NCBI GenBank assembly: GCA_021776795.1
Contig: JAJFFC010000012.1
Span: 174,724 to 238,723 of the forward strand
From: Planctomycetota bacterium
GTDB taxonomy: Bacteria; Planctomycetota; UBA1135
Length of the DNA stretch: 64,000 bases
Reading direction: 5' to 3'
Shown: piece after piece, positions 1 through 64,000 of the stretch
How the letters are laid out: each line of letters opens with the position of its first letter
How positions within the stretch are numbered: the stretch's first letter is position 1
Notes under the pieces: generated by a model
Database searches by the model: none
Seen by the model: the letters and a program-made list of their open reading frames with translations, nothing else
Told to the model about the DNA's origin: nothing
Program-made: the position numbers and the translations under genes

Positions 1-18
1 CCTTTAGGAGTTCACACA

Positions 19-273
19 ATGGCATCCCGTCGTCGTAACGCAAAGGCCGCCGCGCCTGCCAAAGGCAAGAAGGGGGCGAAAGCCGCTAAGCCTAAGAAGA
101 CCAAGCAGCCGAAGCAGGCCAAAGAAATCAAACCGGGTCCTCCGGTGGAAGTGGTTGCCGTGATCTTGACCGGTGTCATGCTCATTGCCGCTGTGGTGAT
201 GCTCGACTATGTCAAGGGCACCAAGTACGGCACTGGCATGTTCTTTGCCGGTTCCTACGAGGCCAACTCCTAA
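19..273 (+). CDS. small Lys/Ala-rich protein with one C-terminal transmembrane helix (hypothetical)
   Basis: 84-aa ORF. TAGGAG Shine-Dalgarno at 5-10, 8 nt before the ATG. Basic tail KAAAPAKGKKGAKAAKPKKTKQPKQAK followed by hydrophobic VVAVILTGVMLIAAVVML. A strong terminator follows. Confidence 0.5.
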   Translation: MASRRRNAKAAAPAKGKKGAKAAKPKKTKQPKQAKEIKPGPPVEVVAVILTGVMLIAAVVMLDYVKGTKYGTGMFFAGSYEANS

Positions 274-305
274 GTCTTCCCGACCGCTCGGCCCCGCGCC
301 GACCA

Positions 306-340
306 CAGGGCCGCTCTCTTCTGAGAGCGGCCCTGTTTTC
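306..340 (+). terminator. rho-independent terminator
   Basis: Perfect 13-bp stem CAGGGCCGCTCTC (306-318) / GAGAGCGGCCCTG (323-335), TTCT loop, then TTTTC. Confidence 0.75.
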
Positions 341-401
341 TATCCCGCCGACTCCCTATACTGCGCGCTAGGACGTCACTTCTGATGTCCAACGTTTTGT
401 C

Positions 402-1454
402 ATGAACTGGTTGTTCCGTCGCTTCTCCTTGTCGGAGGATCTCGGCATTGACCTCGGCACCGCCAATACCTTGGTGGCGTCGCAGGATCGCGGCATCATT
501 TTGAATGAGCCGTCCGTGGTCGCTGTATACAAGGGCACCAACGAAGTCATCCTCGATGGCATGGGCGTCGGCAACGAAGCCTATCGTATGCTCGGCAAAA
601 CCCCGACCAACATCGAAGCGGTGCGTCCCATGAAGGGCGGAGTGATTGCCGACTTCGAAATTACCGAAAAGCTTCTGCGCTACTTTTTGCGCAAAGCTCA
701 CGAAGGCTCCGGTTGGGTGCGCCCGCGCGTGGTTATTTCGGTGCCCTCGGGTATCACCACGGTGGAGCGTCGCGCGGTAATCAACTCGGCCGAACGTGCT
801 GGTGCACGCAAGGTCTACTTAGTCGATGAACCCATGGCCGGTGGCTTGGGCGTGAGCCTGCCGATTACCGAAGCCCAGGGTTCGATGATCGTCGACATCG
901 GTGGCGGTACTACCGAAGTCGCGATTTTGGCTTTGGGTGGTCCTGTCACTGTGAAGTCGGTCAAGATTGCCGGCGACAACATGGACGACGCCATCGTCGA
1001 CTTCATCCGCAAAATGCACAACTTGCAGATTGGTCCGCAAACGGCCGAGTTGTTGAAGAAAACCATTGGCTCAGCTTGGGCCTTGGATGAAGAAAAAACC
1101 TTGGAAGTTGCTGGTCGCGACACCCTCAACCTGATGCCGCGCAAAGCCATCATCAACTCCGAGGAAATTCGTGAAGCTCTCGACGACCCACTTCGTGGCA
1201 TCATGCGCACGGTTTTGGATTGTCTGGAAATGGCCCCTCCGGAAATCGGTTCTGACTTGCTGGAGCAAGGCATTACGGTGGTTGGTGGTGGCGCCTTGTT
1301 GCCTGGTTTAGATCAGTACATCAGCAAGAACACCGGTTTGCCTTGTGCCATCGACAAGGAGCCATTAACGGCGGTGGCGCGTGGCACCGCCAAGTTCCTC
1401 GAAGACCTCGACCTGTACGCCTCCTTCCTGTCGGATGGGGAAGACCTGGTCTGA
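402..1454 (+). CDS. mreB: rod shape-determining actin homologue MreB
   Basis: 350 aa. DLGIDLGTANTLV phosphate-1 motif, VISVPSGITTVERRAV, MIVDIGGGTTEVAI. Followed by mreC/mreD/PBP2/rodA. Confidence 0.95.
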   Translation: MNWLFRRFSLSEDLGIDLGTANTLVASQDRGIILNEPSVVAVYKGTNEVILDGMGVGNEAYRMLGKTPTNIEAVRPMKGGVIADFEITEKLLRYFLRKAHEGSGWVRPRVVISVPSGITTVERRAVINSAERAGARKVYLVDEPMAGGLGVSLPITEAQGSMIVDIGGGTTEVAILALGGPVTVKSVKIAGDNMDDAIVDFIRKMHNLQIGPQTAELLKKTIGSAWALDEEKTLEVAGRDTLNLMPRKAIINSEEIREALDDPLRGIMRTVLDCLEMAPPEIGSDLLEQGITVVGGGALLPGLDQYISKNTGLPCAIDKEPLTAVARGTAKFLEDLDLYASFLSDGEDLV

Positions 1455-1466
1455 TCGGCAGGCTTC

Positions 1467-2648
1467 ATGAAGCTGCTGCCGACGGCAACCCGCAGCCGTC
1501 GTCTGCTATTTGGCTCAGTCCTGCTGGCGGCGACTTTGCTCCAGGCGTGGGCGCCGCAACCCACCGTTACCGCCGCCCTGCAGCCCCTTGAGGCGCTATT
1601 CACGCCGGTGACCGCAGCTTCTGGTTGGCTACAGCAAGGCCTGCAGCCGACCGAGGAGCAGCGCCCGCCACAGCTGTCGCCGTCCTTAGGCAATGAGCTG
1701 GGCGCGCTGGAGCGCATGCTCGGAAGACCACGCGGAATTGGCGGCATGGTTTGGCTCGAGACCCCGGTATTGCGCGCCGATCCCACGCGCCATCAAATCG
1801 AGATTCTGGCTGACCCCGCCTTGGCCTTGGCACCAGGGATGCCGGTCGCCTTCGGCAGTCATTACCTCGGCCGTTTGGAATCGGTGCAAGATGGCATCGG
1901 CGTGGTGCGGACTTGGCACGGTGCCGACGTACGTACCGGCTTGGCTTGGGAAAACGAACAAGGCCGACGTGTGCGCGGAGTGGCATTAGGCCGAGGCGCT
2001 GGTGGGGAGGCTGTGGTGCAGTGGATGGCCGAGGAGCAAGATCTGCGCGAAGGTGCCACCGTGTGGTGGCGACCGCGTCCCGATGAACCCCCGCAACTCT
2101 TAGATGCCGACTTGCAACTTGGATCCCTGGCACCAACAGGCGACGCGACACGAGGAAGTCAGCTCTGGGTACTACAGGGGCAATTCCCAGCGGGTGCCGA
2201 GGGCCGGGTTTTTCTGGCTGCTGGTGCCGTCGCCGAAAGCTTGGTGGCTGAAGCGCCGGTGCGCGAGTCGTCGGCTGCGCTGTTGCTCCGTGCCGATGCC
2301 GTGTTCGGTGATGCCTGGGCCTGCTTCCAGCCACACCGCGGTGAGAGCTACCGAGTTCTCACCGGTGGCGAAGTCGTGCTCGGGCGAGTGCGCCAGGAGC
2401 GCGGCCAGCGCATGTGGGTCAAGCGCGAAAATCTCTCAGCTTGGGGAGATGACGCCGTGTTGGTGCAAGAAGCGCAGCTCTTGAGTCATGAAGAAGCAGA
2501 GGCTGCCGCAGCGGAGGGACGCTGGTGCACCCGCGGCATGCAGGGAGTGCCGCGTGGACTTTGGCTGGGCGAGCCAAACACGCCCGCCCAAGGCTGGCCC
2601 GCACCTTATCGAGTATGGGCTAAAGACTCGGGAGTCCGTTCGCCATGA
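1467..2648 (+). CDS. mreC: MreC-like rod-shape protein (divergent)
   Basis: 393 aa. N-terminal anchor RRLLFGSVLLAATLLQAW, then a Gly/Val-rich beta region. Lies between mreB and mreD and its stop overlaps the mreD ATG (ATGA at 2645-2648). The call rests mainly on position. Confidence 0.6.
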   Translation: MKLLPTATRSRRLLFGSVLLAATLLQAWAPQPTVTAALQPLEALFTPVTAASGWLQQGLQPTEEQRPPQLSPSLGNELGALERMLGRPRGIGGMVWLETPVLRADPTRHQIEILADPALALAPGMPVAFGSHYLGRLESVQDGIGVVRTWHGADVRTGLAWENEQGRRVRGVALGRGAGGEAVVQWMAEEQDLREGATVWWRPRPDEPPQLLDADLQLGSLAPTGDATRGSQLWVLQGQFPAGAEGRVFLAAGAVAESLVAEAPVRESSAALLLRADAVFGDAWACFQPHRGESYRVLTGGEVVLGRVRQERGQRMWVKRENLSAWGDDAVLVQEAQLLSHEEAEAAAAEGRWCTRGMQGVPRGLWLGEPNTPAQGWPAPYRVWAKDSGVRSP

Positions 2649-3142
2649 ACCGATTGGCGATTCGCTGGAGGGTGATGCTCCCGGTGCTCTTGCTCCTGAC
2701 GATTTTGGCGCCAAGTTTGCGTCTTCTTCCTGGCGGCGCGTACCTTCCCGATTTATGGTTGCTAGCTGTGCTGTTTTTGACCTCACCGCCGCCAACCCCG
2801 GCTTGGCGCCAAGCCGCGTTGTTGCTGGTGGTGGCAGGTTTGCTGCGCGGAAGTGTGACTGCAGTTGCGCCCCCGGTCGCCTGGGCAGGCTTCGCACTCG
2901 CTTTGCTTTTGCGAGACCTACTCTTCCGCCGGTTGCGTGACGATTTATGGCTGATGCGGCTTCTCACCGGATTTGCCGCAGCTTTACCTTTGGCTTTGCT
3001 CGATTTTCGTGAGGGCTTGCGCCTAGGTGCCGAGGTGGACCTCGAAGTGTTCCTATGGCGCGCTGCACTCTGTGCCCTATGTTGGGCTCTATTGCGGCGT
3101 CCGCCTCGTTTCACGCAGTGGGTTTCCGGAGCGCGCCGATGA
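2645..3142 (+). CDS. mreD: MreD-like polytopic membrane protein
   Basis: 165 aa, very hydrophobic and Leu-rich with 4-5 predicted helices. Position between mreC and PBP2. ATGA overlaps at both ends. Confidence 0.6.
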   Translation: MNRLAIRWRVMLPVLLLLTILAPSLRLLPGGAYLPDLWLLAVLFLTSPPPTPAWRQAALLLVVAGLLRGSVTAVAPPVAWAGFALALLLRDLLFRRLRDDLWLMRLLTGFAAALPLALLDFREGLRLGAEVDLEVFLWRAALCALCWALLRRPPRFTQWVSGARR

Positions 3143-5763
3143 GGGTCGAACGCCTCAAGAACTTGGCCTGGATCTTCGCCCTTTTCGTGGTGGTCCTGAT
3201 TGCCCGTCTATTCCAGTTGCAGGTTCTGCAGGCGGAACGATGGGAACGCGAAGCGCGGATATCGCGTTTAGAGAAGGCCACCCTGCCTTTCCGTCGTGGG
3301 CGCATATTGGATCGACATGGTGTGGTCCTGGCCGTGGACCGCCCTTCTTATGATCTTTATTTTCGCTACCGCGATTTCCGCCGCGGCCATATCTACGGCC
3401 AGCTGTTGGAATCTTTGTTGTTACGTGGTTTTGAAGTCGAGGGCGGCTTGGTGGCTGTGGCCAACCAAGGTGAAGCCTATGGCGAAGCGTTGTTACAGTT
3501 GAGCGGCAGCGACTTAATGCAAATGTCCAGTCGCACCCGAGGGGACTTCTTGTTCTATCTGGAAGGTGCATGCCAAGTAGAGCGGGGTCCATTGCGTGAC
3601 CAGTTGCGCGCCTTGGTCGAAGCGGGCGATCCACGCAGCCTAGTGCAAGCTCTGCCGCAATTGCGTGATCAACTGTATCAAGCATTGGCCCAAGCTGGCC
3701 GATCGTGGCATATTTTGGAACGTACCCTTGGTCCGGAATGGACGGGATTGTTATTGACCAAGTTGGAAGAACGTCGGCGCACCCTAGACCTGATGGTCAG
3801 CCGTGCTGTAGTGCAATCGGCAGCTGCTCGCGCCTTGGACCAAAGCCCCTCTTCGCTGCGGCGCTTACTGGCTCAGGTTCCGCTTAGTGAAGAGCCCACG
3901 TCGGCGCGGGTTGCCGTTACAGAGCTGATGCAGCGCTGGCAACTCGATGGCTACAACACCGATTTTTCCGAGCTGCTATTGGCGCGCCGGGAGGACGCTC
4001 CAGAGCGCAATCCTCAGGCCTGGTTACCCGGGCTGCGCGCATTGGAAGCCCATGTGCGGCAAGTGATGCCCACAGACATCGCAGGTTTGCGCAAGCAGGA
4101 AACACAACGCATCCACCATTTACGCGTGGTGAGTTTGGTGCGCGACCTGAACTTCGACCAAGTAGATTTGCTAGCCCAGCAAGCTAAGGTTTACCCTGGC
4201 TTGTACCTGCAAAATATTACGCGCCGTTTGTACCCCGAGCAGTTGCAGCCCTTGCTTTTGGGTTCGGTGCGCTTGCCTTCGGCCGACGACCTCGCCAATC
4301 TGAGTGAAGATCGCAACCGTTATGCCGAACTTGGGCGCATGTTCTATCGCAGTCCCGCCGAGGAAGCGGAGTTTCGGCAGTTGCAACACCGCCAGCTCAG
4401 TAATGCCCTGCGCCCAGATGAATCCAAAGGTGCCGACGGCGTGGAGCTGGTGTATGAAAAGGTGTTGCGCGGGCAGCGCGGGTATTTGCAGTTGCTCAAA
4501 GGCGGCGATGAAGGCCTAGAGCCCTTGGAACTACAGTTCTTCTCGCCTCAGGATGGTGCCGACGTCGTCCTTGCTCTAGACGCGGCCTTGGAAAAAGATG
4601 CACAGCTTTCCATTGCGCGGGTGTATCAGCAAACCTTGGCCACCTTGCGCGAGTTGTGGCCCAACGGTCCCGAACCCAGAGCCTTCCGTCCGGACTTTCC
4701 CAAGGTGGGCATGGTGCTGATGGATTTAGAGAATGGCGAAACCCCACTCTTAACCTCGGTGCCTACGATTTCGCGCCTAGAGGTGCGGGAGCAATGGAAT
4801 GACCTCGCTTCCATGAAGCAAGGCAGTCCTTTGCGCCAACGCGCCATCGGCGGGGGCTTCCACCTTCCAGAAACGCCGTACCCGGGGTCCACCTTTAAGG
4901 CGGTGACCGCTGCCGCTGCCTTGGACTTTGATCCAGGTTTGTGGGATCGAGCATACGAATGTTTGGGTGCCTATTCGCCCTTTGCCAATGCCAAGCCGCT
5001 CCATTGCGATGCTCGCTATGGCCACAATGTCATCACCATGCGCGACGCCCTGAAGAAGTCGTGCAACATCTACTTCTATAAGTTGGCCGAAGAAATCGGC
5101 GCAGAGGTTCTGGAGAGTTACTCACGTCGCCTTGGCTTTGGTCACGCCACCGGCATTGAGTTGGTGCGCGAGTTGCCGCCCGAAGAAGAAGGCGGTCCGT
5201 CACGGTGGGTAGGAAGCACCGGTTTGGAGCGCGGGGTCAATCGTCTTTCCAGCGCCGAAGACATGAGCCGCGACCGTTACTTGCTCATGCGTGTGGCCAT
5301 CGGCCAGCAAGGCATTCAGGCCAGCCCGTTGCAGATGGCGCGTTTCTACGCCTGGCTTGCTACAGGCAAGCTCTATCAGCCGCGCTTGGTGCGCCAGGGT
5401 GCAGGTGCTTCGCCTGCCATGCAGCCAGTCGATGTCCCGGTGCTGGCAGAGCGCGATCGTCGCCGCATCATTGATGCCTTGAGTGCGGTGTGCGAAGAGC
5501 GTGGAGGCACTGCCCACCTCACCGGCTTTCCTTCCTCTTGGGGAATCGTCGGCAAGACGGGCACCGCGCAGATTCGCCAGGCGGAAAACCCGATTCCCAC
5601 CCATGCCTGGTTTACAGGTTTCTTCCCGCGCGACAACCCGCGCTACGCCTTTGCCGTCTTGTGTGAGAACACAGGCCTTCACGGCGGACAGATTGCCAGC
5701 TTTGTGCTGAAGGACTTCTTGGAAAGCGAATCTGGTCAAGCACTATTAGGGGTGGAGCAGTGA
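3139..5763 (+). CDS. mrdA: penicillin-binding protein 2 (elongasome transpeptidase) with a large N-terminal insertion
   Basis: Start chosen at ATG 3139 (ATGA overlap with the mreD stop); the ORF track extends to 3055. TM anchor LAWIFALFVVVLIARL, RGRILDRHGVVLA, and active-site motifs STFK, SCN and KTGTA. 874 aa versus roughly 630 for typical PBP2. Confidence 0.9.
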   Translation: MRVERLKNLAWIFALFVVVLIARLFQLQVLQAERWEREARISRLEKATLPFRRGRILDRHGVVLAVDRPSYDLYFRYRDFRRGHIYGQLLESLLLRGFEVEGGLVAVANQGEAYGEALLQLSGSDLMQMSSRTRGDFLFYLEGACQVERGPLRDQLRALVEAGDPRSLVQALPQLRDQLYQALAQAGRSWHILERTLGPEWTGLLLTKLEERRRTLDLMVSRAVVQSAAARALDQSPSSLRRLLAQVPLSEEPTSARVAVTELMQRWQLDGYNTDFSELLLARREDAPERNPQAWLPGLRALEAHVRQVMPTDIAGLRKQETQRIHHLRVVSLVRDLNFDQVDLLAQQAKVYPGLYLQNITRRLYPEQLQPLLLGSVRLPSADDLANLSEDRNRYAELGRMFYRSPAEEAEFRQLQHRQLSNALRPDESKGADGVELVYEKVLRGQRGYLQLLKGGDEGLEPLELQFFSPQDGADVVLALDAALEKDAQLSIARVYQQTLATLRELWPNGPEPRAFRPDFPKVGMVLMDLENGETPLLTSVPTISRLEVREQWNDLASMKQGSPLRQRAIGGGFHLPETPYPGSTFKAVTAAAALDFDPGLWDRAYECLGAYSPFANAKPLHCDARYGHNVITMRDALKKSCNIYFYKLAEEIGAEVLESYSRRLGFGHATGIELVRELPPEEEGGPSRWVGSTGLERGVNRLSSAEDMSRDRYLLMRVAIGQQGIQASPLQMARFYAWLATGKLYQPRLVRQGAGASPAMQPVDVPVLAERDRRRIIDALSAVCEERGGTAHLTGFPSSWGIVGKTGTAQIRQAENPIPTHAWFTGFFPRDNPRYAFAVLCENTGLHGGQIASFVLKDFLESESGQALLGVEQ

Positions 5764-6899
5764 GATTAGGCCCCAACCTATGGCAACGCAGCCGAGCCTT
5801 ATTGCGTCGGAGTTGCTGGCCGATGCTGCCCTTTTTGTTTGCCGTTTTGGGCATTGGATTGGCGGTGCAATGGAGCGTGACGCCTGACCAAAGCCTGCCC
5901 TCTGGACATGTCTTGCGCATCGCGGTCCTGGGCGTTTGCGCGGTCATTGCCATGCTCTATGGCGTACGACGTTGGCGTCGACATGCCTATTTCATCTATG
6001 CCGCCTCCCTGTTTTTGCTGGTGTTGGTGCTCATCGTAGGCCGCGAAACCAATAACTCACGGCGCTGGATTGATTTGTTCGCAGGATTCAAGCTGCAACC
6101 CTCCGAGTTCATGAAGCTGGCCCTGATCGTGGCGCTGTCGAAATGGTTTGCCGACCACCCGCGGCCGCGGGGGCTGCTCGACATTTGGAAGCCTGTCGCC
6201 ATGACTGCAGTCCCAGCGTTCTTGATTCTGATTGAACCTGACCTCGGTACCGCCCTGGTCTTCGCCCCGCTGCTCTTGGCCATGGTCTGGGTCGTCGGCT
6301 TGCCCAAGAAAAGCATGCGCTGGCTGGTGCTCCTGCCCGCATTAGTGGCCCCGGCCGGCTGGTTTTTCATTCAGGACTATCAGAAGGAGCGCATTCTGAC
6401 TTGGTGGCACCAGGACCAACTGACCGAGGCGGAGATTGCTGCCGAGGGCTATCACCTGTGGCATGCCAAGCTTGCTGTGGGCACAGGCGGACTTACGGGA
6501 TTTGGTTGGGGGGAGGGGCCAGAAAACCGCTTAGATCGCCTGCCCGAACGTCACAACGACTTTGTATTCCCGGTGATTGCCGAAGAGGGCGGCCTGCTTG
6601 GGGCAGGGTTGTTTGTTCTGCTCTATATGGGCATGTCGATGGCACTTCTGGGAGCTGCCTCGCGGCACCGCGATCCGTTCACTCGCTTTGTGCTTGCGGG
6701 CATCGGTAGCCACTTCTTGATTCACCTGATTTTGAATGCCGGAGTGACCATGGGGGTGTGGCCGACCACAGGCTTGCCACTGCCGCTGATTTCCTTTGGC
6801 GGGAGCTCGATGATTGTCTCCGGCTTGGCCTTGGGCCTGGCGCTCGCGGTTTCGGCGAATCGCGACCTGGTGCTTTCTTCGAAGGCCTTCGAAGCCTAG
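5760..6899 (+). CDS. rodA: SEDS glycosyltransferase RodA
   Basis: 379 aa polytopic protein. FKLQPSEFMKLALIVALSKWF and EPDLGTALVF are typical of the FtsW/RodA family. GTGA overlap with mrdA; the true start could instead be the internal Met (MLPFLF). Confidence 0.9.
   Translation: MRLGPNLWQRSRALLRRSCWPMLPFLFAVLGIGLAVQWSVTPDQSLPSGHVLRIAVLGVCAVIAMLYGVRRWRRHAYFIYAASLFLLVLVLIVGRETNNSRRWIDLFAGFKLQPSEFMKLALIVALSKWFADHPRPRGLLDIWKPVAMTAVPAFLILIEPDLGTALVFAPLLLAMVWVVGLPKKSMRWLVLLPALVAPAGWFFIQDYQKERILTWWHQDQLTEAEIAAEGYHLWHAKLAVGTGGLTGFGWGEGPENRLDRLPERHNDFVFPVIAEEGGLLGAGLFVLLYMGMSMALLGAASRHRDPFTRFVLAGIGSHFLIHLILNAGVTMGVWPTTGLPLPLISFGGSSMIVSGLALGLALAVSANRDLVLSSKAFEA
6877..6894. repeat. 18-nt perfect palindrome CTTCGAAGGCCTTCGAAG at the 3' end of rodA
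   Basis: Read directly. The reverse complement is identical. Its centre lies about 40 nt upstream of the TAGAAT hexamer preceding tdh. Confidence 0.6.
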
Positions 6900-6922
6900 C
6901 CTCGTTGGCGGTCAGGCTTCGC

Positions 6923-6928
6923 TAGAAT
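6923..6928 (+). promoter_or_regulatory. -10-like hexamer TAGAAT upstream of tdh
   Basis: TAGAAT lies 8 nt before the tdh ATG (6937). There is no Shine-Dalgarno in between and no convincing -35. Confidence 0.3.
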
Positions 6929-6936
6929 CATGGACG

Positions 6937-8010
6937 ATGCGTGCCATCCAGATGATTCGTCCCGAGGCCGGCGCGGCAGCCCTTGCCGACGACCTCGAGC
7001 CTCCGACACCCACGGCGGGGGAAGTGCGCGTCAAGGTGGCGCGTACGGCCATTTGTGGCACCGACCGCCATATTTTTCACTGGGACCCTTCAGTCACTCC
7101 CATGCTGCAGCCGCCGGTCATCATCGGCCACGAGTTCTGCGGCCATATTGAAAGTCTTGGCGAAGGCGTCGAAGGCTGGGAAGTCGGCGATTACGTGTCC
7201 GCCGAAATGCACCTGGTGTGTTGGCGTTGTCGCGCCTGCCGCGCGGGCAACCAACATGTGTGTGAGCGCACACGGATTGCCGGTCTGCACCGCGATGGTT
7301 GCTTTGCCGAATTTGTGGTGGTGCCGAGTACCAACTTGGTGCGACTCAATCCCGATGTCGTCAGCCCCGAAATCGGTTCCTTTTTAGATGCCCTCGGCAA
7401 CGCGGTGCATACCGTGCAATCCGCGACCAGCATTGCCGGGCGTCATGTGCTCGTGTCTGGCTACGGTGCGATTGGCGCCATGGCCGCCGCAGTCGTGGCC
7501 TTTGAAGGCGCCAAGAGCTTGACTATCACCGAGGTCGCTCCCGGCCACTTGGAGCGCGCGCGCAAATGGGCGAATGGGCTTGGTAGCAAAGTGCCCATCC
7601 ACATCCTCGATCCGCAGGATGAAGGCCCGCATTTGGTGCAGGAAATTCGCGATCGCACCGATGGCGGTGTCGATGTCGTGCTCGAAATGTCGGGTGCGCC
7701 AATCGCGATCCAATCCTGCATGAGTGCGCTGTACCCCGGTGGGGAAATGATGCAGCTCGGCATTCCCTCGGGTTCTGGTTTGGAACTTCCTCAGTTTTCC
7801 CAAGACTTCATCTTCCGCGGGCTGCGCTGGCAGGGCATTTTGGGCCGCCGCATGTTCGCGACCTGGGAAGAAATGCTCTCCCTGCTCGAGCGCGGGCTCA
7901 AGTTGGATCACATTGTGACTCACCGCATGCCGCTCGACGGCTTCCATGAAGGCATCGCACTATTGGATCGCGCGGAAGCCCATAAAGTCGTGTTAGACCC
8001 CTCTGCTTAA
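6937..8010 (+). CDS. tdh: L-threonine 3-dehydrogenase (Zn-dependent MDR family)
   Basis: 357 aa from ATG 6937 (the ORF extends to 6814 but that part overlaps rodA). [35 protein letters not shown] and [10 protein letters not shown] closely parallel E. coli Tdh. Confidence 0.9.
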
Positions 8011-8015
8011 TTGAA

Positions 8016-9242
8016 ATGAGTGACTCCTCCGTAGGCGCCGCATCCGGCCGACAAGCTTTCCTCGACGGCATCGCCGCCGAACTCCAAGAAATCCGCGACG
8101 CAGGGCTGTGGAAGGAAGAGCGCGTCATCACCACCCCCCAAGACGCGGCAATTCGCGTGGCGAGCGGCAAAGAGGTCCTCAACTTTTGCGCGAACAATTA
8201 CCTTGGCCTGTCCGATGACCCGGCGTTGATTGCAGCCGCACGCGATTGCCTGGACGAGCGCGGCTTTGGCATGTCTTCGGTGCGCTTCATTTGCGGCACC
8301 CAAGACATCCACAAGCAACTCGAAGAGAAGATCTCGACCTTCCTCGGCTTCGAGGACACCATTCTCTACACCAGCTGCTTCGACGCCAATGGCGGGTTAT
8401 ATGAAGTGCTACTGAGTCCAGAAGACGCAGTGGTTTCCGATTCATTGAACCATGCTTCGATCATCGATGGCGTGCGCTTGTGCAAGGCCAAACGCTTTCG
8501 CTACGCCAATAACGACATGGAAGATTTGGAGCGCTGCCTCAAGGAAGCTCGTGAAGGCGGGGCGCGCCGCATCTTGATTTCGACTGACGGCGTATTCTCG
8601 ATGGACGGGTACATCGCCAAATTGGATCAGGTGTGTGATCTCGCCGATCAATACGGCGCCTTGGTTCATGTCGATGATTCTCATTCCACTGGTTTCATGG
8701 GCAAGACCGGCCGCGGCACCCATGAACATTGTGGCGTGATGGGTCGCGTCGACATCATCACCAGTACCCTGGGCAAGGCCTTAGGCGGAGCGAGTGGCGG
8801 CTTTACTTGTGCGCCGAAGGTCATCGTCGATGCCTTGCGCAACCGTTCGCGCCCTTATCTGTTCTCGAACTCGGTGGCGCCGCCGATTGTTGCGGCAAGC
8901 ATTGCGGTGTTTGATCGTTTGTCCGCCACCACCGAATTGCGTGACCGCCTAGAAAGCAACACCGCGTTGTTTCGCAGCATGATGACCGAAGCCGGCTTCG
9001 CGATTAAGGAAGGCGTGCATCCCATCGTGCCGATCATGTTGGGCGACGCCCGCCTCGCCGCGGACTTGGCCAAGGATTTACTTGACGAGGGCATTTATGT
9101 CATCGGCTTCAGCTTCCCAGTGGTGCCGAAAGGGCAGGCGCGGATTCGGGTGCAGATTTCCGCGGGCCATAGCGAAGAACAGATTCGCTTCGCGGTGAAG
9201 GCATTCGTCAAGGTTGGGCGCGCCCACAAGGTCATCGACTGA
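8016..9242 (+). CDS. kbl: 2-amino-3-ketobutyrate CoA ligase (glycine C-acetyltransferase)
   Basis: 408 aa. [32 protein letters not shown] and [13 protein letters not shown] (PLP lysine region). Immediately downstream of tdh. Confidence 0.9.
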
Positions 9243-9243
9243 T

Positions 9244-11232
9244 ATGGCGACTGCGGCTCCTGTGCTTTGGCAGCCGACGGCTGCGCAGGTGCAACAGAGC
9301 CAAATGGCTGCCTTTGCCGAGGCCGTTGGCTTGCCCATCGACCCTGCAGCTGCCGAGGCCGGCTATGAACGCCTTTACGCCTGGTCGGTTGCGGAGCGGG
9401 AGGCCTTCTGGGCTGCCGTGTGGGACTTCTGCGAGATTCGCGGGGATCGTGGCGAAACCATTCTTGGTGCCGACGCCATGCCCGGTGCAGCATGGTTTCC
9501 ACAGGCCAAACTGAACTTTGCCGAGAACCTGCTCGCGCGCAGGGACAACTTCCCGGCTCTGGTCTTCCGCGGAGAAGATAGCCGTCGCGAACAACTGAGC
9601 TTTGCGCAACTTGCCGAGCAAGTGCGCTGCCTGCGTGCCCAACTCGAGGCTTGGGGTGTGGTTCCTGGAGATCGGATTGCGGCCTTTTTGCCAAACTTGC
9701 CGGCGGCGGTCATCGGCATGTTGGCCGCGAGCAGTTTGGGCGCAGTGTGGTCATCCTGCTCGCCAGACTTTGGTGTGGATGGTGTGCTCGACCGCTTCGG
9801 GCAGATTGAACCCAAGGTGTTGCTCGTGGCCGATGGCTACCTTTACAAAGGCAAGCCGCTGATTGAGGCCGACAAGCTCCAGGACATTGTGGCTGGGCTT
9901 CCCACTCTGGAACACGTGGTGCTAGTGCCGTTCTTGGGCGCAGATGGAGCGGAACATGCCCAAGGCTTTATGCAGGCGGCAAGCCAGGGCTGTGCGCGCC
10001 ATCTCTGGCCAGAGCTTTTGGCTACGGCGGCTGACACGCCCTTGACCTTCGCCGCATTGCCCTTCGCTCATCCCTTGTACATCATGTTTTCGAGTGGAAC
10101 CACCGGCAAGCCAAAATGCCTAGTGCATGGCCAAGGGGGAACTCTGTTGCAGCATCGGAAAGAGCATCAGCTCCATGTCGATCTGCGCGCAGGAGAACGT
10201 TTGTTCTACTTCACCACGACAGGATGGATGATGTGGAACTGGCTAGTCAGTGGCCTGGCGCAAGGCGCCACCGTCGTGCTTTACGACGGCAATCCTTTCT
10301 TCCCCGACGCCAGCGCTATGTGGAAGATGGTCGCCGAGGAAAACTTAGAGGTCTTCGGGACTTCGGCAAAGTTTCTCGATGCCTCGAAGAAGGCTGAGGT
10401 GAGTCCAGGCCAAAGTCATGACCTCAGCGCCCTGCGCGCCATCTTGTCGACCGGTTCCCCGCTAGTCGAAGAATCCTTCAGCTGGGTCTATGAGCAGGTG
10501 AAGCAAGACCTGATGCTGGCTTCGATTACTGGCGGGACCGACATCTTGAGTTGTTTCGCTCTGGGTTGCCCCGTGGTTCCTGTGCGCTTAGGGGAACTGC
10601 AGCGCCGCGGCCTGGGGATGGCGGTCGAGGTCTGGGATTCCGCTGGCCAAGCGATGGTCGGCGAGGCTGGGGAGCTGGTGTGCACCAAGAGCTTTCCGTC
10701 CATGCCCACCGAGTTTTGGCGGGATCACGATGGCCAGCGCTACCACCAGGCCTACTTCGATACTTATCCCAACATTTGGCGCCACGGGGATTGGGTCGAA
10801 CTGCGCGAGAGCGGCGGCATGGTGGTCTATGGCCGCTCCGATGCCACCTTGAACCCTGGTGGCGTACGCATCGGCACCGCTGAAATTTACCGCCAAGTCG
10901 AGCAAGCTCCCGAGGTACTCGAAGCCGTCGTCATCGGCCAAGACACTGGCGACGGCGATCAGCGCGTGGTCTTGTTCTTGCGTATGCAACAAGGACATCA
11001 CCTCAGCGAAAACCTGTCGAATCAGCTTCGCCAACGCATTCGCAAATATGCCTCGCCGCGCCATGTGCCCGCAATCATCCTCGAAGTGCAGGATATTCCG
11101 CGCACGCGGAGCGGGAAAATCTCGGAAATCGCGGTGAGAGAGGTCGTTCACGGACGCCCCGTGCGCAACACCCAAGCGCTGGCAAATCCCGAGGCGCTAA
11201 AGGAATTTCAGAGCCGGCCGGAATTGGAGTAG
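9244..11232 (+). CDS. aacS: acetoacetyl-CoA synthetase (acetoacetate-CoA ligase, AMP-forming)
   Basis: 662 aa from ATG 9244, just after the kbl stop. N-terminal LWQPT...F motif, AMP-binding signature MFSSGTTGKPK, and C-terminal PRTRSGKISE. Confidence 0.85.
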   Translation: MATAAPVLWQPTAAQVQQSQMAAFAEAVGLPIDPAAAEAGYERLYAWSVAEREAFWAAVWDFCEIRGDRGETILGADAMPGAAWFPQAKLNFAENLLARRDNFPALVFRGEDSRREQLSFAQLAEQVRCLRAQLEAWGVVPGDRIAAFLPNLPAAVIGMLAASSLGAVWSSCSPDFGVDGVLDRFGQIEPKVLLVADGYLYKGKPLIEADKLQDIVAGLPTLEHVVLVPFLGADGAEHAQGFMQAASQGCARHLWPELLATAADTPLTFAALPFAHPLYIMFSSGTTGKPKCLVHGQGGTLLQHRKEHQLHVDLRAGERLFYFTTTGWMMWNWLVSGLAQGATVVLYDGNPFFPDASAMWKMVAEENLEVFGTSAKFLDASKKAEVSPGQSHDLSALRAILSTGSPLVEESFSWVYEQVKQDLMLASITGGTDILSCFALGCPVVPVRLGELQRRGLGMAVEVWDSAGQAMVGEAGELVCTKSFPSMPTEFWRDHDGQRYHQAYFDTYPNIWRHGDWVELRESGGMVVYGRSDATLNPGGVRIGTAEIYRQVEQAPEVLEAVVIGQDTGDGDQRVVLFLRMQQGHHLSENLSNQLRQRIRKYASPRHVPAIILEVQDIPRTRSGKISEIAVREVVHGRPVRNTQALANPEALKEFQSRPELE

Positions 11233-11259
11233 ACTTTCGTTGGCCTTAGGCCAGCGGCT

Positions 11260-13656
11260 ATGAGCTTCATCCTTCCCTTTTCTGCCATTCGCTTGGCCGA
11301 CCTTCCCGCGGTAGGCGGCAAAAATGCTTCCCTCGGTGAGCTGGTCAACGGTTTGTCATCCCTGGGAGTGCGTGTTCCCGATGGATTCGCCGTTACGGCC
11401 GAGGGCTATCGGCATTTCCTTCGCGCCAACTCCTTAACTGAGCGCATCGACGAGGCAATCGCTGCCCTCGACCCCACGCGTTTGGATCGTTTGGAAGAAA
11501 CCGGATCGCTGATTCGGCAATGGATCGAAGAGGCCACCATGCCCGAGGACTTGGCCGAGGAAATCCGCAACGCTTACCGCGAGCGCGAAAAGGAATATGG
11601 CCCCAACTACGACGTCGCTGTGCGCAGTTCGGCCACCGCAGAGGATTTGCCCGACGCTTCTTTCGCTGGACAACAAGAAACCTTTTTGAACGTGCGCGGT
11701 TCAGGGCGCGTCCTGCATAAGTGTCGGCGTGTTTATGCAAGCCTCTACACCAACCGCGCGATTAGCTACCGCGCGCACAAAGGTTATGCCGCTGAAGAAA
11801 TCGCGATTTCGGTCGGCGTACAGAAAATGGTCCGCTCCGACCGTGGTGCCTCTGGCGTAATGTTCACCCTGGATACGGAAACCGGTTTCCGTGACTTGGT
11901 TCTCATCAATGCCGCTTATGGCCTAGGTGAAAACGTAGTACAGGGCGCTGTGAACCCAGATGAATTTCATGTCCACAAAGGTGCGCTGCGCGCCAACCGT
12001 CGGCCAATCTTGCTGCGGCGCCTGGGTGATAAGCAGGAAAAGATGGTGTACGACCGCGATCCGGACACCCCGAATACGGTGCGCAATGTCACGGTTCTAG
12101 AGGAGGAGCGCCGCCGCTTCTGCATCAGCGATGAAGAGGCAGAAGAACTGGCGCGCTTCGCCATCGCGATTGAAGATCACTACTCTGCCGAACGTGGTCA
12201 GCCGACGCCGATGGATATCGAATGGGCGCGCGATGGCCTAGATAACCAGCTGTACATCTTGCAGGCGCGGCCGGAAACCGTGCACTCCCAAGAGAAGCGC
12301 GGCTATGTCCATGAGGTGTTCCAAATGGAAGGCACTGGTCCGGTCCTGTGCGAAGGGCGTGCCGTCGGCAAGCGCATTGCTAAGGGCAAGGCCAAGGTGA
12401 TTTTGGACTCTGAAAACATGCACGAAGTGCACCCGGGCGATGTCCTGGTGACGGACATCACCGACCCGGACTGGGAGCCGGTTATGAAAACCGCCTCGGC
12501 GATTGTGACCAACCGCGGTGGCCGCACCTGTCACGCGGCCATCATTGCGCGTGAGCTGGGGATTCCTGCTGTGGTCGGCGTCGGCGATGCCACCGAGCGC
12601 ATCCCCAGTCACTCCGATGTCACGGTGTCTTGCGCAGAAGGCGAAACCGGCCACGTTTATGAAGGCTTACTGCCCTTTCATACCGACACCATTCAACTTG
12701 AGGGGCGACGTAAGCCACGCACCCAGATGTACCTCAATGTTGGTGACCCGCAACAGGCCTTGAGCTTCTCCGGCCTGCCGGCCGACGGCGTTGGCTTGGC
12801 ACGTTTGGAGTTCATCATCAACAACAGCATTCGCGTCCATCCGCAGGCTCTGTTGGATTTCGAGCATCTTGATGGCGATACCCGTCGTCAGGTCGAGAAG
12901 GTGATGGCTGGCTATCCCAGTCCTCGGGATTACTTCGTGCGGCGCTTGGCAGAGGGCGTGTCGACGATTTGCGCGGCCTTCTATCCGCGGCCGGTGGTCG
13001 TGCGCATGAGCGACTTTAAGTCCAACGAGTACGCGGCCCTGCTCGGCGGCACCAGTTACGAACCTTTCGAAGAGAACCCGATGCTGGGATGGCGCGGCGC
13101 GGCGCGCTACTTCTCACCGCAGTTCGCCGAGGCCTTTGCCATGGAGTGCGCAGCACTTGCAGGCGTGCGCGAAGAAATGGGTTTCGACAATCTCATCCCG
13201 ATGGTGCCCTTTGTGCGCACCGTCGAAGAAGGCCAGGCGGTACTGGCGAAGATGGCAGAACATGGCTTGGAGCGCGGCAAGGACGGGCTCAAAATCTACT
13301 TGATGTGCGAACTGCCGAGTAATGCCATCCTGGCCGAAGCCTTCCTCGAACATTTTGACGGCTTCTCGATTGGCTCCAACGACCTCACCCAGCTCACGCT
13401 TGGCGTCGACCGCGACTCCGGCATGTTGACCGGTTACGACGAGCGCAATCCCGCGGTACTTGGCTTAATGGAAATGGCGATTAAGGCCTGCCGCAAGCAG
13501 GGCAAGTACGTCGGCATCTGTGGTCAGGCACCCTCGGACTTCCCGGAGATCACCAAGTGGTTGGTCGAACGCGGGATCGATTCGATTTCGCTCAACCCTG
13601 ACAGCTTGGTGGACATGCTAGAGGTCGTCCTGGCCGCAGAAGAAGCGCAGTCGTAA
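11260..13656 (+). CDS. ppsA: phosphoenolpyruvate synthase
   Basis: 798 aa. VGGKNASLGEL, phosphohistidine swivel GGRTCHAAIIARELGIP, and a C-terminal PEP-utilising TIM barrel (SIGSNDLTQL). Confidence 0.95.
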   Translation: MSFILPFSAIRLADLPAVGGKNASLGELVNGLSSLGVRVPDGFAVTAEGYRHFLRANSLTERIDEAIAALDPTRLDRLEETGSLIRQWIEEATMPEDLAEEIRNAYREREKEYGPNYDVAVRSSATAEDLPDASFAGQQETFLNVRGSGRVLHKCRRVYASLYTNRAISYRAHKGYAAEEIAISVGVQKMVRSDRGASGVMFTLDTETGFRDLVLINAAYGLGENVVQGAVNPDEFHVHKGALRANRRPILLRRLGDKQEKMVYDRDPDTPNTVRNVTVLEEERRRFCISDEEAEELARFAIAIEDHYSAERGQPTPMDIEWARDGLDNQLYILQARPETVHSQEKRGYVHEVFQMEGTGPVLCEGRAVGKRIAKGKAKVILDSENMHEVHPGDVLVTDITDPDWEPVMKTASAIVTNRGGRTCHAAIIARELGIPAVVGVGDATERIPSHSDVTVSCAEGETGHVYEGLLPFHTDTIQLEGRRKPRTQMYLNVGDPQQALSFSGLPADGVGLARLEFIINNSIRVHPQALLDFEHLDGDTRRQVEKVMAGYPSPRDYFVRRLAEGVSTICAAFYPRPVVVRMSDFKSNEYAALLGGTSYEPFEENPMLGWRGAARYFSPQFAEAFAMECAALAGVREEMGFDNLIPMVPFVRTVEEGQAVLAKMAEHGLERGKDGLKIYLMCELPSNAILAEAFLEHFDGFSIGSNDLTQLTLGVDRDSGMLTGYDERNPAVLGLMEMAIKACRKQGKYVGICGQAPSDFPEITKWLVERGIDSISLNPDSLVDMLEVVLAAEEAQS

Positions 13657-13660
13657 TCGC

Positions 13661-14881
13661 CTAGGCTGCGCCTTCCTTGGCCGTGACCTGGAGCGCCTGC
13701 TCCAGGTCACCCCACAGGTCTTCGACATGTTCGATGCCAATCGCTAGGCGCAGCATGCCTTCGGTAATGCCACCTTGTTCGCGGCCACCTTCACCCACAA
13801 TACGGTGGGTAAGGCCCGCTGGGTGCTCAATCAGGCTGTCGGTACCACCCAAGCTCACCGCTGGGGTGAACAGTGCGACGGCGCGCATCATGGCCGAAGC
13901 TGAGGCGAACCCTCCAGCGAGTTCTATCGCAATCACCGAGCCGGGGCCTGCCATTTGTGTTTTCAGAATTCCTTTCGGGTCGGCACCCGGTAAGCCCGGG
14001 TAGTTGGTGTGCGCCACCAATGGGTGTGCCGCCAAGCGCTCGGCGAGAATCTGTGCATTTTCCTGAGCGCGTTCCACCCTTAAGCCCAAAGTCGGCAAGC
14101 TACGGTGTAGGAGATAAGCAGCCATCGGGTGGAGGTTGCCCCCGGTCAAAATGCGCACCTGGCGAATGCGTGCGGCCCACACCGAATCGGTGGCGACAAT
14201 GCCAGCGAGCACGTCGCCATGACCACCCAAGAACTTGGTTGCCGAGTGCACGGCAAAGGTCGCGCCCATCTTCAAGGGGTTCTGCAAGATGGGGGTGGCG
14301 AAGGTGTTGTCGACCATCACCGGAATCTCGCCCGCAGCATCTAGAGCCGCTTGCAGATCAATCAAATCTAGGGTGGGATTGGCTGGGGTCTCAATCACCA
14401 CCAGGGCCGTTTCTTCGGTCAATGCGCCAGCCAGGCTCGCTTCATCGACGAACACAGCGTCGTAACCCAATAATCCGCTCGCCAGCAAATGGTCGGTGCA
14501 GCCATACAAGGGGCGTACCACCACAATGCGATTGCGCGTGCCACCATCTTGCATGTCGCGTAAACGCAAGCTTTGCAGCACAGCGTGAATCGCTGCCATG
14601 CCCGAGGCAAAGGCGATGCCATCGCTTGCACCCTCAAGGGCGGCAAAGGCTTCCTCGTAGCGCGCAACCGTGGGGTTGTGCAGGCGGGAGTAGATTGGCG
14701 TGGCCGCCCTGGCGTCGCCAGCAGCGAGCGCATCAATGCTGTCGCGCCCCTCGCTCAGATCCTTCAGCGGATAGGTACTGGAGAAATCAATCGGCGGGGC
14801 GTGAACGCCTTGCTCGCGGAAATCGCGGCGGCCGCCATGGACGAGCGAGGTCTGAAGGTGTTCTGGGAAGCGCGAGTTCAT
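13661..14881 (-). CDS. Cys/Met-metabolism PLP enzyme (methionine gamma-lyase / cystathionine gamma-synthase family)
   Basis: 406 aa from ATG 14881 (the ORF extends to 14917). TSLVHGG near the N-terminus, PLP-lysine motif HSATKFLGGHGDVLAGIV, and C-terminal LRLAIGIE. A divergent Lrp-type regulator recalls the mdeA/mdeR arrangement. Confidence 0.85.
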   Translation of the reverse strand: MNSRFPEHLQTSLVHGGRRDFREQGVHAPPIDFSSTYPLKDLSEGRDSIDALAAGDARAATPIYSRLHNPTVARYEEAFAALEGASDGIAFASGMAAIHAVLQSLRLRDMQDGGTRNRIVVVRPLYGCTDHLLASGLLGYDAVFVDEASLAGALTEETALVVIETPANPTLDLIDLQAALDAAGEIPVMVDNTFATPILQNPLKMGATFAVHSATKFLGGHGDVLAGIVATDSVWAARIRQVRILTGGNLHPMAAYLLHRSLPTLGLRVERAQENAQILAERLAAHPLVAHTNYPGLPGADPKGILKTQMAGPGSVIAIELAGGFASASAMMRAVALFTPAVSLGGTDSLIEHPAGLTHRIVGEGGREQGGITEGMLRLAIGIEHVEDLWGDLEQALQVTAKEGAA

Positions 14882-14900
14882 GACCAAATTTTCGCCGAAG

Positions 14901-14906
14901 AATCTA
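14901..14906 (-). promoter_or_regulatory. -10-like hexamer TAGATT (minus strand) upstream of the PLP enzyme gene
   Basis: The reverse complement of AATCTA is TAGATT, 19 nt before ATG 14881. Confidence 0.25.
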
Positions 14907-14940
14907 GGATTCGCCATCGAATTGACTGCGTTTTTGCGGC

Positions 14941-14946
14941 TAGAAT
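14941..14946 (+). promoter_or_regulatory. -10-like hexamer TAGAAT upstream of the lrp-family gene
   Basis: TAGAAT lies 6 nt before ATG 14953. This spacing fits a leaderless transcript. Confidence 0.3.
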
Positions 14947-14952
14947 AGGGTT

Positions 14953-15408
14953 ATGGACCGAATCGACTACGAAATATTGGGGCAATTGCAGAATAATGCG
15001 CGCCTGAGCAACAAGCAGCTTGCTGCGGCCGTCGGTTTGGCGCCTTCCAGCTGTTTGGAGCGAGTTCGTCGCTTGGAGCGAGACCAGGTCCTGCGCGGGG
15101 CTCATGCCACGGTAGATCCAGGAGCAGTAGGCATCGGCCTCCAAGCCATGATTCAAGTGCGGTTGGAACAGCATTCCCGCCGCGAAGTAGAAGGATTTCG
15201 CAATCACGTCCTGGCTCTCCCAGCCACTCTGGCCTTTTTCCACCTTGCCGGAGCCTTCGATTTCTTGGTCCATGTCGCCGTCGCCGACGCCGATGCTCTG
15301 CGTGATTTGGCCCTAGACGCCTTCACCACGCGGAAGGAGGTGGCTCAAATCCAAACCTCGCTGATTTTTGAAACTCAGCGCAACCCAGTTTTTCCGGTGT
15401 ATGCTTAA
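14953..15408 (+). CDS. Lrp/AsnC-family transcriptional regulator
   Basis: 151 aa. N-terminal HTH DRIDYEILGQLQNNARLSNKQLAAAVGLAPSSCLERVRRLE followed by a RAM/ACT-like C-terminal half. Confidence 0.9.
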   Translation: MDRIDYEILGQLQNNARLSNKQLAAAVGLAPSSCLERVRRLERDQVLRGAHATVDPGAVGIGLQAMIQVRLEQHSRREVEGFRNHVLALPATLAFFHLAGAFDFLVHVAVADADALRDLALDAFTTRKEVAQIQTSLIFETQRNPVFPVYA

Positions 15409-15470
15409 GTTACGCCAAAAAAGCCCTGCCCCCGCATGGCACCTGGCCTGTTTCACAGAGGAAAGCGCCT

Positions 15471-15887
15471 ATGACTAGACTCAAATCCATCGTCGGCCGT
15501 CAAGAACGCGTCGTCAGCATTAGTCCGCAAGCCACGGTGCGCGATGCGGCAAAGGCAATGGCTGCGGCCAATGTCGGTTGTGCCATCATCATGAATGGCC
15601 CCAAAGTGGTCGGTATGTTTACAGAGCGCGATGTCTTAAAGCGCGTGCTTCTGAACAATCTCGATGTCGATAGCGTGCAAGTCGGCGACGTCATGACCAC
15701 CGAACTGATTTGCGCTGGGGGAGACCACAAGGCGAATGACGCCCGCTTCCTCATGCAACGCCACCATATTCGTCACCTGCCGGTGCTCGATGATGAGGGC
15801 AACTTGCTCGGTGTGCTCTCTATTCGCGATTTGATCGAAGATCAAGTGCGCGAAATGAGTGACTACATCACGATGCACGAAGGCTGA
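15471..15887 (+). CDS. CBS-pair domain protein
   Basis: 138 aa. Two CBS repeats (VGMFTERDVLKRV and GVLSIRDLIEDQV). AGAGGA Shine-Dalgarno about 9 nt upstream. Confidence 0.85.
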   Translation: MTRLKSIVGRQERVVSISPQATVRDAAKAMAAANVGCAIIMNGPKVVGMFTERDVLKRVLLNNLDVDSVQVGDVMTTELICAGGDHKANDARFLMQRHHIRHLPVLDDEGNLLGVLSIRDLIEDQVREMSDYITMHEG

Positions 15888-15894
15888 GCCAAGA

Positions 15895-16548
15895 CTAGTT
15901 GGCCGATTTGACGCAGGGGGGACAAATGCCGTGCGTGACAGGGATAGTTTGTGCAATGTATTCGTGCAATGGCTGCCAGTCTTTCTGGCCCTGGTTCTCG
16001 ACACGAACGCTGCGGCACCACGCGCAAATAGGCAAGGCGTGGGAGAGTGCTGTTAACTCGATTCGTGCTCGCCGAAGCTCAATGAGGTTCACCACAGCAT
16101 TCCTCAAGATGCCTAATGCCTTGAGCTGGTGATCATTCAGGGTTCTTGGTTTGCTGTCGATGACGCAAAGAGTGCCCAACCTGATGCCTGGAGAAATCTC
16201 CAAGGGCGCGCCCGCATAAAACCGGATATGTGGATCCCCCGTAACCAAGGGGTTCTCGGCAAAGCGTTCGTCTTCGGTAGCGTCTTCGACCACCATGATT
16301 GAGGCATCTGCAATCGCATGGGAGCAAAAGGCATGCTCTCTTGGCGTCTCGAATGCGGCAAGGCCATAGCGAGCTTTAAACCACTGCCGATCTTGATCGA
16401 CCAGGCTCACCAAAGAGATTGGTGTGCCGCATATGGCAGCGGCGAGTTCAGCCAAGTGATCGAAAGCCCCTTCTGCCGCAGTGTCGAGAAGGTTTTGGAG
16501 ACGAAGCGAGTGCATTCGCTCCTTCTCATTGGGGGGGGAGGGGGGCAT
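15895..16548 (-). CDS. GAF-domain protein with a C-terminal Cys/His-rich module
   Basis: 217 aa. GAF hallmarks are REHAFCSHAI, VVEDATEDERFAENPLVTGDPHIRFYAGAPL and GTLCVID. The C-terminus reads CAWC-x29-HGICPPC. The ATG abuts the methyltransferase stop. Confidence 0.75.
   Translation of the reverse strand: MPPSPPNEKERMHSLRLQNLLDTAAEGAFDHLAELAAAICGTPISLVSLVDQDRQWFKARYGLAAFETPREHAFCSHAIADASIMVVEDATEDERFAENPLVTGDPHIRFYAGAPLEISPGIRLGTLCVIDSKPRTLNDHQLKALGILRNAVVNLIELRRARIELTALSHALPICAWCRSVRVENQGQKDWQPLHEYIAQTIPVTHGICPPCVKSAN
16531..16545 (-). repeat. C6-T-C8 homopolymeric tract (G8-A-G6 on the + strand) in codons 2-6 of the GAF gene
   Basis: Read directly: ATG CCC CCC TCC CCC CCC AAT, encoding M-P-P-S-P-P-N. 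Confidence 0.9.
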
Positions 16549-17589
16549 TCATGAGGGAGGCCGAACCAAGAATAGGTACTCCTGGTTCCTGACGTGGGAG
16601 ACCTTGCCTACGCGCTCGCCCTGCGGATTGTGGATGCCGATTTTGGCGCCGACATAGCGGGGGTGGCCGAAGGCGCGCGTTTCCACCGTGCCATGGACCC
16701 TCAATAGCGACTCCATCTGTTCGCGCGCGAGGTAACCCTCGTCACTGAAGGAGACCAAGAGCGGGCAGCCGTGGAGCTCGCGCAGGACTTCCTCCATGGC
16801 GACGGCACAGCCCGGTTTGGAGTTGAAGGCGCTTTTGCGCTCGCGCACATCGGTGCGCTTACAGGCAATGCCGTAAGTCTCTGGGGCATCCCAGCGCACT
16901 AGCGTTTCCCAAATGTGGTAGTTGCCGAGGTAAGAGTGCTGGTTGTACGGTGGGTCTAAATAGACCAAGCCGCCAGAAAAAGACTGGGCCGCTTCGAGTG
17001 CTTCCTTGCGCCAAGCTTGGCACGGGCCGGAGGTGGGGCGTGGCCATAACTCTGGCATGCGCAGCTCCAGGGCATGATGCGCGCGTGGCGCCCATTGTTT
17101 GAGATAGGCCATTTGCACACCGGCAGTGGAGTCGACGCGGTCCGCGGCTTCCATCAGGGACACCAGGAGAATGGCCTCTAGCTCGGGGTCATAAGCGCCA
17201 GCTTGAATGGCTTCGCGGACGGCTTCGATGCGCACGCCATTGGCTTCTTGGAAATAGCGGCTTTCGCGGCAATAACTTTGGGTGAACCAGCCACCAAGAT
17301 TGTCCCCCTCAACCGGGTTGGCATCGGCAATGTCTTGTAACCGACCAATCTCCTGCTGTGCGTGGTTCAGCCAAGATTCACGATCTGCCTGTATGTAGCA
17401 GCGGGCAATCGTTGCTGCGTAACTGTTGTGGTCATTAGCAATGACTTGATAGCCATCTTGTTTGAGCACTTGCCCGACCCGCGATGTGCCCGAGAACAAA
17501 TCCAATACGGTGCCGCTCGGCTGCAGGTCTCTCACTGCCTCGCGAATCGCGGGCAACAGAACCCGCTTCGAGCCGAGGTACTTAATCAC
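16549..17589 (-). CDS. orphan N6-adenine DNA methyltransferase, D12/Dam-like (alpha) class
   Basis: 346 aa with a GTG start. N-terminal MIKYLGSKR, motif I DLFSGTSRVG and motif IV LVYLDPPYNQ, in the order I then IV. No endonuclease or specificity gene on either side. Confidence 0.85.
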   Translation of the reverse strand: MIKYLGSKRVLLPAIREAVRDLQPSGTVLDLFSGTSRVGQVLKQDGYQVIANDHNSYAATIARCYIQADRESWLNHAQQEIGRLQDIADANPVEGDNLGGWFTQSYCRESRYFQEANGVRIEAVREAIQAGAYDPELEAILLVSLMEAADRVDSTAGVQMAYLKQWAPRAHHALELRMPELWPRPTSGPCQAWRKEALEAAQSFSGGLVYLDPPYNQHSYLGNYHIWETLVRWDAPETYGIACKRTDVRERKSAFNSKPGCAVAMEEVLRELHGCPLLVSFSDEGYLAREQMESLLRVHGTVETRAFGHPRYVGAKIGIHNPQGERVGKVSHVRNQEYLFLVRPPS

Positions 17590-19082
17590 GCGCGCTTGGC
17601 CGAGGCTTTACTTGCGCCCCAACGAACGGAACGCAGCACATGCGGGTGGAGGAGAACCAACACCGCAATCAATTCTAAGCGTCCCATCCACATGCCTAAG
17701 GTCAAGATGTAACGAGCAATGGGATCCAGCGTCGCGAAGTTCTCCATCGGTCCGACTGCGCCGAAGCCAGGGCCAATATTGCCGACGCAAGCCAGACTGG
17801 CGCTGAAGGAGACCACGAGATCATTGCCAATCAGGGCCAGCAGAACACCCACAGCCAGGTAGGTCATGACATAGCACATGACGAGGTTCAAGATGGCGCG
17901 CATGGCTTCTTCAGGTACTGCACGGCCGCGATGGCGTAGAGGTATGACCCCGCGCGGGTGCAGCACCCGCGTAAATTCTCGCCACATGAACTTCAGGGTC
18001 AGTAATGCACGAATCGATTTGGCGCCACCCGCGGCCGAGCCTGCGCAGCCGCCAATCAGCATGATCACGACCAGGAGCGCACGCATGCCATCGGTCCACG
18101 GTTCTTGGGCGTAGTCGACGCTGGCATAACCCGTGGAGGAAATCAGGCTGGCAGATTGGAATAAGCTGGTGCGCAGGGACTCCTCGCCCGGCAGGCCACC
18201 CGCCAGAAGCACCGCAAGAGTGATTGCGATGGTGCCCAGAGCGAGAATGTAAAAGCGGAACTCGCCGTCGCGCAAAAATTCCTTTGGGCGGCGCGTCAGG
18301 CCAATCCAAATCAAGGGAAAGCTCATGCCGGAAAGGATCATGAATACAGTCAAAATCCATTCTGCCGTGGGGTTGGCATAGCCGGCAATCGACGCCGGAT
18401 TGGGCGAGAAGCCGCCCGCAGACATGGTGGTCATGGCGTGGCAAACCGATTCATATAGGGTCATGCCAGCCACACTGTGCAGCAGCATGATCTCGCACAG
18501 GGTTAGGAATACATAAAGCAGCCACAAACGACGCGCGGATTCACGCACGCTGGGACTGATGACATCGGCGGTGGCGTCGGAGCCTTCGGCGAACATGATT
18601 TGCCGACCTGCTACACCCAACTGCGGAAGTACCACGACGAACAATGCGATTACGCCCAAGCCGCCAAACCATTGCGTCATCGAGCGCCATAAGAAGAAAC
18701 CACGGCCGTATTGGCTGAAGTCCTGCAGAATGGTGGCGCCAGTCGTGGTGAGTCCAGACATGGACTCAAAAAAGGCGTCGACGTAGCCGAGTCCTGAAAA
18801 GAAGTAAGGGATGGCGGCAAAGTGCGCGACCACAAACCAGGAGCCGGCGACCACTGCCAAAGCTTCGGCACGCCGGAAGTCAGGTGCAGTTCCCGAGAAG
18901 GAGCGCAGCACGAGTCCACCGACCAAGGTGATGCAAGCGGCAATCGCAAACTCAGCACATTCCCACCAAGTGCCGACTTCGTGAACGGCATCCCAGGTGG
19001 CCATCGCCAAGGGGGCGAGGAAAGCCAGAGAGAACACCAGCAGCAAGCGGCCAATGACTCCGAGAACGAGGGCTAAGCGCAT
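17586..19082 (-). CDS. trkH: Trk-type K+ uptake membrane subunit TrkH
   Basis: 498 aa polytopic protein. Pore-loop-like motifs SGLTTTGATIL, MSAGGFS, SSTGYASV and GGCAGSAAGGAKSIR. Confidence 0.9.
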   Translation of the reverse strand: MRLALVLGVIGRLLLVFSLAFLAPLAMATWDAVHEVGTWWECAEFAIAACITLVGGLVLRSFSGTAPDFRRAEALAVVAGSWFVVAHFAAIPYFFSGLGYVDAFFESMSGLTTTGATILQDFSQYGRGFFLWRSMTQWFGGLGVIALFVVVLPQLGVAGRQIMFAEGSDATADVISPSVRESARRLWLLYVFLTLCEIMLLHSVAGMTLYESVCHAMTTMSAGGFSPNPASIAGYANPTAEWILTVFMILSGMSFPLIWIGLTRRPKEFLRDGEFRFYILALGTIAITLAVLLAGGLPGEESLRTSLFQSASLISSTGYASVDYAQEPWTDGMRALLVVIMLIGGCAGSAAGGAKSIRALLTLKFMWREFTRVLHPRGVIPLRHRGRAVPEEAMRAILNLVMCYVMTYLAVGVLLALIGNDLVVSFSASLACVGNIGPGFGAVGPMENFATLDPIARYILTLGMWMGRLELIAVLVLLHPHVLRSVRWGASKASAKRA

Positions 19083-19094
19083 TGGGAGGCCGAC

Positions 19095-20459
19095 TTACTC
19101 GGCTGGTGTGGGGGCCGTGAAGTTTTCGAAAAACTCGTGGGTGGCCTCAGAATCTTCCGCGGTGCAGAACACCAGAATATTGTCGCCGCCTTGCAGAGTG
19201 TCGCGGCCTTGGGGAATGATGACTTTGTCCTCGTGGAGAACGGCCCCGACGATGGCGGTTACGGGTGCGCTCATGGCATAGAGCGGGGTTGGCGGCAAGC
19301 CTTCCGGAATGGTCAGGCGCAGGACGCGAGCCTCGCCATGATCAAACTCGGCCATGAGGTCGCGGTCGGCACGATTGACTCGCCGCTCCACCGCGCGAAT
19401 GGCAGCACCGGTGGCACTACGGACGACATCAATCCCTACTTGTTCAAACAGCCATTCGTTCGAGGCTTTGTCCGCCCGAGTGAGGATGCGCGGCACGCCC
19501 ATGCGTTTCGCAAGCAGCGAAATCAGCAAGTTTTTTTCATCGCTTGAGGTTACCGCAATCAACACCGGCGAATCAGAGACTGCTTCCTGTTGTAGTAACT
19601 CGAGATCTGTGCCATCTCCAAGGAGAACCAGGGATTTCAGGCGTGGGGCGATGTCTAGCGCGCGCTGTTCATTGGATTCAATCAGCTTGACCGTCCACCC
19701 TGCTTTTTCCAGCCGTTCGGTCACGCCAAAACCAACCGAGCCGCCGCCCACCACGACCGCCTGTTGCGGATTGCGACCTAGGGTGGGGTCGACCAGGTAT
19801 TGCGTGAGCAAGCGATTGATGCCCTCTAGGCTGCCCATGGCGGTAATTTTGTCGCCCGCTTGGAAGCGGGTGTCGCCCTTGGGGATAAAGCCCTTGTCTT
19901 CGCCATGTTGCCCAAAGACCAATACAACCCCTCGTGGGATGCCAATCTCTTTCAGCGTTCCCCGAGTGATGGGGGAGTCTTCCGCAATGCGCCGCCGCAC
20001 CAAGCGCACGCGACCATTCTCAAAGGAATCGGCTTCGAGTGCACCGGGAACCATCACAATCTTGATGATCTCGCGACCGAGACGCACGGCAGGCAGAACG
20101 ACTTGGTCGATGTGCAGGGACCGCGCCAAAGCTTCGGCTTCCAGTTCATTGGTCTGCACTTCATGGCGACGCAAGAAACAAGTGACATCACGCGCGCCTA
20201 ATCGTTTCGCCTCCGCACAACTCACCAGGTTGCTTTCATCGGCTTGCGAACAAGCGACGTAGTAATCCGCGGCATCAATGTCCGCTTGCTTGAGGGTAGC
20301 CGCCGCCGTGATTGAGCCATGGTGCACGCGCACGTCGAGCTTATCTAAAGCCGTCTCGCGCGAGCCCGCAGGCAGAATCAAGCTGACCTCATGGTCGAGC
20401 ATCAAGGCTTCCGCTAAGCGGAAGGCCACCTCGTCGTCGCCGCCGATGGTGATTTTCAT
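19095..20459 (-). CDS. trkA: Trk system NAD-binding (RCK) subunit TrkA
   Basis: 454 aa with two RCK_N+RCK_C halves. The second Rossmann motif VVVGGGSVGFG is intact. The first reads ITIGGDDEVA, so its GxGxxG is degenerate. Confidence 0.9.
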   Translation of the reverse strand: MKITIGGDDEVAFRLAEALMLDHEVSLILPAGSRETALDKLDVRVHHGSITAAATLKQADIDAADYYVACSQADESNLVSCAEAKRLGARDVTCFLRRHEVQTNELEAEALARSLHIDQVVLPAVRLGREIIKIVMVPGALEADSFENGRVRLVRRRIAEDSPITRGTLKEIGIPRGVVLVFGQHGEDKGFIPKGDTRFQAGDKITAMGSLEGINRLLTQYLVDPTLGRNPQQAVVVGGGSVGFGVTERLEKAGWTVKLIESNEQRALDIAPRLKSLVLLGDGTDLELLQQEAVSDSPVLIAVTSSDEKNLLISLLAKRMGVPRILTRADKASNEWLFEQVGIDVVRSATGAAIRAVERRVNRADRDLMAEFDHGEARVLRLTIPEGLPPTPLYAMSAPVTAIVGAVLHEDKVIIPQGRDTLQGGDNILVFCTAEDSEATHEFFENFTAPTPAE

Positions 20460-20473
20460 CGTCTCAAAGGATA

Positions 20474-20502
20474 GCAGCCTGAGGACTAAATCCCCAGGCT
20501 GC
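20474..20502 (-). other. 8-bp perfect hairpin in the TPR-trkA spacer
   Basis: GCAGCCTG (20474-20481) pairs with CAGGCTGC (20495-20502) around a 13-nt loop. No T-tract follows on the minus strand. Confidence 0.4.
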
Positions 20503-20537
20503 CGTTCTGGCGCAATGACCAGTGTTTCAAAGGGTGA

Positions 20538-22001
20538 TTATTCCTCAGTTTCGCCTTTCTTCAGCTTGCGCAGATTGTTCTTGGCGTCACGTAGCGCGAT
20601 GGTGATGCGTTGCATGTCTCCTTCCGCAACCTCGTTGTTGTCGAGCATTTCTTGAGCCCGCTCAGCAGCTTGGATGTACAGCTCTTCCGCGTAATCCAGG
20701 CGCTCCATGAGGTAGTAATGGAAGATGACCGCGTAATCGTTCATGACCTGCGGATCGGTCGGTTGCAGCTCCAGGGCGCGCTGATATGCATCGCGAGAGG
20801 CTTCTGATTCGCCGGTTTCGCGCAGGAAGTAGGCGAGGTTGTTCCAGGCGTCGGCATAGTCTGGAATCGTGCCCACAGCCCAGCGCAGCAACACCACTCC
20901 AGTTTCGTAGTCTTTCTTGCCGGCTAGCCAGTTCATGTTCTGGGCCACAGACAAGCCGCCGTCACCGCCTGCTTGCTTGAGCTGCATGCGGTACTGGTTG
21001 CCAAAACCCTTGAGGTACTCGGCCCAGAAGCCAGCGGCTGCGCTGTAAGCGCGTTCGGCAGTGTCTTGATCACCACTGGTGGACTGCTGTGCGCCACGTT
21101 GCATGGCGCCATCGGCAAGGAAGTAGTAGGCATTTGAAAAGTCCGGGTTGATTTCCAGGACCTTTAGGAAGTCGTCCCGCAACTTCGGCCAATTGTCAGG
21201 GCCAAGAGCGTAGAAGGCGGAGCCGCGATACCAGTAGTGCAGAACCTCTTCGGGTTGAGCTTCGATCAACTTGTCGTAAACCGGCACAGATTCCGTACCC
21301 AGCCACTGATAGAGGACATTGGGGTCGACGCCTTCGGGGTCGTTGCTTGCGGCAGCAACCCAACTTTCGAGCGCTTGCTTCTTCAGCGGTTCACTGCTGG
21401 CGCCACCCTCGAGGTAGTCGAGCCACAACAGTTCCGCCAAGCGCAGGCGTGGCGCGGCAGTTTTTGGCGCCGAAGAAATCGCCTTACGGAAGCTCGCTTC
21501 CGCGGCTTGTTTCAGTTCCGCAGCCGATTCTTCGTTGCCGTTCTCTTTCGCGGCGCGGGATTTGGCGAGTTGTACACGGCCGCGTTGGGCCAGGAGGAGG
21601 GCATCGTTGCGGAAGGCGCTTAGGCCATCTTCCAAAGTTTTCAGGCTGTTGGGAATGTCATTGGCGTTGAGTAGCACTTCAGACCAATCGACCCAAACTT
21701 GCACCGGGGCATCATTGCACTGCGAGGCCTTTTCCAGGCGCCATGCCATCTCCATGAACTCATCGACAATTTCCAAGCCAGCGATGCGGCCTGCGGCGAT
21801 GTCATTTTCCAACTGGCGGGTGCCCCAAGTGGCGTAGGCATGCCACGCGCCAGCATCTTGGGAATCGGTGACGCCAGCATCTTCTAAGGTACTGACGGCG
21901 GCGGAGAATTGGCCCTTATCGCCAAGCGAGGAGGCGTTGGCGACGGCAGCTTCTAGGTCAGAAGCCTGCAGGGCAAAGGCGAGGACTAGGGAGGTAATCA
22001 T
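20538..22001 (-). CDS. secreted TPR-repeat protein
   Basis: 487 aa. N-terminal hydrophobic MITSLVLAFALQA. TPR-like helices (AWNNLAYFLRETGESEASRDAYQRALELQP). The C-terminal third is paralogous to the upstream gene. Confidence 0.6.
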   Translation of the reverse strand: MITSLVLAFALQASDLEAAVANASSLGDKGQFSAAVSTLEDAGVTDSQDAGAWHAYATWGTRQLENDIAAGRIAGLEIVDEFMEMAWRLEKASQCNDAPVQVWVDWSEVLLNANDIPNSLKTLEDGLSAFRNDALLLAQRGRVQLAKSRAAKENGNEESAAELKQAAEASFRKAISSAPKTAAPRLRLAELLWLDYLEGGASSEPLKKQALESWVAAASNDPEGVDPNVLYQWLGTESVPVYDKLIEAQPEEVLHYWYRGSAFYALGPDNWPKLRDDFLKVLEINPDFSNAYYFLADGAMQRGAQQSTSGDQDTAERAYSAAAGFWAEYLKGFGNQYRMQLKQAGGDGGLSVAQNMNWLAGKKDYETGVVLLRWAVGTIPDYADAWNNLAYFLRETGESEASRDAYQRALELQPTDPQVMNDYAVIFHYYLMERLDYAEELYIQAAERAQEMLDNNEVAEGDMQRITIALRDAKNNLRKLKKGETEE

Positions 22002-23794
22002 GGGTTCTCTTTGCGGAGTTCAGCGAGCACTATGCGCAGGCGCTGTACTCCAGTACGTTCTTCGTAGGGGAAATGTTTCACGCTTTGGCGTAGAAAGTGC
22101 TCAGATTCGCCAATTTCACCCCTACGCACGAGGTAGAGGTAGGCGAGGTTCTCCCAGGCATCGCCAACCGCCATATCGACGTACTCATGTTCCGATTCCG
22201 GAACATTTTCGTCCATTTCAGCCAGTGCAGCAGTGCCTAGGTCAATAGCCCTATGCAACTCTTGTTCCGCCAGGTCGTGATCTTCGTCGCGATAATAAAC
22301 CGCAATCAGGGCGCGGTCATTGACCACACGCGCATCTTCAGGGAGTAGCTCCACAGCACGGCTGTAGGCTTCCCAAGATTCCTCGAACAACTCCGCCGCT
22401 TGCTCGACGTCGCCGGCCTCCATGGCCATCACTCCCAAATCGCGACAGAAGAATCCCAGGTTGTTGCACCAGTTGCCTTCGTCATTGCGCACGGCGCAAA
22501 CTTGGCGCAAGAAGGACCGAGCATTCTTGAGGTCATTGGCGCGGAAGTAATCCGCCACGATGGCATCGATCGCCAAGTGCAGACTTTCTGGCGCCGAGGT
22601 TGGCTCTAGGCGCTCGGGATTCTGGCGCAAGGTGTTGAGCAAACTCGAGGCGGCATCATCGATACGACCCTCATCGCGCAAGGTCCAACCTCGTTGGGTA
22701 CGGACTAAGAACAACCAGTCTTCGCAACTGGATTGGTAGTCCTCACGCAAGGCCATCGCTTGATGGAAGCGGTCTTCGGCGCGATCCCAGCACGAAGAGG
22801 CCAGCAAGGTGTCGCCCACACTGCGCGCTTCGCGGCCCTGTAAATAGAGCGCTTCGCCGAGATACCAAAGCACGGTGGCGTTGCTCGGATGCGCGGCCTG
22901 TACCGATTCCAATACGCGAATGCCTGCTTCGCGACTTTGGTCCCCCAGCGGGCGCAGGCGTCCATAAAACTCGACATTCTCCGGGCTAAGCAGTAAGCCG
23001 GCTTGCAGAGAGGCCATGGCCTGGGTGGTCAGCCCTTGCCAGGCCGCGAGGTCACTAAGCGGGACAAAGGCAGCCATCAGGCCGGCATCGGCAGCGCGGG
23101 CCAGGGCGGTGGCACCATGTCGAGCAGCGGCCGGGGTGAGGGAGCCGGCTTGGATTTCGGCGATGGTCCAGGCCAAACCCGCCTGGCCGATGCTAAGGAG
23201 GTCGGCGGCGACTTCCGGGTCGCCGGCATCCAGGTTGTCGAGCAAGGGGCGCATGGCATTGGCCTTGGACCAGGCAGCCTTGCTTTCCCCGAGTCGTTGA
23301 TGGGAGTCTAGCTCTAGGCGCAGGCAATCGCGTTCGGCGGCACCGGCTGCACGGGCCGCTTGCGCGCGTTCCCTCGTGTCCAAGCACAGAGTCTCTGCCA
23401 GAGCAGGGTCGAGGCGGTTTGCGGCAAGTCGTTGGTCGAAGAGCTCGCGCGAGGCTTCGGCATAAAGCAAGGAGAACTGGGCCAACTGGTCGCTGCCAAT
23501 CGCACCTTCAGCTTCGGCATCATCGAGCTGATTCAGCACATGTTCCGGGTCTTGGCTGAGCTCCGCAGCCAAAGCTTCCAGGTCCAGGCCCGCCGGTGAA
23601 CCAAGAACTGCGCCTTCCTCGGGTCCGCCTTCCTCGGGGGCAGCCACCACCGGGGTCGTGCCTTCCTCTTCGGTATGGGGTTTAGGCGCGGCCGCGCAGG
23701 CGCCAAGGAGGCAAAATGGCAGCCAAATCCATGCCCTTCGAGGGGCAATTTGGCTTTTTTGCAGGGACAAGGAGAAATGTTGGCGGAAACTCAT
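21998..23794 (-). CDS. TPR-repeat lipoprotein
   Basis: 598 aa from ATG 23794 (the ORF track starts at GTG 23821). Signal plus lipobox-like WIWLPFCLLGAC. TPR-like repeats. Its stop overlaps the next gene's start by 4 nt. Confidence 0.6.
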   Translation of the reverse strand: MSFRQHFSLSLQKSQIAPRRAWIWLPFCLLGACAAAPKPHTEEEGTTPVVAAPEEGGPEEGAVLGSPAGLDLEALAAELSQDPEHVLNQLDDAEAEGAIGSDQLAQFSLLYAEASRELFDQRLAANRLDPALAETLCLDTRERAQAARAAGAAERDCLRLELDSHQRLGESKAAWSKANAMRPLLDNLDAGDPEVAADLLSIGQAGLAWTIAEIQAGSLTPAAARHGATALARAADAGLMAAFVPLSDLAAWQGLTTQAMASLQAGLLLSPENVEFYGRLRPLGDQSREAGIRVLESVQAAHPSNATVLWYLGEALYLQGREARSVGDTLLASSCWDRAEDRFHQAMALREDYQSSCEDWLFLVRTQRGWTLRDEGRIDDAASSLLNTLRQNPERLEPTSAPESLHLAIDAIVADYFRANDLKNARSFLRQVCAVRNDEGNWCNNLGFFCRDLGVMAMEAGDVEQAAELFEESWEAYSRAVELLPEDARVVNDRALIAVYYRDEDHDLAEQELHRAIDLGTAALAEMDENVPESEHEYVDMAVGDAWENLAYLYLVRRGEIGESEHFLRQSVKHFPYEERTGVQRLRIVLAELRKENP

Positions 23795-23807
23795 GGCCGA
23801 TGGCGTC

Positions 23808-23813
23808 ATTATA
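23808..23813 (-). promoter_or_regulatory. perfect TATAAT (minus strand) upstream of the TPR lipoprotein gene
   Basis: The reverse complement of ATTATA is TATAAT, 13 nt before ATG 23794. It abuts the GGGAG Shine-Dalgarno (23814-23818) of the divergent + strand gene. Confidence 0.35.
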
Positions 23814-23823
23814 GGGAGCACTT

Positions 23824-26730
23824 ATGACGGCACCCCGCACCCTTGACCGCGCCACGCGTTGGCTCGCAGGCCTAGCCCTGTTGGTGAGCATGGGCCTCTA
23901 CGCAGGCACCTGTTCCACTGGCAACCCGGGCTCCATCTTTGACCCTTCCAGCGTCAACGAGGGTGGCAATGGCGAGGGCGGCGGCCCAGTCCTGCCGCCC
24001 CGCGAAGACGGCCCCTCTGCGGCCCCAACAGACGGTTCGCTTCTTCTCGACGGGAAGCCCACCCTGACCGCGACTGCGCCTGCGGAGAAGGCAACCGGAG
24101 TCGACCCTGGCGCAGCCATTGCGCTGTGGTTCTCCGAATCCATTCGCCCCGACACGGTGAATGCTGTGTCCTTGCAGTTGCTCCCCAAGGGAGAAGCGAT
24201 TTCCGCCGTCCCTTTGACCTTCGAGTTGCTGGCGGGGGATCGCTGCGTGGTCGTCTTGCCTTCGATTCCGCTGACGCCGGACACCACTTATGACCTCGTC
24301 GCCACCAATGACCTCACCGATTTAGAAGGCAAGCGCTTTAAGGCTCCCACCAATGGTCGCATTTTGCGTTTCACCACGGACAAAGATGGCGTGAACTTGG
24401 CGCCCCAAGTGCTGGGGGTCTTTCCGCCCGATGGCGCCGGCGCCGTGCCGAACGACACCGATGTCGTCGTGGTGTTCTCCAAGCAAATGGATTTCACCGG
24501 AGTGACCTCTGCGGTGACTTTGCAAAACGCCACGGCATCGACCGCCGCGAGCTATGACCGTAGCGCAAGTGCCTCGAATCGCCATGCCGGGGATCGTGTT
24601 TTCACCTTCCCACATACCGATGACAACCTCGACTTAAGTGCGAGCATTGAATTGGCCATCGCGGACACGCTGACCGATGCGGCATTTATTCCGCAGGCGT
24701 TGGCGTCTTCTTTTGCCGCAAGCTTTAACACCTTGGGTTTTGCGCGGCCGGCCACGATTGGTTTCGATGCCGCGGCCTTCGCGCCCTTCACCCCGGCGGT
24801 GAATCTCGAAAACGTCGACATGTTCCCGGTGCGCGTGACCTTGCCAGTCTCGGTAACCGCCGCCGACACCACGACCCTGTTAGCGCATGAAACCGGTGAT
24901 TCGGTGCTGGTCAGCGATAGCCTGCCTTCGGGTGCGGGCACGGTGGACTTTGCGATGGACTTCACCAATCAAGGCGAGCCGGTGTTCACCGCAGGCAGTG
25001 ACATTACGCTTTCTGCTTACGTCGAGCGCAATGGCCGCCGCACCACGGTGCAGGTGTTGCGGGATAGCGAAGGCGATGAAACCAACGTCAACCATGACAC
25101 GGTGCGCCCCGTGTTGTTCTCCTACGGTCCGCCTTCCGGGCAGTTTGGCTCGCGCTTTGTCACCGACCTCGGAGCGCTGCGTCCTTATGGCCGCGCCAGC
25201 GAGGACATCGCCCAAACCTCGGTGAAGTTCCCGCCGACGGCAGCAGCCGTGGTGCGTGAAAGTGCCACGCCAGCAGGGGGAAGCTCCTTCATTGGACCTG
25301 CCTTTGCGAGCGGGTTGCCGGTAGAGGGCCCTTTGCCCTTCGAAGTCAGCCTGACCGATGTTGCCGGCAATGAAGCTCTGATTTCTTCGCCAGGTACCGT
25401 GGTCTTCCGTGGCTTTCTCGGCGCCGACAACCTTGCGACCAGTGGCGGCAATCTGCGCGTGATTGCCTTTGACCGCGACGGCCTGCAACTGCTCTCGGGG
25501 GTTAAGGCCTATGTGCAAAGCTTTGGCGGCGGCAATGCCGACTCTGGCATCACTGGTTCCGATGGCGCGATTGAGTTCACTGGTCGCAGCGGCAAGCAAA
25601 CCGTGACCCTGGTGGTACCCGGTTATGAAACCATGTCCGTGGTTGGTTTTGACAGCTCCTTGATGTCGCTACCCATGACCGCCGAAACCGCCGTCGCAGG
25701 TTCAGTTTCTCCTGTCGTCAGTGGCGTGAACAGCGGCATTGTCACGGTGGGGGGCAACCTACTAGTCGAGAGCAATACGGCAAGTGATCCCGATCTATTG
25801 CAAGAAGTCGACCTCGACAACCTGTTCTCGCCGGGCCTCAGTCAGCGCTTGCAGCGCCCGGCCTGGTTCGTGGCCTTCCACGAACTCCAGACCTTCCCCG
25901 CCGCCGACCGCTATTACCGTTTCGTTGGTTTCGATTCGCGTTCCCTGCTCGAGCCCTCGACCGGAGCAAGCTTGGTCGTGCCTTCGCTGGTCATGGCCGA
26001 GAGCACCAACCAGGTTGCCAGCGCCACCGATTACCAATATCCACTCAATGTTGCGCCGGGCGCAGGCCTTGGCGCGGCCAGCGAAAGCAGCGCTAGTGTT
26101 CTGAGCGCCGTGCCTGGGTTGATTGGCTTGGCCACCATCGGCGCTGGAGCTGTCGACCTCAGCGGGGGCGGCACCAATGGCGCCGCAGAACTCGAGTTGA
26201 GCTTGCTCGATGCCGCCGTTTTGGAAGGCGCTTCGGCGAGTGACATCCTGCTTCAGGTTTATGCCCAAGATGGCGATGGCGATGAAGTCGTCGCCCGCGT
26301 GCCGGCCTCCGTAACGGTGTCGCCTGGCGCGACTGCTGTGAGCCTGCCGGATATCCCTGTGGTCGGGGGTGCCTGGACCGGTGCCGCCTATCCCTTTACC
26401 CGTCCCTTCACCGACGCCCTCGGCGGGGGCCTTGGTCTTTATCGCATGACCATCGAGGATGATTCCACGGAAGGCAATCGATGGCAGCTGTGGATTGCCG
26501 CCACCTCCTCTGGCGGAGGCAGCTTGACCCTGCCTAATCTGCGCGAAACCAGCGGAGGCCCAATTGGCACCCCACCTTTGGACCAGTCGCCAGGAGTCTC
26601 CTGGACCGCCAGCCTCGAAGCCTTCACCCTGCCGGTGGGCTTTTTGGAGCGTTCCTTCTTCTTCACCAGCCTGGACCAGATCTCCTCGGCCTGGGCCCGC
26701 GCCGTTGCAGGCCCTGCCCTGGCCTTCTAG
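23824..26730 (+). CDS. large secreted/surface protein with N-terminal SbsA-Ig (Big_5)-like modules and a CarboxypepD_reg-like domain
   Basis: 968 aa. GGGAG Shine-Dalgarno 5 nt upstream. Signal WLAGLALLVSMGLYAGTC. Two modules of the type P-x-V/L...P...GV/AVP...I/V-x-V/L-x-FS-E/K-x-M/I. A later segment reads LRVIAFDRDG...GITGSDGAIEF...VTLVVPGYE. The rest is Ala/Ser/Gly/Thr-rich. Confidence 0.65.
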   Translation: MTAPRTLDRATRWLAGLALLVSMGLYAGTCSTGNPGSIFDPSSVNEGGNGEGGGPVLPPREDGPSAAPTDGSLLLDGKPTLTATAPAEKATGVDPGAAIALWFSESIRPDTVNAVSLQLLPKGEAISAVPLTFELLAGDRCVVVLPSIPLTPDTTYDLVATNDLTDLEGKRFKAPTNGRILRFTTDKDGVNLAPQVLGVFPPDGAGAVPNDTDVVVVFSKQMDFTGVTSAVTLQNATASTAASYDRSASASNRHAGDRVFTFPHTDDNLDLSASIELAIADTLTDAAFIPQALASSFAASFNTLGFARPATIGFDAAAFAPFTPAVNLENVDMFPVRVTLPVSVTAADTTTLLAHETGDSVLVSDSLPSGAGTVDFAMDFTNQGEPVFTAGSDITLSAYVERNGRRTTVQVLRDSEGDETNVNHDTVRPVLFSYGPPSGQFGSRFVTDLGALRPYGRASEDIAQTSVKFPPTAAAVVRESATPAGGSSFIGPAFASGLPVEGPLPFEVSLTDVAGNEALISSPGTVVFRGFLGADNLATSGGNLRVIAFDRDGLQLLSGVKAYVQSFGGGNADSGITGSDGAIEFTGRSGKQTVTLVVPGYETMSVVGFDSSLMSLPMTAETAVAGSVSPVVSGVNSGIVTVGGNLLVESNTASDPDLLQEVDLDNLFSPGLSQRLQRPAWFVAFHELQTFPAADRYYRFVGFDSRSLLEPSTGASLVVPSLVMAESTNQVASATDYQYPLNVAPGAGLGAASESSASVLSAVPGLIGLATIGAGAVDLSGGGTNGAAELELSLLDAAVLEGASASDILLQVYAQDGDGDEVVARVPASVTVSPGATAVSLPDIPVVGGAWTGAAYPFTRPFTDALGGGLGLYRMTIEDDSTEGNRWQLWIAATSSGGGSLTLPNLRETSGGPIGTPPLDQSPGVSWTASLEAFTLPVGFLERSFFFTSLDQISSAWARAVAGPALAF

Positions 26731-26813
26731 CCCACGCGCCCGAGGCGCTGTGCTATCCTCCCGCGACCCTATGCCCGGAGACCTCTTACTCTGGGAATAG
26801 TGGCACAAGAGTT

Positions 26814-26822
26814 TGGTATATC
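26814..26822 (+). promoter_or_regulatory. extended -10-like element TGGTATATC upstream of rpsO
   Basis: A TGnTATATC-type element about 36 nt before ATG 26858. AGAGG Shine-Dalgarno at 26847-26851. Confidence 0.3.
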
Positions 26823-26857
26823 GCCAAGCTCCAACGACGAGTCTCAAGAGGCCCCAA

Positions 26858-27130
26858 ATGCCCGTCATCAGCAAAGAAGAAAAAGCAAAAATCGTGAGTC
26901 AGTATGCCCGTGAAGCGGGTGACACTGGTTCGGTCGAAGTTCAAGTCGCCCTCCTTACCGAGAGCATTAAGCAGCTCACCGAGCATCTCAAGATTCACAA
27001 GAAGGACAACGGCACCCGCCGCGGCCTTCTCGGCCAAGTGGCCCGCCGCCGCAGTTTGTTGCGCTACCTGCGCAAAGTAGACGCGAAGCGCCACCACGAC
27101 CTTCTTGCATCCCTCGGGATTCGTGGCTGA
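26858..27130 (+). CDS. rpsO: 30S ribosomal protein S15
   Basis: 90 aa from the internal ATG, which has an AGAGG Shine-Dalgarno. DTGSVEVQVALLTESIKQLTEHLKIHKKD and GLLGQVARRRSLLRYL. The conserved rpsO-pnp pair. Confidence 0.95.
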   Translation: MPVISKEEKAKIVSQYAREAGDTGSVEVQVALLTESIKQLTEHLKIHKKDNGTRRGLLGQVARRRSLLRYLRKVDAKRHHDLLASLGIRG

Positions 27131-27138
27131 ACCCCGAC

Positions 27139-27170
27139 CGGGCATCGCACTCTGCGGTGCCCGTTTTCCT
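27139..27170 (+). terminator. rho-independent terminator/attenuator after rpsO
   Basis: 10-bp stem CGGGCATCGC/GCGGTGCCCG (one G-U pair), ACTCT loop, then TTTTCCTTTT. Confidence 0.7.
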
Positions 27171-27313
27171 TTTCCCCGCTCCAGAAATCTATGTTGGATT
27201 TCGGTTCGGGAGTGGCACTGCCAGTGCTTGGTCGCTTAGATCAAGGCTAGCGCGGTACGCGGAAACAGAACGAAACAAGAAACAACAGAATCGCATCAGG
27301 CGATCAAGCGGAA

Positions 27314-29590
27314 ATGACCATCTCGAATAACCCCAACGTGCACACCGTCTCTCGCGAGATTGGTGGTCGCACACTTACTTTAGAAACCGGTTGGGTTGCC
27401 AAACAGGCATCTGCAGCCGTCATCGTGACCTACGGCGAAACTGTCGTCATGAGCACGGTGGTAGACGGAGGCCCTAAGGACCTGCCGTTCTTCCCCCTCA
27501 CGGTCGATTACCGTGAAAAGACCTACGCCGCCGGCAAGATTCCGGGCGGTTTCTTTAAGCGCGAAGCGCGCCCATCGACCAAGGAAGTGCTGGCCATGCG
27601 CCTGCTCGACCGTTCGGTGCGCCCGATGTTCGCCCCAGGCTTCCAGAACGAAATCCAAATCATGGGTGCCGTTCTTTCCTACGATCAAGAGAACGAGCCA
27701 GAAGTGCTGTCGATGATTGGCGGCATGGCCGCAGTTCACCTGTCGCACATCCCTTTCGAGGGCGCCATGTCGGCCATTCGTTTGGGCTATCTCGACGGCA
27801 ACGTCCTGATCAACCCCACCCGCTCGATTCTCGAGCGCGATGACAACATCCTCGACCTGACCATGTCCGGCACGAATAGTGCCGTTGCCATGGTGGAAGC
27901 GGGTGCCGTCGAGCTGCCCGACGCCGAGGTGCCTAAGGTTCTCGCCGCCGGTCACGCCGTCATCCAAGACATCATTGGCATGGTCGAAGAGCTTCGTGAG
28001 AAGTGTGGCAAGGCCAAGCTTGAAGTCGAAGCTCCTTCCTTCGACGAAGAGACTCCTGCCGCCATCCTCGCCAAGTACGGCGAAGAGGCTGTGGAGCAGG
28101 TGCTCCTGACCGATGGCAAGTTCGAGCGCTACGGCGCCATCGACACTTGGGTCAAGCAGGTCATCGCGGAAATGGCGCCGGAAGGCGACAGCGAGGAAGC
28201 GCAGGCCGAGCAGTACAAGATCAAGAAAGGCGCAAAGAAGGTCGCAAACGACATCGAGCGCAAGATGACCTTGAACAACAAGCGCGTTGACGGCCGCGAT
28301 GGCAAGACCATCCGCGAAATCTGGATCGAAACTTCAATCCTGCCTCGCGCCCACGGTTCGACTTTGTTCACCCGAGGCGAAACCCAAGCCATCGTGGCCG
28401 CAACGCTCGGTTCCGCCGACGACGAAATGTGGCTCGACGGTTTGAACTCCGAGAAGCAGAAGAGCAAGTTCTACTTGCACTACAACTTCCCGCCGTTCTG
28501 CACCGGTGAAGCCAAGCCGCTGCGCGGTACTTCCCGCCGCGAGCTCGGTCACGGTGCTCTCGCTGAGCGCGCCCTGCGCCCAATGCTTCCCGACCACGTC
28601 GATTGGCCCTACACCATGCGCATCGTGTCGGACATCACCGAGTCCAACGGTTCGTCCAGTATGGCTTCGGTCTGTGGTGGCACCTTGTCGATGCTCGACG
28701 CCGGCGTGCCCATGAAGGCACCGGTTGCCGGAATCGCCATGGGCTTGATCATGGATGAGGAAACCGGCCAGTACAACGTGCTGTCCGACATCCTTGGCTC
28801 CGAAGACCACCATGGCGACATGGACTTCAAGGTCACCGGCACCGAATCCGGCATTACCGCCCTGCAAATGGACATTAAGGTCAAGGGCCTGTCCGCGGAC
28901 ATCCTTGCCGAAGCGATTGCTCAGGCGCGCGATGGTCGTTTGCACATTTTGGGCAAGATGGCCGAGGCTCTCGATGGTCCTCGTACCACCATCTCCCCAT
29001 ATGCTCCGGCGAACAAGTCGATTAAGATTCCAGCCGAGAAGATTGGCTTCTTGATTGGTCCTAAGGGCGCGAACATTCGCGAACTGCAAGAGACCTACGG
29101 CGTCAACGTCAACATCCTCGACGAAGATGGTCACGTGCAAGTTTCGGGCAACCCGTCCGAAAATGTCGATGCCTGCCTCGAGCGGATTCGTCAGCAAACT
29201 CGCGTGATTGCGATTGGCGAGCGCTTCAACGGCAAGGTCACTGGAGTCAAAGACTTCGGTTGCTTCGTCGACCTGGGCGGTGGCCAAGAGGGCATGTGCC
29301 ACATCTCGGAACTCGCTGCAGAGCGTGTCGAAGAGGTCGAGGACATCTGCAAAGAAGGCGACATGATCGACGTCATGGTGGTCAACGTGGACGAGCGTTC
29401 GGGCAAAATCCGTCTCTCGCGCCGCGTCGCCATGCTGCCGGAAGAAGAAGTTGCCGAAGCCCTCGAAGCAGCCTCTCGTCCGGCTCCACGCCGTGATGGC
29501 GGTGGCCGTGGTCGCGATGGCGGCCGGGATCGTGGTGGCCGAGGTGGCGGACGTGACCGTGACCGCGGTGGCCGTCGCGAACGCGTTTAG
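27314..29590 (+). CDS. pnp: polynucleotide phosphorylase with a C-terminal Arg/Gly-rich tail
   Basis: 758 aa. Two RNase PH domains (FFKREARPS, GSSSMASVCGG), a KH domain (IGPKGANIRELQE), an S1 domain (GKVTGVKDFGCFVDL) and the tail RRDGGGRGRDGGRDRGGRGGGRDRDRGGRRERV. Confidence 0.97.
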   Translation: MTISNNPNVHTVSREIGGRTLTLETGWVAKQASAAVIVTYGETVVMSTVVDGGPKDLPFFPLTVDYREKTYAAGKIPGGFFKREARPSTKEVLAMRLLDRSVRPMFAPGFQNEIQIMGAVLSYDQENEPEVLSMIGGMAAVHLSHIPFEGAMSAIRLGYLDGNVLINPTRSILERDDNILDLTMSGTNSAVAMVEAGAVELPDAEVPKVLAAGHAVIQDIIGMVEELREKCGKAKLEVEAPSFDEETPAAILAKYGEEAVEQVLLTDGKFERYGAIDTWVKQVIAEMAPEGDSEEAQAEQYKIKKGAKKVANDIERKMTLNNKRVDGRDGKTIREIWIETSILPRAHGSTLFTRGETQAIVAATLGSADDEMWLDGLNSEKQKSKFYLHYNFPPFCTGEAKPLRGTSRRELGHGALAERALRPMLPDHVDWPYTMRIVSDITESNGSSSMASVCGGTLSMLDAGVPMKAPVAGIAMGLIMDEETGQYNVLSDILGSEDHHGDMDFKVTGTESGITALQMDIKVKGLSADILAEAIAQARDGRLHILGKMAEALDGPRTTISPYAPANKSIKIPAEKIGFLIGPKGANIRELQETYGVNVNILDEDGHVQVSGNPSENVDACLERIRQQTRVIAIGERFNGKVTGVKDFGCFVDLGGGQEGMCHISELAAERVEEVEDICKEGDMIDVMVVNVDERSGKIRLSRRVAMLPEEEVAEALEAASRPAPRRDGGGRGRDGGRDRGGRGGGRDRDRGGRRERV

Positions 29591-29625
29591 GCTCGTGCCG
29601 AAGCTGGTGGATTTTTCCGCCAACC

Positions 29626-29660
29626 GTGGCCGTCAGCATCTGCTGGCGGCCACTTTTTTT
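29626..29660 (+). terminator. rho-independent terminator after pnp
   Basis: GTGGCCG (29626-29632) pairs with CGGCCAC (29647-29653), with extra inner pairs, followed by T7 (29654-29660). Confidence 0.75.
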
Positions 29661-29745
29661 GTCGAGCCCCTACGGCTTATGTGGTGGAGCTTGTGTAGGT
29701 TTACTGTGTTCTGTATCTAGATATCGTGGGCGCTGCACATTTTCG

Positions 29746-29775
29746 TTGCGAATTCCCAGAAATTGGTCGATAAAT
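29746..29775 (+). promoter_or_regulatory. candidate sigma70-type promoter TTGCGA-N18-ATAAAT
   Basis: Lies in a 200-bp AT-richer spacer about 90 nt upstream of the Skp-like gene. Pattern match only. Confidence 0.3.
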
Positions 29776-29863
29776 GGCCTGTTTCGCCAAAAAATGCGCC
29801 AACCTTGGTTGTTCCGCCTCGTTGTTGCCTTAGACTGAGACTATCCTCGGTCCATCCGACACC

Positions 29864-30289
29864 ATGATTCGCCTCGCTATCCTTCTCACGTCTCTGCTTC
29901 TCCTTGCCGCGCCACTGGCGCAGGCGGTGATGCCTGCAGCTGCGCCTGATGAAGTCTCGGTGAACCAGGAAGAGGTGAAGTTGGACCGCGATAAGGTCCG
30001 CCACGGCAACGCGTCCAAGTTCGACGCCAAGGGCACCTCTAAGGTCGCCACTGTGCGATCCACCGATGTCTACGACGAAATTCCGGCCTATAAGACCATC
30101 CAGAAGGAAGGCGTCGAAAAGGGCTCGGCCCGCTACAACCAGCTGATCCGCGAGGCCACCAAAGCCTACAAGGCCGCCCTGAAAAAGGTCGCCAAAGACG
30201 GTAGTTACGTTCTCATCGTGGAAGAAGGCGGCATCTCCGGTTACTCTCATGTGACCGATGCCACGGCCGACATCATTGCTGCCCTCTGA
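29864..30289 (+). CDS. small periplasmic protein, Skp/OmpH-like
   Basis: 141 aa. Signal MIRLAILLTSLLLLAAPLAQA. A Lys/Ala-rich helical segment, then a C-terminus ...GSYVLIVEEGGISGYSHVTDATADIIAAL that resembles the OmpH family end (vld...v...a.DiT..v). Confidence 0.45.
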   Translation: MIRLAILLTSLLLLAAPLAQAVMPAAAPDEVSVNQEEVKLDRDKVRHGNASKFDAKGTSKVATVRSTDVYDEIPAYKTIQKEGVEKGSARYNQLIREATKAYKAALKKVAKDGSYVLIVEEGGISGYSHVTDATADIIAAL

Positions 30290-30311
30290 GCGACCCCTAA
30301 GTCGCTCCTGC

Positions 30312-31637
30312 ATGGCCCCCTTCCTGACCCGCCTTCACCGGCGCGCGCTTGGGCTATGTGCCCTGTTGCCATTGTTGGCCTTGGGGCCTTCCTGCTCCCT
30401 GCTCTTCGACGAGGGCGATCCCTTTCCAGATGAAGAGGAGCAGGGGGCCACCGATTTCACAGGACCGCAAAGCTTTGAGGAAGAGTTCCCCTTCGTGCGA
30501 ATCACCGAGCTGGGCATCGATTATTATCGAGCGGTGCTGACTTCTCCGGTGGGATCTGGTGAAGATATAAAGAAAATATTGCTAGCGAATTCTTCCTTTT
30601 TGAAGGATGCCTCTGCCGCTCCTTCTGCCGAGGGGCAGGCAGAAAATCCTGCTCACACAGCCACTATTATGGTAATGGCGAATGGAGGAAAGGTGTTCAA
30701 CTCCAATGCCAAAGCAGACCAAATGCCCTGGACGGAGGTGGGGTCTTTCCGGGATGTTGAAGACTTGTTGGTTATTGAAGGTCCAGAACGGGACCTACGA
30801 GAAGTTTTTCAATTAATTGACTCTTGGTACAACGGTGGCCCTCAGGTTGAAATCAAGTCGGTCATCATTGAGACCATCGACACGGATGAGTTCCAGCGCG
30901 GCGTAAACCAAATTGCGGATGACAGTCCAATTTTCCGTGATGCCGATGGCGCCGCTTTCCTCCGATCAATTGGAGGCTCGTTTCCGACCGACAGTGGTGG
31001 TGGCGTTGCCCAAATCGGACTCATTGATAGTAATTTCCTCCTTGATGCTGCGATACAGCTTCTAGAAGAGGAAAGCCTTGTGGATATTGTTTCCCAGCCG
31101 TCAATCGTGACTCGGAATGGAGTGCCCGCCAGTATCGAATCCACAACAAAGGTTCCTTACCTGGAGCCAGGAGGGTTTTCTACCTCCGGAACGGCCAGTT
31201 TCACGGTCAAGACTAATGAAGTTGGCGTTAAGTTAAAAGTAACTCCATTCCTTGTTGGTGTTGACACAATTCATTTGGTGATTTTTGCCGAGGTTAGTCG
31301 AATCGGTCAGGACATTGTTATTGGAACTGACGTGAATGGCGCAATCAGTGCCCCTTCGTTCAATACTCGTTCGGCAACCACGGAGGTCTATGTTCGAAAT
31401 GGACAGACCGTGGCCATTGGCGGTCTCGTTTTGAATGAGAAGAGAACTGCAGAATCTCGCGTTCCGTTCCTCGGGAGTCTCCCCGTTCTTGGTTGGTTGT
31501 TTAGCTCAAGTGAAACCTCAAGTGTTCAGACGAAGGTGACCTTCCTAATTACACCTCAAATGAAGGAGCGCCCTAGTATCGATAGGATTGGAGAGTATTT
31601 TGACCCGACTTCAGATGGGTTGGATTCTTCGGAATAA
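30312..31637 (+). CDS. secretin (GspD/PilQ superfamily outer-membrane channel)
   Basis: 441 aa from ATG 30312 (the ORF extends to 30258 but that part overlaps the upstream gene). Signal LGLCALLPLLALGPSC. Secretin core: VEIKSVIIE, LVDIVSQPSIVTRNGVPASIES, TTEVYVRNGQTVAIGGLV, RVPFLGSLPVLGWLFSS and KVTFLITPQM. Confidence 0.85.
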   Translation: MAPFLTRLHRRALGLCALLPLLALGPSCSLLFDEGDPFPDEEEQGATDFTGPQSFEEEFPFVRITELGIDYYRAVLTSPVGSGEDIKKILLANSSFLKDASAAPSAEGQAENPAHTATIMVMANGGKVFNSNAKADQMPWTEVGSFRDVEDLLVIEGPERDLREVFQLIDSWYNGGPQVEIKSVIIETIDTDEFQRGVNQIADDSPIFRDADGAAFLRSIGGSFPTDSGGGVAQIGLIDSNFLLDAAIQLLEEESLVDIVSQPSIVTRNGVPASIESTTKVPYLEPGGFSTSGTASFTVKTNEVGVKLKVTPFLVGVDTIHLVIFAEVSRIGQDIVIGTDVNGAISAPSFNTRSATTEVYVRNGQTVAIGGLVLNEKRTAESRVPFLGSLPVLGWLFSSSETSSVQTKVTFLITPQMKERPSIDRIGEYFDPTSDGLDSSE

Positions 31638-31685
31638 TCTTGTTCATGTGGGCGTCTTGATTAAGGCCTTTCCGCTCACCAGACC

Positions 31686-33278
31686 ATGAAACTAAGCACA
31701 ACACGTCGTCAAGCCTCTCAGGAGCAGGGTGTTATCCTGATCTTGACGCTGTTTGTGCTGTTTCTGGTGATTGCGCTGGTGACCCAGCTGTCTCTCGGGG
31801 CACAAGTGGCGCACACCGCTACGGTGAACCGTGCGGTCGAGACGCGCATGCAAATGGCTGCGGTTTCTGCCGCGGAAGAAGTTCTGACCATGCTCAAGGA
31901 CGACGGCTCTGGGGCTGGTTCCTCTGGCCTGTCCAGTGCTTTGGCGGGGCCCACTGCCTTCCCCGGCATGGATGGCGCCAACATGGGAGATACGGGCTTT
32001 CCCGGAGCCGGCGACCAAGGTGACCCTAACGCCGAAGGCGAAGAGGGCGAAGGTGAAGAGGCCGACGCCACGCAAAGTGACTCCTTCGAAGATGCTTGGG
32101 CGCGTCCCATGCGTTTGTCGATGGGGGACCTGGAGATCACCACTTTCGTGCAAGATGAAAATGGCAAGTTCAACATCTTGGCGCTGATCTCCGGCGGTCC
32201 TGAAGATCGGGAAGAGGCCTTTGAGCGCACGGTGCGCATTTTGGATCGCTTGCGCGACGAGTTTGACGACGACCTGCAGGAGTTTGAAGCGCGCACGATG
32301 GTCGAAAACATCCGTCGTTATATGGAAACGGACAGTCGCACCATCGACTTGCCGCTAATGCCGCGCAACTCCCTTGCCGACGAAGACCTTGACACACGCC
32401 TGCAATCCTTGGAGGAGCTCCTCCTGGTTGAGGGTGTCACTCCCGAGTTGTACTACGATCAGCTTCGCGATCGTGATCAGATTGCGCCTGGGCTGGAAAC
32501 CGTGTTCACGATTTGGACCATGCCGGAATATGACCCGCAGGCACCTAGTGGCAGCCTTGGCGAGGAATCTTCCGCAGAGAGTTCCGGTCAGGCAGATGGC
32601 TTGGGCAACGGCGCCGCGCCCTCTGGAGCCGATTCCGGTGACCCTTTAGACCCCAACCGCATCGCCGAAGGCGAAGGCGGTCTCGAAGGCGCACTCGACG
32701 GCGACCCGCCTATCGGCCCCTTGATCAACCTCAACACCGCACACCCTGCGGTGCTCTACGGCATGCTGCCGACCACACGCCTGCCCCCGGTCAAGATCAC
32801 GAATCTGTTGGAGTGGCGCAACGAGACCGATGAAGAAGCCCTGGCCGAACAAGATTCCGCCGATGTCGATCCTCAGGAAGTCGAGTTGCGTGAGTCGGTG
32901 TATGGCGTCGACGAACCCGAGCCCAAAAACTTTTTAAAGAGCTTGGAAGAGCTCGCCGAAATCGATGGATTTCAGGCCGAGCAACTCGATGCCGAGCAGC
33001 AGCAAGAACTGCAAACCCTGTTCGGCGTGCAGTCCGATGTCTTCCGCGTGTGCATCTATCTCCGGCAAAGTGGCCAAGGCGAGTGGGAGCCTGAACGGCG
33101 CTACCAAGAGGAGCCGGTACGCACCCTGCGCCTTGAAGCCACGGTTTGGCGCCGCATGGCTGGCGAAGAGGTCAAGATCCTGTTCCTTGAGCCGTGGCAT
33201 GAAGTGCCGTACACGCGTTGGCGCATTCCTGATTTCCAGGACGACCTGCCGCCGTTCCGGGCGCCCCGGTACGAGTAG
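31686..33278 (+). CDS. GspK-like minor pseudopilin, enlarged
   Basis: 530 aa. N-terminal QEQGVILILTLFVLFLVIALVTQL, ITTFVQDENGKFNILAL (GspK D-E-x-G-K-x-N-I-N type), LINLNTAHPAVL, and an HhH-like SLEELAEIDGF. Two acidic low-complexity inserts. Confidence 0.65.
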   Translation: MKLSTTRRQASQEQGVILILTLFVLFLVIALVTQLSLGAQVAHTATVNRAVETRMQMAAVSAAEEVLTMLKDDGSGAGSSGLSSALAGPTAFPGMDGANMGDTGFPGAGDQGDPNAEGEEGEGEEADATQSDSFEDAWARPMRLSMGDLEITTFVQDENGKFNILALISGGPEDREEAFERTVRILDRLRDEFDDDLQEFEARTMVENIRRYMETDSRTIDLPLMPRNSLADEDLDTRLQSLEELLLVEGVTPELYYDQLRDRDQIAPGLETVFTIWTMPEYDPQAPSGSLGEESSAESSGQADGLGNGAAPSGADSGDPLDPNRIAEGEGGLEGALDGDPPIGPLINLNTAHPAVLYGMLPTTRLPPVKITNLLEWRNETDEEALAEQDSADVDPQEVELRESVYGVDEPEPKNFLKSLEELAEIDGFQAEQLDAEQQQELQTLFGVQSDVFRVCIYLRQSGQGEWEPERRYQEEPVRTLRLEATVWRRMAGEEVKILFLEPWHEVPYTRWRIPDFQDDLPPFRAPRYE

Positions 33279-33384
33279 GACCCTCAGAAAGGTAGCCGCG
33301 GATTCCGGCGCGGTTCGGCTTGCCATCTACGGCGGGGAGGGGACAATCTGAGCCTCAGGGCTTCGGCTCACCCCACCGCATAGC

Positions 33385-34680
33385 ATGCCTGCCTCCGCCG
33401 TCATCGGTCTCCAATGGGGAGACGAAGGAAAAGGAAAAGTCATCGACTGTCTCGCAGCCGATGCCGACCTCGTTGTCCGCTACGCTGGCGGAAATAATGC
33501 CGGTCACACGGTATATGTCGACGACCAGAAATTCGTCCTGCACCTAATCCCTGGCGGCATCTTGCACCATGGCAAGAAGAACCTGATTGGGCGCGGCGTG
33601 GTCTTGAATCTCGAAGCCTTGCTGGAAGAGATAGACGGCTTGGTTGCGCGCGGCGTGCCAGTGGAAGAGCGCCTGCTGCTCGATGGTCGTGCCCACTTGA
33701 TCTTCCCGTACCACACCAAGATGGACGGCTTGACCGAGAAATGGCGTGGCGATGGCCGCATTGGCACCACGGGGCGCGGCATTGGTCCTGCCTATGCTGA
33801 CAAGGTTTCGCGCACGGGCATTCGTCTCTCGGATGTTCTCGACGCCGACCTCTTCCGCGAGCGCCTAAGCGCTGCCATGGCGGAAAAAACCGCCGTAATG
33901 GAGAAAGTCTACGGCGAGAAGCTTGCCGACGACGCCGACCTGTTCGAGCGCACGCGCGCTCAGGTGGCGCGCCTGCAAGACTTGATTGTCGATGGTGGTG
34001 CCTATGTCCGCGCCGCTGCCGACGAGGGCCAAACCATTCTGTTCGAAGGCGCCCAGGGCGTCATGCTTGACTTAGACGCCGGTACCTACCCCTACGTCAC
34101 TTCGTCGTGGACCGGCATTGCCGGCATCTCCGGTGGCACGGGCTTCCCGCCGAACCGTTTGGATCGCGCACTAGCTGTGACCAAGGCCTACTGCACCCGC
34201 GTCGGTGAGGGTCCCTTCCCGACCGAGCTTCATTGCGACACTGGCCAACGCTTGCGAGACCAAGGCAATGAGTACGGCGCAACCACGGGTCGTCCTCGTC
34301 GTTGCGGTTGGTTCGACGCCGTGCAAGCACGCTACTCCTGTGCGAGCAACGGCCTCGATGGCATCTTCCTGACCAATCTCGATGTCCTCTCCGGTTTTGA
34401 ATCGGTCGGCGTCGGCGTCGGCTATCGCTTGCCCTGTGGCACCGAAGTCACCGATTATCCGGGTGAGCTCAGTACCCTCGAAGGGATTGAACCCTTGGTC
34501 AAAGAAATGCCCGGATGGCAAGAAGACATCACCGCGGCGAACTCGATTGAGGACTTGCCGCAAAGCTGCCGTGATTACGTCGCTTTCCTCGAAGAGCAGA
34601 TGGGCGTGCCCGTGATTTCCATTTCGGTGGGGCCTGGCCGCGAGCAGATGTTCCATTGCCCGCAAGGGGCCGAAGTATGA
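33385..34680 (+). CDS. purA: adenylosuccinate synthetase
   Basis: 431 aa. GLQWGDEGKGKVID, GGNNAGHTV, IGTTGRGIGPAY and GATTGRPRRCGW. Confidence 0.97.
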   Translation: MPASAVIGLQWGDEGKGKVIDCLAADADLVVRYAGGNNAGHTVYVDDQKFVLHLIPGGILHHGKKNLIGRGVVLNLEALLEEIDGLVARGVPVEERLLLDGRAHLIFPYHTKMDGLTEKWRGDGRIGTTGRGIGPAYADKVSRTGIRLSDVLDADLFRERLSAAMAEKTAVMEKVYGEKLADDADLFERTRAQVARLQDLIVDGGAYVRAAADEGQTILFEGAQGVMLDLDAGTYPYVTSSWTGIAGISGGTGFPPNRLDRALAVTKAYCTRVGEGPFPTELHCDTGQRLRDQGNEYGATTGRPRRCGWFDAVQARYSCASNGLDGIFLTNLDVLSGFESVGVGVGYRLPCGTEVTDYPGELSTLEGIEPLVKEMPGWQEDITAANSIEDLPQSCRDYVAFLEEQMGVPVISISVGPGREQMFHCPQGAEV

Positions 34681-34705
34681 GCGCGGTGGCGAAGGTTCCC
34701 TCGAG

Positions 34706-35464
34706 ATGACTTCAGAACCTTTGCAGCCAGACTTTGCCGTGCCTCGCCATGTGGGCCTGATCATGGACGGCAATGGCCGCTGGGCCAAGCGCACTGGGCA
34801 ACCGCGTTTGCGCGGTCATGAAGCCGGTGTGGAATCAGTACGTGATGTCGTCGAAGCTGCAGCCGAGTGGGGGATTCAACACCTCACCCTGTACGCCTTC
34901 TCGGTAGAGAACTGGCAACGCCCAGCACAGGAAGTAGAAGGGCTCATGGCATTCCTTTCCCACTTCTTGCGCGAAGAAGAGCCAACTCTGTTGCGCAATG
35001 GGGTTCGCCTGAAGGGTCTTGGCGACCTTGGCCAGTTGCCTGACGAGGTGCGTGCCACTCTTGCCGAGGTGGAGCAGAACACCGCAGGTGGAGAGCGCCT
35101 AACCCTACGCCTGGCGTTGTCCTATGGCGGACGCCAAGAAATCGCCCATGCCGCCAAAAAACTGGCGCAAGAAGTTCTGGATGGTTCACGCGGCGTGGAC
35201 AGCATCGACCTCGAGAGTTTGTCTGCATCGATGTACGACCCCGACATGCCCGACCCGGACTTAATTGTGCGCACGGCAAGCGAAATTCGCCTTTCGAATT
35301 TCTTGTTGTGGCAGGCCAGTTATGCCGAGTTTCATTTCACCGACACCCTGTGGCCCGATTTCCGCAGAGAGCACCTATACCGCGCCCTGCAGGATTACCA
35401 TGGCCGCGTCAGACGCTTTGGCAAGGTGTTGTCGCGTGATCCCGCCGTGGAGGACCAAGCATGA
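34706..35464 (+). CDS. uppS: undecaprenyl-diphosphate synthase
   Basis: 252 aa. HVGLIMDGNGRWA, LTLYAFSVENW, and RTASEIRLSNFLLWQASYAEF. Confidence 0.95.
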   Translation: MTSEPLQPDFAVPRHVGLIMDGNGRWAKRTGQPRLRGHEAGVESVRDVVEAAAEWGIQHLTLYAFSVENWQRPAQEVEGLMAFLSHFLREEEPTLLRNGVRLKGLGDLGQLPDEVRATLAEVEQNTAGGERLTLRLALSYGGRQEIAHAAKKLAQEVLDGSRGVDSIDLESLSASMYDPDMPDPDLIVRTASEIRLSNFLLWQASYAEFHFTDTLWPDFRREHLYRALQDYHGRVRRFGKVLSRDPAVEDQA

Positions 35465-36285
35465 TTAAAGACCTACGCACTCGATTGAGCCTTGGCAGCG
35501 TTCTGGTCGCAGTCTTGATTGGCTTATTCCTGCTGGACCAGCATGTGGTTCCAGGAATTGGCATGCTGGTGTTGGGCTTGTTGGCCCTGGCCGCGCAAGC
35601 CGAGTTCTACGGCATGCTCCACGCTAGCGGACGGCCCAACCACAAGCGGTATGGCCTGTTGTTTGGTGCGCTGACTCTGGCCAACGCATGGTGGGAGTTT
35701 TTGCCCTCCGGTTATTTGCTGGTCGGCCTGATTCTGTTGCTGTTGATTTTGGAAATCCTCGGGCGCAAACCGGAAGGAGCGCCAGATCGTATTGGTAATA
35801 CCTTGCTGGGCTGGCTCGTGGTCCCGCTGTTGTTGAGTTCGATTATGGCTTTGCGTAAGTTCGATCTCGACGGCTGGGATTGGATCTTGTTCTTAGTCGT
35901 GGTGTGCAAGCTTGGCGATTCCACCGCCTATTTAGTCGGCAGCGCCATCGGTAAACACAAGCTGATTCCTGAAGTCAGCCCGAATAAATCCTGGGAAGGT
36001 GCCGTGGCATCCATGGTGGGCTCCATTCTTGGAGCAGCCGTCGTCGCCTACTTCGCCTTTGGCGGGCGACTCCCCCTGAGCATCTGGCTCGGCGCCGCCA
36101 TCGTCACCAACATCGGCGCGCAGTTTGGAGACCTTGCCGAGAGCTTGCTTAAGCGCGGCTGTGCGACCAAGGACTCTTCGACCGTGCTGCCTGCCTTCGG
36201 CGGCTCCTTTGATATGGTGGATTCCTTTCTGATTGCTACGCCGGCGCTGCATGGATTCTTGTTGGCCATGAGCTATAGTTCTTAG
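35461..36285 (+). CDS. cdsA: phosphatidate cytidylyltransferase (CdsA family) with an atypical signature
   Basis: 274 aa polytopic protein. SPNKSWEG and SLLKRGCATKDSSTVLPAFGGSFDMVD. ATGA overlap with uppS. Confidence 0.8.
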   Translation: MIKDLRTRLSLGSVLVAVLIGLFLLDQHVVPGIGMLVLGLLALAAQAEFYGMLHASGRPNHKRYGLLFGALTLANAWWEFLPSGYLLVGLILLLLILEILGRKPEGAPDRIGNTLLGWLVVPLLLSSIMALRKFDLDGWDWILFLVVVCKLGDSTAYLVGSAIGKHKLIPEVSPNKSWEGAVASMVGSILGAAVVAYFAFGGRLPLSIWLGAAIVTNIGAQFGDLAESLLKRGCATKDSSTVLPAFGGSFDMVDSFLIATPALHGFLLAMSYSS

Positions 36286-36320
36286 CCGCCTCGCGCTTTC
36301 GCGACACGCCCCACAACGAC

Positions 36321-37292
36321 TTGGAAACCCGCATCCCGCTGCTGTCGCTCGAAGAGGAACAACGCCTCTTCGGTCCTCATGATCGTCACGTCAAACTGGT
36401 TGCGCGCAAGTTAGGCGTGCGCTTTTCGTCTCGCGGTGGCCAGCTGCGCTTGCGTGGTGACGAATCTGAAGTCACCCCATTGGTGACGCGTGTCCAAGAA
36501 CTTTTGGTGCGCCTGCGTGCTGGCGAAGATCTTCCTAGCGGGCAGATTGAAGACAAACTGCTCGGGCGCGGCGTCGAGCTCACCGAAGAACCGCACCAAC
36601 AGGCTGTGGTCGAAGCTCGGCGCTTGGCGGTTTCCGCAAGTGGCCGACGCGCTGGCGAGGGTGGCTTGCCATCTGCACGCACCGAAACCCAGCAGGTGTA
36701 TATGGACCTGATGCAGGAGTCCGAGTTGGTGTTTGCCGCTGGCCCTGCGGGCACTGGCAAAACCTACTTAGCTGTTGCTGCCGCTGTGAGGGCTCTACGC
36801 GATGGCAAGGTGCAGCGCTTAGTCCTCACCCGGCCAGCTGTAGAGGCCGGCGAAAACTTAGGCTACCTGCCCGGGGATCTGGAAGAAAAAATTGACCCCT
36901 ACCTGCGCCCTCTGTTCGATGCGTTGAATGACTTGCTCGGGCCCGCCGCCACACGCCGCATGCGCGACATGGACATGATTGAAATCGCGCCGCTGGCCTT
37001 CATGCGCGGTCGCACCTTCAACGACAGTTTTGTCATTTTGGATGAAGCGCAGAACGCCACCCACGTGCAAATGAAGATGTTCCTCACCCGATTGGGCGAA
37101 GGCACGCGTGCGGTGGTGACCGGAGACATTTCGCAAACCGACTTGCCCAAAGGGCGCAGCGGTCTTGCCGACGCCATGCACCGTTTAGAAGGCGTGCAAG
37201 GCATCGGTGGTGTGGTCTTCCACCGTTCCGATGTACAGCGCAGCAGCTTGGTGGAGCGCATCATCGAAGCCTACGGCGAAGACGAAGGATGA
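36321..37292 (+). CDS. phoH: PhoH-like ATPase (YbeZ)
   Basis: 323 aa with a TTG start. Walker A GPAGTGKTYLAVA, LGYLPGDLEEKIDPYLRPL and FVILDEAQN. Confidence 0.9.
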   Translation: METRIPLLSLEEEQRLFGPHDRHVKLVARKLGVRFSSRGGQLRLRGDESEVTPLVTRVQELLVRLRAGEDLPSGQIEDKLLGRGVELTEEPHQQAVVEARRLAVSASGRRAGEGGLPSARTETQQVYMDLMQESELVFAAGPAGTGKTYLAVAAAVRALRDGKVQRLVLTRPAVEAGENLGYLPGDLEEKIDPYLRPLFDALNDLLGPAATRRMRDMDMIEIAPLAFMRGRTFNDSFVILDEAQNATHVQMKMFLTRLGEGTRAVVTGDISQTDLPKGRSGLADAMHRLEGVQGIGGVVFHRSDVQRSSLVERIIEAYGEDEG

Positions 37293-37741
37293 GCAGTGCT
37301 ACTGGCCCACAAGTCGAGTTGCACTTGGCGCCAGGAGTGGATTTGCATCAGCTTGAAGCGCTTGCGCAGGCGCAAAGGGTGCAAGAAGTGGTGGCAGCTG
37401 TTTGGCAGTTCGCCAATGCGCCCCTTCCGGCACAGCTCGAAGTTGCACTGATGAGTGAAGATGAGCATTGCCGCGTGCACGAGCGCTTTCTACATGATCC
37501 ATCACCGACCGATGTCATGGCTTTCCCCTATGAAGACGAAGAACTCTTCGGCGAGGTCCTGATTAACGTGGACATGGCACGTGCGCAAGCGCAAGAACGT
37601 GGTCACGCCGCGCTGTGGGAAGCCACCTTGTATCTGGTTCACGGTTGCTTGCATCTTATTGGCTATGACGACCAAACTGACGAAGAACGCGCACGCATGC
37701 GCGCCGCCGAAAGTGCGGTGATGGAAATTTTGCGCGTCTAA
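37289..37741 (+). CDS. ybeY: endoribonuclease YbeY (rRNA maturation)
   Basis: 150 aa. ATGA overlap with phoH. The metal motif region reads HGCLHLIGYDD, with the third position Asp instead of the usual His. Confidence 0.85.
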   Translation: MSSATGPQVELHLAPGVDLHQLEALAQAQRVQEVVAAVWQFANAPLPAQLEVALMSEDEHCRVHERFLHDPSPTDVMAFPYEDEELFGEVLINVDMARAQAQERGHAALWEATLYLVHGCLHLIGYDDQTDEERARMRAAESAVMEILRV

Positions 37742-37765
37742 AGCGCGGGTTTTTCCCTTTTTTTC
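37733..37765 (+). terminator. weak candidate terminator after ybeY
   Basis: Short 4-5 bp stem CGCG(T)/(G)CGCG followed by TTTTTCCCTTTTTTT. Confidence 0.35.
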
Positions 37766-37857
37766 TTTGCATTAGGGGTGTTCATCCCTTCCAATCGTGG
37801 CAACACGGAAATGCGACCGCCCCCGTTGGTCCTTTCTTCCCTCCCGACGTCCCCGAA

Positions 37858-38628
37858 ATGGTTCGCAGAGCGCATCGCGATAAGAGCAGCAACAAAGCCC
37901 TCAACCGGCTTTGGGGTGAGTATCGCGCCAGCGAACGAATCGAGGATCGCAACGCACTGATTGAGCACTACCGCCCTTACGCCACCATGGTGGCGCGGCG
38001 GGTGAAAGCGAAACTACCGCGTTCGGTAGAAATGGGTGACCTCGAAAGCGCCGGCGACGTTGGCTTAATCCAAGCCATCCAAAGTTTTGATCCCCAACGC
38101 GGGGTTCCCTTTGAGGCCTTCTGCGAGTTCCGTGTGCGCGGCGCCATTCTCGACGAACTGCGCCGTCACGATTGGGTGCCGCGGCCAGTGCGCAACCGAC
38201 TCAACCGCCTCAAGGCGTTGAAGGAAGAAATGCGCCGCGAGCTCGAACGCGAAGCCACCGAAGTTGAGTTGGCTACACGCTTAGAGTTGAGCCTAGAAGA
38301 TTTCCATCGCCTCTATGGCGGCGGTCGTGACACTCCGGTCCTCGCTGGCGGGAAACCCGGCGAGCCAGGTGAAGCCGATGGCTCTTTAGACTTCTTTGAA
38401 GACCCGCGTTCCGATGCACCCAGCGACGGCGCTCATTCGCGTGAGTTGTTGGAGTTGATTGCGCAAACTCTCGAAGACGAGGAGCGCGAAATCCTTTATA
38501 TGCGCTTCTTCCTCGATTACTCGCTACGGGACATCGGGGAGATTCGCGGCATTTCGCAATCGCGTGTGTCGAAGATCCTCGGGCGAATCATGGAGCGGAT
38601 TAAGGTCCGCTTCGAAGAGAAGATTTAA
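37858..38628 (+). CDS. fliA: sigma-28-type RNA polymerase sigma factor (FliA/WhiG family)
   Basis: 256 aa. Region 2 DLESAGDVGLIQAIQSFDPQRGVPFEAFCEFRVRGAILDELRRHDWVPR. Region 4 HTH YSLRDIGEIRGISQSRVSKIL. Confidence 0.8.
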   Translation: MVRRAHRDKSSNKALNRLWGEYRASERIEDRNALIEHYRPYATMVARRVKAKLPRSVEMGDLESAGDVGLIQAIQSFDPQRGVPFEAFCEFRVRGAILDELRRHDWVPRPVRNRLNRLKALKEEMRRELEREATEVELATRLELSLEDFHRLYGGGRDTPVLAGGKPGEPGEADGSLDFFEDPRSDAPSDGAHSRELLELIAQTLEDEEREILYMRFFLDYSLRDIGEIRGISQSRVSKILGRIMERIKVRFEEKI

Positions 38629-38647
38629 GGTAAGCTCGAAAGCTAAC

Positions 38648-39472
38648 TTAGCGCCCGCGAGCAAGCACGTGGTGCGGTAGCACTTCTTCCAATACTCGGC
38701 GCAATTCCGCCAGCGGAATCATATTGGGGCCATCTGAAGGCGAAGTCAGCGGATCAGGGTGGGTCTCGACAAAGAAACCATCAAAGCCAAGGGCCGCAGC
38801 GGCTTTCATGAGTAAAGGCGCGCGTTGCCAATCGCCGCCAGTTTTGCCACTCCCGCTTCCAGGTTGTTGCACGGCGTGAGTGGCATCAATCACCAGCGGT
38901 AGTCCTGCTTCACGGAGTTCCGGGAGCGAAGCAAAGTCGACGACCAAACGCCCGTAGCCAAAGCTGGCGCCACGATCGGTCAAGATGACTTTGGGGTTGC
39001 CCGCCGAGGTGACTTTTGCTGCAGCATGCTTGAGGTCGGGTGGTGCCAAGAACTGACCCTTCTTGATATTGACCGTGCGCCCAGTGGCCGCAGCCGCCTC
39101 GAGCAAATCGGTTTGCCGACACAGGAAGGCAGGGATTTGCAGGACATCCACGACCTGGGCGACAGCGGCGCATTGCTCCGGCAGGTGCACATCGGTCAGC
39201 AATGGAGCGCCGGTGCGCTCGCGCACCTGTTCGAGAATGCGCAGGCCTTCCTCCAAACCAATCCCACGGCCGGAGCCACTCGAGGTGCGGTTGGCCTTAT
39301 CAAAGCTGGCCTTGAACACCCATTGCACGGCAAGTCCATCGAGTTCGGCGGCAATGCGCTCTGCAATCTCGACAGTGTGCTCACCCTCAATCACGCATGG
39401 GCCTGCAATTAGGAGTGGCGGGCGGTCGCCGCCAACCAGGAGCCCAGGAACAATTTCTACGGGAGTGACCAT
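38648..39472 (-). CDS. kdsA: 3-deoxy-8-phosphooctulonate synthase
   Basis: 274 aa. KASFDKANRTS, LQIPAFLCRQTDL, IDATHAVQQPG and FVETHPDP. Confidence 0.95.
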   Translation of the reverse strand: MVTPVEIVPGLLVGGDRPPLLIAGPCVIEGEHTVEIAERIAAELDGLAVQWVFKASFDKANRTSSGSGRGIGLEEGLRILEQVRERTGAPLLTDVHLPEQCAAVAQVVDVLQIPAFLCRQTDLLEAAAATGRTVNIKKGQFLAPPDLKHAAAKVTSAGNPKVILTDRGASFGYGRLVVDFASLPELREAGLPLVIDATHAVQQPGSGSGKTGGDWQRAPLLMKAAAALGFDGFFVETHPDPLTSPSDGPNMIPLAELRRVLEEVLPHHVLARGR

Positions 39473-39501
39473 GAGTTCGGAAGGGAGCAGGGCAGGGACC
39501 G

Positions 39502-40395
39502 CTACGACGCGACCAGAATCGGCACCTGCATGCCGTCAAGAGAGCATTCTAGCGGGGTGTCGCCAACATGGTCGCCATCGACCTGAAGCGGGGTGGGGGT
39601 GGCCCCCTCCAGGCGCAGGTGGCGAATCTGCCGCACCATCACGCCGGGTAGCTTGGGCAACTGGCCTCCGGCGGCGGCAATCGCATACAAACTGCCTTTG
39701 AGAAGATTGATGTTATCGAACAACACGAGCTCCCACAGGCCGTCATCGAGGGTCGACTCGCACAAGCGAAATTGTGGACTGCCGTAGCTGCCGAGGCCGC
39801 TGAAGATGCCGTAAGAAAACACGCCGAGTTCCTCGCCATCGGCAAACACCCGCTGTGGCGCAGGATCCCAATGGCGCAAGGCTTCGCCGATGTACTTAAG
39901 GTAATGGGCCTTGGTGATGGGGCCACTGCGTTGGGCATCCATGCGGCGCATGAGCTCGCCGTCGAAACCGAAGCCCAAGCACAAAAAGGCCTGGCGCTTG
40001 CGTTGCGCACGCTCGTGGCGATAGCGCACGGTGGCGACATCGAGTAGCTGTCGTTCGCCGCGTTCTACGAGCACGACGGCATCTTCTGGGCGCGAACTCA
40101 ACTTGAGCCGATGGCCCAGCAGGTTGGCGGTGCCTAATGGCGAGATGACCAGCGGGGGCGATTCGTTCCCAAGGCCATCCAATACCGCGGAAAGGGTACC
40201 GTCACCGCCGACCACGACTAAACGCTCGGCCCAAGTGCAGGCTTGGTTTGTCCACGCCACGGCATCGGCGCGACTGCGCCCTGGGTGAAAGCCGACTTGA
40301 TGTCCGCGAGCGCTCAACAGCTCGGCAATCCGTCGCGCACGTTCAGTGCCGAGGCCACGGCCGGAGCCGGGGTTGGCGAGAACCTCAATCTTCAT
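39502..40395 (-). CDS. diacylglycerol/lipid kinase family protein (YegS/BmrU-like)
   Basis: 297 aa. NPGSGRG and the DAGK catalytic motif VVVGGDGTLSAV. Confidence 0.8.
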   Translation of the reverse strand: MKIEVLANPGSGRGLGTERARRIAELLSARGHQVGFHPGRSRADAVAWTNQACTWAERLVVVGGDGTLSAVLDGLGNESPPLVISPLGTANLLGHRLKLSSRPEDAVVLVERGERQLLDVATVRYRHERAQRKRQAFLCLGFGFDGELMRRMDAQRSGPITKAHYLKYIGEALRHWDPAPQRVFADGEELGVFSYGIFSGLGSYGSPQFRLCESTLDDGLWELVLFDNINLLKGSLYAIAAAGGQLPKLPGVMVRQIRHLRLEGATPTPLQVDGDHVGDTPLECSLDGMQVPILVAS

Positions 40396-40439
40396 GCATG
40401 CAAGCGGAGCGGATGCGGGGGAGCAGGTAGCCTGGAGGC

Positions 40440-41357
40440 ATGCCTGAGACCCCTAGTCTATCTCCAGCCTGGCTCTTGACGGGAATGGGGGGTGTGCTGG
40501 GTTGGGGGGCTTCTGAGGCCCTTCCGCAACACGCGCCGGTGGTGATTGCGGCGCGCCAGCGCTCCCCACTGTGGCAAGACCACGTTGGGGTGCATCTCGA
40601 CTTGGCCACGCCGGGCTCGATCCAACGTTTGGTCGAGGAGATTGGTCCCGAGGTCGTGGTGCATGCCGCCTGTCTCTCCCGCGCGGCCGATTGCGCCGCC
40701 GATCCAGAGCGGACCGAGCGCATCAATGTGCAGGCGGTCGCCGAACTCATGGCCGCTGCGGAGCGCGTCGGCACCTTTGTCGTCTATGTTTCTACGGAGC
40801 AGGTGTTCTCGGGCACGGCAGAGCGTTATTTCGAAGATGACCGCCCGGATAGCCAAGATGTATACGGTGCCTCCAAGGCCCGCGCAGAAGCCTTGGTGCT
40901 CGCCGCAGGAGGTGCCGTGGCGCGCCTGCCGCTGTTATTGGGCGCTCAGGTCGACCATCCCCATGGCCAGTTGCGCTGCGGTGCCGACACCGCGGTGCGT
41001 CTCGCTGTACAGCGCGGCGAGCGTCCGAAGTTGTTCACCGATGAATGGCGCTGCCCAGTTGCCGCAGATGAAGCCGTTCAAGGTCTGTGGCGCCTCGCTG
41101 CCAGTCGCCGCTCTGGCGTGGTCCATCTTGCCGGCAATCAGGCAGTGAGCCGCTATCAGCTCGGAGTGATGGCACTCGAAGCCTCTGGTCTCGAAGCGCA
41201 AGAAATCAAGCCAAGCAGGATCCAGGATTTCACCGGCCCGCCGCGTCAAGCTCGTCTTGAGCTGGATTGCCGCCGCGCACAGGAAGTCCTCGCGTGGGAG
41301 CCCGGGGATTTGCGACAATCCCTCGCCCGTTTGTCTGGGCTTCCCCGTGTGCCATGA
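40440..41357 (+). CDS. NAD(P)-dependent sugar-nucleotide reductase, RmlD (dTDP-4-dehydrorhamnose reductase)-like
   Basis: 305 aa. GGAGG Shine-Dalgarno upstream. LLTGMGGVLG glycine motif, YGASKARAE (YxxxK). ATGA overlap with valS. Confidence 0.7.
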   Translation: MPETPSLSPAWLLTGMGGVLGWGASEALPQHAPVVIAARQRSPLWQDHVGVHLDLATPGSIQRLVEEIGPEVVVHAACLSRAADCAADPERTERINVQAVAELMAAAERVGTFVVYVSTEQVFSGTAERYFEDDRPDSQDVYGASKARAEALVLAAGGAVARLPLLLGAQVDHPHGQLRCGADTAVRLAVQRGERPKLFTDEWRCPVAADEAVQGLWRLAASRRSGVVHLAGNQAVSRYQLGVMALEASGLEAQEIKPSRIQDFTGPPRQARLELDCRRAQEVLAWEPGDLRQSLARLSGLPRVP

Positions 41358-44068
41358 CCGAGACCGCTCCCGAGCTCTCCACCCGTTACGACCCTGCCAG
41401 CCTAGAAGGCCCGATTTACGCGGCCTGGGAGGCGAGTGGGGCGATGTCGCCTTCTGAACAGGCGAGCGACCGCCCGACCTTCACGGTCATGATCCCGCCG
41501 CCCAATGTGACGGGTGTTTTGCATATGGGCCACGCCCTCAACAACACCATGCAAGACGTGGTGATTCGGCATAAGCGCATGTGCGGCTATGACGCGCTGT
41601 GGGTGCCTGGCACCGACCACGCCGGCATCGCCACCCAAGCGGTGGTGGAAAAGCGTCTGTTCCAGGAAGAGGGCAAGACTCGTAAGGAAATGGGTCGCGA
41701 GGCCTTTCTCGATGAAGTTTGGAAATGGCGTGAGCACCATGGCGACGTCATCCTTGGTCAACTCAAGCGCTTAGGTGCCAGTTGCGATTGGAGCCGGACC
41801 AAGTTCACCTTGGATCCGAGCATGTCGACTGCGGTGCGCGAATCCTTCGTGCGCCTGTGGGAGAAGGGCCATGTCTATCGCGGTGCACGCTTGGTCAACT
41901 GGGACTGCAAGTTGCAAACCGCGGTCAGCGATGACGAAATCGAATACGTCACGCGCAAGGGCAAGCTGTACACGCTGCACTATCCCTTGACTGACGGAAG
42001 TGGCTTCATTGCGGTCGCCACCACGCGTCCGGAAACCATGTTTGGTGATACCGGTGTGGCTGTCCATCCCGACGACGAGCGTTATGCCAGCATGGTTGGC
42101 AAAACCCTTAAGTTGCCATTGGTTGATCGCGAGATTCCTATCGTCGCCGATGATTCGGTCGAGGCCGGCTTCGGTACCGGTGCAGTCAAGGTCACGCCAG
42201 GCCATGACCCAGCCGACTATGAGCGTGGCAAGCGCCACCAGTTGCCCGTGCTTTCGGTGCTCAACAACGACGGCACCATGAATGAAGAGTGTGGCGCATT
42301 CTCCGGCCAAACCCGTGAACAAGCCCGCGAAGCCGTGATTCAGGCCTTTGAAGAGGCTGGTTTATTTGGTGGTACGGAAGACATAACCCACAACGTGACG
42401 ATTTCGGATCGTTCAAAAACCGCGATTGAGCCGCTGATTTCTGAGCAATGGTTCGTGCGCATGCAAGAGCTCGCTGCACCTGCGATTGCAGCGGTGAACA
42501 GTGGACGCTTGCAGTTCAAGCCCGCACGGTGGAAGAAGGTTTATCTCGATTGGCTCGAGAACGTGCATGACTGGTGCATTTCGCGCCAGCTGTGGTGGGG
42601 ACATCGGATCCCGGTGTGGTACGACGAAGACGAAGTGCCCGTCGCCTCGATTGAAGAACTCCAACTTGGCGACCCGCATCCGCAAACGGGCAAGCCACTG
42701 GTGCGCCAAGATCCGGACGTGCTCGATACTTGGGCTTCGTCGTGGTTGTGGCCCTTTGCCACTTTAGGTTGGCCCGAGAAAACCGAAGATCTCGCGCGTT
42801 TCTACCCAACTCAGTTCTTGTCGACTGCACGCGACATCATCTACCTGTGGGTCGCGCGCATGGTCATGGCGGGTTATGCCTTCCTCGATGACCTGCCGGA
42901 AGATGAGCGCTGTCCTTTTAGCACCTGCTACATCCATGCCACCGTGCTCGATGGCCAAGGCCGGCGCATGTCCAAATCCATGGGCAATGGTATTGACCCG
43001 GTAGAAATGATCGAGCGCTACGGCGCCGATGCCGTGCGTTATTCGCTGATGATCCTCACTCGTGAGGGCCAAGATGTGAAGCTTGCGGAGAACCGCTTTG
43101 AGCTCGGCCAGCGCTTCTGCAACAAGATTTGGAATGCCTCGCGCTTCGTCTTTGGCCATCTTCAAGGTGCGGTTCCCAAAGCCCAAGATGTCCCCGCCAC
43201 GGGCGAGGGCGCTTTGGAGGACCGTTGGATTTTGTCGCGCCTCAGCGCCACCCAGCAAACGGTGCATGCAGCCCTCGAAAGCTACGACTTCCACGATGCC
43301 GCCCAGGAGCTTTACCGCTTCATTTGGGACGACTTCTGTGATTGGTATGTCGAGGCCGCCAAGCGTCGTTTGCATGCGGCAGAAGACCTGCCAGGTTGCG
43401 CCGATGCCGCGGCGTCGGCAGCTGCGGCACGTGCCGTGCTCGCTACGGTCTTGCGTGATGCCCTCAAGCTGTTGCACCCCTTTACGCCATTTCTCACCGA
43501 AGCCTTGTGGGCGCAGTTGCCCGGTGATTGGCGCGGCGGAGAGGAGCAACTGATGACCGCGACTTGGCCAAGTGCCGATGCCGAGCGCATCAGTGAAGAT
43601 GTCGAGCGTGACTTCGCCACAATGCAAGATGCCGTCCGCGCCGTCCGCAACGTCCGTGCGCTGCTGGAGATCTCCACCTCGGAAAAGCCGCAGGCAACCT
43701 TCCTCACGGAAAATGCCCAAGCCACGTCCTTGCTGGAAGACAACCAAGCCCTACTGCAGTTCTTCTGCCGTGTTGGCGAAATGGATCTGCGTCACGAGGG
43801 CGAACGCCCCGTGGGTGGCACCGATGTCTTCCGCGCTGGTTCGGTCTTCCTGCCCTTTGCGGCGGACACCGACCTGGCCAAGTTGCGTGACTCCTTAGAG
43901 CGCAAGCAAGGCAAAGTGGCCAAAGGGATTCGCGGTATCGAAGGCAAGCTTGGCAACGAGCGCTTCCTTGCCAATGCAGATGCCGACGTGGTTGCAGGCG
44001 AGCGTCAACGACTGCTCGACCTGCAACAAGAAGCGAAGACGCTAGAGCAGAACCTGAGCGGTCTCTAG
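41354..44068 (+). CDS. valS: valyl-tRNA synthetase
   Basis: 904 aa from ATG 41354 (the ORF extends to 41267). [15 protein letters not shown] (HIGH), KMSKSMGN (KMSKS), and a C-terminal coiled coil. Confidence 0.97.
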
Positions 44069-45816
44069 TCGCCGCGTTCCCAGAACACTGGGTTCGCCAC
44101 GCTTTGGCCTTCGCTGTCGACCGGCTTGACGGTGAACGACAGTTCGTAGGCTTTCTTGCTCTTGCCTGGCAAGCGCAAGGAAATGTCCATGGCTTCGCGG
44201 TCAGGGTCAAGGACCACGCCGTGCTTAACGGCATCGAGCTTCTTCAGGAACAATTTGTTGCCTTTGACCTTAATCTGACCGACGACTTCGTTATCGGTGT
44301 TGACCACCAACAAGATTGGCTGGTTGCTTGGGGCGATTTCGATTTCCGACAAGGAAACTGGCGGAGCCTTCTCGATTTCCATTTCTGGATTAGGAGCCTC
44401 TTCCCCCAAGACCCAAGCGCCGATGCGTTCGAGTTCGCGCTTCTTCATGCCGGGCATGTAGCGCAGGCTGTAGGCACCCGCAGCTAGACGCGGTTCCGCC
44501 AAATCTAGCGTGGTGACGAGAGCGCCGACCACAGGGAAGGTAGCCTCTTTGATCATCAGGCGCTCAATCGTGGCGACGGCAGCGCGTTTGAAGTCACCAC
44601 CAAAGGGGTCGGTGGCAGGGGTTGCCGTAACCGCGGTGACGGGGCCAAATACCGCGTAACTTTCGGGCGGGCCCGGGGCGTCTGGGTATTCCTCGTGCGG
44701 CTTACGCTTGGCGCGAATCACCTCCATGTCGGGCATCTCGCGCTTGAGCAGGCCGACGGATTCGCTCATGGCGAGGGAATCTTGCGGATAACCATCAAAC
44801 ACCTTGCTGCGAATGCCTTGGGTGCGGCCGATGGCGACGTCGGCATAAGGATTGGCGCTTGCGGCGACGCGGAAGCCCAACACGGGCGCCGCGCTATCGG
44901 GGCGGAAGGGGATGCGCGCATCGACGCGGCAGTTCATCAGGGGGTTGAGGTAGGACCCACCCTTGAGGATGACCATGGTCACGTCCCAGGTTGGGCTCGG
45001 CACAAAAGAGCTTTCGACCTTGCCTTTCTCGTTGAGAAATTCCACCTCAAAGCTGCGATAGCCTTCGAGTTGGCGCGCTTTGGTGGAGGTGTACTCAAAG
45101 ACATGGCCAGCCATGTCGTAGATGCCGAAACTCGAGGCATTGGCCATCGAACCCACCGGCAAACGCTTAGCCGCGAGGTGGCGTGGCATGGTGGCGTCGA
45201 AGATGGCTTTAGTGTTGTCTTCTTCATTGCCCCAAGGGAAATCGCTGGCACTGTCGCCGCGTGCAGCGCGTACCCATTCCGCTTCGGTGGGCAGGCGCAG
45301 GCCAGCCCAGCGGCAGTAATCCAGTACGTCTTGGTAGGTGACAAAGACCACGGGCTCGAGGGCACGATCGCCGGGAACACTCCAGGTGATGCCTTCGTCT
45401 TGCCAGTGTGCTTTCCACCATTGATCTTGCGCGGCTTCGTCGAACTTGTAGGCAGGTCCTTCGGCCTCTTTACCGGCCAAAATTAATTCGGCGCGCATTT
45501 CCTTGCTGATGTCTGCCCAGGAGGAGGGAGGGGTGGCTCCCGTCGCTTCCACGTAGGCGAGGTACATCTCGTTGGTGACGGGAGTCGCTCCGATGTAAAA
45601 GGGCGCGACTTCGACCATCATGCGCGGGGTTTCGCCCGCGAGGAAATTGGCATCGGCAGGCTTTTTACGAATCCTTTCGATGGTGGCATCGACCTCGGCG
45701 CCAAGTGGGCTGGAGCCACCAGGAACGAAGACCAAACCGGGGACCTCATCGCCCTGAATCAGGGGTGAGGCAAGAAGGGGCAACAGGAGGGCTAACATGT
45801 GGACTGTGTCTGTCAC
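44065..45816 (-). CDS. secreted FGE/SUMF1-domain (formylglycine-generating enzyme family) protein with a C-terminal extension
   Basis: 583 aa. Signal-like [47 protein letters not shown] and LKGGSY. The last ~250 aa are unassigned. The start may be ATG 45798. Confidence 0.8.
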
Positions 45817-45943
45817 TACGCGGGTTAGGGTGCTTGCGCTAGCGAAAGGTTTAATCGACCCCTGTGAGGGCCGCGCAATTTAGCGCCTTTCGGGCAATGC
45901 GCCAAACCACGAACCGAGAGTAGGACTCATGGCTGGGTTCCTC

Positions 45944-45949
45944 TAGACT
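45944..45949 (+). promoter_or_regulatory. -10-like hexamer TAGACT upstream of rluD
   Basis: Lies 5 nt before GTG 45955 and 26 nt before the alternative ATG 45976. No Shine-Dalgarno. Confidence 0.25.
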
Positions 45950-45954
45950 GGTGA

Positions 45955-46971
45955 GTGAGCTCGGTTTCCCGAATCATGCCCCCTGCCTCCTTTCGTGCCA
46001 CGGTCCCTGCGGATCTCGACGGCCAGCGCCTGGACAAGGTCGCTGTCGCCCTATTGGGGGCCTCAGTGTCCCGGAGCCGCCTTTCCAGCTGGATTCGTGA
46101 CGGACGCCTGACAGTCGACGGCGAAATCCTGCAAAAGCCGGGTTTGCTGGTGCTACAAGGCCAGGAGCTGGTCCTGGCACCACCCAATTTGGAAATTCCT
46201 GAGCCAGGGTCGGCCCTGGAGCCTGGAATCCTCTACGAAGACGAGCATCTTGCGGTCCTGGACAAACCCGCTGGCCTACCGATGCACGGCAATTCCCCCG
46301 GGGATTCACAAATGTCGGTGGCCAACTGGATGATGGCGCGTTATGGCAAGAGCCTTCCGATTGGCCAAGGTGCGGAGCGGCCGGGGATTGTCCACCGCCT
46401 CGACCGCGGCACTTCTGGAGCTTGCGTGGTGGCCTTTGATCGCCAAGTGTTCGAGGACCTGCAAGAGCAATTCGCCGAGCGGTCGGTGGAAAAGGAGTAT
46501 CACGCCTTGTGCTATGGCAATCCGCGCTTTCAGGGCGATTGGATCGATGCTCGCTTGCAGGCCGACCCCAAGCACCCGCAGCAGGTGCGCACCACCTCGC
46601 GGCAGGACCCAAGCACGCGTGACGCCATGACATGGTGGGAGCAGATGGAAACCTTCGATGGCTTTGTCTTGATGCGGGTGAAGCCCAAGACCGGGCGCAA
46701 GCACCAGATTCGCGTCCACCTGACTTCGATTGGCTGCCCGATTGTTGGCGATCCCTATTACCGCGCCCGCAACTACGGCTTGGGCATGCTGCCGGAAACT
46801 TGCCCCGAAGTGGAGCGCACGCTGTTGCACGCTGCGGTGATTGATTTTGAGCACCCGGTCGATGGCGGCCGCTTGCGCATCCAATCGGAGCATCCGCATG
46901 TGATGCGCGATGTCCTCGCGGTGTTGCGCAAAGAGCGCCCACTCATCGTAGAACCCAAGAAACGCAGTTGA
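45955..46971 (+). CDS. rluD: RluA-family 23S rRNA pseudouridine synthase (RluD-like)
   Basis: 338 aa. S4 domain (RLDKVAV...RSRLSSWIRDGRLTVDG), catalytic HRLDRGTSGACVVA, and GRKHQIRVHL. Confidence 0.85.
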   Translation: MSSVSRIMPPASFRATVPADLDGQRLDKVAVALLGASVSRSRLSSWIRDGRLTVDGEILQKPGLLVLQGQELVLAPPNLEIPEPGSALEPGILYEDEHLAVLDKPAGLPMHGNSPGDSQMSVANWMMARYGKSLPIGQGAERPGIVHRLDRGTSGACVVAFDRQVFEDLQEQFAERSVEKEYHALCYGNPRFQGDWIDARLQADPKHPQQVRTTSRQDPSTRDAMTWWEQMETFDGFVLMRVKPKTGRKHQIRVHLTSIGCPIVGDPYYRARNYGLGMLPETCPEVERTLLHAAVIDFEHPVDGGRLRIQSEHPHVMRDVLAVLRKERPLIVEPKKRS

Positions 46972-48461
46972 TTCGCCTCAGTCTGAGCATCCTTGCCGTC
47001 GGCTTTTTTGCCGGCAACACCTTTGCCCAGCTGGGTGGTGAAATCACCGGCGAATCGGCGAGTTCCGCAGGCACTGCTGGGGCATCGCAACTTCAGGGCG
47101 ATAGTTTGTTCGATGGCGCCAATAATCCGGCCACGGTGTTGGATTTATTCGGCCCCCGCAGTCGCCATCCGCAAGCGCGGTATCGTTTCGAGGTCTTAGG
47201 GCGGGCATTACGCCCCAATCTGACGCAGCGTGACTCCAGTGGAGCACTGATCGACCAAACTGTCGAGGACGGCTTCGGTCCCTGGCTGGGCATGGCAGGC
47301 TTGGCCGGCGATCGCGCGGCTTGGTCCCTCATGCTCCACCCCACTGCCGCGGGGGAGTATCAAGCGTTGCGCGATACCCAGTTGGAGATTGTCACCGTCA
47401 ACCCCGATGGCAGCGGTGGTCCGGGGCATGACCTGGTTGCCGTGGAAACCGAGCTGCTGCAGATTGCCTTGGATGGAGCCTTGGCTTGGCGGGTGAATCG
47501 AGAGTGGAACTTTGGCGTGGGATTGTCCTTGCGCCAAACCGACTTAACCACGGCCTCGGCCACGGAGGTGGGCTTAGACCAACTCAATGGCGCAATCCCA
47601 GACAGCCTCTCTGGCATTTTCGGCGACCTCAGTTGGGGCGAGTTGATCACCGACCTTGGTAGCGCACGCGGTGTCGATGCCTTCCAGGTCAACTTTCGCG
47701 GTGACGCCGATGCTGCCAAGCCGCAGTTGTTTTTGCAATTTGGCGGACGCTGGGAGCCAGATGACCGCACTCGCGTCGGCTTTTGGTATCGCCCACCCTC
47801 GAGCGCGACCAATCTCAAAGGGGAAGTCGATGTCGACCTGGGCTCAGACCTCGGTGCCTTTGTCGAAAGCCTAGAAAGCACCTTGAGTGTGGCTTTGCTC
47901 GATGATCCGACTTCGCACTACGATCTGAAAGTGGCCGGCATTCGCCTGCCGCAACAAGCCGGAGTGTCATGTATGCGCTACTTGCCACAAGGCCGCCGCA
48001 TTCATGCGCGCGCGGTGTGGACCGATTGGTCGGCATCCTTCTCCGGGTGGTCTGCCAGGTTGAGTAACCCGAGCAATCCAGAGTTCACTGAGTACCTCGG
48101 TGGCGATGGCTCGATTGATGTCGACCTTGGCCTATCGTGGAAAGACAGCCTAAGTTTGTCGGTCGGTGGAGAGCAAGACTTTGGTCAACGCTTCACAGTG
48201 CGCAGCGGTCTGGGGTGGGCGCGAAACCCCGTCGGCGGCGCCGTATTAGGTGGTTTGGCTCCTTACAACCAACTTCATGCCGCGGCAGGCGCTTCGTGGT
48301 GGGCCGCCCCCGAGGGGCATGTGGATTGGCACTTGGCGGCAGTGGTCGCTCTTCCGGAAAGCTGGACTTCCGACCGTAATCCAAGTTTCGAAGATCTCAG
48401 CCGCGACCGTTATCGCCAAAGCGTCTGGTCGCTGTTGTTGGCGATGACGGTGAGCTGGTAG
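46968..48461 (+). CDS. outer-membrane beta-barrel, FadL/TodX-like transporter family
   Basis: 497 aa with a TTG start (TTGA overlap with rluD). Signal MIRLSLSILAVGFFAGNTFAQ. GANNPATVL (NPA motif). Alternating beta pattern and a C-terminal aromatic residue (…TVSW). Confidence 0.55.
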   Translation: MIRLSLSILAVGFFAGNTFAQLGGEITGESASSAGTAGASQLQGDSLFDGANNPATVLDLFGPRSRHPQARYRFEVLGRALRPNLTQRDSSGALIDQTVEDGFGPWLGMAGLAGDRAAWSLMLHPTAAGEYQALRDTQLEIVTVNPDGSGGPGHDLVAVETELLQIALDGALAWRVNREWNFGVGLSLRQTDLTTASATEVGLDQLNGAIPDSLSGIFGDLSWGELITDLGSARGVDAFQVNFRGDADAAKPQLFLQFGGRWEPDDRTRVGFWYRPPSSATNLKGEVDVDLGSDLGAFVESLESTLSVALLDDPTSHYDLKVAGIRLPQQAGVSCMRYLPQGRRIHARAVWTDWSASFSGWSARLSNPSNPEFTEYLGGDGSIDVDLGLSWKDSLSLSVGGEQDFGQRFTVRSGLGWARNPVGGAVLGGLAPYNQLHAAAGASWWAAPEGHVDWHLAAVVALPESWTSDRNPSFEDLSRDRYRQSVWSLLLAMTVSW

Positions 48462-48463
48462 CG

Positions 48464-50089
48464 CTACGGCGTGTAAATCCGCGCCGCCGTGGTGGCTAGG
48501 CCAGAGTTCGACTCGCCGCCGCCGCAGTAGACCGTGCCATCTTCCAGAACATGGACCACGCCGCCGCCGTGTGTTTCCGGTAGCGAAGCGACCACGCTCA
48601 AGATGTTGTTGGGGTTGTCGTAAGTCCAGCAGGTGGAAATCGGCACCGGATCATCGAGGTCGCCCTTGGCGCCGCCGACAATCAAAGCGCGGCCATCTGG
48701 CAGTGTCACAATCGTATTGAAGGCCGAATCTTGGGTCAGGTCTGCCTTGGCCGAGTTGGTGTCGGTGGTCGGATTGTAGATTTCAGTTTTACGGATGGGG
48801 CCGATGTTAAAAATGTCGCCGCCAGCGCCGCCGGCCATGTACACCTTGCCGTTCTGCAGCAGCGTGATGCCACCGAGGGCACGCTTCGAACGCATGTCGG
48901 TGGCGTTGCTCCAGGCACCAGTGCCCGGGTTGTAAATCTGCATACCGTTACTGAAGTCTGGAATCGGTATGCCAAACACCGAGATGTGGGTGATGCCACC
49001 GGCGACGAGCCAACGGCCATCGGCCAGGGTGACTGCCATGGCACCAGCTTTCGGCTCATTCATGTTGGGCCCTGAGGTCCAGGTGTTGGTTGCCGGGTTA
49101 TAGATTTCGGTGGTCCGCAACGCGGTCCCCAGCAGGTCCGCGACATCGGCAACGTCGTGAGAATTATTGCCTTCGGTACCGCCCGCAATCAACACGCGCC
49201 CATCGGGCAAAACCGTCGCGGTGGCCGCAGCGCGGTAGCTGCTCATGTTGGCTGCGGCGCTCCAGGTCCCGGCAACCGGGTCGTAGATCTCGGCACTGCG
49301 CAAGACCTTGGTGTAGTGATTGGCGCCACTGCCATAAGGGCCTTGAATGCCACCCATGACCATGAAACGACCGTCTTGTAGCTTCACGGTGTTGTGGAAG
49401 GCGCGCGACTCCGCCATGGTTCCCGGCAACAGTTCGTGCTTGCCGCTAGCGGTATCGAACTTCCAGGCTTGATCAATCGTGGGGTACGGTGTGGAGGTGT
49501 CCGTGAGCAGGGCGGGGCCGCCGCCGCAGATGAACAGACTTAAGGCGCCTTGAGCGCCCTCTTCCCATTCCACCCAGGACAGATTGCTCGAAGCCAGAGG
49601 CGTGACATCTTCGGCACCTTGCCAACGATCTGCCTGGTTCATACTCAGCGCGCGTAGATTCGAAAAATCGTCATAGCGCGCGGCACCAGAGGCGCCTGGC
49701 TCGGTCCAGCCCTGCCAGTACACCGTGGTGTCGAGCATGCCAGGGTTATTGGGAATGGTGAAGGAAAAGGTCCATTCGCCTTGGGCATCGGAAATGCCGC
49801 TGAAACGATTGCCGCCTGCGGCTAGGTCGACTCCGACGGCGAGCTGGTCGAGCGGATCCCCGGTTTGGCCGACGAGGAAAGCGGAGCCAGTGTTTTGGAA
49901 ACTGGGAATCAGCAACACCGGGACATTGGGGGTGAGTCCGGTCAGGGTGGCCGAGGCAGGCTGACCGATGACATCGCCGTAGGTCATCAGTTCACTGGTA
50001 GCGTTGGCCTGGGCACTCAAACTACTACTCAGAAGCAGAAAGGTGAACAGGACGAGGGCAAGGGGGCGGGAGGCAGTCATGGGGCTCAT
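48464..50089 (-). CDS. secreted Kelch-repeat beta-propeller protein
   Basis: 541 aa. Signal LALVLFTFLLLSSSLSAQA. Repeated DGR(F/V/W/A)-h-h-x-GG blades (DGRFMVMGG, DGRVLIAGG, DGRWLVAGG, NGKVYMAGG, DGRALIVGG). Confidence 0.8.
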   Translation of the reverse strand: MSPMTASRPLALVLFTFLLLSSSLSAQANATSELMTYGDVIGQPASATLTGLTPNVPVLLIPSFQNTGSAFLVGQTGDPLDQLAVGVDLAAGGNRFSGISDAQGEWTFSFTIPNNPGMLDTTVYWQGWTEPGASGAARYDDFSNLRALSMNQADRWQGAEDVTPLASSNLSWVEWEEGAQGALSLFICGGGPALLTDTSTPYPTIDQAWKFDTASGKHELLPGTMAESRAFHNTVKLQDGRFMVMGGIQGPYGSGANHYTKVLRSAEIYDPVAGTWSAAANMSSYRAAATATVLPDGRVLIAGGTEGNNSHDVADVADLLGTALRTTEIYNPATNTWTSGPNMNEPKAGAMAVTLADGRWLVAGGITHISVFGIPIPDFSNGMQIYNPGTGAWSNATDMRSKRALGGITLLQNGKVYMAGGAGGDIFNIGPIRKTEIYNPTTDTNSAKADLTQDSAFNTIVTLPDGRALIVGGAKGDLDDPVPISTCWTYDNPNNILSVVASLPETHGGGVVHVLEDGTVYCGGGESNSGLATTAARIYTP

Positions 50090-50134
50090 GGGAACCCTTC
50101 CAGCCTACCAGCGGTGACTTCGCCTAGGGAGCCC

Positions 50135-50569
50135 CTAGAGCCCTTCAAAAGTGGCAATCGCCTGGCGAAAGTCCTCAGGCATGGGGGCGCTGCCGCCCTG
50201 GTCTTGGTCCCAAATCACCAGAACCGCTTCCGCCTCGGCCCAAACCTCGCCGCTATCGCTGGCCACAACCCGGTACTGCTGGGTCAGACTGCGTGTGCCA
50301 AGGGCGGTGGTCTTGGTTTCGATGGTAACCGCACAAGGCCCACGCCCTGGTGCTATGTAGCGCACCGTGGTTTGACCAAGAACGAAGGTGAAGTGATGGT
50401 CCGGCGTGATCAGCCCAAGGTGGTCGCAGTACTGATAGCGCGCCTCCTCGAGCAGGGTCAGGTAGACCGCGTTATTGAGCACACCCTGGTTGTCTTCATC
50501 GGACCAACGAGTCTGGCATTGGGCGCGAAACCGGATGTTTTCACTGGGGGGCACGGCAGGAGCTTCCAT
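50135..50569 (-). CDS. acyl-CoA thioesterase, 4HBT/YbgC-like hot-dog fold
   Basis: 144 aa from ATG 50569. RWSDEDNQGVLNNAVYLTLLEEAR matches the D-x-D-x-x-G-h-V-x-N-x-x-Y pattern. The rest of the 434-aa ORF in the track is an antisense artefact. Confidence 0.75.
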   Translation of the reverse strand: MEAPAVPPSENIRFRAQCQTRWSDEDNQGVLNNAVYLTLLEEARYQYCDHLGLITPDHHFTFVLGQTTVRYIAPGRGPCAVTIETKTTALGTRSLTQQYRVVASDSGEVWAEAEAVLVIWDQDQGGSAPMPEDFRQAIATFEGL

Positions 50570-50578
50570 CGCCGCTGG

Positions 50579-50586
50579 ACTATACT
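50579..50586. promoter_or_regulatory. overlapping divergent -10-like hexamers TATACT (+) and TATAGT (-)
   Basis: Sequence ACTATACT in a 26-bp divergent spacer. Each hexamer lies 9 nt from its own ATG (50596 on +, 50569 on -). No usable Shine-Dalgarno on either side. Confidence 0.35.
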
Positions 50587-50595
50587 TTCCTCTCC

Positions 50596-51042
50596 ATGAG
50601 TCAGGTTCTCGGTATCGACCATCTCGCGATCGCGGTTGACGACCTCGACGCCGCCACGGCGCTGTGGCGCGACCGCTTTGGCTTGCGCGAAGGCGCACGA
50701 GAAGTGGTTGCCGAGCAAAAGGTCGAAGTGCAAATGATGTACGCCGGGGAAACTCGCGTAGAACTGGTTTGCCCCATTGCCGACGACTCGCCCATGAGCG
50801 GATTCCTGAGTAAACGCGGCCCTGGCTTGCATCACGTCGCGCTTGCCGTTGACAATTGCGAAGCGGCGATCGAAAGCGCCCAAGCGGGTGGCGCGCGCAT
50901 GCTCGATGAAGCGCCTCGAGTTGGCGCACATGACACCCGTATCGCCTTTGTGCATCCGCGCTCGAGCGGCGGCGTCCTGACTGAATTGGTCGAGGGCGGC
51001 GAAGGATTTGCCTCGATTTCCCCCGACAACAAACAAGCATGA
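50596..51042 (+). CDS. mce: methylmalonyl-CoA epimerase (VOC/glyoxalase fold)
   Basis: 148 aa. [49 protein letters not shown] overlap with the carboxyltransferase gene. Confidence 0.85.
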
Positions 51043-52586
51043 GTGTGGACCCTTTCCAGAAGCTGCGCGAGAAGCGGCAGCAGGCGCAACTTGGTGGTGG
51101 CGAAAAGCGCATTGAAGCACAGCACGCCAAAGGCAAGTTGACGGCACGCGAGCGGATTGAGCTGCTGCTCGACCAGGGCTCTTTTGAAGAGATTGATCCC
51201 TTCCGACGGCATCGTTCGAACAACTTCGGCCTCGAAAAAGATCGGCCTCTGGGCGATGGCGTCGTGGTCGGAACGGGCGCCATCGACGGCCGCGCGGTCG
51301 CCGTGTTCGCCCAAGACTTCACCGTGTTTGGCGGCAGTTTGGCCGAAGAGCATGCAGCGAAGATCTGCAAGGTCATGGACCTTGCCATGACCCACGGCCT
51401 GCCCATTATCGGTCTCAACGATTCCGGCGGCGCGCGCATCCAAGAAGGCGTGGTTTCGTTGGCGGGCTATTCGGAAATCTTCCTGCGCAACACCTTGGCC
51501 AGTGGCGTGGTGCCGCAAATCAGCGCAATCATGGGGCCATGTGCTGGCGGTGCGGTCTATTCGCCTGCTTTGACCGACTTTATTCTGATGGTCGAAGGCT
51601 CTAGCTATATGCACATCACCGGTCCCGATGTGGTCAAGACCGTGACTCATGAAGAGGTGACCTCGGAAGAGCTGGGTGGCGCCGAAGTGCACGAAACCAT
51701 TAGTGGTACCAGCCACTTCACCTGCGAAAGCGATGCTGAATGTCTGGCGCGGATTCGCCGCTTGTTGTCCTTCTTGCCGCAGAACAACACCGAAGAAGCG
51801 CCCCGTGTCGAAAGCGAGGACCCGGTAGAGCGTCGCGACGAAAGTCTCGATACCATCATCCCGGAATCGCCGAATCAGCCCTATGACATCAAGAAGGTGA
51901 TTCACGCCGTGGTCGACGACGGCGACTTCATGGAAATCCAGCAAGGCTTTGCCGCCAACATCGTGATTGGTTTGGCGCGCTTAGGCGGCCGTAGTATCGG
52001 CATTGTTGCCAATCAACCTGCGGTCCTGGCCGGCGTGCTGGACATCGATGCCAGTGAGAAAGCCGCGCGCTTTGTGCGCTTCTGCGATTGCTTCAATATC
52101 CCGATTGTCACCTTGGAAGACGTCCCTGGCTTCTTGCCAGGCACGAAACAAGAGCATGGCGGCATCATTCGCCGTGGCGCGAAGCTCCTGTACGCTTACT
52201 GCGAAGCTACGGTGCCGAAGTTGACCGTAGTCACACGAAAGGCTTATGGCGGCGCCTATTGCGTGTTGTCGTCGAAGCCCACGCGGGGCGATTGGAATGT
52301 GGCCTGGCCATCGGCGGAAATCGCCGTGATGGGGGCAGAAGGAGCGGCGAAGATCATCCACCGCCGCGCCATCGCCGCTGCGGACGATCCCGCGGCCGAA
52401 GAAGCCGCGCGCATCGAAGAATACAAAGAGATGTTCGCCAACCCGTATCTGGCTGCCGAACGGGGCCTGATTGATGACATCATCTTGCCCTCGGAAACGC
52501 GGCCGCGCTTGATTCGCGCCTTGGACCTGTTGGCGAATAAGCGCCAGGCCAATCCGCCGAAGAAGCATGGCTCCATCCCGCTCTAA
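51039..52586 (+). CDS. pccB: propionyl-CoA carboxylase beta subunit / methylmalonyl-CoA carboxyltransferase
   Basis: 515 aa. [45 protein letters not shown] and [10 protein letters not shown]. Confidence 0.92.
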
Positions 52587-54129
52587 ACCCGTGACTGCGT
52601 CCACTCCGCGTCCCATTCGCAAGCTGCTCATCGCCAACCGGGGCGAGATTGCCGTGCGCATTCAGCGCAGTTGTCGCGACCTCGGCATCGAAACCGTGGC
52701 GATTTACTCCGATGCCGACCGCAATGCCCTGCATGTGCGTTTTGCCAATCAAGCCGTGGCGCTTGGTGGCAACACTCCGGCAGAGTCTTATCTGCGCGGA
52801 GACCGCATCATTGCCGCAGCCAAGGAAACTGGCGCCGATGCCATCCACCCTGGCTTTGGTTTCCTTGCCGAGAATGGTGAGTTCGCCGATGCCGTGGCCG
52901 CGGCCGGCCTGGCTTGGGTCGGTCCCACCGCCAAGTCCATGGAAATCATGGGCGACAAGTTGTCGTCGCGCCGCGCCATGGTCGCCGCCAAGGTTCCTGT
53001 GGTGCCAGGCACCACCGATGCTGTCGACGACCCCGCCGCCGCGCTGCGCATCGCCGAGGGCATCGGCTACCCAGTCATGCTCAAGGCCTCGGCCGGTGGT
53101 GGCGGAAAGGGCATTCGCGTCGTGCCCTCTGCGCAGGAAATGGAAAGTGCGTTCTCGACCGCGAGTGGCGAAGCGCAAAATGCCTTTGGCGATGGCCGCA
53201 TGTACCTCGAGAAGTTCTTGGTTTCGCCGCGGCACATCGAGATTCAAGTTTTAGGCGACAAACACGGCACCGTGCTGCACTTCGGTGAGCGTGAATGCAG
53301 CCTGCAACGGCGTCACCAAAAGCTGATTGAAGAGGCGCCGTCGCCAATCATCGACGAGGCTACCCGACAACGCATGGGCGAGGCTGCAGTCGCCGCTGCG
53401 CGTGCGGTGAACTACCACTCCGCTGGCACCGTTGAGTTTTTGTGGTCCCAAGGCGAGTTCTACTTCTTGGAAATGAACACGCGGATTCAAGTCGAACATG
53501 GCATTACCGAAGAGGTGTATGGCGTCGACTTGATTTCACAGATGATTCGCGTGGCGGCCGGCGAGAAGATCGATGATTGCGTTGGCCTCGTGCCGCGTGG
53601 ACATGCGATTGAAGTGCGGCTCAATGCCGAGGACCCAGACAACGGCTTCCTTCCGAGTTTAGGCACGGTGCGCAACTTGCGTTGGCCCGGCGGACCCGGG
53701 GTGCGGATTGACTCCGGTGTGTATCGCGGCATGGAAGTCACGCCCTACTACGACTCGATGTTGGCCAAGTTGATCGCCTTTGGCCGTGATCGCGAGCAAG
53801 CACGGCGCCGCATGCTCCGTGTGTTGCAAGAATTGCATGTTGGCGGAGTCAAGACCTCCGCCGGGATCGCCTTGCAGTTGCTGCAAACCGAAGCCTTTAT
53901 TACGGGCGACTACGACACCGGTTTCTTAGAGCGTTACGTGGAAGGCGGCCGTGAAGCCCCCAAGCGAGAAGTCACTGACGACCTAGAGCGTGTGGCCGCG
54001 ATTGTGGCCGCCCTTCATCGCCAACGCGCAGGAGCACGCCGCCCTGCCCGCAGTAGTCAAGAATCCTCAGGCGGCTCCAATTGGTTGCGTGCCGCCCGTC
54101 TCGAACAGCATGGGAGGAGTGGCCGATGA
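52567..54129 (+). CDS. biotin carboxylase subunit (stand-alone BC, no fused BCCP)
   Basis: 520 aa. [43 protein letters not shown] and [10 protein letters not shown]. Overlaps pccB by 20 nt. Confidence 0.92.
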
Positions 54130-54656
54130 AATACTTCCTGAAAACCCAAAGCGATCGCCGCCTGGAAGTGGAGGTTGCCGAAGATCAAGGCGAGCAGGGC
54201 TTTCGCCTTGTGGTCGATGGCGAAGAATGCCAAGCAGTCTTGCGCGATGTCGACCGTCTCGGCCAATACGCCCTTGTCCTCGATGGACGGAGCTATGCGG
54301 TTTCGATTGAAGAAACCGATGAGCAGCATTTATACGTCAACATTGCCGGCGAAAGCTGGCAGGTGATTGCCGAAGATGAACGGGAAAAGGCTGCTGGCGC
54401 CATTGCTGCGCAAGGTCCGCCGAAAGCCGAGCAAATCAAAGCGGCCATGCCAGGTGTGATTATCTCGGTGTCCGCCGAAGAAGGCCAGACCGTTGGAGCT
54501 GGCGAAACCGTTGCCGTGCTCGAAGCCATGAAGATGCAAAACGAAGTGCAAAGCCAACATGGCGGTGTCGTCGAAAGCCTGTTGGTGGCTAGCGGCGACC
54601 GCGTCGAGGCTGGGCAAGTTTTGATTAAGCTCGCACCAAATCCTGACGCCGAATAG
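54126..54656 (+). CDS. biotin carboxyl carrier protein with an N-terminal extra domain
   Basis: 176 aa from ATG 54126 (ATGA overlap with the BC gene). Biotinylation motif VLEAMKMQNEV. Confidence 0.85.
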   Translation: MKYFLKTQSDRRLEVEVAEDQGEQGFRLVVDGEECQAVLRDVDRLGQYALVLDGRSYAVSIEETDEQHLYVNIAGESWQVIAEDEREKAAGAIAAQGPPKAEQIKAAMPGVIISVSAEEGQTVGAGETVAVLEAMKMQNEVQSQHGGVVESLLVASGDRVEAGQVLIKLAPNPDAE

Positions 54657-54676
54657 GCGCTGGTTGCCGCCGCAGA

Positions 54677-55546
54677 TTACTTGCGGAACTCAGGCGGGAC
54701 CAGGTTTTCGAGGCCCACTTCGAGGACTTCGATCTTGGCAGCCTGGACTTGTTGCTTGATCCAGGAGCGAATGTCCGTGCCCTCTTCTTCGAGCTTCTTA
54801 AGCCCGGGGTACATGACCAAGACGTGGCGCACGTCGACCGTGTCTTCTGCGGGCATGGGCATGGCCTTGTGGCCCACCACTTCAATCAGGTGGTAGCCGT
54901 AAACCGTGAGCAGAGGGCCGGTGAGGCGATCTTCCATGCTGGTAAAGGAATACCAGTCGAAAGGTTGCACCGCGGTTTCGCGGCCGAAGGTGTAACGCGC
55001 ATCTGCGGTCGGAGCTTCGGAGTCATCGGAGTACTCCGCGACCACTTCGGCGAAGTCGGTGCCGGTTTTGATGGCCTTCGCCGCTTCTCCAATCTTGGTG
55101 TTCATTGCACCGAGGTCTTGCGCGAAATGAGCTTGCATGACTTTGGATGGCAAGAGTGCGGCAACGGCATCGATCAACAAAATGGCGTCACTGCCGGGGC
55201 GGAAACTACGGTAGTAGCTCACCAGTTGGTTGAGCTCGCGACTGCTAATGTCGATGCCATTCACGCGCAGGACCGGGCGGTCATTGGCAAAGGGTGGTGG
55301 GGCAGTGTCTTTGAAGTTGCGCGGCCATGGCTGTTGCGCCTTGCCCGCACCCTCCATGCCCGCAAAGGGGTTGCCTTGCTGTGCGCCGCTAAAGGGGTTG
55401 GCTGGCGCCTTTTCTGTTGGCTCCTGTTTGGCTGGCGCTTCCTTGGCAGCCTCTTGCTGCTGGGCAGGAATCAAGGGTTTGCGCCGTTCTGGCACCTCGG
55501 CCTGAAGCGGGAAGAGCGAGGCAAAACAAAGAAGGCTAAGAATCAT
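54677..55546 (-). CDS. periplasmic parvulin-type peptidyl-prolyl isomerase (PpiC/SurA-like)
   Basis: 289 aa. Signal MILSLLCFASLFPLQA. Rotamase region FAEVVAEYSDDSE...GPLLTVYGYHLIEV. Confidence 0.75.
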   Translation of the reverse strand: MILSLLCFASLFPLQAEVPERRKPLIPAQQQEAAKEAPAKQEPTEKAPANPFSGAQQGNPFAGMEGAGKAQQPWPRNFKDTAPPPFANDRPVLRVNGIDISSRELNQLVSYYRSFRPGSDAILLIDAVAALLPSKVMQAHFAQDLGAMNTKIGEAAKAIKTGTDFAEVVAEYSDDSEAPTADARYTFGRETAVQPFDWYSFTSMEDRLTGPLLTVYGYHLIEVVGHKAMPMPAEDTVDVRHVLVMYPGLKKLEEEGTDIRSWIKQQVQAAKIEVLEVGLENLVPPEFRK

Positions 55547-56366
55547 TTCGTGGACGCTTTTCGAAGTATTCGTCGAGGCTACCGCGGAAGTTCTCTAAGT
55601 CTTCGTCGACGGGGGTGGCCTCGTGGGTGAATGGAGTCTCCGTGGGTGGCGCGTCGGCCGTGCCCGTGGGAACTCGCTGGCCAGAATAGCAGGCACGTAG
55701 GACTTCGCCGACCGTCTTCTGCGGCATCGTTTGCTCCTGGGCGATCACGCGAATGAGCTCCTTGGTGCTATTCCACCACAGGTAGATGGCCATGATGAGG
55801 CCCAACCAAAAGGCACCAAAGTAGATGGCGGAGAGAAGCACGATTAAGGCCAGCCAGCGTGCGATGCGCACCGTGGCATAGGTGGCGTCGACCATTGGGT
55901 TGTAGCTCGCAAACCAGGATCGCAGCAGACGGCCGCCGTCGAGCGGGAACGCGGGGACGAGATTGCCGAGCCCGAAGACCAAGTTGATCCACAGCGCAAT
56001 CTCTGCCCATTGGCCGGGAAGAAATAAGCACAGACCCGCTAGGAATAGGTTGGCCACTGGCCCCGCTGCGGCAACTGGAGCCTCGAGCCCAGGCCTAAAC
56101 AGGCTCCCACGCATGCGTGCCATGCCACCAAAGGGCGTAATCGTGATGTCGATGACCTCTAGCCCGAGTACGCGGGCCACGAGGGCGTGCGCCAACTCAT
56201 GCACCAGAAGGGAGATAGCGACAATCAGGAACAGGCCTGCAATCAGCCAGAAACTGCTTCCACCCGCCCCAGCCATAGCAAAGGCCAGGAAAAGGACCGG
56301 AATCAACGCCGGAACCACCAAAATTGGGATTCCGAACAGCTGACCGCAGCGGGCAGGAGCAAACAT
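55536..56366 (-). CDS. M50-family (site-2 protease-like) membrane metalloprotease
   Basis: 276 aa polytopic protein. HELAHALVAR (HExxH) inside a TM helix, and a downstream LGNLVPAFPLDGGR motif. Confidence 0.8.
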   Translation of the reverse strand: MFAPARCGQLFGIPILVVPALIPVLFLAFAMAGAGGSSFWLIAGLFLIVAISLLVHELAHALVARVLGLEVIDITITPFGGMARMRGSLFRPGLEAPVAAAGPVANLFLAGLCLFLPGQWAEIALWINLVFGLGNLVPAFPLDGGRLLRSWFASYNPMVDATYATVRIARWLALIVLLSAIYFGAFWLGLIMAIYLWWNSTKELIRVIAQEQTMPQKTVGEVLRACYSGQRVPTGTADAPPTETPFTHEATPVDEDLENFRGSLDEYFEKRPRNDS

Positions 56367-56374
56367 GTATTCGC

Positions 56375-56380
56375 AGTCTT
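56375..56380 (-). promoter_or_regulatory. -10-like hexamer AAGACT (minus strand) upstream of the M50 protease gene
   Basis: The reverse complement of AGTCTT. Lies 8 nt before ATG 56366. Confidence 0.2.
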
Positions 56381-56415
56381 GTGCGGGCCGCGGCTACCGC
56401 AGTCCTCATCTAGAG

Positions 56416-56421
56416 GATACT
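56416..56421 (+). promoter_or_regulatory. -10-like hexamer GATACT upstream of the 540-aa secreted protein gene
   Basis: Lies 9 nt before ATG 56431. The intervening CTGTCCTAG has no Shine-Dalgarno. Confidence 0.25.
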
Positions 56422-56430
56422 CTGTCCTAG

Positions 56431-58053
56431 ATGGAATTCCTGCGACGTCTCCTCCCTACCCTGGTGATTGCGCTGGCCGTCTGCTCCCTCACGCCAACGG
56501 CGCACGGGCAGATATACGCCATGCACTTCAAGGACCCCAAGCATGCCAAGGGGTACAAGAAAAATCTCTACGACCTCAACGGCGAGAGCGTGGTTCTGGT
56601 CGAAATCCGCGGCGGCATCGAGAACATCGATGGCGTCATGACCTGGCCCCAGAATGGTCGCGTGGAGTTTTATGTCCAGGACCCGGCCAACCCTTCCAAG
56701 TTGGCCTACAAGCTCGACGAAGAGGGCAACAAAGTTTCTGATACCAAGAGTTTGGTGATTGGCATTGGCGGCGAACGCTTGAAGGGCTTATCTCCCTTTT
56801 TGATTAACGAGAGTTTTTACACGCTGGCCAGAACCTATGAGCGCAAGCTCGCCACCATCGAGGCTTTGGAAGAGCGTCGTGAGGCTGCCGAGAAGGGTGG
56901 GCCAGCCTGGATGGCGGCGCAGACCTCGATTTCGCAGGAACTGACCTTGATGCAACTTTGGTTGCGCCAAACCGGGTATCCCAAGGCCGCAAACAAGTTG
57001 GATCGAGACTTAATGCGAGCACGCAAGTTGGCGAAGGAAGCCAAAGATTCGCGTGCAGCTCGGGCGCTCGAAAGCGTGAAGGAGATTGACACTCCGGAAA
57101 AGCTCACCGAGGTAGCCAAACGATTAGGGGGCTCGACGCTGGAGTTCCATGCCCAGGAATCGAAGCATCTGCGCATTCTCTATCACACCGGCATTGAAGA
57201 TGTCTTAGTGACGCATCTGCTCGAGCTTGGTGAACAAGCGATCGAGGACTACCGCAATCGCCATGTCGATCCTCACCTTTCCGAGACCTTCAAGGATACG
57301 ATTCCGGATGGTCGTTTGATTGAATGGTTCTTCTCTACCGATGACCGCATGCTGCAGGAACACCTGTGGATTGAGTACTACGGCTACGGTTGGGGGCCAG
57401 AGGCGCGCAAACGCGAGGCTTTGCAGTCCGCGGGTACCGGGCAAATGCGCAAGAACGAATACATTAGTTATTGGCGCACCGATGAGACCAGCGACCTCGA
57501 AGGCATCATCTTGCACACCACGGGTCATCAACTGGCACGTTGGCACTATGGCATCAAGGGCGATACCGCCGATTGGCTTGAAGAAGGCGCTGGCTATGAG
57601 CTGTCCTTCCGCTTGCTAGGTCGTAACAACGTGACTTGCCGTGCGTTTAAGCCACCCAAAAAGCTCGAAGGCACGGTGTCTACGGGCGATGGCCGCAAGA
57701 ACAAGGGCTCAGAAACCGTCACCAAGACCGTCATGCGTGGTTTGCAAGAAACCATGGCGCAGGTGGCTTTGGCTTCCCCGGTTCCCTTCCCGCGCTTGGC
57801 TCCGAAGCGCCTGTATGACTTTGGCAATGAAGATATGGCCAAGTCTTGGGCCTTCTACAATTTCTTGATTGGCAGTGGGGACATCCGCGGCGAACTTTGG
57901 CTGCGTCAGGTCACCAAGGCCGCACAGGCGCCGTCTACTTTCCAGAACAAGCTGCGCGAAATCACCGCGGAAGTTTATGGCTTCCAGGGCGATGCCATGG
58001 GTGGCTTGGAAGAAGCGTGGGCCGAGTGGACCCGCGACACCTACGGCCTCTAA
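56431..58053 (+). CDS. secreted protein with a degenerate zincin-like (DUF1570/peptidase-MA-like) motif
   Basis: 540 aa. Signal LLPTLVIALAVCSLTPTAHG. LHTTGHQLARW...DWLEEGAGYE resembles HE-x-x-HQ...W-x-x-EG-x-A-x-Y-x-E, with the catalytic Glu replaced by Thr. Confidence 0.5.
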   Translation: MEFLRRLLPTLVIALAVCSLTPTAHGQIYAMHFKDPKHAKGYKKNLYDLNGESVVLVEIRGGIENIDGVMTWPQNGRVEFYVQDPANPSKLAYKLDEEGNKVSDTKSLVIGIGGERLKGLSPFLINESFYTLARTYERKLATIEALEERREAAEKGGPAWMAAQTSISQELTLMQLWLRQTGYPKAANKLDRDLMRARKLAKEAKDSRAARALESVKEIDTPEKLTEVAKRLGGSTLEFHAQESKHLRILYHTGIEDVLVTHLLELGEQAIEDYRNRHVDPHLSETFKDTIPDGRLIEWFFSTDDRMLQEHLWIEYYGYGWGPEARKREALQSAGTGQMRKNEYISYWRTDETSDLEGIILHTTGHQLARWHYGIKGDTADWLEEGAGYELSFRLLGRNNVTCRAFKPPKKLEGTVSTGDGRKNKGSETVTKTVMRGLQETMAQVALASPVPFPRLAPKRLYDFGNEDMAKSWAFYNFLIGSGDIRGELWLRQVTKAAQAPSTFQNKLREITAEVYGFQGDAMGGLEEAWAEWTRDTYGL

Positions 58054-58065
58054 TTCGGCGAGCCT

Positions 58066-59859
58066 TTACTCCTTTGAGCGCAGGCGTTCCTTCTCGCGCA
58101 GGAGGCGCTTGCGCAGGCGCAAGGACTCTGGGGTGACCTCGAGCAGCTCATCGGCAGCAAGGTACTCTAGAAACTGTTCCAAGCTCAGCTGGCGTGGGGC
58201 GCGAATGCTTTCGGTGGTGTCCTTGCCGGCGGCGCGCATATTGCTCATTTTCTTGGCGCGGACCACGTTGACGGCAATGTCTTTGTCCTTGTTGTTCTCG
58301 CCGACGACCATGCCTTCGTAGATTTGGTCCCCGCCGGTCACAAAGAATACGCCACGGTCTTCTAAGTTGCGCAGGGAGTAGCCTGTCGCTTGGCCGCTAT
58401 CCGAAGCCACCAAAACGCCGCGGTGGCGGGTGATGATTTCTCCCGAATAGGGTCGGTACTGAGATGGAATCGAAGCCAAGACCCCTTCGCCGCGGCTCAA
58501 GGTAAGCACGGTGGAGCGGGCACCGAGCAAGCCACGCGTTGGGACTTCCATGTGCAGTGTGGCGCGATCGCCGCGGCGCTCCATGTCGGTGATTTCGGCA
58601 CCACGATTGCCGAAGAACTCAATCACCCGACCAACCGCATCTTCCGGCAAGTCGAGGCGGGCGTTCTCCCATGGCTCCTGCATCTTGCCATCGATTTCCT
58701 TGGTCAAGACGCGTGGTGAACCCACGGCGAACTCATATCCTTCACGGCGCATGTTCTCGATCAAAATGCCGAGGTGCAGGACACCACGGCCAGCGACCAA
58801 CATGCCGCCAGATTCGCCCTGGCGAATGCGCAATGCCGGGTCAATCATAGAGGCGCGATTGAGACGCTCTTGCACCTGGCGCGAAGTGACGAACTGCCCT
58901 TCTTTGCCGGCGAAGGGGGAGTCGTTGACGAGGAAAGCCATTTCAATCGTGGGCTCTTCCACGGTAATCGGCGGCAAAGGTTCCACCACCTCGAGATCGC
59001 AAAGGGAGTCCCCCAAGCCAAACTCGCCGAGGCCAGCAACCGAAGCAATGTCGCCAGCTTCGACGACCTCGGCATCTTGACGCTCGAGGCCGACGATGCG
59101 GTAGAGCTCCTTAATTTTGCCGCGTGTGCGCTTGCCATCGTTGTGGACCCAGGCGACCTCATCGCCTTTCCTCATGCGCCCGCGCAACACTCTGCCGATG
59201 CCAATGCGGCCGACGAAATCGGACCAGTCCAAAGTGGCGATTTGGAACCGTAGAGGGCCATCGGCGTCGACTTCGGGACCAGGGAAAACCTTGAGGATGA
59301 GGTCGAGCATCGGCGCCATGTCGGTGCCGGGGACATGCTCATCCATGCTCGCCCAACGGTCGCGGGCGGAGCAGTAAATCACCGGGAAATCCAGCGCCAG
59401 TTCATCGGCACCAAGCTCCACGAAGAGATCGAAGACTTCGCCAAGCACGGCATCGGCGCGTGCGTCTTGGCGGTCCATCTTGTTGACCACGACTAGGGGG
59501 CGCAGGTGATTCTCAAATGCTTTCTGAATCACAAAACGGGTTTGCGGCATGACGCCTTCGAAGGCATCGACGACCAGCAACACGCCATCGGCCATCGACA
59601 ACACACGTTCGACTTGACCACCAAAGTCGGCGTGGCCTGGGGTGTCAATCAAATTGACGCGCACCCCTTTCCAATCCAGCGAAGCATTCTTCGACAGAAT
59701 CGTAATGCCGCGCTCGCGTTCGAGGTCATTGCGGTCCATAACCCGGTCCGCACCTGCTTGGTTTCGGTCTAGACTTCCCGCGGCGCGGAATAGCCCATCA
59801 ACCAGGGTGGTTTTTCCATGGTCGACATGGGCGATGATCGCAACATTGCGGAGTTCCAT
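58066..59859 (-). CDS. typA: translational GTPase TypA/BipA
   Basis: 597 aa. [25 protein letters not shown] and VVNKMDR. EF-G-like domains. The ATG directly abuts the mlaD stop. Confidence 0.97.
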
Positions 59860-60969
59860 TTAGAAGTTGCCGAAAAGCAGTTGAGTGAAGGTGCTGATGG
59901 GTTGCGCTTCGCGCGCATCCTCGAGTTGGCCATTGAGAGAACGGAGCGCTTGCACCAATTCTTCGTAGGCTTCATCTTCACTGAGCAGTCGCCCGAGGGA
60001 GCCTTCGCCGTCTTTGAGGCGGCGCGAGACTTCGGACAAGTTGGCAAGCAGTTCGCTTGCGTCATCGGCCAGGTCCTGATCAGAGATGAGTGTTCCAAGC
60101 AGGCCGGCGCCGCCCTCCTGGGCATCATGGAGAATCAGGTCAAGGCGGCCGGAAGCTTGCTCCAAATTATGCAGTAGCGCGGTGGCGTCTTCGCGCATAC
60201 CGGGATCATTTAATAGAGCGCCAATCAGGCCCTCGCCATCGCGGGCTGCGGTGAGCACGCCACGCAGGTCACCGGCGGCCGCGCCAGCATCTTCAATCAG
60301 GGCGATGACCTTCTCACGCGTGGCCTCGTCCTGGAGCAGGGCGCCGAGGGTGCCCTTGCCGTCTTTAAGGTCCTCCATCAGGGTGGAGAGGTCTAAAACC
60401 GTGCTGCTGACGTTGTCACGCAGCTCCTCGTCGTGAATGAGCGCGCCGAGGACACCTTTGCCTTGGGCGACGTCATCGGAGGCCGTGACCAAGTTGTCGA
60501 TTAGCTGCTTGACGCCCTCGCGGTTCTCGCCAATCAGGGAGTTTAGGCTTTCGAGCGCGGATTCATCGACGGTGCCCACCAGTTCGATGCCTTCAGCGAG
60601 GGGTGGATTTTCGCTCGGACCGGGGTCAATTTCGACCACGCGGCCACCCAAGACCGTAAATTCGGCCACACGCATGGTGTATCCCTCGTGCAAATTCGGC
60701 GGCTCTTCAAACTCCATGCTCACGCCAATCCGCGTGGCGAAGGGGCGCTGATCGTAATACTGAATATCGCGCACGGTGCCAATCGGGCGCCCTGCAACCA
60801 GGACCGCGTCGCCATTCTTCAGGCCACGAGCGTCGGGGAAGTAGGCCTCGAGTTGGGTCTTGTCGGCAAGGCTAAAGCCAGTCAAGACGATGGTGTAGTA
60901 AAGCAACAGGGCCAGTGCGCCAAAGAAGGCGAGGCCAAGAGCAAAATCGCGGCTACGAGTCGATTCCAT
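59860..60969 (-). CDS. mlaD: MCE/MlaD-family periplasmic lipid-transport protein with a C-terminal repeat region
   Basis: 369 aa from ATG 60969, one nt after the mlaF stop (the ORF extends to 61110). TM anchor [20 protein letters not shown] domain [17 protein letters not shown], then five G-x-G-x-LG-x-L-h-x-D repeats. Confidence 0.8.
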
Positions 60970-60970
60970 G

Positions 60971-61699
60971 TCAATCAAGGGCGGCGCCAAGGAAAGTCTT
61001 GACGCGCGGGTGGTCGGAGTTGAGGACGTCGGTGGGTGGGCCGGCGATGAGGAACTGGCCATGTTCAAATACAGCCAAAGTGTCGGCGACGGTGACGGCG
61101 CAACTGACACTGTGGGTGACCGTGACCGAGGTCATCCCGAGCTCTTCTTTGAGGCGGCGCATCATTTTGGAAATGCTCGCCGACATCTCTGGGTCGAGCC
61201 CTGCCTCGGGCTCGTCATAAAGGATGATCTTGGGTTCGGTGACCAATGCGCGAGCGAGGCCCACACGTTTTTGCATGCCTCCGGAAATCTCACTCGGCAG
61301 CTTTTCGTGCGCCTCTTCCATCTGCACTAAGCCCAAAACCTTCTCGACTTGAGCGCGGATGTCCTTCTCCGATTGCGAAGTGGTTTCGCGTAGAGGAAGG
61401 GCCACATTGTCGTAGACCGAAAGCCAGTTGATTAGGGCGGAATGCTGGAATAGATAGCCCATGTCCATGCGCAAGCGTTGTAGGGCTTCTCGGTTATGGA
61501 TGTTCACGGTTTGGCCGAGGACCTCGACCTTGCCCTGATCTGGCTCTAATAGCCCAATCAGGTGCTTCAAAATCACACTCTTGCCGGAGCCGGAAGGGCC
61601 CATGATGACCAGCGATTGACCCTCATCGACCTCAAAGTTGAGGCCTTGCAATACCTTCTGCTTACCGAAGGCCTTGTGTACATCGATCATGCGAATCAT
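60971..61699 (-). CDS. mlaF: ABC transporter ATP-binding protein, MlaF-like
   Basis: 242 aa. Walker A GPSGSGKS, signature LSGGMQKRVGLARAL, Walker B ILYDEPEAGLD. Confidence 0.9.
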   Translation of the reverse strand: MIRMIDVHKAFGKQKVLQGLNFEVDEGQSLVIMGPSGSGKSVILKHLIGLLEPDQGKVEVLGQTVNIHNREALQRLRMDMGYLFQHSALINWLSVYDNVALPLRETTSQSEKDIRAQVEKVLGLVQMEEAHEKLPSEISGGMQKRVGLARALVTEPKIILYDEPEAGLDPEMSASISKMMRRLKEELGMTSVTVTHSVSCAVTVADTLAVFEHGQFLIAGPPTDVLNSDHPRVKTFLGAALD

Positions 61700-62490
61700 G
61701 TGTACACAATCTTGCCGAGGAAGAAGTTCAAGACAATGATCAAGATAATCGAGTTGCGTACAGCAGAGCGCGTCGATTCTCCCACGCCACTAGCGCCGTG
61801 GCGTGCGCGCAGGCCACTGGCGCAGCCAACCACGGCAATCGCAAAGCCGAAGATGGTGGCTTTAATCAATCCGGAATACACCGAACGTGGCAAGCCAGCA
61901 AAACTGCGATCGGACAATGCGGAGAGTGCGTTGCGCACATAGCCGTCGAAATCGAGACCAAGTTGGGTATAGGCAATGATGCCGCCACCCACAATGCCAA
62001 TGATGTTGGCAAAGATGGTCAGGATTGGGGCCATTAAGGTCAGCGCCAAGATGCGTGGCAACACTAAATAACTGGTGACATCGACCGACATCACTTCCAG
62101 CGCGGTCACTTCTTCCTGCACGCGCATCGTGCCGATTTCCGCAGCCATAGCACTGGCAACCGAAGCGGCAAGGATGACGGCAGTCATGACCGGCCCCATT
62201 TCGCGCACCATCGACACCGCCACCGCAAGGCCCACGGCCTCTTGTTGGCCATATCGGGCCAGCTCAAAGCCGAGCTGTAGCGACAGAATCATGCCGATGA
62301 AAAAGCTCACAAAGAGCACCACCGGAGCGGACTTAATCCCGCCCAAATGCATTTGGTCGAACAACAGTCGCCGACGCTTGGGCAAATGGTGCAAGCGCGC
62401 CAAAGTCCGCCCGGCCACGCCCATGGCGAAGCCGGCGTTCTCGATGGCGGGAGCTAGCAGGGTAGCCCCAGTGCGGGAAATGAAGTTCAT
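61696..62490 (-). CDS. mlaE: ABC transporter permease, MlaE-like
   Basis: 264 aa with the typical MlaE/Ttg2B pattern (VREMGPVMTAVILA, IGTMRVQEEVTALEVM). 4-nt overlaps at both ends. Confidence 0.9.
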   Translation of the reverse strand: MNFISRTGATLLAPAIENAGFAMGVAGRTLARLHHLPKRRRLLFDQMHLGGIKSAPVVLFVSFFIGMILSLQLGFELARYGQQEAVGLAVAVSMVREMGPVMTAVILAASVASAMAAEIGTMRVQEEVTALEVMSVDVTSYLVLPRILALTLMAPILTIFANIIGIVGGGIIAYTQLGLDFDGYVRNALSALSDRSFAGLPRSVYSGLIKATIFGFAIAVVGCASGLRARHGASGVGESTRSAVRNSIILIIVLNFFLGKIVYT

Positions 62491-63956
62491 GGCTGCTCGA
62501 CAGGGGCGAGACGATGGATATCTGGCCAGCCAGGTCCCGGGAAAGCGGGAGCCTCTAGACCGCCATCTTCACCACTTCTGGTGCGGATGAGCCCAAATAA
62601 CCACGAAGAGTGTACGGTGCCGTCGGGTTCGGTCCAACGACCGCCAATGATGGGCATGCTCCAGCGCTGATGCCCGCCGGCTTCGACTTCGTGGTAGAGG
62701 TTGAACCAGGCCCTTTTTTCTTTGACCGGGATCGGCTCAGGCACACTGCGGGCATGGCGCACCCACACCTCATAGAGCCAGCCGAAGCTGCGCGAGAGGT
62801 TGTCCGGTTCCAGCAGAATCGGAATGCCGAGGTCAAACACCCGAAGCAATTCACGCCGGCCCTGGTCGAAGCGGTACGAGGTAAAAGGCCAAATCCGCAA
62901 GTGCCGCTGCTTGCGCCCATCGTCGCGGGTGGTGGTCATATTCATGAACAAAGGCACAAAGTAATGGCCTTCGCGCTCCATGTTGTTGAACTGATCTGTG
63001 CGATGCCAAAAGAACGGCCACAGCACCGAGGTGTACTCGGTTTGTTCATTCTCATAATGTAACCAGAAGGGCAGCACGCGGGAGAGCTTGCGTTCTTCAT
63101 TGCGCCCACCTTCTTCCATTTTGATCAAGGGCCAAATACCCCATGACGAATAGCCGGAGCTCGGCCGTTTGGCCCAACCAAAGATTGGCGCCAAAATCGT
63201 TTGCGCTAAATAATCATCTTGGGTGGTGCGCCCATAAAACGGCCATAACATCCAGGCATTCTGCGGATGCTTGCGGTCGAGGTTGTTCTCGGCTTGGGTC
63301 CAAAACGGCCACAAGATGTACTTACGACGGTATTTGCCCGTGACTTCGGTTTCGCCGTAGAAGGGGAAGGCATGCCAGCCTACTTCGCTGCCGCGGACTT
63401 TGCCAAACAAAGGCCAGAGCCAATGGGTGCTGTGCCGCTCTTCCTTGTGATTCTCCAGGTACAACGGAAACAGGAAAAAGCTGAACTCGTCGTAGGTCAG
63501 GAAGTCGCGGCCGGTGCCAACGAAGGGGAAGAACCAAAAGTAGTCTTCCAAGCCATCGGAGCTAGAGCCGCCTGCAATCAGCCAGAACAGTAGCGACCAA
63601 TCATTGTCGCGGACGCCATCGGCACGCACCTCGGAACGGTAGGACCACAACGGGAATAGGCGGGCGTACGTGCGCGGGCGGTCTGGGTCATATTCATACA
63701 AACCCAAGCCGGCGAGTAGGCCAGCGCGGACGCGGCCATCGCCAAACACTTCGCGCCACATCAAGGGCTTGAGTGCCCACAAGATATCGTCGTCCTCGCG
63801 GTGATATTCCAGCAGGCCACCAAGGGCTTCGGCATGCTGGTAATCCGGCGCGGTGTGGCGGCTAATCAAGGGTGCCAGGTGCATTTCGGCATCTGGCGCG
63901 GCGCAAGACCCCAAGGCAACAGCCAATGCCAGGGCCAGACGTCTAAGGACGGACAT
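62487..63956 (-). CDS. lipoprotein built from about 15 [LFIV]-[WFAKVL]-P-[LFI]-hydrophobic repeats (unknown family)
   Basis: 489 aa. Signal plus lipobox LALAVALGSC. Motif Pro at residues 29, 64, 102, 144, 164, 182, 198, 217, 239, 257, 276, 296, 314, 335 and 357. Its stop overlaps the mlaE start. Confidence 0.55.
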   Translation of the reverse strand: MSVLRRLALALAVALGSCAAPDAEMHLAPLISRHTAPDYQHAEALGGLLEYHREDDDILWALKPLMWREVFGDGRVRAGLLAGLGLYEYDPDRPRTYARLFPLWSYRSEVRADGVRDNDWSLLFWLIAGGSSSDGLEDYFWFFPFVGTGRDFLTYDEFSFFLFPLYLENHKEERHSTHWLWPLFGKVRGSEVGWHAFPFYGETEVTGKYRRKYILWPFWTQAENNLDRKHPQNAWMLWPFYGRTTQDDYLAQTILAPIFGWAKRPSSGYSSWGIWPLIKMEEGGRNEERKLSRVLPFWLHYENEQTEYTSVLWPFFWHRTDQFNNMEREGHYFVPLFMNMTTTRDDGRKQRHLRIWPFTSYRFDQGRRELLRVFDLGIPILLEPDNLSRSFGWLYEVWVRHARSVPEPIPVKEKRAWFNLYHEVEAGGHQRWSMPIIGGRWTEPDGTVHSSWLFGLIRTRSGEDGGLEAPAFPGPGWPDIHRLAPVEQP

Positions 63957-64000
63957 GGGGAGATTGTAGGCTCCTAGACAGGTGCTTTCTCGCCTTCCCT

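Follow-up and report, generated by a model that had tools for sequence, protein, structure and literature searches.

A solitary, predicted N6-adenine DNA methyltransferase gene behind trkA-trkH in marine Planctomycetota

Results

Gene organization of the locus

The window (the whole 64-kb stretch of DNA that was analyzed) carries four consecutive minus-strand genes encoding two Trk K+ uptake subunits, a DNA methyltransferase (MT) and a GAF-domain protein. An earlier, sequence-only reading of this DNA had placed these genes and their junctions, and the open reading frames matched its coordinates exactly, including the abutment of the MT stop codon (TGA) with the GAF start codon (ATG, 16548), with 0 nt between them. 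The features of the locus are as follows.

15471..15887, plus strand: CBS-pair gene, convergent, closing the gene string 7 nt from the GAF stop
15895..16548, minus strand: GAF gene, stand-alone GAF-domain protein of 217 aa (PF01590), ATG at 16548
16549..17589, minus strand: D12-class methyltransferase gene (MT), 346 aa, predicted solitary alpha-class N6-adenine DNA methyltransferase (PF02086)
17586..17589, minus strand: GTGA, shared by the trkH stop (TGA) and the MT start (GTG)
17586..19082, minus strand: trkH, 498 aa, membrane subunit of Trk K+ uptake (PF02386)
19083..19094, minus strand: trkA-trkH spacer, 12 nt from trkA stop to trkH start (3-12 nt in relatives)
19095..20459, minus strand: trkA, 454 aa, NAD-binding regulatory subunit of Trk K+ uptake (Pfam TrkA_N and TrkA_C)
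20473..20503, minus strand: strong hairpin (~14-bp stem), separated by 13 nt from the downstream trkA ATG
20538-22001 and 21998-23821, minus strand: two mutually overlapping TPR-repeat genes, upstream of trkA and co-directional with it

The locus holds the components of a Trk K+ uptake system, a TrkA with two TrkA_N/TrkA_C pairs together with a TrkH. TrkA matched each of the two Pfam domains twice and scored 305.7 against NCBIfam NF007039 (cut-off 293), while TrkH matched PF02386 with 207 bits (4.3e-61) and fell below the cut-off of TIGR00933 (265 vs 331). As in canonical trkA-trkH operons, the two genes lie side by side in one direction with little space between them, and their products have the standard domain architecture; unlike those operons, the clade described below has an extra MT gene at the 3' end, and the window and one related locus (L090) have the GAF gene as well. 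The MT is surrounded by housekeeping genes, its flanks being made up of trkH, the GAF, CBS, Lrp/AsnC and TPR genes. Its GC and GC3 were typical of the window, and the gene is compositionally native.

Junctions within the gene string

Stop/start overlap or abutment, the geometry of coupled operons, is present at the locus, and the same geometry is common in the window, where 4-nt overlaps make up 8 of the 31 same-strand junctions and 0-nt and 12-nt gaps occur at 2 of 31 each. The junction types of the locus, earlier taken as marks of special coupling, are ordinary for this genome. The lack of a Shine-Dalgarno sequence at the downstream starts, which the sequence-only reading had taken as a sign of translational coupling, was seen again, but it is not evidence for coupling, because most genes of the window are without one (a Shine-Dalgarno-like sequence was present in just 19-25% of the 47 window genes). 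Sigma-70 and terminator scans, which are not tuned to Planctomycetota and are of limited value in this phylum, returned no promoter- or terminator-like sites at any of the junctions, in agreement with the proposal that trkA-trkH-MT-GAF is one transcription unit. From gene geometry alone we infer both co-transcription and translational coupling. Across the MT family the start codons were ATG (80), GTG (64) and TTG (21), weak starts thus being frequent, and NTGA was found at the MT start in 158 of 169 family loci.

The methyltransferase

The MT matched PF02086 (MethyltransfD12) over residues 4-252 with 108.4 bits (cut-off 22, E = 6.6e-31) and the PADLOC MTase_II model PDLC03298 at 2.5e-144. Motif I (D30-L-F-S-G34) lies N-terminal of motif IV (D212-P-P-Y215), both being invariant in 26 family sequences, and in an AF2 model (pLDDT 83) a helical insert separates motif I from the DPPY. 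The motifs reported earlier (YLGSKR, DLFSGTSRVG, DPPY) were borne out, with core residues invariant and most others nearly so among 26 family members, and homology also backs the start, the family opening with M-I-K-Y-L-G-S-K. The dN/dS of the MT (0.06-0.07) indicates strong purifying selection on par with its TrkH, CBS and Lrp neighbors (0.03-0.07). By these measures the protein is an intact D12-class N6-adenine DNA methyltransferase with predicted activity.

The description of this enzyme as Dam-like stood at the level of class but did not extend to the Dam family, for which it scored 20.7 against the TIGR00571 cut-off of 114.85. Sequence and profile searches of the PDB with the MT sequence returned no relative among Dam, T4 Dam, DpnM or other DNA methyltransferases, and a Foldseek comparison of the AF2 model to the PDB returned generic Rossmann methyltransferases only (TM-score ≤0.36), which are uninformative on specificity. 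No recognition motif for the family was given in the literature searched, and the survey of Blow 2016 (PMC4752239) does not mention the taxa that carry it. In marine metagenome-assembled genomes methyltransferases are reported to be mostly orphan, and one planctomycete among them to have a TTAA-like methyltransferase (Hiraoka 2022, PMC8919816). TTAA was weighed as the specificity of the MT and dropped, as that methyltransferase could not be tied to the MT family.

Orphan status and a putative endonuclease partner

PADLOC and Pfam searches of the 47 window proteins gave the MT as the sole restriction- or defense-related match, with no endonuclease, specificity subunit or helicase, and this upholds, for the 64 kb of genome on which the verdict rests, the earlier view that the MT is an orphan by context. 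[quoted passage not shown] One endonuclease-like tblastn match in the window (55869-56006) proved to be an M50 peptidase with chance similarity.

It is conceivable that the MT belongs to a split restriction-modification system, with its cognate endonuclease elsewhere in the genome. The 64 kb covered would leave room for such an arrangement, and cognate genes are occasionally far apart (PMC8919816). Against this, the window contains no homologue of the family's own putative endonuclease, PADLOC finds none, and gene calls next to the MT included no endonuclease in eight clade loci read as annotated genes or in most other loci of the family; we regard a split system as highly unlikely.

In 12 of the 189 family loci examined (~6%), the MT directly follows a gene for a putative endonuclease (REase_II, PADLOC PDLC03579). 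The endonuclease is conserved, measures about 260-320 aa and gave neither a Pfam nor a PDB match, and its listed homologues are unnamed or 'hypothetical'. Because a minority of loci retain this gene immediately upstream, the MT family probably derives from a Type II restriction-modification pair. The endonuclease-linked MTs are ~63% identical to solitary MTs and scattered among them in the tree.

This minority also bears on a second explanation, in which the main reason for retaining the solitary MT would be 'molecular vaccination', a shielding of the chromosome from attack or addiction by circulating same-motif restriction-modification pairs of its own family. Dcm and EcoRII are an established case of such vaccination (PMC2993543), and both the 12 loci with the putative endonuclease and the interspersion of linked and solitary MTs are compatible with it, the specificity shared by the two kinds being assumed. 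The endonuclease family is small, however, with 284 homologues against at least 8000 for the MT, its cleavage is only putative, and the long syntenic retention and dN/dS of ~0.06 are also features of conserved regulatory orphans (PMC4752239). As the main reason for retention, vaccination seems to us rather unlikely.

Relatives in the marine Planctomycetota clade

The order trkA-trkH-MT was kept in 10 related loci of marine Planctomycetota (L001, L081-L087, L090, L091), in which the MT was 63-91% and TrkH 68-97% identical. A scan of metagenomes contributed L091 as the sole additional clade locus. The 4-nt trkH/MT overlap, with a GTG, TTG or ATG start, was present in the clade loci checked, and the two TPR genes were syntenic with trkA-trkH-MT in all clade loci long enough (L081, L083, L085-L087, L001, L091). 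The MT gene tree agrees with the history of the neighboring genes. A trkH-MT linkage stable to ~63% MT identity could reflect selection for co-expression besides inertia. Of the two neighbors of the MT, trkH was linked to it in the 10 loci, but the GAF gene in only 1 of 10.

The GAF gene

The GAF protein matched PF01590 with 47.9 bits (cut-off 22.4, 2.5e-12), has 7777 homologues at ~60% identity, and bears a conserved CxxC...HGxCPxC motif at its C-terminus. Nine of the 10 clade loci have no GAF gene, among them the closest two, whose MTs are 91% and 83% identical; in relatives that lack it, the distance from the MT stop to the CBS gene is 9-77 nt. The exception is L090, which belongs to a lineage that is not sister to that of the window and has the GAF gene at the identical site. 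It would take two gains, or a single gain with two precise losses, to produce this distribution, which hints that the MT-GAF adjacency might be favored. A tree of 120 GAF homologues was star-like, all being ~60% identical, and did not resolve whether the window and L090 genes are sisters. Other members of the GAF family stood alone in unrelated contexts, with no MT neighbor. The GC and GC3 of the gene (z about -1.7) were like those of the adjacent CBS and Lrp genes and gave no clear foreign sign. Judged by its distribution, the GAF gene is accessory and variable, and it occupies the space that separates the MT gene from the convergent CBS gene.

Residues ahead of Met12 (pattern PxNExxR) are conserved in the GAF family, and for this reason the 100%-identical public annotation that begins at Met12 (P0121, 206 aa) is probably 11 codons short, Met1 being the start.

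The hairpin ahead of trkA

The hairpin at 20473..20503 lies inside the 78-nt spacer that follows the TPR gene and has a predicted RNA fold of -32.8 kcal/mol (z = -3.2). L085, L087 and L091 have a hairpin at the equivalent position with another stem sequence (z -3.8 to -5.3). Rfam assigned no family at gathering thresholds and no known riboswitch to the locus; the lone sub-threshold match there was to a snoRNA, by chance. The element could be part of the 5'-UTR or a terminator/attenuator at the head of the trkA-trkH-MT unit.

The methyltransferase family beyond the clade

The MT family comprises at least 8000 homologues, which are ~55-60% identical across Planctomycetota, Myxococcota, Brevundimonas and others. 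Outside the clade, the MT is preceded by a housekeeping gene particular to the lineage (pyruvate kinase, radical SAM, carbamoyl-phosphate synthase, NadA, citrate synthase and others), as in 18 loci of the Brevundimonas group with pyruvate kinase upstream, and 65 of 78 upstream genes were co-directional with it. Among the family loci checked, trkH upstream of the MT was confined to the one clade, and ion-transport genes were not enriched beside the MT outside it. A single match was found on phages (47% identity), plasmids gave no match above 32% identity, and 16 loci were recovered from 2.9 million viral contigs. The family appears almost wholly chromosomal and rare on plasmids and phages.

The sequence-only reading had proposed that K+ or osmotic state, or the GAF sensor, is wired to DNA methylation. 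In its fullest form this would mean that MT dose follows trkAH, that methylation reports ionic state, and that the GAF protein is its sensor or reader. Several observations would fit: the 4-nt trkH-MT overlap persists though TrkH of the clade has diverged to about 68-70% identity, the conserved hairpin ahead of trkA could regulate the whole unit, and two lineages that are not sisters each have a GAF gene after the MT. However, the MT is found elsewhere after unrelated genes with no enrichment of ion transport, the GAF gene is lacking in 9 of 10 clade loci and its relatives elsewhere have no MT neighbor, and the junction geometry and missing Shine-Dalgarno sequences are the genome norm, with no known riboswitch. 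Comparative support for a link of K+ or the GAF protein to methylation is, on the loci compared, absent, and the varied upstream genes, the single GAF occurrence in ten and the ordinary junctions speak against the proposal; we consider it very improbable. No more credible is a combined reading in which MT dose would be deliberately slaved to trkAH through the trkA hairpin and obligatory termination-reinitiation at GTGA, so that m6A tracks K+ demand, with the GAF/Cys4 protein modulating or reading that state and the MT family forming a Dam/CcrM-like global methylation system that has so far gone unrecognised.

Discussion

Our analysis favors, as the probable explanation, a domesticated solitary MT of restriction-modification origin that has been vertically inherited behind trkAH, its adjacency to these genes being historical rather than functional. 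The locus would then be a compact vertical gene string, TPR-TPR, hairpin and trkA-trkH-MT, with or without the GAF gene. The endonuclease would have been lost in most lineages of the MT family and the MT then fixed behind some housekeeping gene; in the planctomycete clade it would have settled behind trkH and remained there clade-wide. Polymerase reading through from the trkA promoter region would transcribe the MT gene, and its weak GTG would be translated at a low level by ribosomes ending at the overlapping trkH TGA, giving low, constitutive methylation of a short motif. The GAF gene may be a lineage-variable insertion into the sole spacer open to it, the 3'-3' gap before the CBS gene, and would be co-expressed through the abutting MT stop codon. 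Candidate roles for the methylation are Dam/CcrM-like regulation or replication, or protection from restriction-modification elements of the same specificity.

This MT resembles conserved solitary Type II DNA adenine methyltransferases, among them Dam, CcrM and the clade-conserved orphans described by Blow et al. 2016 (PMC4752239), in being chromosomal and having no adjacent endonuclease. Like them, it is syntenic and vertical within lineages, is under strong purifying selection, and has intact motifs. It differs from Dam in failing the Dam equivalog TIGR00571 and from CcrM in not being of the beta class, and, unlike all of these, its family is patchy over several phyla at ~55-60% identity and not confined to one class. 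It shares a Pfam family and the N-terminal xYxGSK motif with the D12 methyltransferases of Type II restriction-modification systems of the FokI, LlaI and HpyI/NlaIII type. Phages and plasmids encode more remote relatives (25-32% identical) that bear the names FokI, LlaI or 'ulcer-associated' (HpyI-type) methylase in their annotation. Unlike the D12 restriction-modification enzymes, it has a single domain, and no endonuclease was found at the locus or in the clade. The closest parallel to its possible protective role is that of Dcm and EcoRII (PMC2993543), in which a solitary MT is likewise related to those of still-circulating pairs; here a shared specificity is only assumed.

If the domestication reading is right, the locus would be a clean case of a restriction-modification MT that became the lasting 3'-terminal passenger of a housekeeping operon, and it would illustrate that gene adjacency needs comparative support before it is read as functional coupling. 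The MT family itself may be of wider use than the locus. Its members are predicted solitary m6A methyltransferases, very numerous, strongly conserved and located almost exclusively on chromosomes, and the literature searched appears to contain no characterization of their motif or role. The family's occasional partner is a small, nameless family of putative endonucleases. Cultured carriers of the MT include Brevundimonas diminuta and Sandaracinus amylolyticus, and its motif and function are therefore directly testable.

Gene string and junctions

Judged from sequence, the predicted D12-class N6-adenine DNA methyltransferase (MT) is a Type II m6A enzyme of the solitary kind, and its compact operon context is ordinary. 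Pfam and NCBIfam confirmed the identities of the trkA, trkH, MT and GAF genes, and these were observed as four tightly packed minus-strand ORFs with coordinates and junctions exactly as given by the sequence-only reading.

Features of the trk-MT-GAF string
19095-20459, minus strand: trkA, NF007039 match above cut-off (NCBIfam)
12-nt spacer, minus strand: between trkA and trkH
17586-19082, minus strand: trkH, PF02386 match (Pfam)
17586-17589, minus strand: GTGA, overlap of the trkH TGA and the MT GTG
16549-17589, minus strand: MT, PF02086 (MethyltransfD12), E = 6.6e-31 (Pfam)
15895-16548, minus strand: GAF gene, PF01590 match (Pfam), its ATG directly after the MT TGA
15471-15887, plus strand: convergent CBS-pair gene, its stop 7 nt from the end of the GAF gene

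The three MT motifs quoted earlier were present, and when 26 family members were aligned, the core residues of these motifs were invariant and most other positions nearly so. The MT start was backed by homology, as the family begins M-I-K-Y-L-G-S-K. A scan of the three junctions for sigma-70-like promoters and intrinsic-terminator-like sites found none, and an Rfam search returned no family in the locus, which is compatible with one transcription unit, short of proof. The operon-like packing proposed for the string is supported.

The same packing was common among the 47 genes called in the window. Four-nucleotide overlaps were observed in 8 of the 31 same-strand junctions, with a 0-nt gap in two and a 12-nt gap in another two (examples of compactness include 59859-59860 and seven other junctions, e.g. 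5760-5763, 35461-35464 and 46968-46971), while an SD-like sequence was found in just 19-25% of the genes. The junction geometry of the string is not beyond chance; overlaps and absent SDs are the default for this genome and therefore do not single the string out.

Two further features were observed upstream. A strong hairpin of 13-15 bp (20473-20503, minus strand) ends approximately 13-16 nt before the trkA ATG and is followed by a conserved TGYTATCMTTT stretch. Equivalent hairpins were found in relatives (approximately L085:5107-5141, L087:5107-5141 and L091:3108-3140), the position being kept in both sub-clades with differing stem sequences. The hairpin has no Rfam entry and could be a terminator or attenuator behind the TPR genes, or a trkA 5'-UTR element. 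Further upstream, the starts of a TPR gene (GTG 23821, minus strand) and a divergent Big_5-domain gene (ATG 23824, plus strand) lie 2 nt apart as mechanically called, compared to approximately 29 nt in relatives; probably the true TPR start is further downstream, or both promoters overlap coding sequence.

trkH linkage and the MT family

We found the syntenic trk-MT neighbourhood in ten marine Planctomycetota loci from MAGs and metagenomes (L001, L081-L087, L090, L091; hereafter the clade loci), with 63-91% identity to the window for MT and 68-97% for TrkH. Where these loci were long enough they shared the order Big_5, divergent from TPR-TPR-trkA-trkH-MT, then convergent CBS and Lrp/AsnC genes and a cystathionine lyase. 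The 4-nt trkH/MT overlap was kept in the clade loci checked, where MT starts with GTG, TTG or ATG. A concatenated tree gave ((((window, L082), L081), L090), L083) plus an outgroup of four. The composition of MT matches its neighbour genes in the window, and its dN/dS was 0.06-0.07 versus 0.03-0.07 for TrkH, CBS and Lrp. By these comparisons MT looks like a resident gene that is maintained in the clade.

The wider family is very large, with at least 8000 homologues by sequence search, and identity is approximately 55-60% between members from Planctomycetota, Myxococcota, Brevundimonas, Acetobacteraceae, Chloroflexota and other groups. In 80 GTDB loci surveyed for neighbours, the upstream gene was co-directional in 65 of 78, and its identity was lineage-specific and housekeeping, including pyruvate kinase (18 loci, mostly Brevundimonas), radical SAM, carbamoyl-phosphate synthase, NadA, citrate synthase and assorted transporters. 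TrkH was observed upstream only once (L001), and the downstream genes were just as diverse. The pyruvate kinase-MT pair of Brevundimonas and related Caulobacteraceae is a second, independent case in which MT has settled stably behind the 3' end of a housekeeping gene; in nine loci of this group (L034, L037-L040, L044, L057, L061, L062) a small ORF of approximately 90 aa follows MT.

Overlaps of 4 nt with a long upstream ORF were found in 33 of 158 loci, about the general rate of the window. Start codons (L001-L170) were ATG in 80, GTG in 64 and TTG in 21, so about half are GTG or TTG, which suggests that initiation in the family is generally weak. The MT start reads NTGA in 158 of 169 loci, building a TGA stop in the +1 frame into the gene start.

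Mobile elements carry hardly any members of the family. A single close phage homologue was found, in Thermus phage phiLo (MH673673.1, 169762-170763; 47% identity over 99% of length; annotated as a hypothetical protein), while plasmid matches did not exceed 32% identity and 2.9 million viral contigs held only 16 loci. More distant relatives, at 25-32% identity, carry annotations as FokI, LlaI or HpyI-type methylases. Sequence searches detected no solved structure; the AF2 model was confident (pLDDT 83), and Foldseek matched it to generic Rossmann methyltransferases only.

Putative endonuclease partner and origin of MT

PADLOC, applied to the neighbour sets, placed Type II endonuclease models beside a minority of family members. 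The main putative endonuclease (REase_II, PDLC03579) is a conserved protein of approximately 260-320 aa directly upstream of MT in 12 of the 189 collected loci (L016:41-1006, L045:1033-2010, L033:784-1560, and L036, L099, L110, L120, L124, L127, L137, L158 and L162). It has no Pfam domain or PDB relative, and its 284 homologues (Phycisphaerales, Chloroflexota, Armatimonadota and an archaeon) are unnamed or "hypothetical" among the matches listed. Endonuclease-linked MTs were scattered among solitary ones in identity clustering, which implies that the endonuclease was lost repeatedly or, less likely, gained repeatedly.

Neither a homologue of this protein nor any other defence protein was found in the 64-kb window, in keeping with the earlier description of MT as an orphan by context. 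The window holds core housekeeping genes (MreB, RodA, a penicillin-binding protein, a tRNA synthetase, PurA and others); one weak endonuclease match was an M50 peptidase.

We propose that MT derives from a restriction-modification system and is now a domesticated, solitary m6A methyltransferase of the alpha class, which would have been fixed behind trkH in the clade ancestor, the trk adjacency being inherited synteny. Transcription would occur by read-through and translation, most simply, by termination-reinitiation at the GTGA overlap with its weak GTG start. Its long-term conservation resembles that of the regulatory orphans conserved within clades that Blow et al. described (PMC4752239), and orphan methyltransferases are the norm in marine MAG methylomes (PMC8919816). 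A role in "molecular vaccination" (PMC2993543) is a real alternative for the methylation, as related restriction-modification pairs persist.

GAF gene

The sequence-only reading had proposed that ionic or osmotic state and a GAF sensor are tied to DNA methylation through the trk-MT-GAF string, and had named conserved trkH or GAF linkage in MT homologues as a check. The trkH linkage was kept in all ten clade loci, while the GAF gene was observed beside MT only in L090 (MT 70%, GAF protein 60% identical to the window), the one such case among the 189 loci. It was absent from the closest relatives, L082 (MT 91%) and L081 (MT 83%), and from the other seven, and in these GAF-less loci the MT and CBS stops lie 9-77 nt apart. 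The tree calls for either a single gain with two clean losses or two gains in one and the same 3'-3' spacer; a star-like tree of 120 GAF homologues, all approximately 60% identical, did not separate these scenarios. Since other GAF-family members stand alone in unrelated neighbourhoods and only L090 shares the arrangement, the GAF gene is, on comparative grounds, a variable accessory and not a conserved MT partner, and it is probably an insertion, varying between lineages, into the one spacer that was free.

The proposed coupling of ionic state, GAF sensor and methylation is not supported and is very unlikely. The persistence of trkH-MT across the clade, the conserved hairpin that lies 13 nt before the trkA start codon and the recurrence of the GAF gene in two non-sister lineages would fit it, but trkH is one among many upstream genes in the family, even the closest relatives lack the GAF gene, and the "special" junction features are the genome default. 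The value of the locus lies mostly in the size and conservation of the MT family and in its unnamed putative endonuclease partner, not in the trk/GAF adjacency.

Upstream of Met12, P-x-N-E-x-x-R is conserved in the GAF family, which indicates Met1, abutting the MT stop codon, as the true start. P0121, a public protein record 100% identical to the GAF protein, begins at Met12 (206 aa) and is probably annotated 11 codons short (16513-16548, minus strand); the Met12 call apparently goes back to an SD-like AAGGAG, which simply encodes the conserved E-K-E-R. The C-terminal 45 or so residues (15895-16030, minus strand) carry a nearly invariant CAWC-x(~20)-W-x(~12)-(T/S)HGxCPxC, conserved in 120 aligned homologues out of 7777 matches. 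This motif is not covered by any Pfam model and looks like a zinc-binding module.

What the first reader, a model, noticed from the sequence alone, without database searches (positions are those of the whole stretch)
30540..31720. Sharp low-GC / low-GC3 island confined to the body of the secretin gene (mosaic ORF)
Flanking 60-nt lines are GC-rich: 42/60 at 30301-30360 and 38/60 at 31801-31860. Between about 30540 and 31720 my hand counts fall to 23/60 (30541-30600), 28/60 (30661-30720), 28/60 (30781-30840), 24/60 (31201-31260) and 24/60 (31261-31320). Only one line (30601-30660, 36/60) stays near background. Codon third positions flip to A/T, and codons that are nearly absent elsewhere in the window become common (AGA, AGG, ATA, CTA, TTA, AAA, ATT, GTT, TCA). 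The shift begins about 230 nt inside the ORF, after a GC-rich segment encoding the signal peptide and an acidic linker. It fades about 35 nt into the next gene. The periplasmic domains and secretin core therefore look like recently imported DNA fused in frame to a native-composition 5' end. I see no flanking direct repeats, integrase or tRNA.
Basis: seen in the sequence. Interest (0 to 1): 0.6.

Follow-up and report, generated by a model that had tools for sequence, protein, structure and literature searches.

The report
Swapped low-GC body of a secretin gene
In this uncultured marine planctomycete, everything after the first 63 codons of an outer-membrane secretin gene has been replaced by a very divergent, AT-richer version of the same gene, and the same swap recurs in related genomes, so this is a real but familiar kind of recombination mosaic.

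Summary
All eight hand counts are exact. In-frame GC3 of the secretin body (30498-31634) is 0.475. The lowest of 506 equal-sized in-frame windows from the other 43 genes is 0.612 (mean 0.69).

The cause is allelic replacement by homologous recombination, not a fusion of unrelated parts. Six related Planctomycetota assemblies keep the same gene order: pnp, Skp-like, secretin, GspK-like, purA. Their flanking genes are 90-99% identical in protein, but the secretin is only 61-85% identical. Fourfold-degenerate sites in the body are randomised between every allele pair.

Trees disagree. In the flanks the window pairs with L030; in the body it groups with L023 and L025. Best-fit breakpoints are 30432-30499 and 31655-31726. 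The 5' junction lies at the codons of a conserved EEEFPFVR motif.

An independent assembly is 100% identical across both junctions. A second clade (L006, L036) shows the same head/body swap with a low-GC body.

"Recent" import is unproven, because no donor was found and every allele in mid-GC genomes is GC-depressed. Phage pressure as the driver is inference only.

The parts
29864..30289 (+). Skp/OmpH-like periplasmic chaperone gene (141 aa). Its 3' end serves as the upstream conserved anchor.
   Evidence: Sub-threshold Pfam OmpH match (30 bits against a cut-off of 32.4). It occupies the same position in all relatives. It is 91-96% identical in protein to the five mid-GC close relatives and 88% to the high-GC L031. 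Nucleotide identity at 30189-30300 is 92-99%.
30312..30500 (+). Native 'head' of the secretin, residues 1-63. It holds a signal peptide with a conserved Cys28 (probable lipoprotein), an acidic linker and the conserved motif EEEFPFVR (30477-30500).
   Evidence: Head GC3 is 0.72, equal to background. Nucleotide identity to close relatives is 78-87%, and the nearest head is P0004/L026 at 92% protein identity. The motif residues P60 is invariant and V62 and R63 nearly invariant (at least 90%) across 31 family members.
30501..31637 (+). Replaced low-GC 'body' of the secretin, residues 64-441 plus the stop codon. It covers the periplasmic N-domains and the secretin pore domain (Pfam PF00263 at about 31062-31559).
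   Evidence: Body GC3 is 0.475-0.48. Nucleotide identity to all relatives is 59-70%. Fourfold-site mismatch is 0.69-0.73, close to the random expectation of 0.74-0.76. The Secretin domain scores 140.7 bits. Profile and fold searches hit GspD and PilQ.
30432..31655 (+). Divergent tract relative to the nearest genomic relative, L030, from a two-breakpoint likelihood fit.
   Evidence: Mismatch is 0.39 inside and 0.10 outside. Against L026 the tract is 30499-31720, against L023 it is 30494-31722, and against L029 it is 30445-31726.
31638..31685 (+). Intergenic spacer. It is nearly identical in the window, L030 and L025 from about 31652 to 31685, while the first ~14 nt after the stop differ; its AT-richness is native.
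   Evidence: Alignment block. GC is 0.47-0.53 in all four genomes at 31680-31710.
31686..33278 (+). GspK-like minor pseudopilin gene (530 aa). Its 5' part serves as the downstream conserved anchor.
   Evidence: Sub-threshold matches to T2SSK_1st (23.7 bits against 26.2) and to NCBIfam GspK (52.7 against 130). It is 92-94% identical in protein to L026, L029 and L030. Nucleotide identity to L026 at 31740-31800 is 90-96%.

Best explanation
The secretin gene sits at a fixed place in the core genome, between a Skp-like gene and a GspK-like gene. It is a hypervariable replacement locus. Homologous recombination has exchanged the segment from just after the EEEFPFVR motif (about 30500) to the stop codon or spacer (about 31655-31720) for a very divergent allele of the same gene. 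The crossovers used the conserved flanks: upstream, the Skp 3' end and the secretin head; downstream, the spacer and the GspK 5' end.

The window carries a 'type A' body, while its nearest genomic relatives carry 'type B' bodies. The body's low GC3 and foreign codon usage most likely reflect long residence of that allele lineage in lower-GC Planctomycetota before it arrived here.

Shown: the compositional step, the divergence island, the tree incongruence, the breakpoints, and recurrence in a second clade. Inferred: the donor's identity and GC content, the timing, and the selective driver. A plausible driver is negative frequency-dependent selection on an outer-membrane component, for example by phages or other surface-targeting agents.
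For: Composition.

Conserved synteny in six close relatives and across the wider family.

Flanks against body: flanking genes are 87-99% identical in protein to the five mid-GC relatives (72-88% to the high-GC L031), with dS 0.16-1.5 (up to 2.1 to L031). The secretin is 60-80% identical with pS 0.70-0.82. Fourfold-site mismatch in the body is 0.60-0.79 for all 21 allele pairs, against a random expectation of 0.64-0.77 and 0.09-0.59 in the flanks. Nucleotide identity falls to 0.38-0.77 only between about 30490 and 31650.

Incongruence: in the flanks the window is sister to L030 with L025 as outgroup. In the body the grouping is (win,(L023,L025)) against ((L029,L030),L026). L026's body is closest to the distant high-GC L031 at 83% protein identity.

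Breakpoints coincide with the GC3 step.

The secretin is the least conserved of the syntenic proteins in 9 of the 12 close pairs and among the three least in all 12. In another pair (L001-L002) it is 85% identical against a neighbour median of 82%, so this is not an intrinsically fast-evolving protein.

Second clade: L006 and L036 align to L002 at 80-86% on both sides, but the secretin body does not align. L006's head is nearest to P0014 at 78%. Its body is nearest to P0022 at 84%, with body GC3 0.42 against 0.63 for the background.

The body's codon usage fits lower-GC relatives' genomes better than its own genome. There are no mobile-element hallmarks.
Against: No donor or near-identical allele in another background was found; the nearest body is 79% identical in protein and saturated at synonymous sites. 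Direction and date of transfer are therefore unknown.

Every allele in mid-GC genomes is GC-depressed. This could instead reflect a locus-specific process, such as AT drift in alleles too divergent to recombine.

Amino-acid variation is spread over the whole body, including the periplasmic domains, and pN is much smaller than pS. Nothing points specifically to surface-loop diversifying selection.

All sequences are metagenome assemblies, and no read-level check was possible.
Confidence: 0.8

Rival explanations
1. Assembly or binning chimera. The MAG contig joins the flanks of one strain to the secretin body of a co-occurring strain, so the mosaic does not exist in any one cell.
For: Hypervariable loci are classic places for strain-level misassembly in metagenomes. 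The window is from a MAG contig (sources ncbi and Logan).
Against: A Logan contig assembled separately from run SRR15505515 is 100% identical over 29869-32341 and spans both junctions. It may derive from the same reads. The same flank/body discordance appears in six other assemblies from different samples. Two alleles were recovered identically from two or three independent samples: L023/L024 and L026/L027/L028. Even if the contig were chimeric, the locus would still be hypervariable in the population.
Confidence: 0.05
2. In-situ accelerated evolution without exchange. Relaxed or positive selection together with AT-biased mutation has driven the body apart in each lineage.
For: All alleles in mid-GC genomes have reduced GC3. 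The nearest alleles are still very divergent.
Against: Synonymous sites are saturated only inside sharp boundaries, while adjacent codons of the same gene are not: head fourfold mismatch is 0.28-0.48 among the mid-GC genomes. Protein-level selection cannot produce this. Body and flank trees conflict. L026's body is nearest to the distant genome L031, and L006's body is nearest to another clade's. The pair L001-L002 shows normal conservation.
Confidence: 0.07
3. Selected codon usage. Low GC3 and rare codons in the body are maintained to slow translation, lower expression, or aid export and assembly of the secretin.
For: The secretin body has lower GC3 than its neighbours in most family members examined.
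Against: The dip is absent in L031 (0.93 against about 0.91), L004, L017, L003 and L001. Its size varies between alleles within one clade (0.45-0.62). It coincides exactly with the divergence and recombination boundaries. On its own it does not explain the tree incongruence.
Confidence: 0.05
4. Capture of a mobile or phage secretin, such as filamentous-phage pIV, or a genomic island inserted by site-specific recombination.
For: The protein is about the size of pIV (441 aa) and the segment is compositionally foreign.
Against: The best phage matches are at most 30% identical and cover only the pore domain. There is no tRNA and no direct repeat, and no integrase appeared among the scanned neighbours. 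The gene occupies the same core-genome slot in more than 25 related assemblies.
Confidence: 0.02

Closest known systems
Replacement flexible genomic islands and hypervariable surface loci exchanged by homologous recombination (for example the glycotype clusters of marine Alteromonas, PMC4898812)
   Same: The chromosomal position is fixed and the flanks are conserved. Versions in closely related genomes are very divergent. Exchange crosses clonal-frame and species boundaries by homologous recombination. No integrase or tRNA is involved. The product belongs to the cell envelope.
   Different: Here the swapped unit is part of a single gene (about 1.15 kb, residues 64-441), not a multi-gene polysaccharide cluster. 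The versions are clearly homologous (58-88% protein identity) rather than unrelated. No near-identical allele shared between backgrounds was found. A role as phage receptor is not shown.
Mosaic genes with a swapped internal or C-terminal segment (for example the hypervariable central region of the Haemophilus influenzae mod gene, PMC1557822; Pseudomonas aeruginosa pilA allele groups and Neisseria mosaic penA, from my own knowledge)
   Same: The gene ends are conserved around a highly divergent segment. The alleles are older than the host lineages. Crossovers lie in conserved sequence. Composition is atypical.
   Different: The protein concerned is a secretin pore, normally regarded as a conserved machine component. 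The junction recurs at one short conserved motif (EEEFPFVR) in two separate clades.
T2SS secretin GspD and T4P secretin PilQ
   Same: A C-terminal secretin pore domain is present (Pfam 140.7 bits). The best solved-structure matches are ExeD, PulD, GspD and PilQ. A GspK-like pseudopilin gene lies next door.
   Different: The protein is short (441 aa). No N0 or Secretin_N domains were detected. It scores below every NCBIfam equivalog cut-off (GspD 147 against 351 bits). It has a probable lipoprotein leader. No gspC-M or pil operon is present in the 30 window proteins scanned against Pfam (about 400-40400).

Membership tests
Secretin superfamily (PF00263) | C-terminal secretin pore domain scoring above the curated threshold | tested here: met
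   Pfam Secretin scores 140.7 bits against a cut-off of 27.5, E = 4.5e-41. The family profile hits 22 solved secretins, the best being 6i1x ExeD at 8.7e-35. The top 40 Foldseek hits are all secretins, although the model is only moderate (pLDDT 65).
Secretin superfamily (PF00263) | Export signal for outer-membrane targeting | tested here: inconclusive
   The sequence shows a basic n-region, a hydrophobic stretch and a Cys that is conserved in most of the family. No signal-peptide or lipobox predictor was available. The window's box (G-P-S-C) is not canonical.
T2SS secretin GspD (TIGR02517 equivalog) | Full-length score above the equivalog cut-off, with N0-N3 periplasmic domains | tested here: not met
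   The score is 147.4 bits against a cut-off of 351.35, and the match covers only residues 150-416. No PF21305 or PF03958 domains appear in this protein or in its 32 closest orthologues.
T2SS secretin GspD (TIGR02517 equivalog) | Encoded in a gsp operon with an ATPase, platform proteins and pseudopilins | tested here: not met
   Only a sub-threshold GspK-like gene is adjacent. The other scanned window genes (30 proteins, about 400-40400) are housekeeping. The rest of the genome was not available.
Replacement-type hypervariable locus / recombination mosaic gene | Same chromosomal slot with highly similar flanks in related genomes | tested here: met
   Synteny runs Big_5, rpsO, pnp, skp, secretin, gspK-like, purA, uppS, cdsA, phoH. 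Neighbour proteins have a median identity of 90-97%.
Replacement-type hypervariable locus / recombination mosaic gene | Divergence island with sharp boundaries and synonymous saturation | tested here: met
Replacement-type hypervariable locus / recombination mosaic gene | Phylogenetic incongruence between the segment and its flanks | tested here: met
   NJ bootstrap trees and identity matrices. Head and body have different nearest neighbours.
Replacement-type hypervariable locus / recombination mosaic gene | Near-identical allele in different genomic backgrounds, as direct proof of recent exchange | tested here: not met
   The nearest body to the window's is 79% identical in protein and 68-70% in nucleotides. 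The closest cross-background pairs are L026-L031 at 83% and L006-P0022 at 84%.
Replacement-type hypervariable locus / recombination mosaic gene | Product is a surface determinant under frequency-dependent selection, such as a phage receptor | not testable with these tools
   An outer-membrane location is inferred from homology only. There are no phage-host data. Variation is not concentrated in obvious exposed loops.
Integrase-mediated genomic island | Integrase or recombinase, tRNA or att site, flanking direct repeats | tested here: not met
   There are 0 tRNAs in 64 kb and 0 direct-repeat families in 29500-32500. No integrase was found among the scanned neighbours.
Filamentous-phage pIV secretin | Close similarity to phage-encoded secretins, or a phage context | tested here: not met
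   The best hit in the 'phages' collection is 29.7% identical over 59% of the protein. Two IMG/VR contigs match at 27-30%. The context is core-genome.

The most novel reading that the evidence does not exclude
The secretin of these marine Planctomycetota may be built as two evolutionary modules. The first is a host-bound head: leader, lipobox, acidic linker and EEEFPFVR. It stays with the genome and may serve as the targeting or assembly adaptor. The second is an exchangeable pore body that circulates among genus-level lineages as a pool of ancient alleles. The EEEFPFVR-coding stretch acts as the recurrent crossover anchor. The exchange would be driven by frequency-dependent pressure from phages or other agents that recognise the secretin. 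That would make a secretion pore, rather than a glycan or pilin, a surface-identity determinant. The persistently low GC3 of the bodies would then mark a pool that does not equilibrate with any host.
Probability: 0.25. Interest if true: 0.6.

Novelty: new member of a known kind. Interest (0 to 1): 0.4.

Why it matters
Secretins are usually treated as conserved structural parts of secretion and pilus machines. Here one is the most variable gene in an otherwise highly conserved core-genome neighbourhood. Its pore-forming body has been exchanged across lineages while its leader stays native, and this happened at the same junction in two clades.

If the pattern holds up, three things follow:
- It marks a locus of strong population-level selection in an uncultured marine planctomycete group.
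- It suggests a functional split between the head and the body of this unusual short secretin.
- It provides a natural marker for strain typing and for looking for phages or other agents that target the pore.

It is also a clean example of how an intragenic GC3 step can flag a recombination mosaic.

Tried and rejected
1. Donor search. The 5.8-billion-protein search found nothing closer than 80%. The genome scan found at best 52%. A metagenome scan anchored on the Skp-like neighbour returned only a contig already in hand. No donor was identified.

2. Phage origin. The phage collection and IMG/VR gave at most 30% identity. Rejected.

3. Paralogue-driven gene conversion. There is no second secretin or similar DNA in the window. 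The rest of the genome could not be tested.

4. Expression-linked codon bias. Rejected because the step is intragenic and is absent in several orthologues.

5. Subtype assignment. NCBIfam, the PDB profile search and Foldseek place the protein in the secretin superfamily but not in any subtype. The monomer AF2 model is only moderate (pLDDT 65), so I did not map variable residues onto a pore model.

6. dN/dS for selection. Synonymous sites are saturated in every pair.

7. Literature. Searches for secretin or PilQ allelic replacement found only general analogues.
Full report
**Observation.** In 200-nt windows, GC falls from 0.62 to 0.44-0.53 between about 30400 and 31800 and returns to 0.58-0.64 afterwards. 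No other 1-kb bin of the 64-kb window (mean GC 0.593) is as low.

The ORF is 30258-31637. The annotated protein (P0001, 441 aa) starts at the ATG at 30312, just after the stop of the upstream gene. In frame, GC3 is 0.63-0.80 over the first ~80 codons. It then falls to 0.30-0.57, with two 30-codon windows reaching 0.63-0.70, through to the stop.

Body GC3 is 0.475. The 506 equally long in-frame windows from the other 43 genes have mean 0.69 and minimum 0.612. All 100-codon windows of the body lie below the lowest of 742 windows elsewhere. The tetranucleotide profile of the 1.2-kb window at 30601 is the most deviant of 210 windows.

Codon preferences shift towards CGA, GGA, GTT, AGT, TCT, ACT, AAT and ATA. 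There is no tRNA and no direct repeat, and no integrase among the scanned neighbours.

**What the gene is.** The protein has a Pfam Secretin domain (140.7 bits). A profile of its family hits solved GspD, ExeD, PulD and PilQ secretins. All significant Foldseek matches are secretins, although the monomer model is only moderate (pLDDT 65).

It falls below every NCBIfam subtype cut-off (GspD 147 against 351 bits). It also lacks the detectable N0 and Secretin_N domains that typical GspD and PilQ hits carry. I therefore file it as a secretin-superfamily member of unassigned subtype.

About 32 full-length orthologues exist, all from Planctomycetota MAGs or metagenomes. They are collinear from a leader with a conserved Cys, through an acidic linker and a conserved FEEEFPFVR motif, to the C-terminus.

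The neighbourhood is core genome: Big_5 protein, rpsO, pnp, a Skp/OmpH-like gene (29864-30289), the secretin, a GspK-like gene (31686-33278), then purA, uppS, cdsA, phoH and ybeY. This order is kept in every related contig long enough to show it.

**The decisive comparison.** Six related assemblies carry the same locus: L023, L025, L026, L029, L030 and the high-GC L031.
- Against the window, flanking genes are 87-99% identical in protein to the five mid-GC relatives and 72-88% to L031, with dS 0.16-1.5 (up to 2.1 to L031).
- The secretin is 60-80% identical, with pS 0.70-0.82.
- In 90-nt windows, identity to the relatives is about 0.9 or higher over 30040-30340 and about 0.8-0.9 beyond 31740 (except to L025). 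It drops to 0.38-0.77 between about 30490 and 31650 in every pairwise comparison, including those among the relatives themselves.
- Fourfold-degenerate sites in the body differ at 0.60-0.79 in all 21 pairs. That matches the random expectation of 0.64-0.77. The flanks show 0.09-0.59, and the head of the same gene shows 0.28-0.48 among the mid-GC genomes.

A step of this kind at synonymous sites inside one reading frame cannot come from protein-level selection or from expression level. It means the body alleles are far older than the genomes that carry them.

**Incongruence and breakpoints.** By flanking genes, the window's nearest relative is L030, followed by L026. L025 is the outgroup of the mid-GC set and L031 is the most distant.

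By secretin body the grouping is (window,(L023,L025)) against ((L029,L030),L026). L026's body is closest to that of distant L031 at 83% protein identity.

The head (residues 1-63) of the window protein is closest to P0004/L026 at 92%. The body is closest to P0002 and P0003 at about 79%, and is only 60% identical to P0004.

A two-breakpoint likelihood fit gives these divergent tracts:
- against L030: 30432-31655
- against L026: 30499-31720
- against L023: 30494-31722
- against L029: 30445-31726

The 5' junction falls on the codons of EEEFPFVR (30477-30500), exactly where GC3 steps down. Against L030 and L025, identity resumes about 15 nt after the stop codon. The spacer and the first codons of the GspK-like gene are AT-rich in all relatives.

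**Not an intrinsic property and not an artefact.** In the window's clade the secretin is the least conserved syntenic protein in 9 of 12 pairs and among the three least in all 12 (61-85% against neighbour medians of 90-97%). In another clade (L001-L002) it is as conserved as its neighbours (85% against 82%).

The GC3 dip is absent in L031 (0.93 against about 0.91) and in L001, L003, L004 and L017. It varies by allele within the window's clade, against a background of about 0.67:

| Locus | Body GC3 |
|---|---|
| window | 0.48 |
| L023 | 0.45 |
| L025 | 0.51 |
| L029 | 0.57-0.58 |
| L026 | 0.61-0.62 |
| L030 | 0.62 |

A separately assembled Logan contig is 100% identical to window 29869-32341 and spans both junctions. 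Other alleles were recovered identically from two or three independent samples. Read-level confirmation was not possible.

**Recurrence.** In a second clade, L006 and L036 align to L002 at 80-86% on both sides of the secretin, but the body does not align at all (L006 10167-11350). L006's neighbours are closest to L002 and L001 (median 88% and 83% protein identity). Its secretin head is closest to P0014, the L002 protein, at 78%. Its body is closest to P0022 (84%) and P0025 (75%), and only about 50% identical to P0013; P0014 is not among its eight best body matches. The junction is again at EEEFPFVR. Body GC3 is 0.42 against a background of 0.63.

**Mechanism.** The supported mechanism is double-crossover homologous recombination, or gene conversion, that replaces the orthologous segment. 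The conserved sequences on either side act as anchors.

Why the bodies are AT-richer than their hosts is not settled. The body's synonymous codon choice fits the genomes of lower-GC relatives (GC3 0.46-0.51) better than its own. The three type A alleles are mutually saturated yet all sit at GC3 0.45-0.51. This suggests they spent most of their history in a lower-GC setting and arrived separately.

The alternative is a locus-specific AT drift in alleles too divergent to recombine with the population. That cannot be excluded, because every allele in mid-GC genomes is depressed to some degree.

The selective driver is inference. An outer-membrane pore is a plausible target for phages or other surface-recognising agents, and replacement loci of marine bacteria are interpreted this way (PMC4898812). 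However, variation here is spread over the whole body, and purifying selection dominates (pN 0.08-0.28 with saturated pS).

**Comparison and verdict.** The pattern matches known hypervariable replacement loci and mosaic genes. Examples are the glycotype islands of Alteromonas (PMC4898812) and the hypervariable central region of H. influenzae mod (PMC1557822). From my own knowledge, pilA allele groups and mosaic penA are further examples.

What differs is the protein concerned (a secretin pore), the intragenic head/body split, and the recurrent junction at one motif. My literature searches found no description of secretin-body swapping. Phage or island origin is rejected.

The gene is a mosaic with a native head and a foreign-composition body. 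It arose by allelic replacement within an orthologous family, 'recent' is unproven, and the feature is shared by relatives. I rate it a new member of a known kind, with moderate interest.

Noticed in passing
L006:9944-11350, L036:1391-2838 and L002 (same locus): A second clade shows the same head/body swap at the EEEFPFVR junction. Flanks are 80-86% identical in nucleotides to L002, but the secretin body cannot be aligned. L006's body GC3 is 0.42 against a background of 0.63.
   Followed up: yes
window:29436-29520 (3' tail of pnp): This GC-rich tail (0.67-0.75) is 99-100% identical to L026 but only about 70% identical to L023 and L025. Upstream of it, all three are about 90% identical to the window. 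It looks like another small recombination patch.
   Followed up: no
window:31890-32010 (inside the GspK-like gene): This patch is 46-69% identical in nucleotides to L025 (46-50% over 31920-32010) but 76-83% identical to L023 and L026. It is a local variable region in the neighbouring pseudopilin-like gene and does not track the secretin allele type.
   Followed up: no
L031 (whole locus): L031 has the same gene order and fairly similar proteins (Skp 88%, PurA 82% identity to the window). Its GC3 is about 0.91 against 0.68 in the window's clade, which is a large GC shift between related lineages.
   Followed up: partly
L029:18661-19401: L029 carries an extra 246-aa ORF with no Pfam hit between the sigma-factor gene and the DAHP synthase gene. 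It is absent from the window (38628-38648) and from L025 and L026.
   Followed up: no
window:29717-30313 (-): This 198-aa minus-strand ORF has no Pfam match. It overlaps the conserved plus-strand Skp-like gene at 29864-30289 and is most likely a spurious shadow ORF.
   Followed up: partly
window:16549-17589 (-): This is a D12-class N6-adenine DNA methyltransferase gene next to trkH and trkA. No restriction enzyme is evident among its neighbours, so it may be an orphan methyltransferase.
   Followed up: no
window:31652-31730 and the homologous stretches of L023, L025, L026, L029 and L030: The spacer and the start of the GspK-like gene occur as two haplotypes. The window, L030 and L025 share one; L026, L029 and L023 differ from it, though they also diverge among themselves. 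This split does not match the secretin body types, so additional independent crossovers have occurred at the 3' junction.
   Followed up: partly

Follow-up and report, generated by a model that had tools for sequence, protein, structure and literature searches.

MlaA (VacJ), a lipoprotein associated with MlaFED-type transporters, is an alpha-helical ring in the inner leaflet of the outer membrane, where it sits on OmpC/F and works via the soluble MlaC and a short MlaD. In the PqiABC system of E. coli and the PA3211-PA3214 system of P. aeruginosa, the gene of the lipoprotein (PqiC and PA3214, respectively) and that of a needle-type MCE protein share an operon. PqiC measures about 190 aa and has an alpha/beta fold. 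In chloroplasts, TGD4 is a non-MlaA link of the TGD1-3 core to the outer membrane. The small PqiC assembles into a homo-octameric ring, and PA3211-14 pairs its lipoprotein and needle MCE protein with a MlaE/MlaF-like ABC transporter (PMC13631591). Needle-type MCE systems can use outer-membrane lipoproteins, the known folds of which are only MlaA-like and PqiC-like, and mycobacterial Mce1 has no identified outer-membrane partner (PMC13631591). The usual arrangement is an MlaEFD-only system with a long MlaD, and in the Veillonella parvula type of long MlaD a C-terminal outer-membrane beta-barrel is another non-MlaA link to the outer membrane (PMC10665443). This C-terminal barrel is completely absent from the MlaD of PVC bacteria, and FCB bacteria are likewise without a MlaD barrel (PMC10665443). 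The outer-membrane end is therefore unexplained in exactly those phyla that carry the lipoprotein described below. The way in which phospholipids travel from one membrane of diderm bacteria to the other is still debated, and in most phyla the ancestral MlaEFD 'bridge' has an undescribed outer-membrane end.

The window analyzed here is a contig stretch of 64,000 nucleotides from a member of the Planctomycetota. Its features of interest are given below in the order of transcription, with the parts of a product listed after its gene.

62487..63956, minus strand: lipoprotein CDS, 489 aa, first gene of the operon, with a beta-hairpin-repeat product
63903..63956, minus strand: signal peptide and lipobox (MSVLRRLALALAVALGS-C18) with Ala at +2, from an alignment of 52 homologues
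62880..63878, minus strand: 15 [WF]-x-[LVF]-[WF]-P-[FL]-[FYW]-G hairpin repeats (aa 27-359), from the motif count and the AlphaFold2 (AF2) model
62880..63533, minus strand: core of the repeat array with a 19-aa period (aa 142-359)
62490..62879, minus strand: C-terminal subdomain (aa 360-489) with about nine predicted strands and a helix (384-395), co-varying with the N-terminal hairpins
62523..62549, minus strand: C-terminal motif P-A-F-P-G-P-G-W-P (aa 470-478), invariant and confined to the Planctomycetota clade
61696..62490, minus strand: mlaE permease gene (PF02405, E=5e-68; TIGR00056 above cut-off)
60971..61699, minus strand: mlaF-type ABC ATPase gene (PF00005, E=9e-34; MlaF equivalog among the matches)
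59860..60969, minus strand: gene of the MlaD/MCE protein (PF02470), 369 aa from the ATG at 60969
59863..59901, minus strand: conserved hydrophobic C-terminal tail of MlaD, a candidate contact for the lipoprotein or the outer membrane
58066..59859, minus strand: typA/bipA GTPase gene (Pfam GTP_EFTU and BipA_C), 0 nt after the mlaD stop

The locus encodes a Mla/MCE transporter, with a MlaE permease, an ABC ATPase and an MCE-domain protein (PF02470, E=6e-11) found together. The TGA stop of the lipoprotein gene overlaps the ATG of mlaE by 4 nt (ATGA, 62487-62490), as the initial annotation had reported, and mlaF overlaps mlaE by 4 nt as well; these overlaps argue for co-translation and so favor the earlier proposal that the lipoprotein is made together with MlaEFD. 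The third codon position GC content of the lipoprotein gene (GC3 = 0.69) is similar to that of the adjacent genes. A scan of 35 ORFs of the window, with all those of 100-350 aa from a greedy set without overlaps among them, yielded no member of the MlaA, MlaC or STAS families; this agrees with the reported absence of MlaA, MlaB and MlaC from the window. The gene typA is probably co-transcribed with the mla operon in the closer Planctomycetota subclade only, TypA following MlaD only where the identity of the lipoprotein to that of the window is 37-69%.

The MlaD encoded here is a 'needle' protein, long, Mce1-like and without a barrel. It consists of a TM helix, an MCE domain and a helical needle region of about 230 aa with five DGxGxLGxLLxD repeats of about 38 aa each, and helices are predicted by AF2 over residues 138-367. 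The family PF28544 (Helical_needle) is present in the precomputed annotation of 119 of 120 MlaD homologues among the matches listed. Regarding structural comparisons with Foldseek, the best whole-length matches were Mce1A-F (8fed, 8fef), and the N-terminal part matched MlaD with a TMt of 0.7. The combination of TM helix, MCE domain and helical needle is that of mycobacterial Mce1 (8FED/8FEE/8FEF), the ABC core of which also has MlaE-like permeases; Mce1, however, is built from six different MCE subunits, whereas here a single MlaD gene, the product of which is presumably a homohexamer, is accompanied by a lipoprotein. The C-terminal tail of MlaD ('REAxP[IV]SxFxxxLFGxF') is conserved in about 80 loci of all clades, Kiritimatiellia included. 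A longer MlaD ORF of 416 aa, starting from the GTG at 61110, was rejected, because it would overlap mlaF by 140 nt and the homologues measure 368-370 aa.

The 489-aa ORF at the head of the operon begins with a signal peptide that ends in the [LVI]-x-[GAS]-C lipobox of an SPII lipoprotein, and lipidation is predicted. Cys18 and Ala19 are kept in at least 90% of the 52 aligned homologues, and position -1 of the lipobox is G, A or S in all of them. With Ala at +2, the protein is without the inner-membrane retention residue of the E. coli type. The protein is very rich in aromatic residues (Trp 5.5%, F+W+Y 16%). A regular-expression search for [LFIVA]-x-P-[LFI]-x yielded exactly 15 motifs, with the motif prolines at residues 29, 64, 102, 144, 164, 182, 198, 217, 239, 257, 276, 296, 314, 335 and 357; shuffling the residues 5000 times gave 0.75 motifs on average and five at most. 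The prolines are spaced by 35, 38 and 42 and then by 16-22 residues, with a mean of 19.4 aa in the core, and a Fourier analysis of hydrophobicity across the family (residues 140-375) peaked at a period of 19.3 aa (power 993 vs. 515 for the 99.9% shuffle quantile). Of the 15 motif prolines, 13 show no variation among the 52 aligned homologues and P239 is conserved in at least 90% of them; P276 lies below both thresholds. Within the C-terminal motif, P470, P473, G474, P475 and G476 are invariant, and A471, F472 and P478 are conserved in at least 90%. This PAFPGPGWP-type motif by itself retrieved 121 relatives in representative genomes; the scan of contigs with it sampled the Planctomycetota-type clade only (a few MAG records are named otherwise). 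Thus, the initial annotation was right about the ORF, the lipobox, the number and positions of the motif prolines and the core period of about 19 aa, but its counts for the residue preceding the proline (seven Trp, three Phe) have to be corrected to six Trp and four Phe.

The AF2 model of the lipoprotein is all-beta and of very high confidence (pLDDT 93.8, pTM 0.82), with about 45 short strands of 3-8 residues, most of them 5-7, and one helix of 12 residues (384-395). As modeled, the body of the protein is a long antiparallel beta-meander in which 15 aromatic proline turns ([WF]-P-[FL]-[FYW]) run along one edge of the sheet: each motif forms a 'base' turn of 3-4 residues between one hairpin and the next, with polar or charged residues at the opposite tips. 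Regarding the question of whether the protein is a solenoid, propeller or barrel, the model shows an all-beta meander of hairpins, unlike any known propeller or barrel. Hydrophobic residues are clustered at the base turns only. The aromatic motif residues, as the sole consistently hydrophobic positions, may therefore form the protein's own core instead of a lipid path. Covariation was determined by mean-field DCA with 423 sequences (Meff 345). The top pairs are hairpin contacts and reproduce the hairpin pairings of the AF2 model independently. The pair 46-418 ranks third overall, 36-424, 26-422 and 67-398 are also high, and the block between the N- and C-terminal parts holds 37 pairs vs. 19 expected. 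This covariation suggests a closed fold; other long-range pairs are noisy and compatible with a ring, a spiral or a stacked arrangement.

Comparisons of the lipoprotein with the Pfam and NCBIfam profiles yielded no family at E<=1, and a sequence search of the PDB yielded no match at E<=10. The precomputed annotation with the newest Pfam release was empty for all 240 homologues among the matches listed, and no description of the family was found in the literature searched. Foldseek searches of the PDB and BFVD with the model gave no global fold match (TM <= 0.2); the local resemblances among the matches listed were to amphipathic or single-layer hairpin sheets (TM 0.1-0.2, rmsd 15-45 Å). MlaA/VacJ (PF04333) was rejected, since there is no profile match and the model is all-beta vs. 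the alpha-helical ring of MlaA. There was likewise no profile match to MlaC (PF05494). Regarding PqiC-like proteins (ABC_trans_aux; PqiC, PA3214, XCC0632), neither a Pfam match nor a PDB sequence match at E<=10 was obtained, and the PqiC entries 8Q2C, 2IQI and 6OSX were absent from the best 50 of 602 Foldseek PDB matches (E<=10). Propeller, LptE, BamB and choline-binding solenoid folds were dismissed because Foldseek gave only local hairpin-sheet likeness (TM <= 0.2), and known hairpin repeats (MORN, YD/Rhs, choline-binding, Kelch/WD40) because no Pfam repeat model matches and the Foldseek TM is likewise <=0.2. An integral outer-membrane barrel of the MlaD-fused or TGD4/LptD-like kind would need amphipathic strands of at least about nine residues, whereas the predicted strands are mostly of 5-7; no OMP structure was found among the same best 50 of 602 PDB matches. 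The statement of the initial annotation that the protein matches neither MlaA/VacJ nor a known repeat family was thus upheld by Pfam, NCBIfam, PDB sequence and Foldseek searches, and no confident match to a characterized family unrelated to lipid transport emerged from Pfam, NCBIfam, the PDB or Foldseek on the PDB and BFVD. The lipoprotein defines a new beta-hairpin repeat without a Pfam model.

The family comprises 195 close homologues and 2150 representative clusters, and occurs in a deep lineage of Planctomycetota, in Kiritimatiellia and Lentisphaerae, in 'bacterium B17' and in one 'Deltaproteobacteria' MAG. Saltatorellus ferox Poly30 carries the gene as Poly30_33310. The order lipoprotein gene-mlaE-mlaF-mlaD was observed in 86 of 86 testable loci of a tblastn survey, and mlaE-mlaF-mlaD lies directly downstream in all ten gene-call loci of full-length family members; taken together, the two surveys place the lipoprotein gene directly upstream of mlaE-mlaF-mlaD in 90 of 90 testable loci (full-length members of about 450-650 aa), usually with a spacing of 0-300 nt or an overlap. 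Homologues are therefore linked to mla genes throughout the testable set. Note that the 86 tblastn loci are not independent events, as the wider neighborhood is syntenic within the Planctomycetota. For this reason the independent evidence for linkage comes from the four loci with the same order outside that phylum (Kiritimatiellia, Lentisphaerae, 'bacterium B17' and the 'Deltaproteobacteria' MAG), two of which have two flanking genes in common. The loci of Kiritimatiellia, 'bacterium B17' and the 'Deltaproteobacteria' MAG have no flanking genes in common with the window locus. Regarding outlying members, the 'Deltaproteobacteria' homologue (P0219) is without the lipobox Cys and has an N-terminal hydrophobic segment instead, followed by an acidic, Pro-rich linker of about 190 aa before the beta domain. 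The hairpin unit of the lipoprotein also builds a repeat protein of 1767 aa (P0160), which does not adjoin mla genes.

The locus resembles PqiC/PA3214 in that a lipoprotein gene shares an operon with the gene of a needle-type MCE protein, and in the role proposed here at the outer-membrane end of the needle. It differs from PqiC in that the lipoprotein is a single chain of 489 aa with 15 internal beta-hairpin repeats and that its gene is the first of the operon. As with MlaA, a lipoprotein is associated with a MlaFED-type transporter, the association here being drawn from operon linkage; unlike MlaA, the protein is all-beta, does not match PF04333 and is paired with a long needle-type MlaD, with no MlaC among the window ORFs scanned. 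In contrast to the MlaD barrel and TGD4, which are integral transmembrane barrels, it is a separate, putatively lipid-anchored protein with predicted strands too short to span a bilayer. The local antiparallel hairpin-after-hairpin arrangement with units of about 20 aa recalls the central sheet of OspA, MORN, TCP10/G-box, the YD shell of teneurin/Rhs and the beta-belt of ApoB100, but the global shape differs and the [WF]-P-[FL]-[FYW] base turn is absent from these sheets.

On balance we regard it as probable, if narrowly so, that the lipoprotein is a periplasmic protein and a dedicated fourth component of the MlaE-MlaF-MlaD system that acts at its outer-membrane end, receiving the needle tip and passing lipid. 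[quoted passage not shown] The equivalent job would be that of MlaA in Proteobacteria, of PqiC/PA3214 in Pqi-type systems and of the fused barrel in the MlaD of Veillonella. The earlier suggestion of an outer-membrane or periplasmic partner of the Mla-type transporter gains support from the operon linkage in all 90 loci.

Three other explanations have to be weighed against a component at the outer-membrane end. Operon linkage implies the same machine but either end of it, and the protein could instead be an inner-membrane-anchored or periplasmic accessory subunit that surrounds or regulates the MCE ring or the needle base, like Mce-associated or LucB-type proteins. No reading of the sorting signal is possible in PVC bacteria such as Planctomycetota and Kiritimatiellia, and the Cys-less hydrophobic segment of P0219 could anchor in the inner membrane; the long linker of the same protein, however, suits reaching away from that membrane, the needle-type MlaD is without another identified outer-membrane partner, and Pfam, PDB sequence and Foldseek searches revealed no similarity to known Mce accessory proteins. 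We consider such a subunit unlikely. Somewhat more doubtful still is a tethered lipid carrier or substrate receptor, which would hand cargo (phospholipid, hopanoid/sterol or other) to MlaD in the manner of MlaC and form no fixed bridge. A needle-type MCE protein is thought to render soluble carriers needless (PMC10665443), and 489 aa is very large for a carrier. The protein is nevertheless very aromatic with an unbroken row of 15 W/F-P-F/L turns, no MlaC was found among the scanned window ORFs, and its local Foldseek likeness is to sheets of the amphipathic or single-layer type, such as the ApoB100 beta-belt, although likeness at TM <= 0.2 is no evidence of a common function.

The use of the hairpin unit in P0160, away from mla genes, indicates that the repeat is not Mla-specific and would fit a structural or surface lipoprotein of the envelope (an outer-membrane tether or adhesin-like protein) whose sole tie to mlaEFD is co-transcription and which takes no direct part in lipid transport. 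Against this stands the position of the mla genes directly downstream in 90 of 90 loci from at least four lineages, which is rare for functionally unrelated genes, and we hold this explanation to be very improbable.

Continuing with a component at the outer-membrane end, we tentatively propose that the family may be a third, structurally new class of outer-membrane lipoprotein partners of MCE transporters, beside the MlaA-like and PqiC-like ones, in which a single-chain, 15-fold hairpin array would close upon itself and cap the hexameric MlaD needle, its W/F-Pro turns acting as a lipid gate into the outer membrane. If this is true, the needle cap would explain how the systems of the PVC superphylum with a long MlaD but no barrel bridge the envelope. 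As an operon-linked and confidently folded family of more than 2000 clusters, the lipoprotein is a concrete candidate for the missing outer-membrane component in Planctomycetota, Kiritimatiellia and Lentisphaerae.

The operon under study is headed by a gene for a lipoprotein rich in aromatic residues (Trp 5.5%, F+W+Y 16%). Its principal features are as follows.

Features of the lipoprotein-mla operon (coordinates, strand, description)
62487..63956, minus strand, lipoprotein CDS, 489 aa (ORF listing)
62523..62549, minus strand, C-terminal motif PAFPGPGWP, lipoprotein aa 470-478 (52-sequence alignment)
59860..60969, minus strand, mlaD, 369 aa from the ATG at 60969
59863..59901, minus strand, hydrophobic C-terminal tail of MlaD, aa 357-369, conserved in homologues
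58066..59859, minus strand, typA/bipA, 0 nt after the mlaD stop

A pattern search for [LFIVA]-x-P-[LFI]-x found exactly 15 motifs in the lipoprotein, all at the residues listed in the initial annotation, whereas shuffling of its residues (n=5000) gave a mean of 0.75 and a maximum of 5. The residue before the motif Pro is Trp in six copies and Phe in four, which corrects the sole error of that annotation, a count of seven and three. The period of about 19 aa proposed there was recovered both as the mean spacing of the last 12 copies (19.4 aa) and as the one dominant peak in the Fourier spectrum of hydrophobicity averaged over the family for residues 140-375, which lies at 19.3 aa and is roughly double the 99.9% shuffle quantile. 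The repeat is non-random and genuine; its consensus across the family is [WF]-x-[LVF]-[WF]-P-[FL]-[FYW]-G.

The first homologue search yielded 195 relatives, every one labeled 'hypothetical protein'; the named matches were from Planctomycetota MAGs, except for the cultured strain Poly30 (Saltatorellus ferox). When 1.84 billion representatives were searched with a profile, 2150 related clusters scored E<=1e-3, of which 816 reached E<=1e-30. A further profile made from the distant members returned 671 proteins, of which those named belonged to Kiritimatiellae/Kiritimatiellia, Lentisphaerae and 'bacterium B17'; an additional member was found in a 'Deltaproteobacteria' MAG. The window protein, which the initial annotation could not match to MlaA/VacJ or to a familiar repeat family, had no match in Pfam or NCBIfam or among PDB sequences. 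Among the relatives listed, none carried a Pfam family in the precomputed annotation (including PF28xxx accessions), and literature searches found no description of the family.

In an alignment of 52 lipoprotein sequences with identities as low as 28%, 13 of the 15 motif prolines were invariant, P239 was conserved in at least 90% and P276 fell below both thresholds. The lipobox Cys18 was conserved and was preceded at position -1 by G, A or S. Five positions of PAFPGPGWP were invariant and three more conserved in at least 90%, with W477 as the exception. This motif, which could be a docking peptide, is confined to the Planctomycetota clade and missing from the Kiritimatiellia clade.

The AlphaFold2 model computed from the same alignment is very confident (mean pLDDT 93.8, pTM 0.82, 423 of 489 residues at 90 or above) and is built of about 45 beta-strands, each 3-8 (mostly 5-7) residues long, and a single helix (384-395). 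When mapped onto the predicted secondary structure, h-[WF]-P-h forms a turn of 3-4 residues that links successive hairpins; every consistently hydrophobic position lies around this 'base' turn, and the turns at the far ends of the hairpins are polar and Gly-rich. The predicted hairpin pairings were also, independently of the model, the top signals in a mean-field covariation analysis (423 sequences, Meff 345). The strongest long-range pair, third overall, was 46-418, backed by 36-424, 26-422 and 67-398, and residues 20-75 shared 37 top long-range pairs with residues 390-470 versus 19 expected. These pairs, with which the high pTM agrees, suggest that the N-terminal hairpins pack against the C-terminal subdomain, closing the protein into a compact fold. 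Foldseek found no global match in PDB or BFVD (TM <= 0.2), and the weak local matches listed were only to hairpin-meander sheets or beta-propellers (OspA single-layer sheet, ApoB100 belt, teneurin YD shell, MORN, TCP10, WD40-type propellers).

In the window, the lipoprotein gene is followed by mlaE, mlaF (each with a 4-nt overlap), mlaD (1-nt gap, reckoned from the ATG at 60969) and typA/bipA (0-nt gap). The stop of the lipoprotein gene overlaps the mlaE start, as described in the initial annotation: its TGA and the mlaE ATG share the ATGA at 62487-62490. The order lipoprotein-MlaE-MlaF-MlaD was found at every full-length family member looked up, comprising five Planctomycetota proteins (six places, down to 28% identity), 'bacterium B17', a Kiritimatiellia genome, a Lentisphaerae contig and the 'Deltaproteobacteria' MAG. 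The flanking genes of the B17, Kiritimatiellia and 'Deltaproteobacteria' loci share nothing with those of the window locus; the B17 and Lentisphaerae loci have two upstream OTCase genes and an IMPDH gene in common, and the Lentisphaerae locus has a tyrosine-deacylase gene, as do the Planctomycetota loci. In a tblastn survey of homologue neighborhoods, a check proposed at the outset, MlaE lay directly 3' of the lipoprotein gene in 86 of 88 loci; in the other two the contig ends less than 150 nt from that gene. TypA lies 3' of MlaD in about 25 of these loci. All belong to the closer Planctomycetota clade, where the lipoprotein is 37-69% identical to that of the window, and no deeper clade has the arrangement. 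The pattern suggests that a ribosome-associated stress GTPase is co-transcribed with an envelope lipid transporter specifically in this lineage.

Three relatives are unusual in architecture. P0219, from the 'Deltaproteobacteria' MAG (locus L007, 8001..9962), is without the lipobox Cys and has an N-terminal hydrophobic segment and a duplicated acidic Pro/Ser/Glu-rich linker of about 190 aa ahead of the beta-repeat domain; mlaE-mlaF-mlaD still lie 3' of its gene. P0160 (JGI metagenome 3300071358) has 1767 aa, nearly all of them in dozens of copies of the [FW]-P-[FL]-[FYW] hairpin repeat (10 profile matches), and is flanked by glycoside hydrolase genes without adjacent mla genes, so the hairpin unit is more widespread than the Mla-linked orthologue group of about 450-650 aa. 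P0245 (850 aa) combines an FHA domain, a hydrophobic segment with an internal 'LSGC' lipobox-like site and the beta-repeat domain; this apparent fusion could be genuine or a gene-call artefact joining two genes.

By comparison with homologues, mlaD almost certainly begins with the ATG at 60969; a 416-aa ORF from the GTG at 61110 in the ORF listing was set aside. All 120 homologues of the window MlaD listed carried PF02470 and/or PF28544 (Helical_needle), and 118 carried both. In the AF2 prediction, residues 2-30 form a TM helix and residues 38-135 an MCE beta-domain; helices occupy 138-367, and there is no C-terminal barrel. The helices are broken at five DGxGxLGxLLxD repeats, each of which starts one of five tandem helical repeats of about 38 aa (aa 165-355); their Gly positions are near-invariant among homologues. 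Foldseek aligned the whole chain best with M. smegmatis Mce1A-F and matched its first 150 residues to MlaD at TMt ~0.7. The last ~17 residues, 'REAxP[IV]SxFxxxLFGxF', are kept in all clades examined, among them Planctomycetota and Kiritimatiellia, and less strictly in the 'Deltaproteobacteria' MAG. This tail may be the counterpart of the 'tiny 6-stranded barrel' or of the hairpin remnants described for barrel-less MlaD (PMC10665443).

Elsewhere in the window, a FadL/TodX-family outer-membrane transporter for hydrophobic compounds (46968..48461, plus strand; PF03349, E=6e-17) is consistent with a diderm envelope and adjoins a 541-aa Kelch-repeat protein (48464..50089, minus strand). A 540-aa ORF with a signal-peptide-like N-terminus (56431..58053, plus strand) is convergent with typA and has no Pfam match (best E=0.17). 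Genes of lipid and envelope precursor synthesis, for undecaprenyl-diphosphate synthase, CDP-diglyceride synthase (CTP_transf_1) and a DAGK-family lipid kinase, are located at 34706..36285 (plus strand) and 39502..40395 (minus strand), and an acyl-CoA carboxylase gene set at 51039..54656.

The ancestral form of the system, which is also the most common, is MlaEFD with a long MlaD; MlaABC is mostly proteobacterial, and the outer-membrane barrel of long MlaD is wholly missing in PVC and FCB bacteria (Grasekamp et al., PMC10665443). The outer-membrane partners known for MCE systems comprise a porin-like barrel and lipoproteins with either an MlaA-like or a PqiC-like fold; lipoproteins of the latter fold cap needle-type MCE proteins, including PA3213 with its MlaFE-like ABC transporter (PMC13631591, a 2026 JBC paper from the Ekiert/Bhabha laboratories). 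Compared with MlaA, PqiC, MlaC and barrel partners, the lipoprotein was negative in every sequence and fold test; with the PqiC type it shares two contextual features: it bears a lipoprotein signal, and its operon also encodes a needle-type MCE protein. [quoted passage not shown]

An unrelated envelope protein that is only co-transcribed is a less likely explanation of the operon; strong comparative evidence makes it highly probable that the lipoprotein is functionally tied to the transporter, and the initial, hedged reading of a Mla partner withstood all its own refutation tests. Where the protein would act is more evenly balanced. Its most probable position is the outer-membrane end of the MlaFED-needle machine, where it would receive the MlaD hexamer at its hydrophobic tip and present an aromatic, membrane-proximal surface to lipids in transfer. 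We give this outer-membrane location and tip docking about an even chance, because no other outer-membrane partner was identified, PqiC/PA3214 offers a precedent, the +2 residue is not Asp, and in the 'Deltaproteobacteria' homologue a long acidic Pro-rich tether takes the place of the lipid anchor. An accessory subunit near the inner membrane and a tethered lipid carrier remain the alternatives to such docking. The family is large and unannotated, with a new repeat and a fold without match in PDB and BFVD. The lipoprotein itself is without known relatives, an MCE transporter with an accessory lipoprotein is already known as a type of system, and the best-supported reading is that of a dedicated component of the MlaFED-needle machine.
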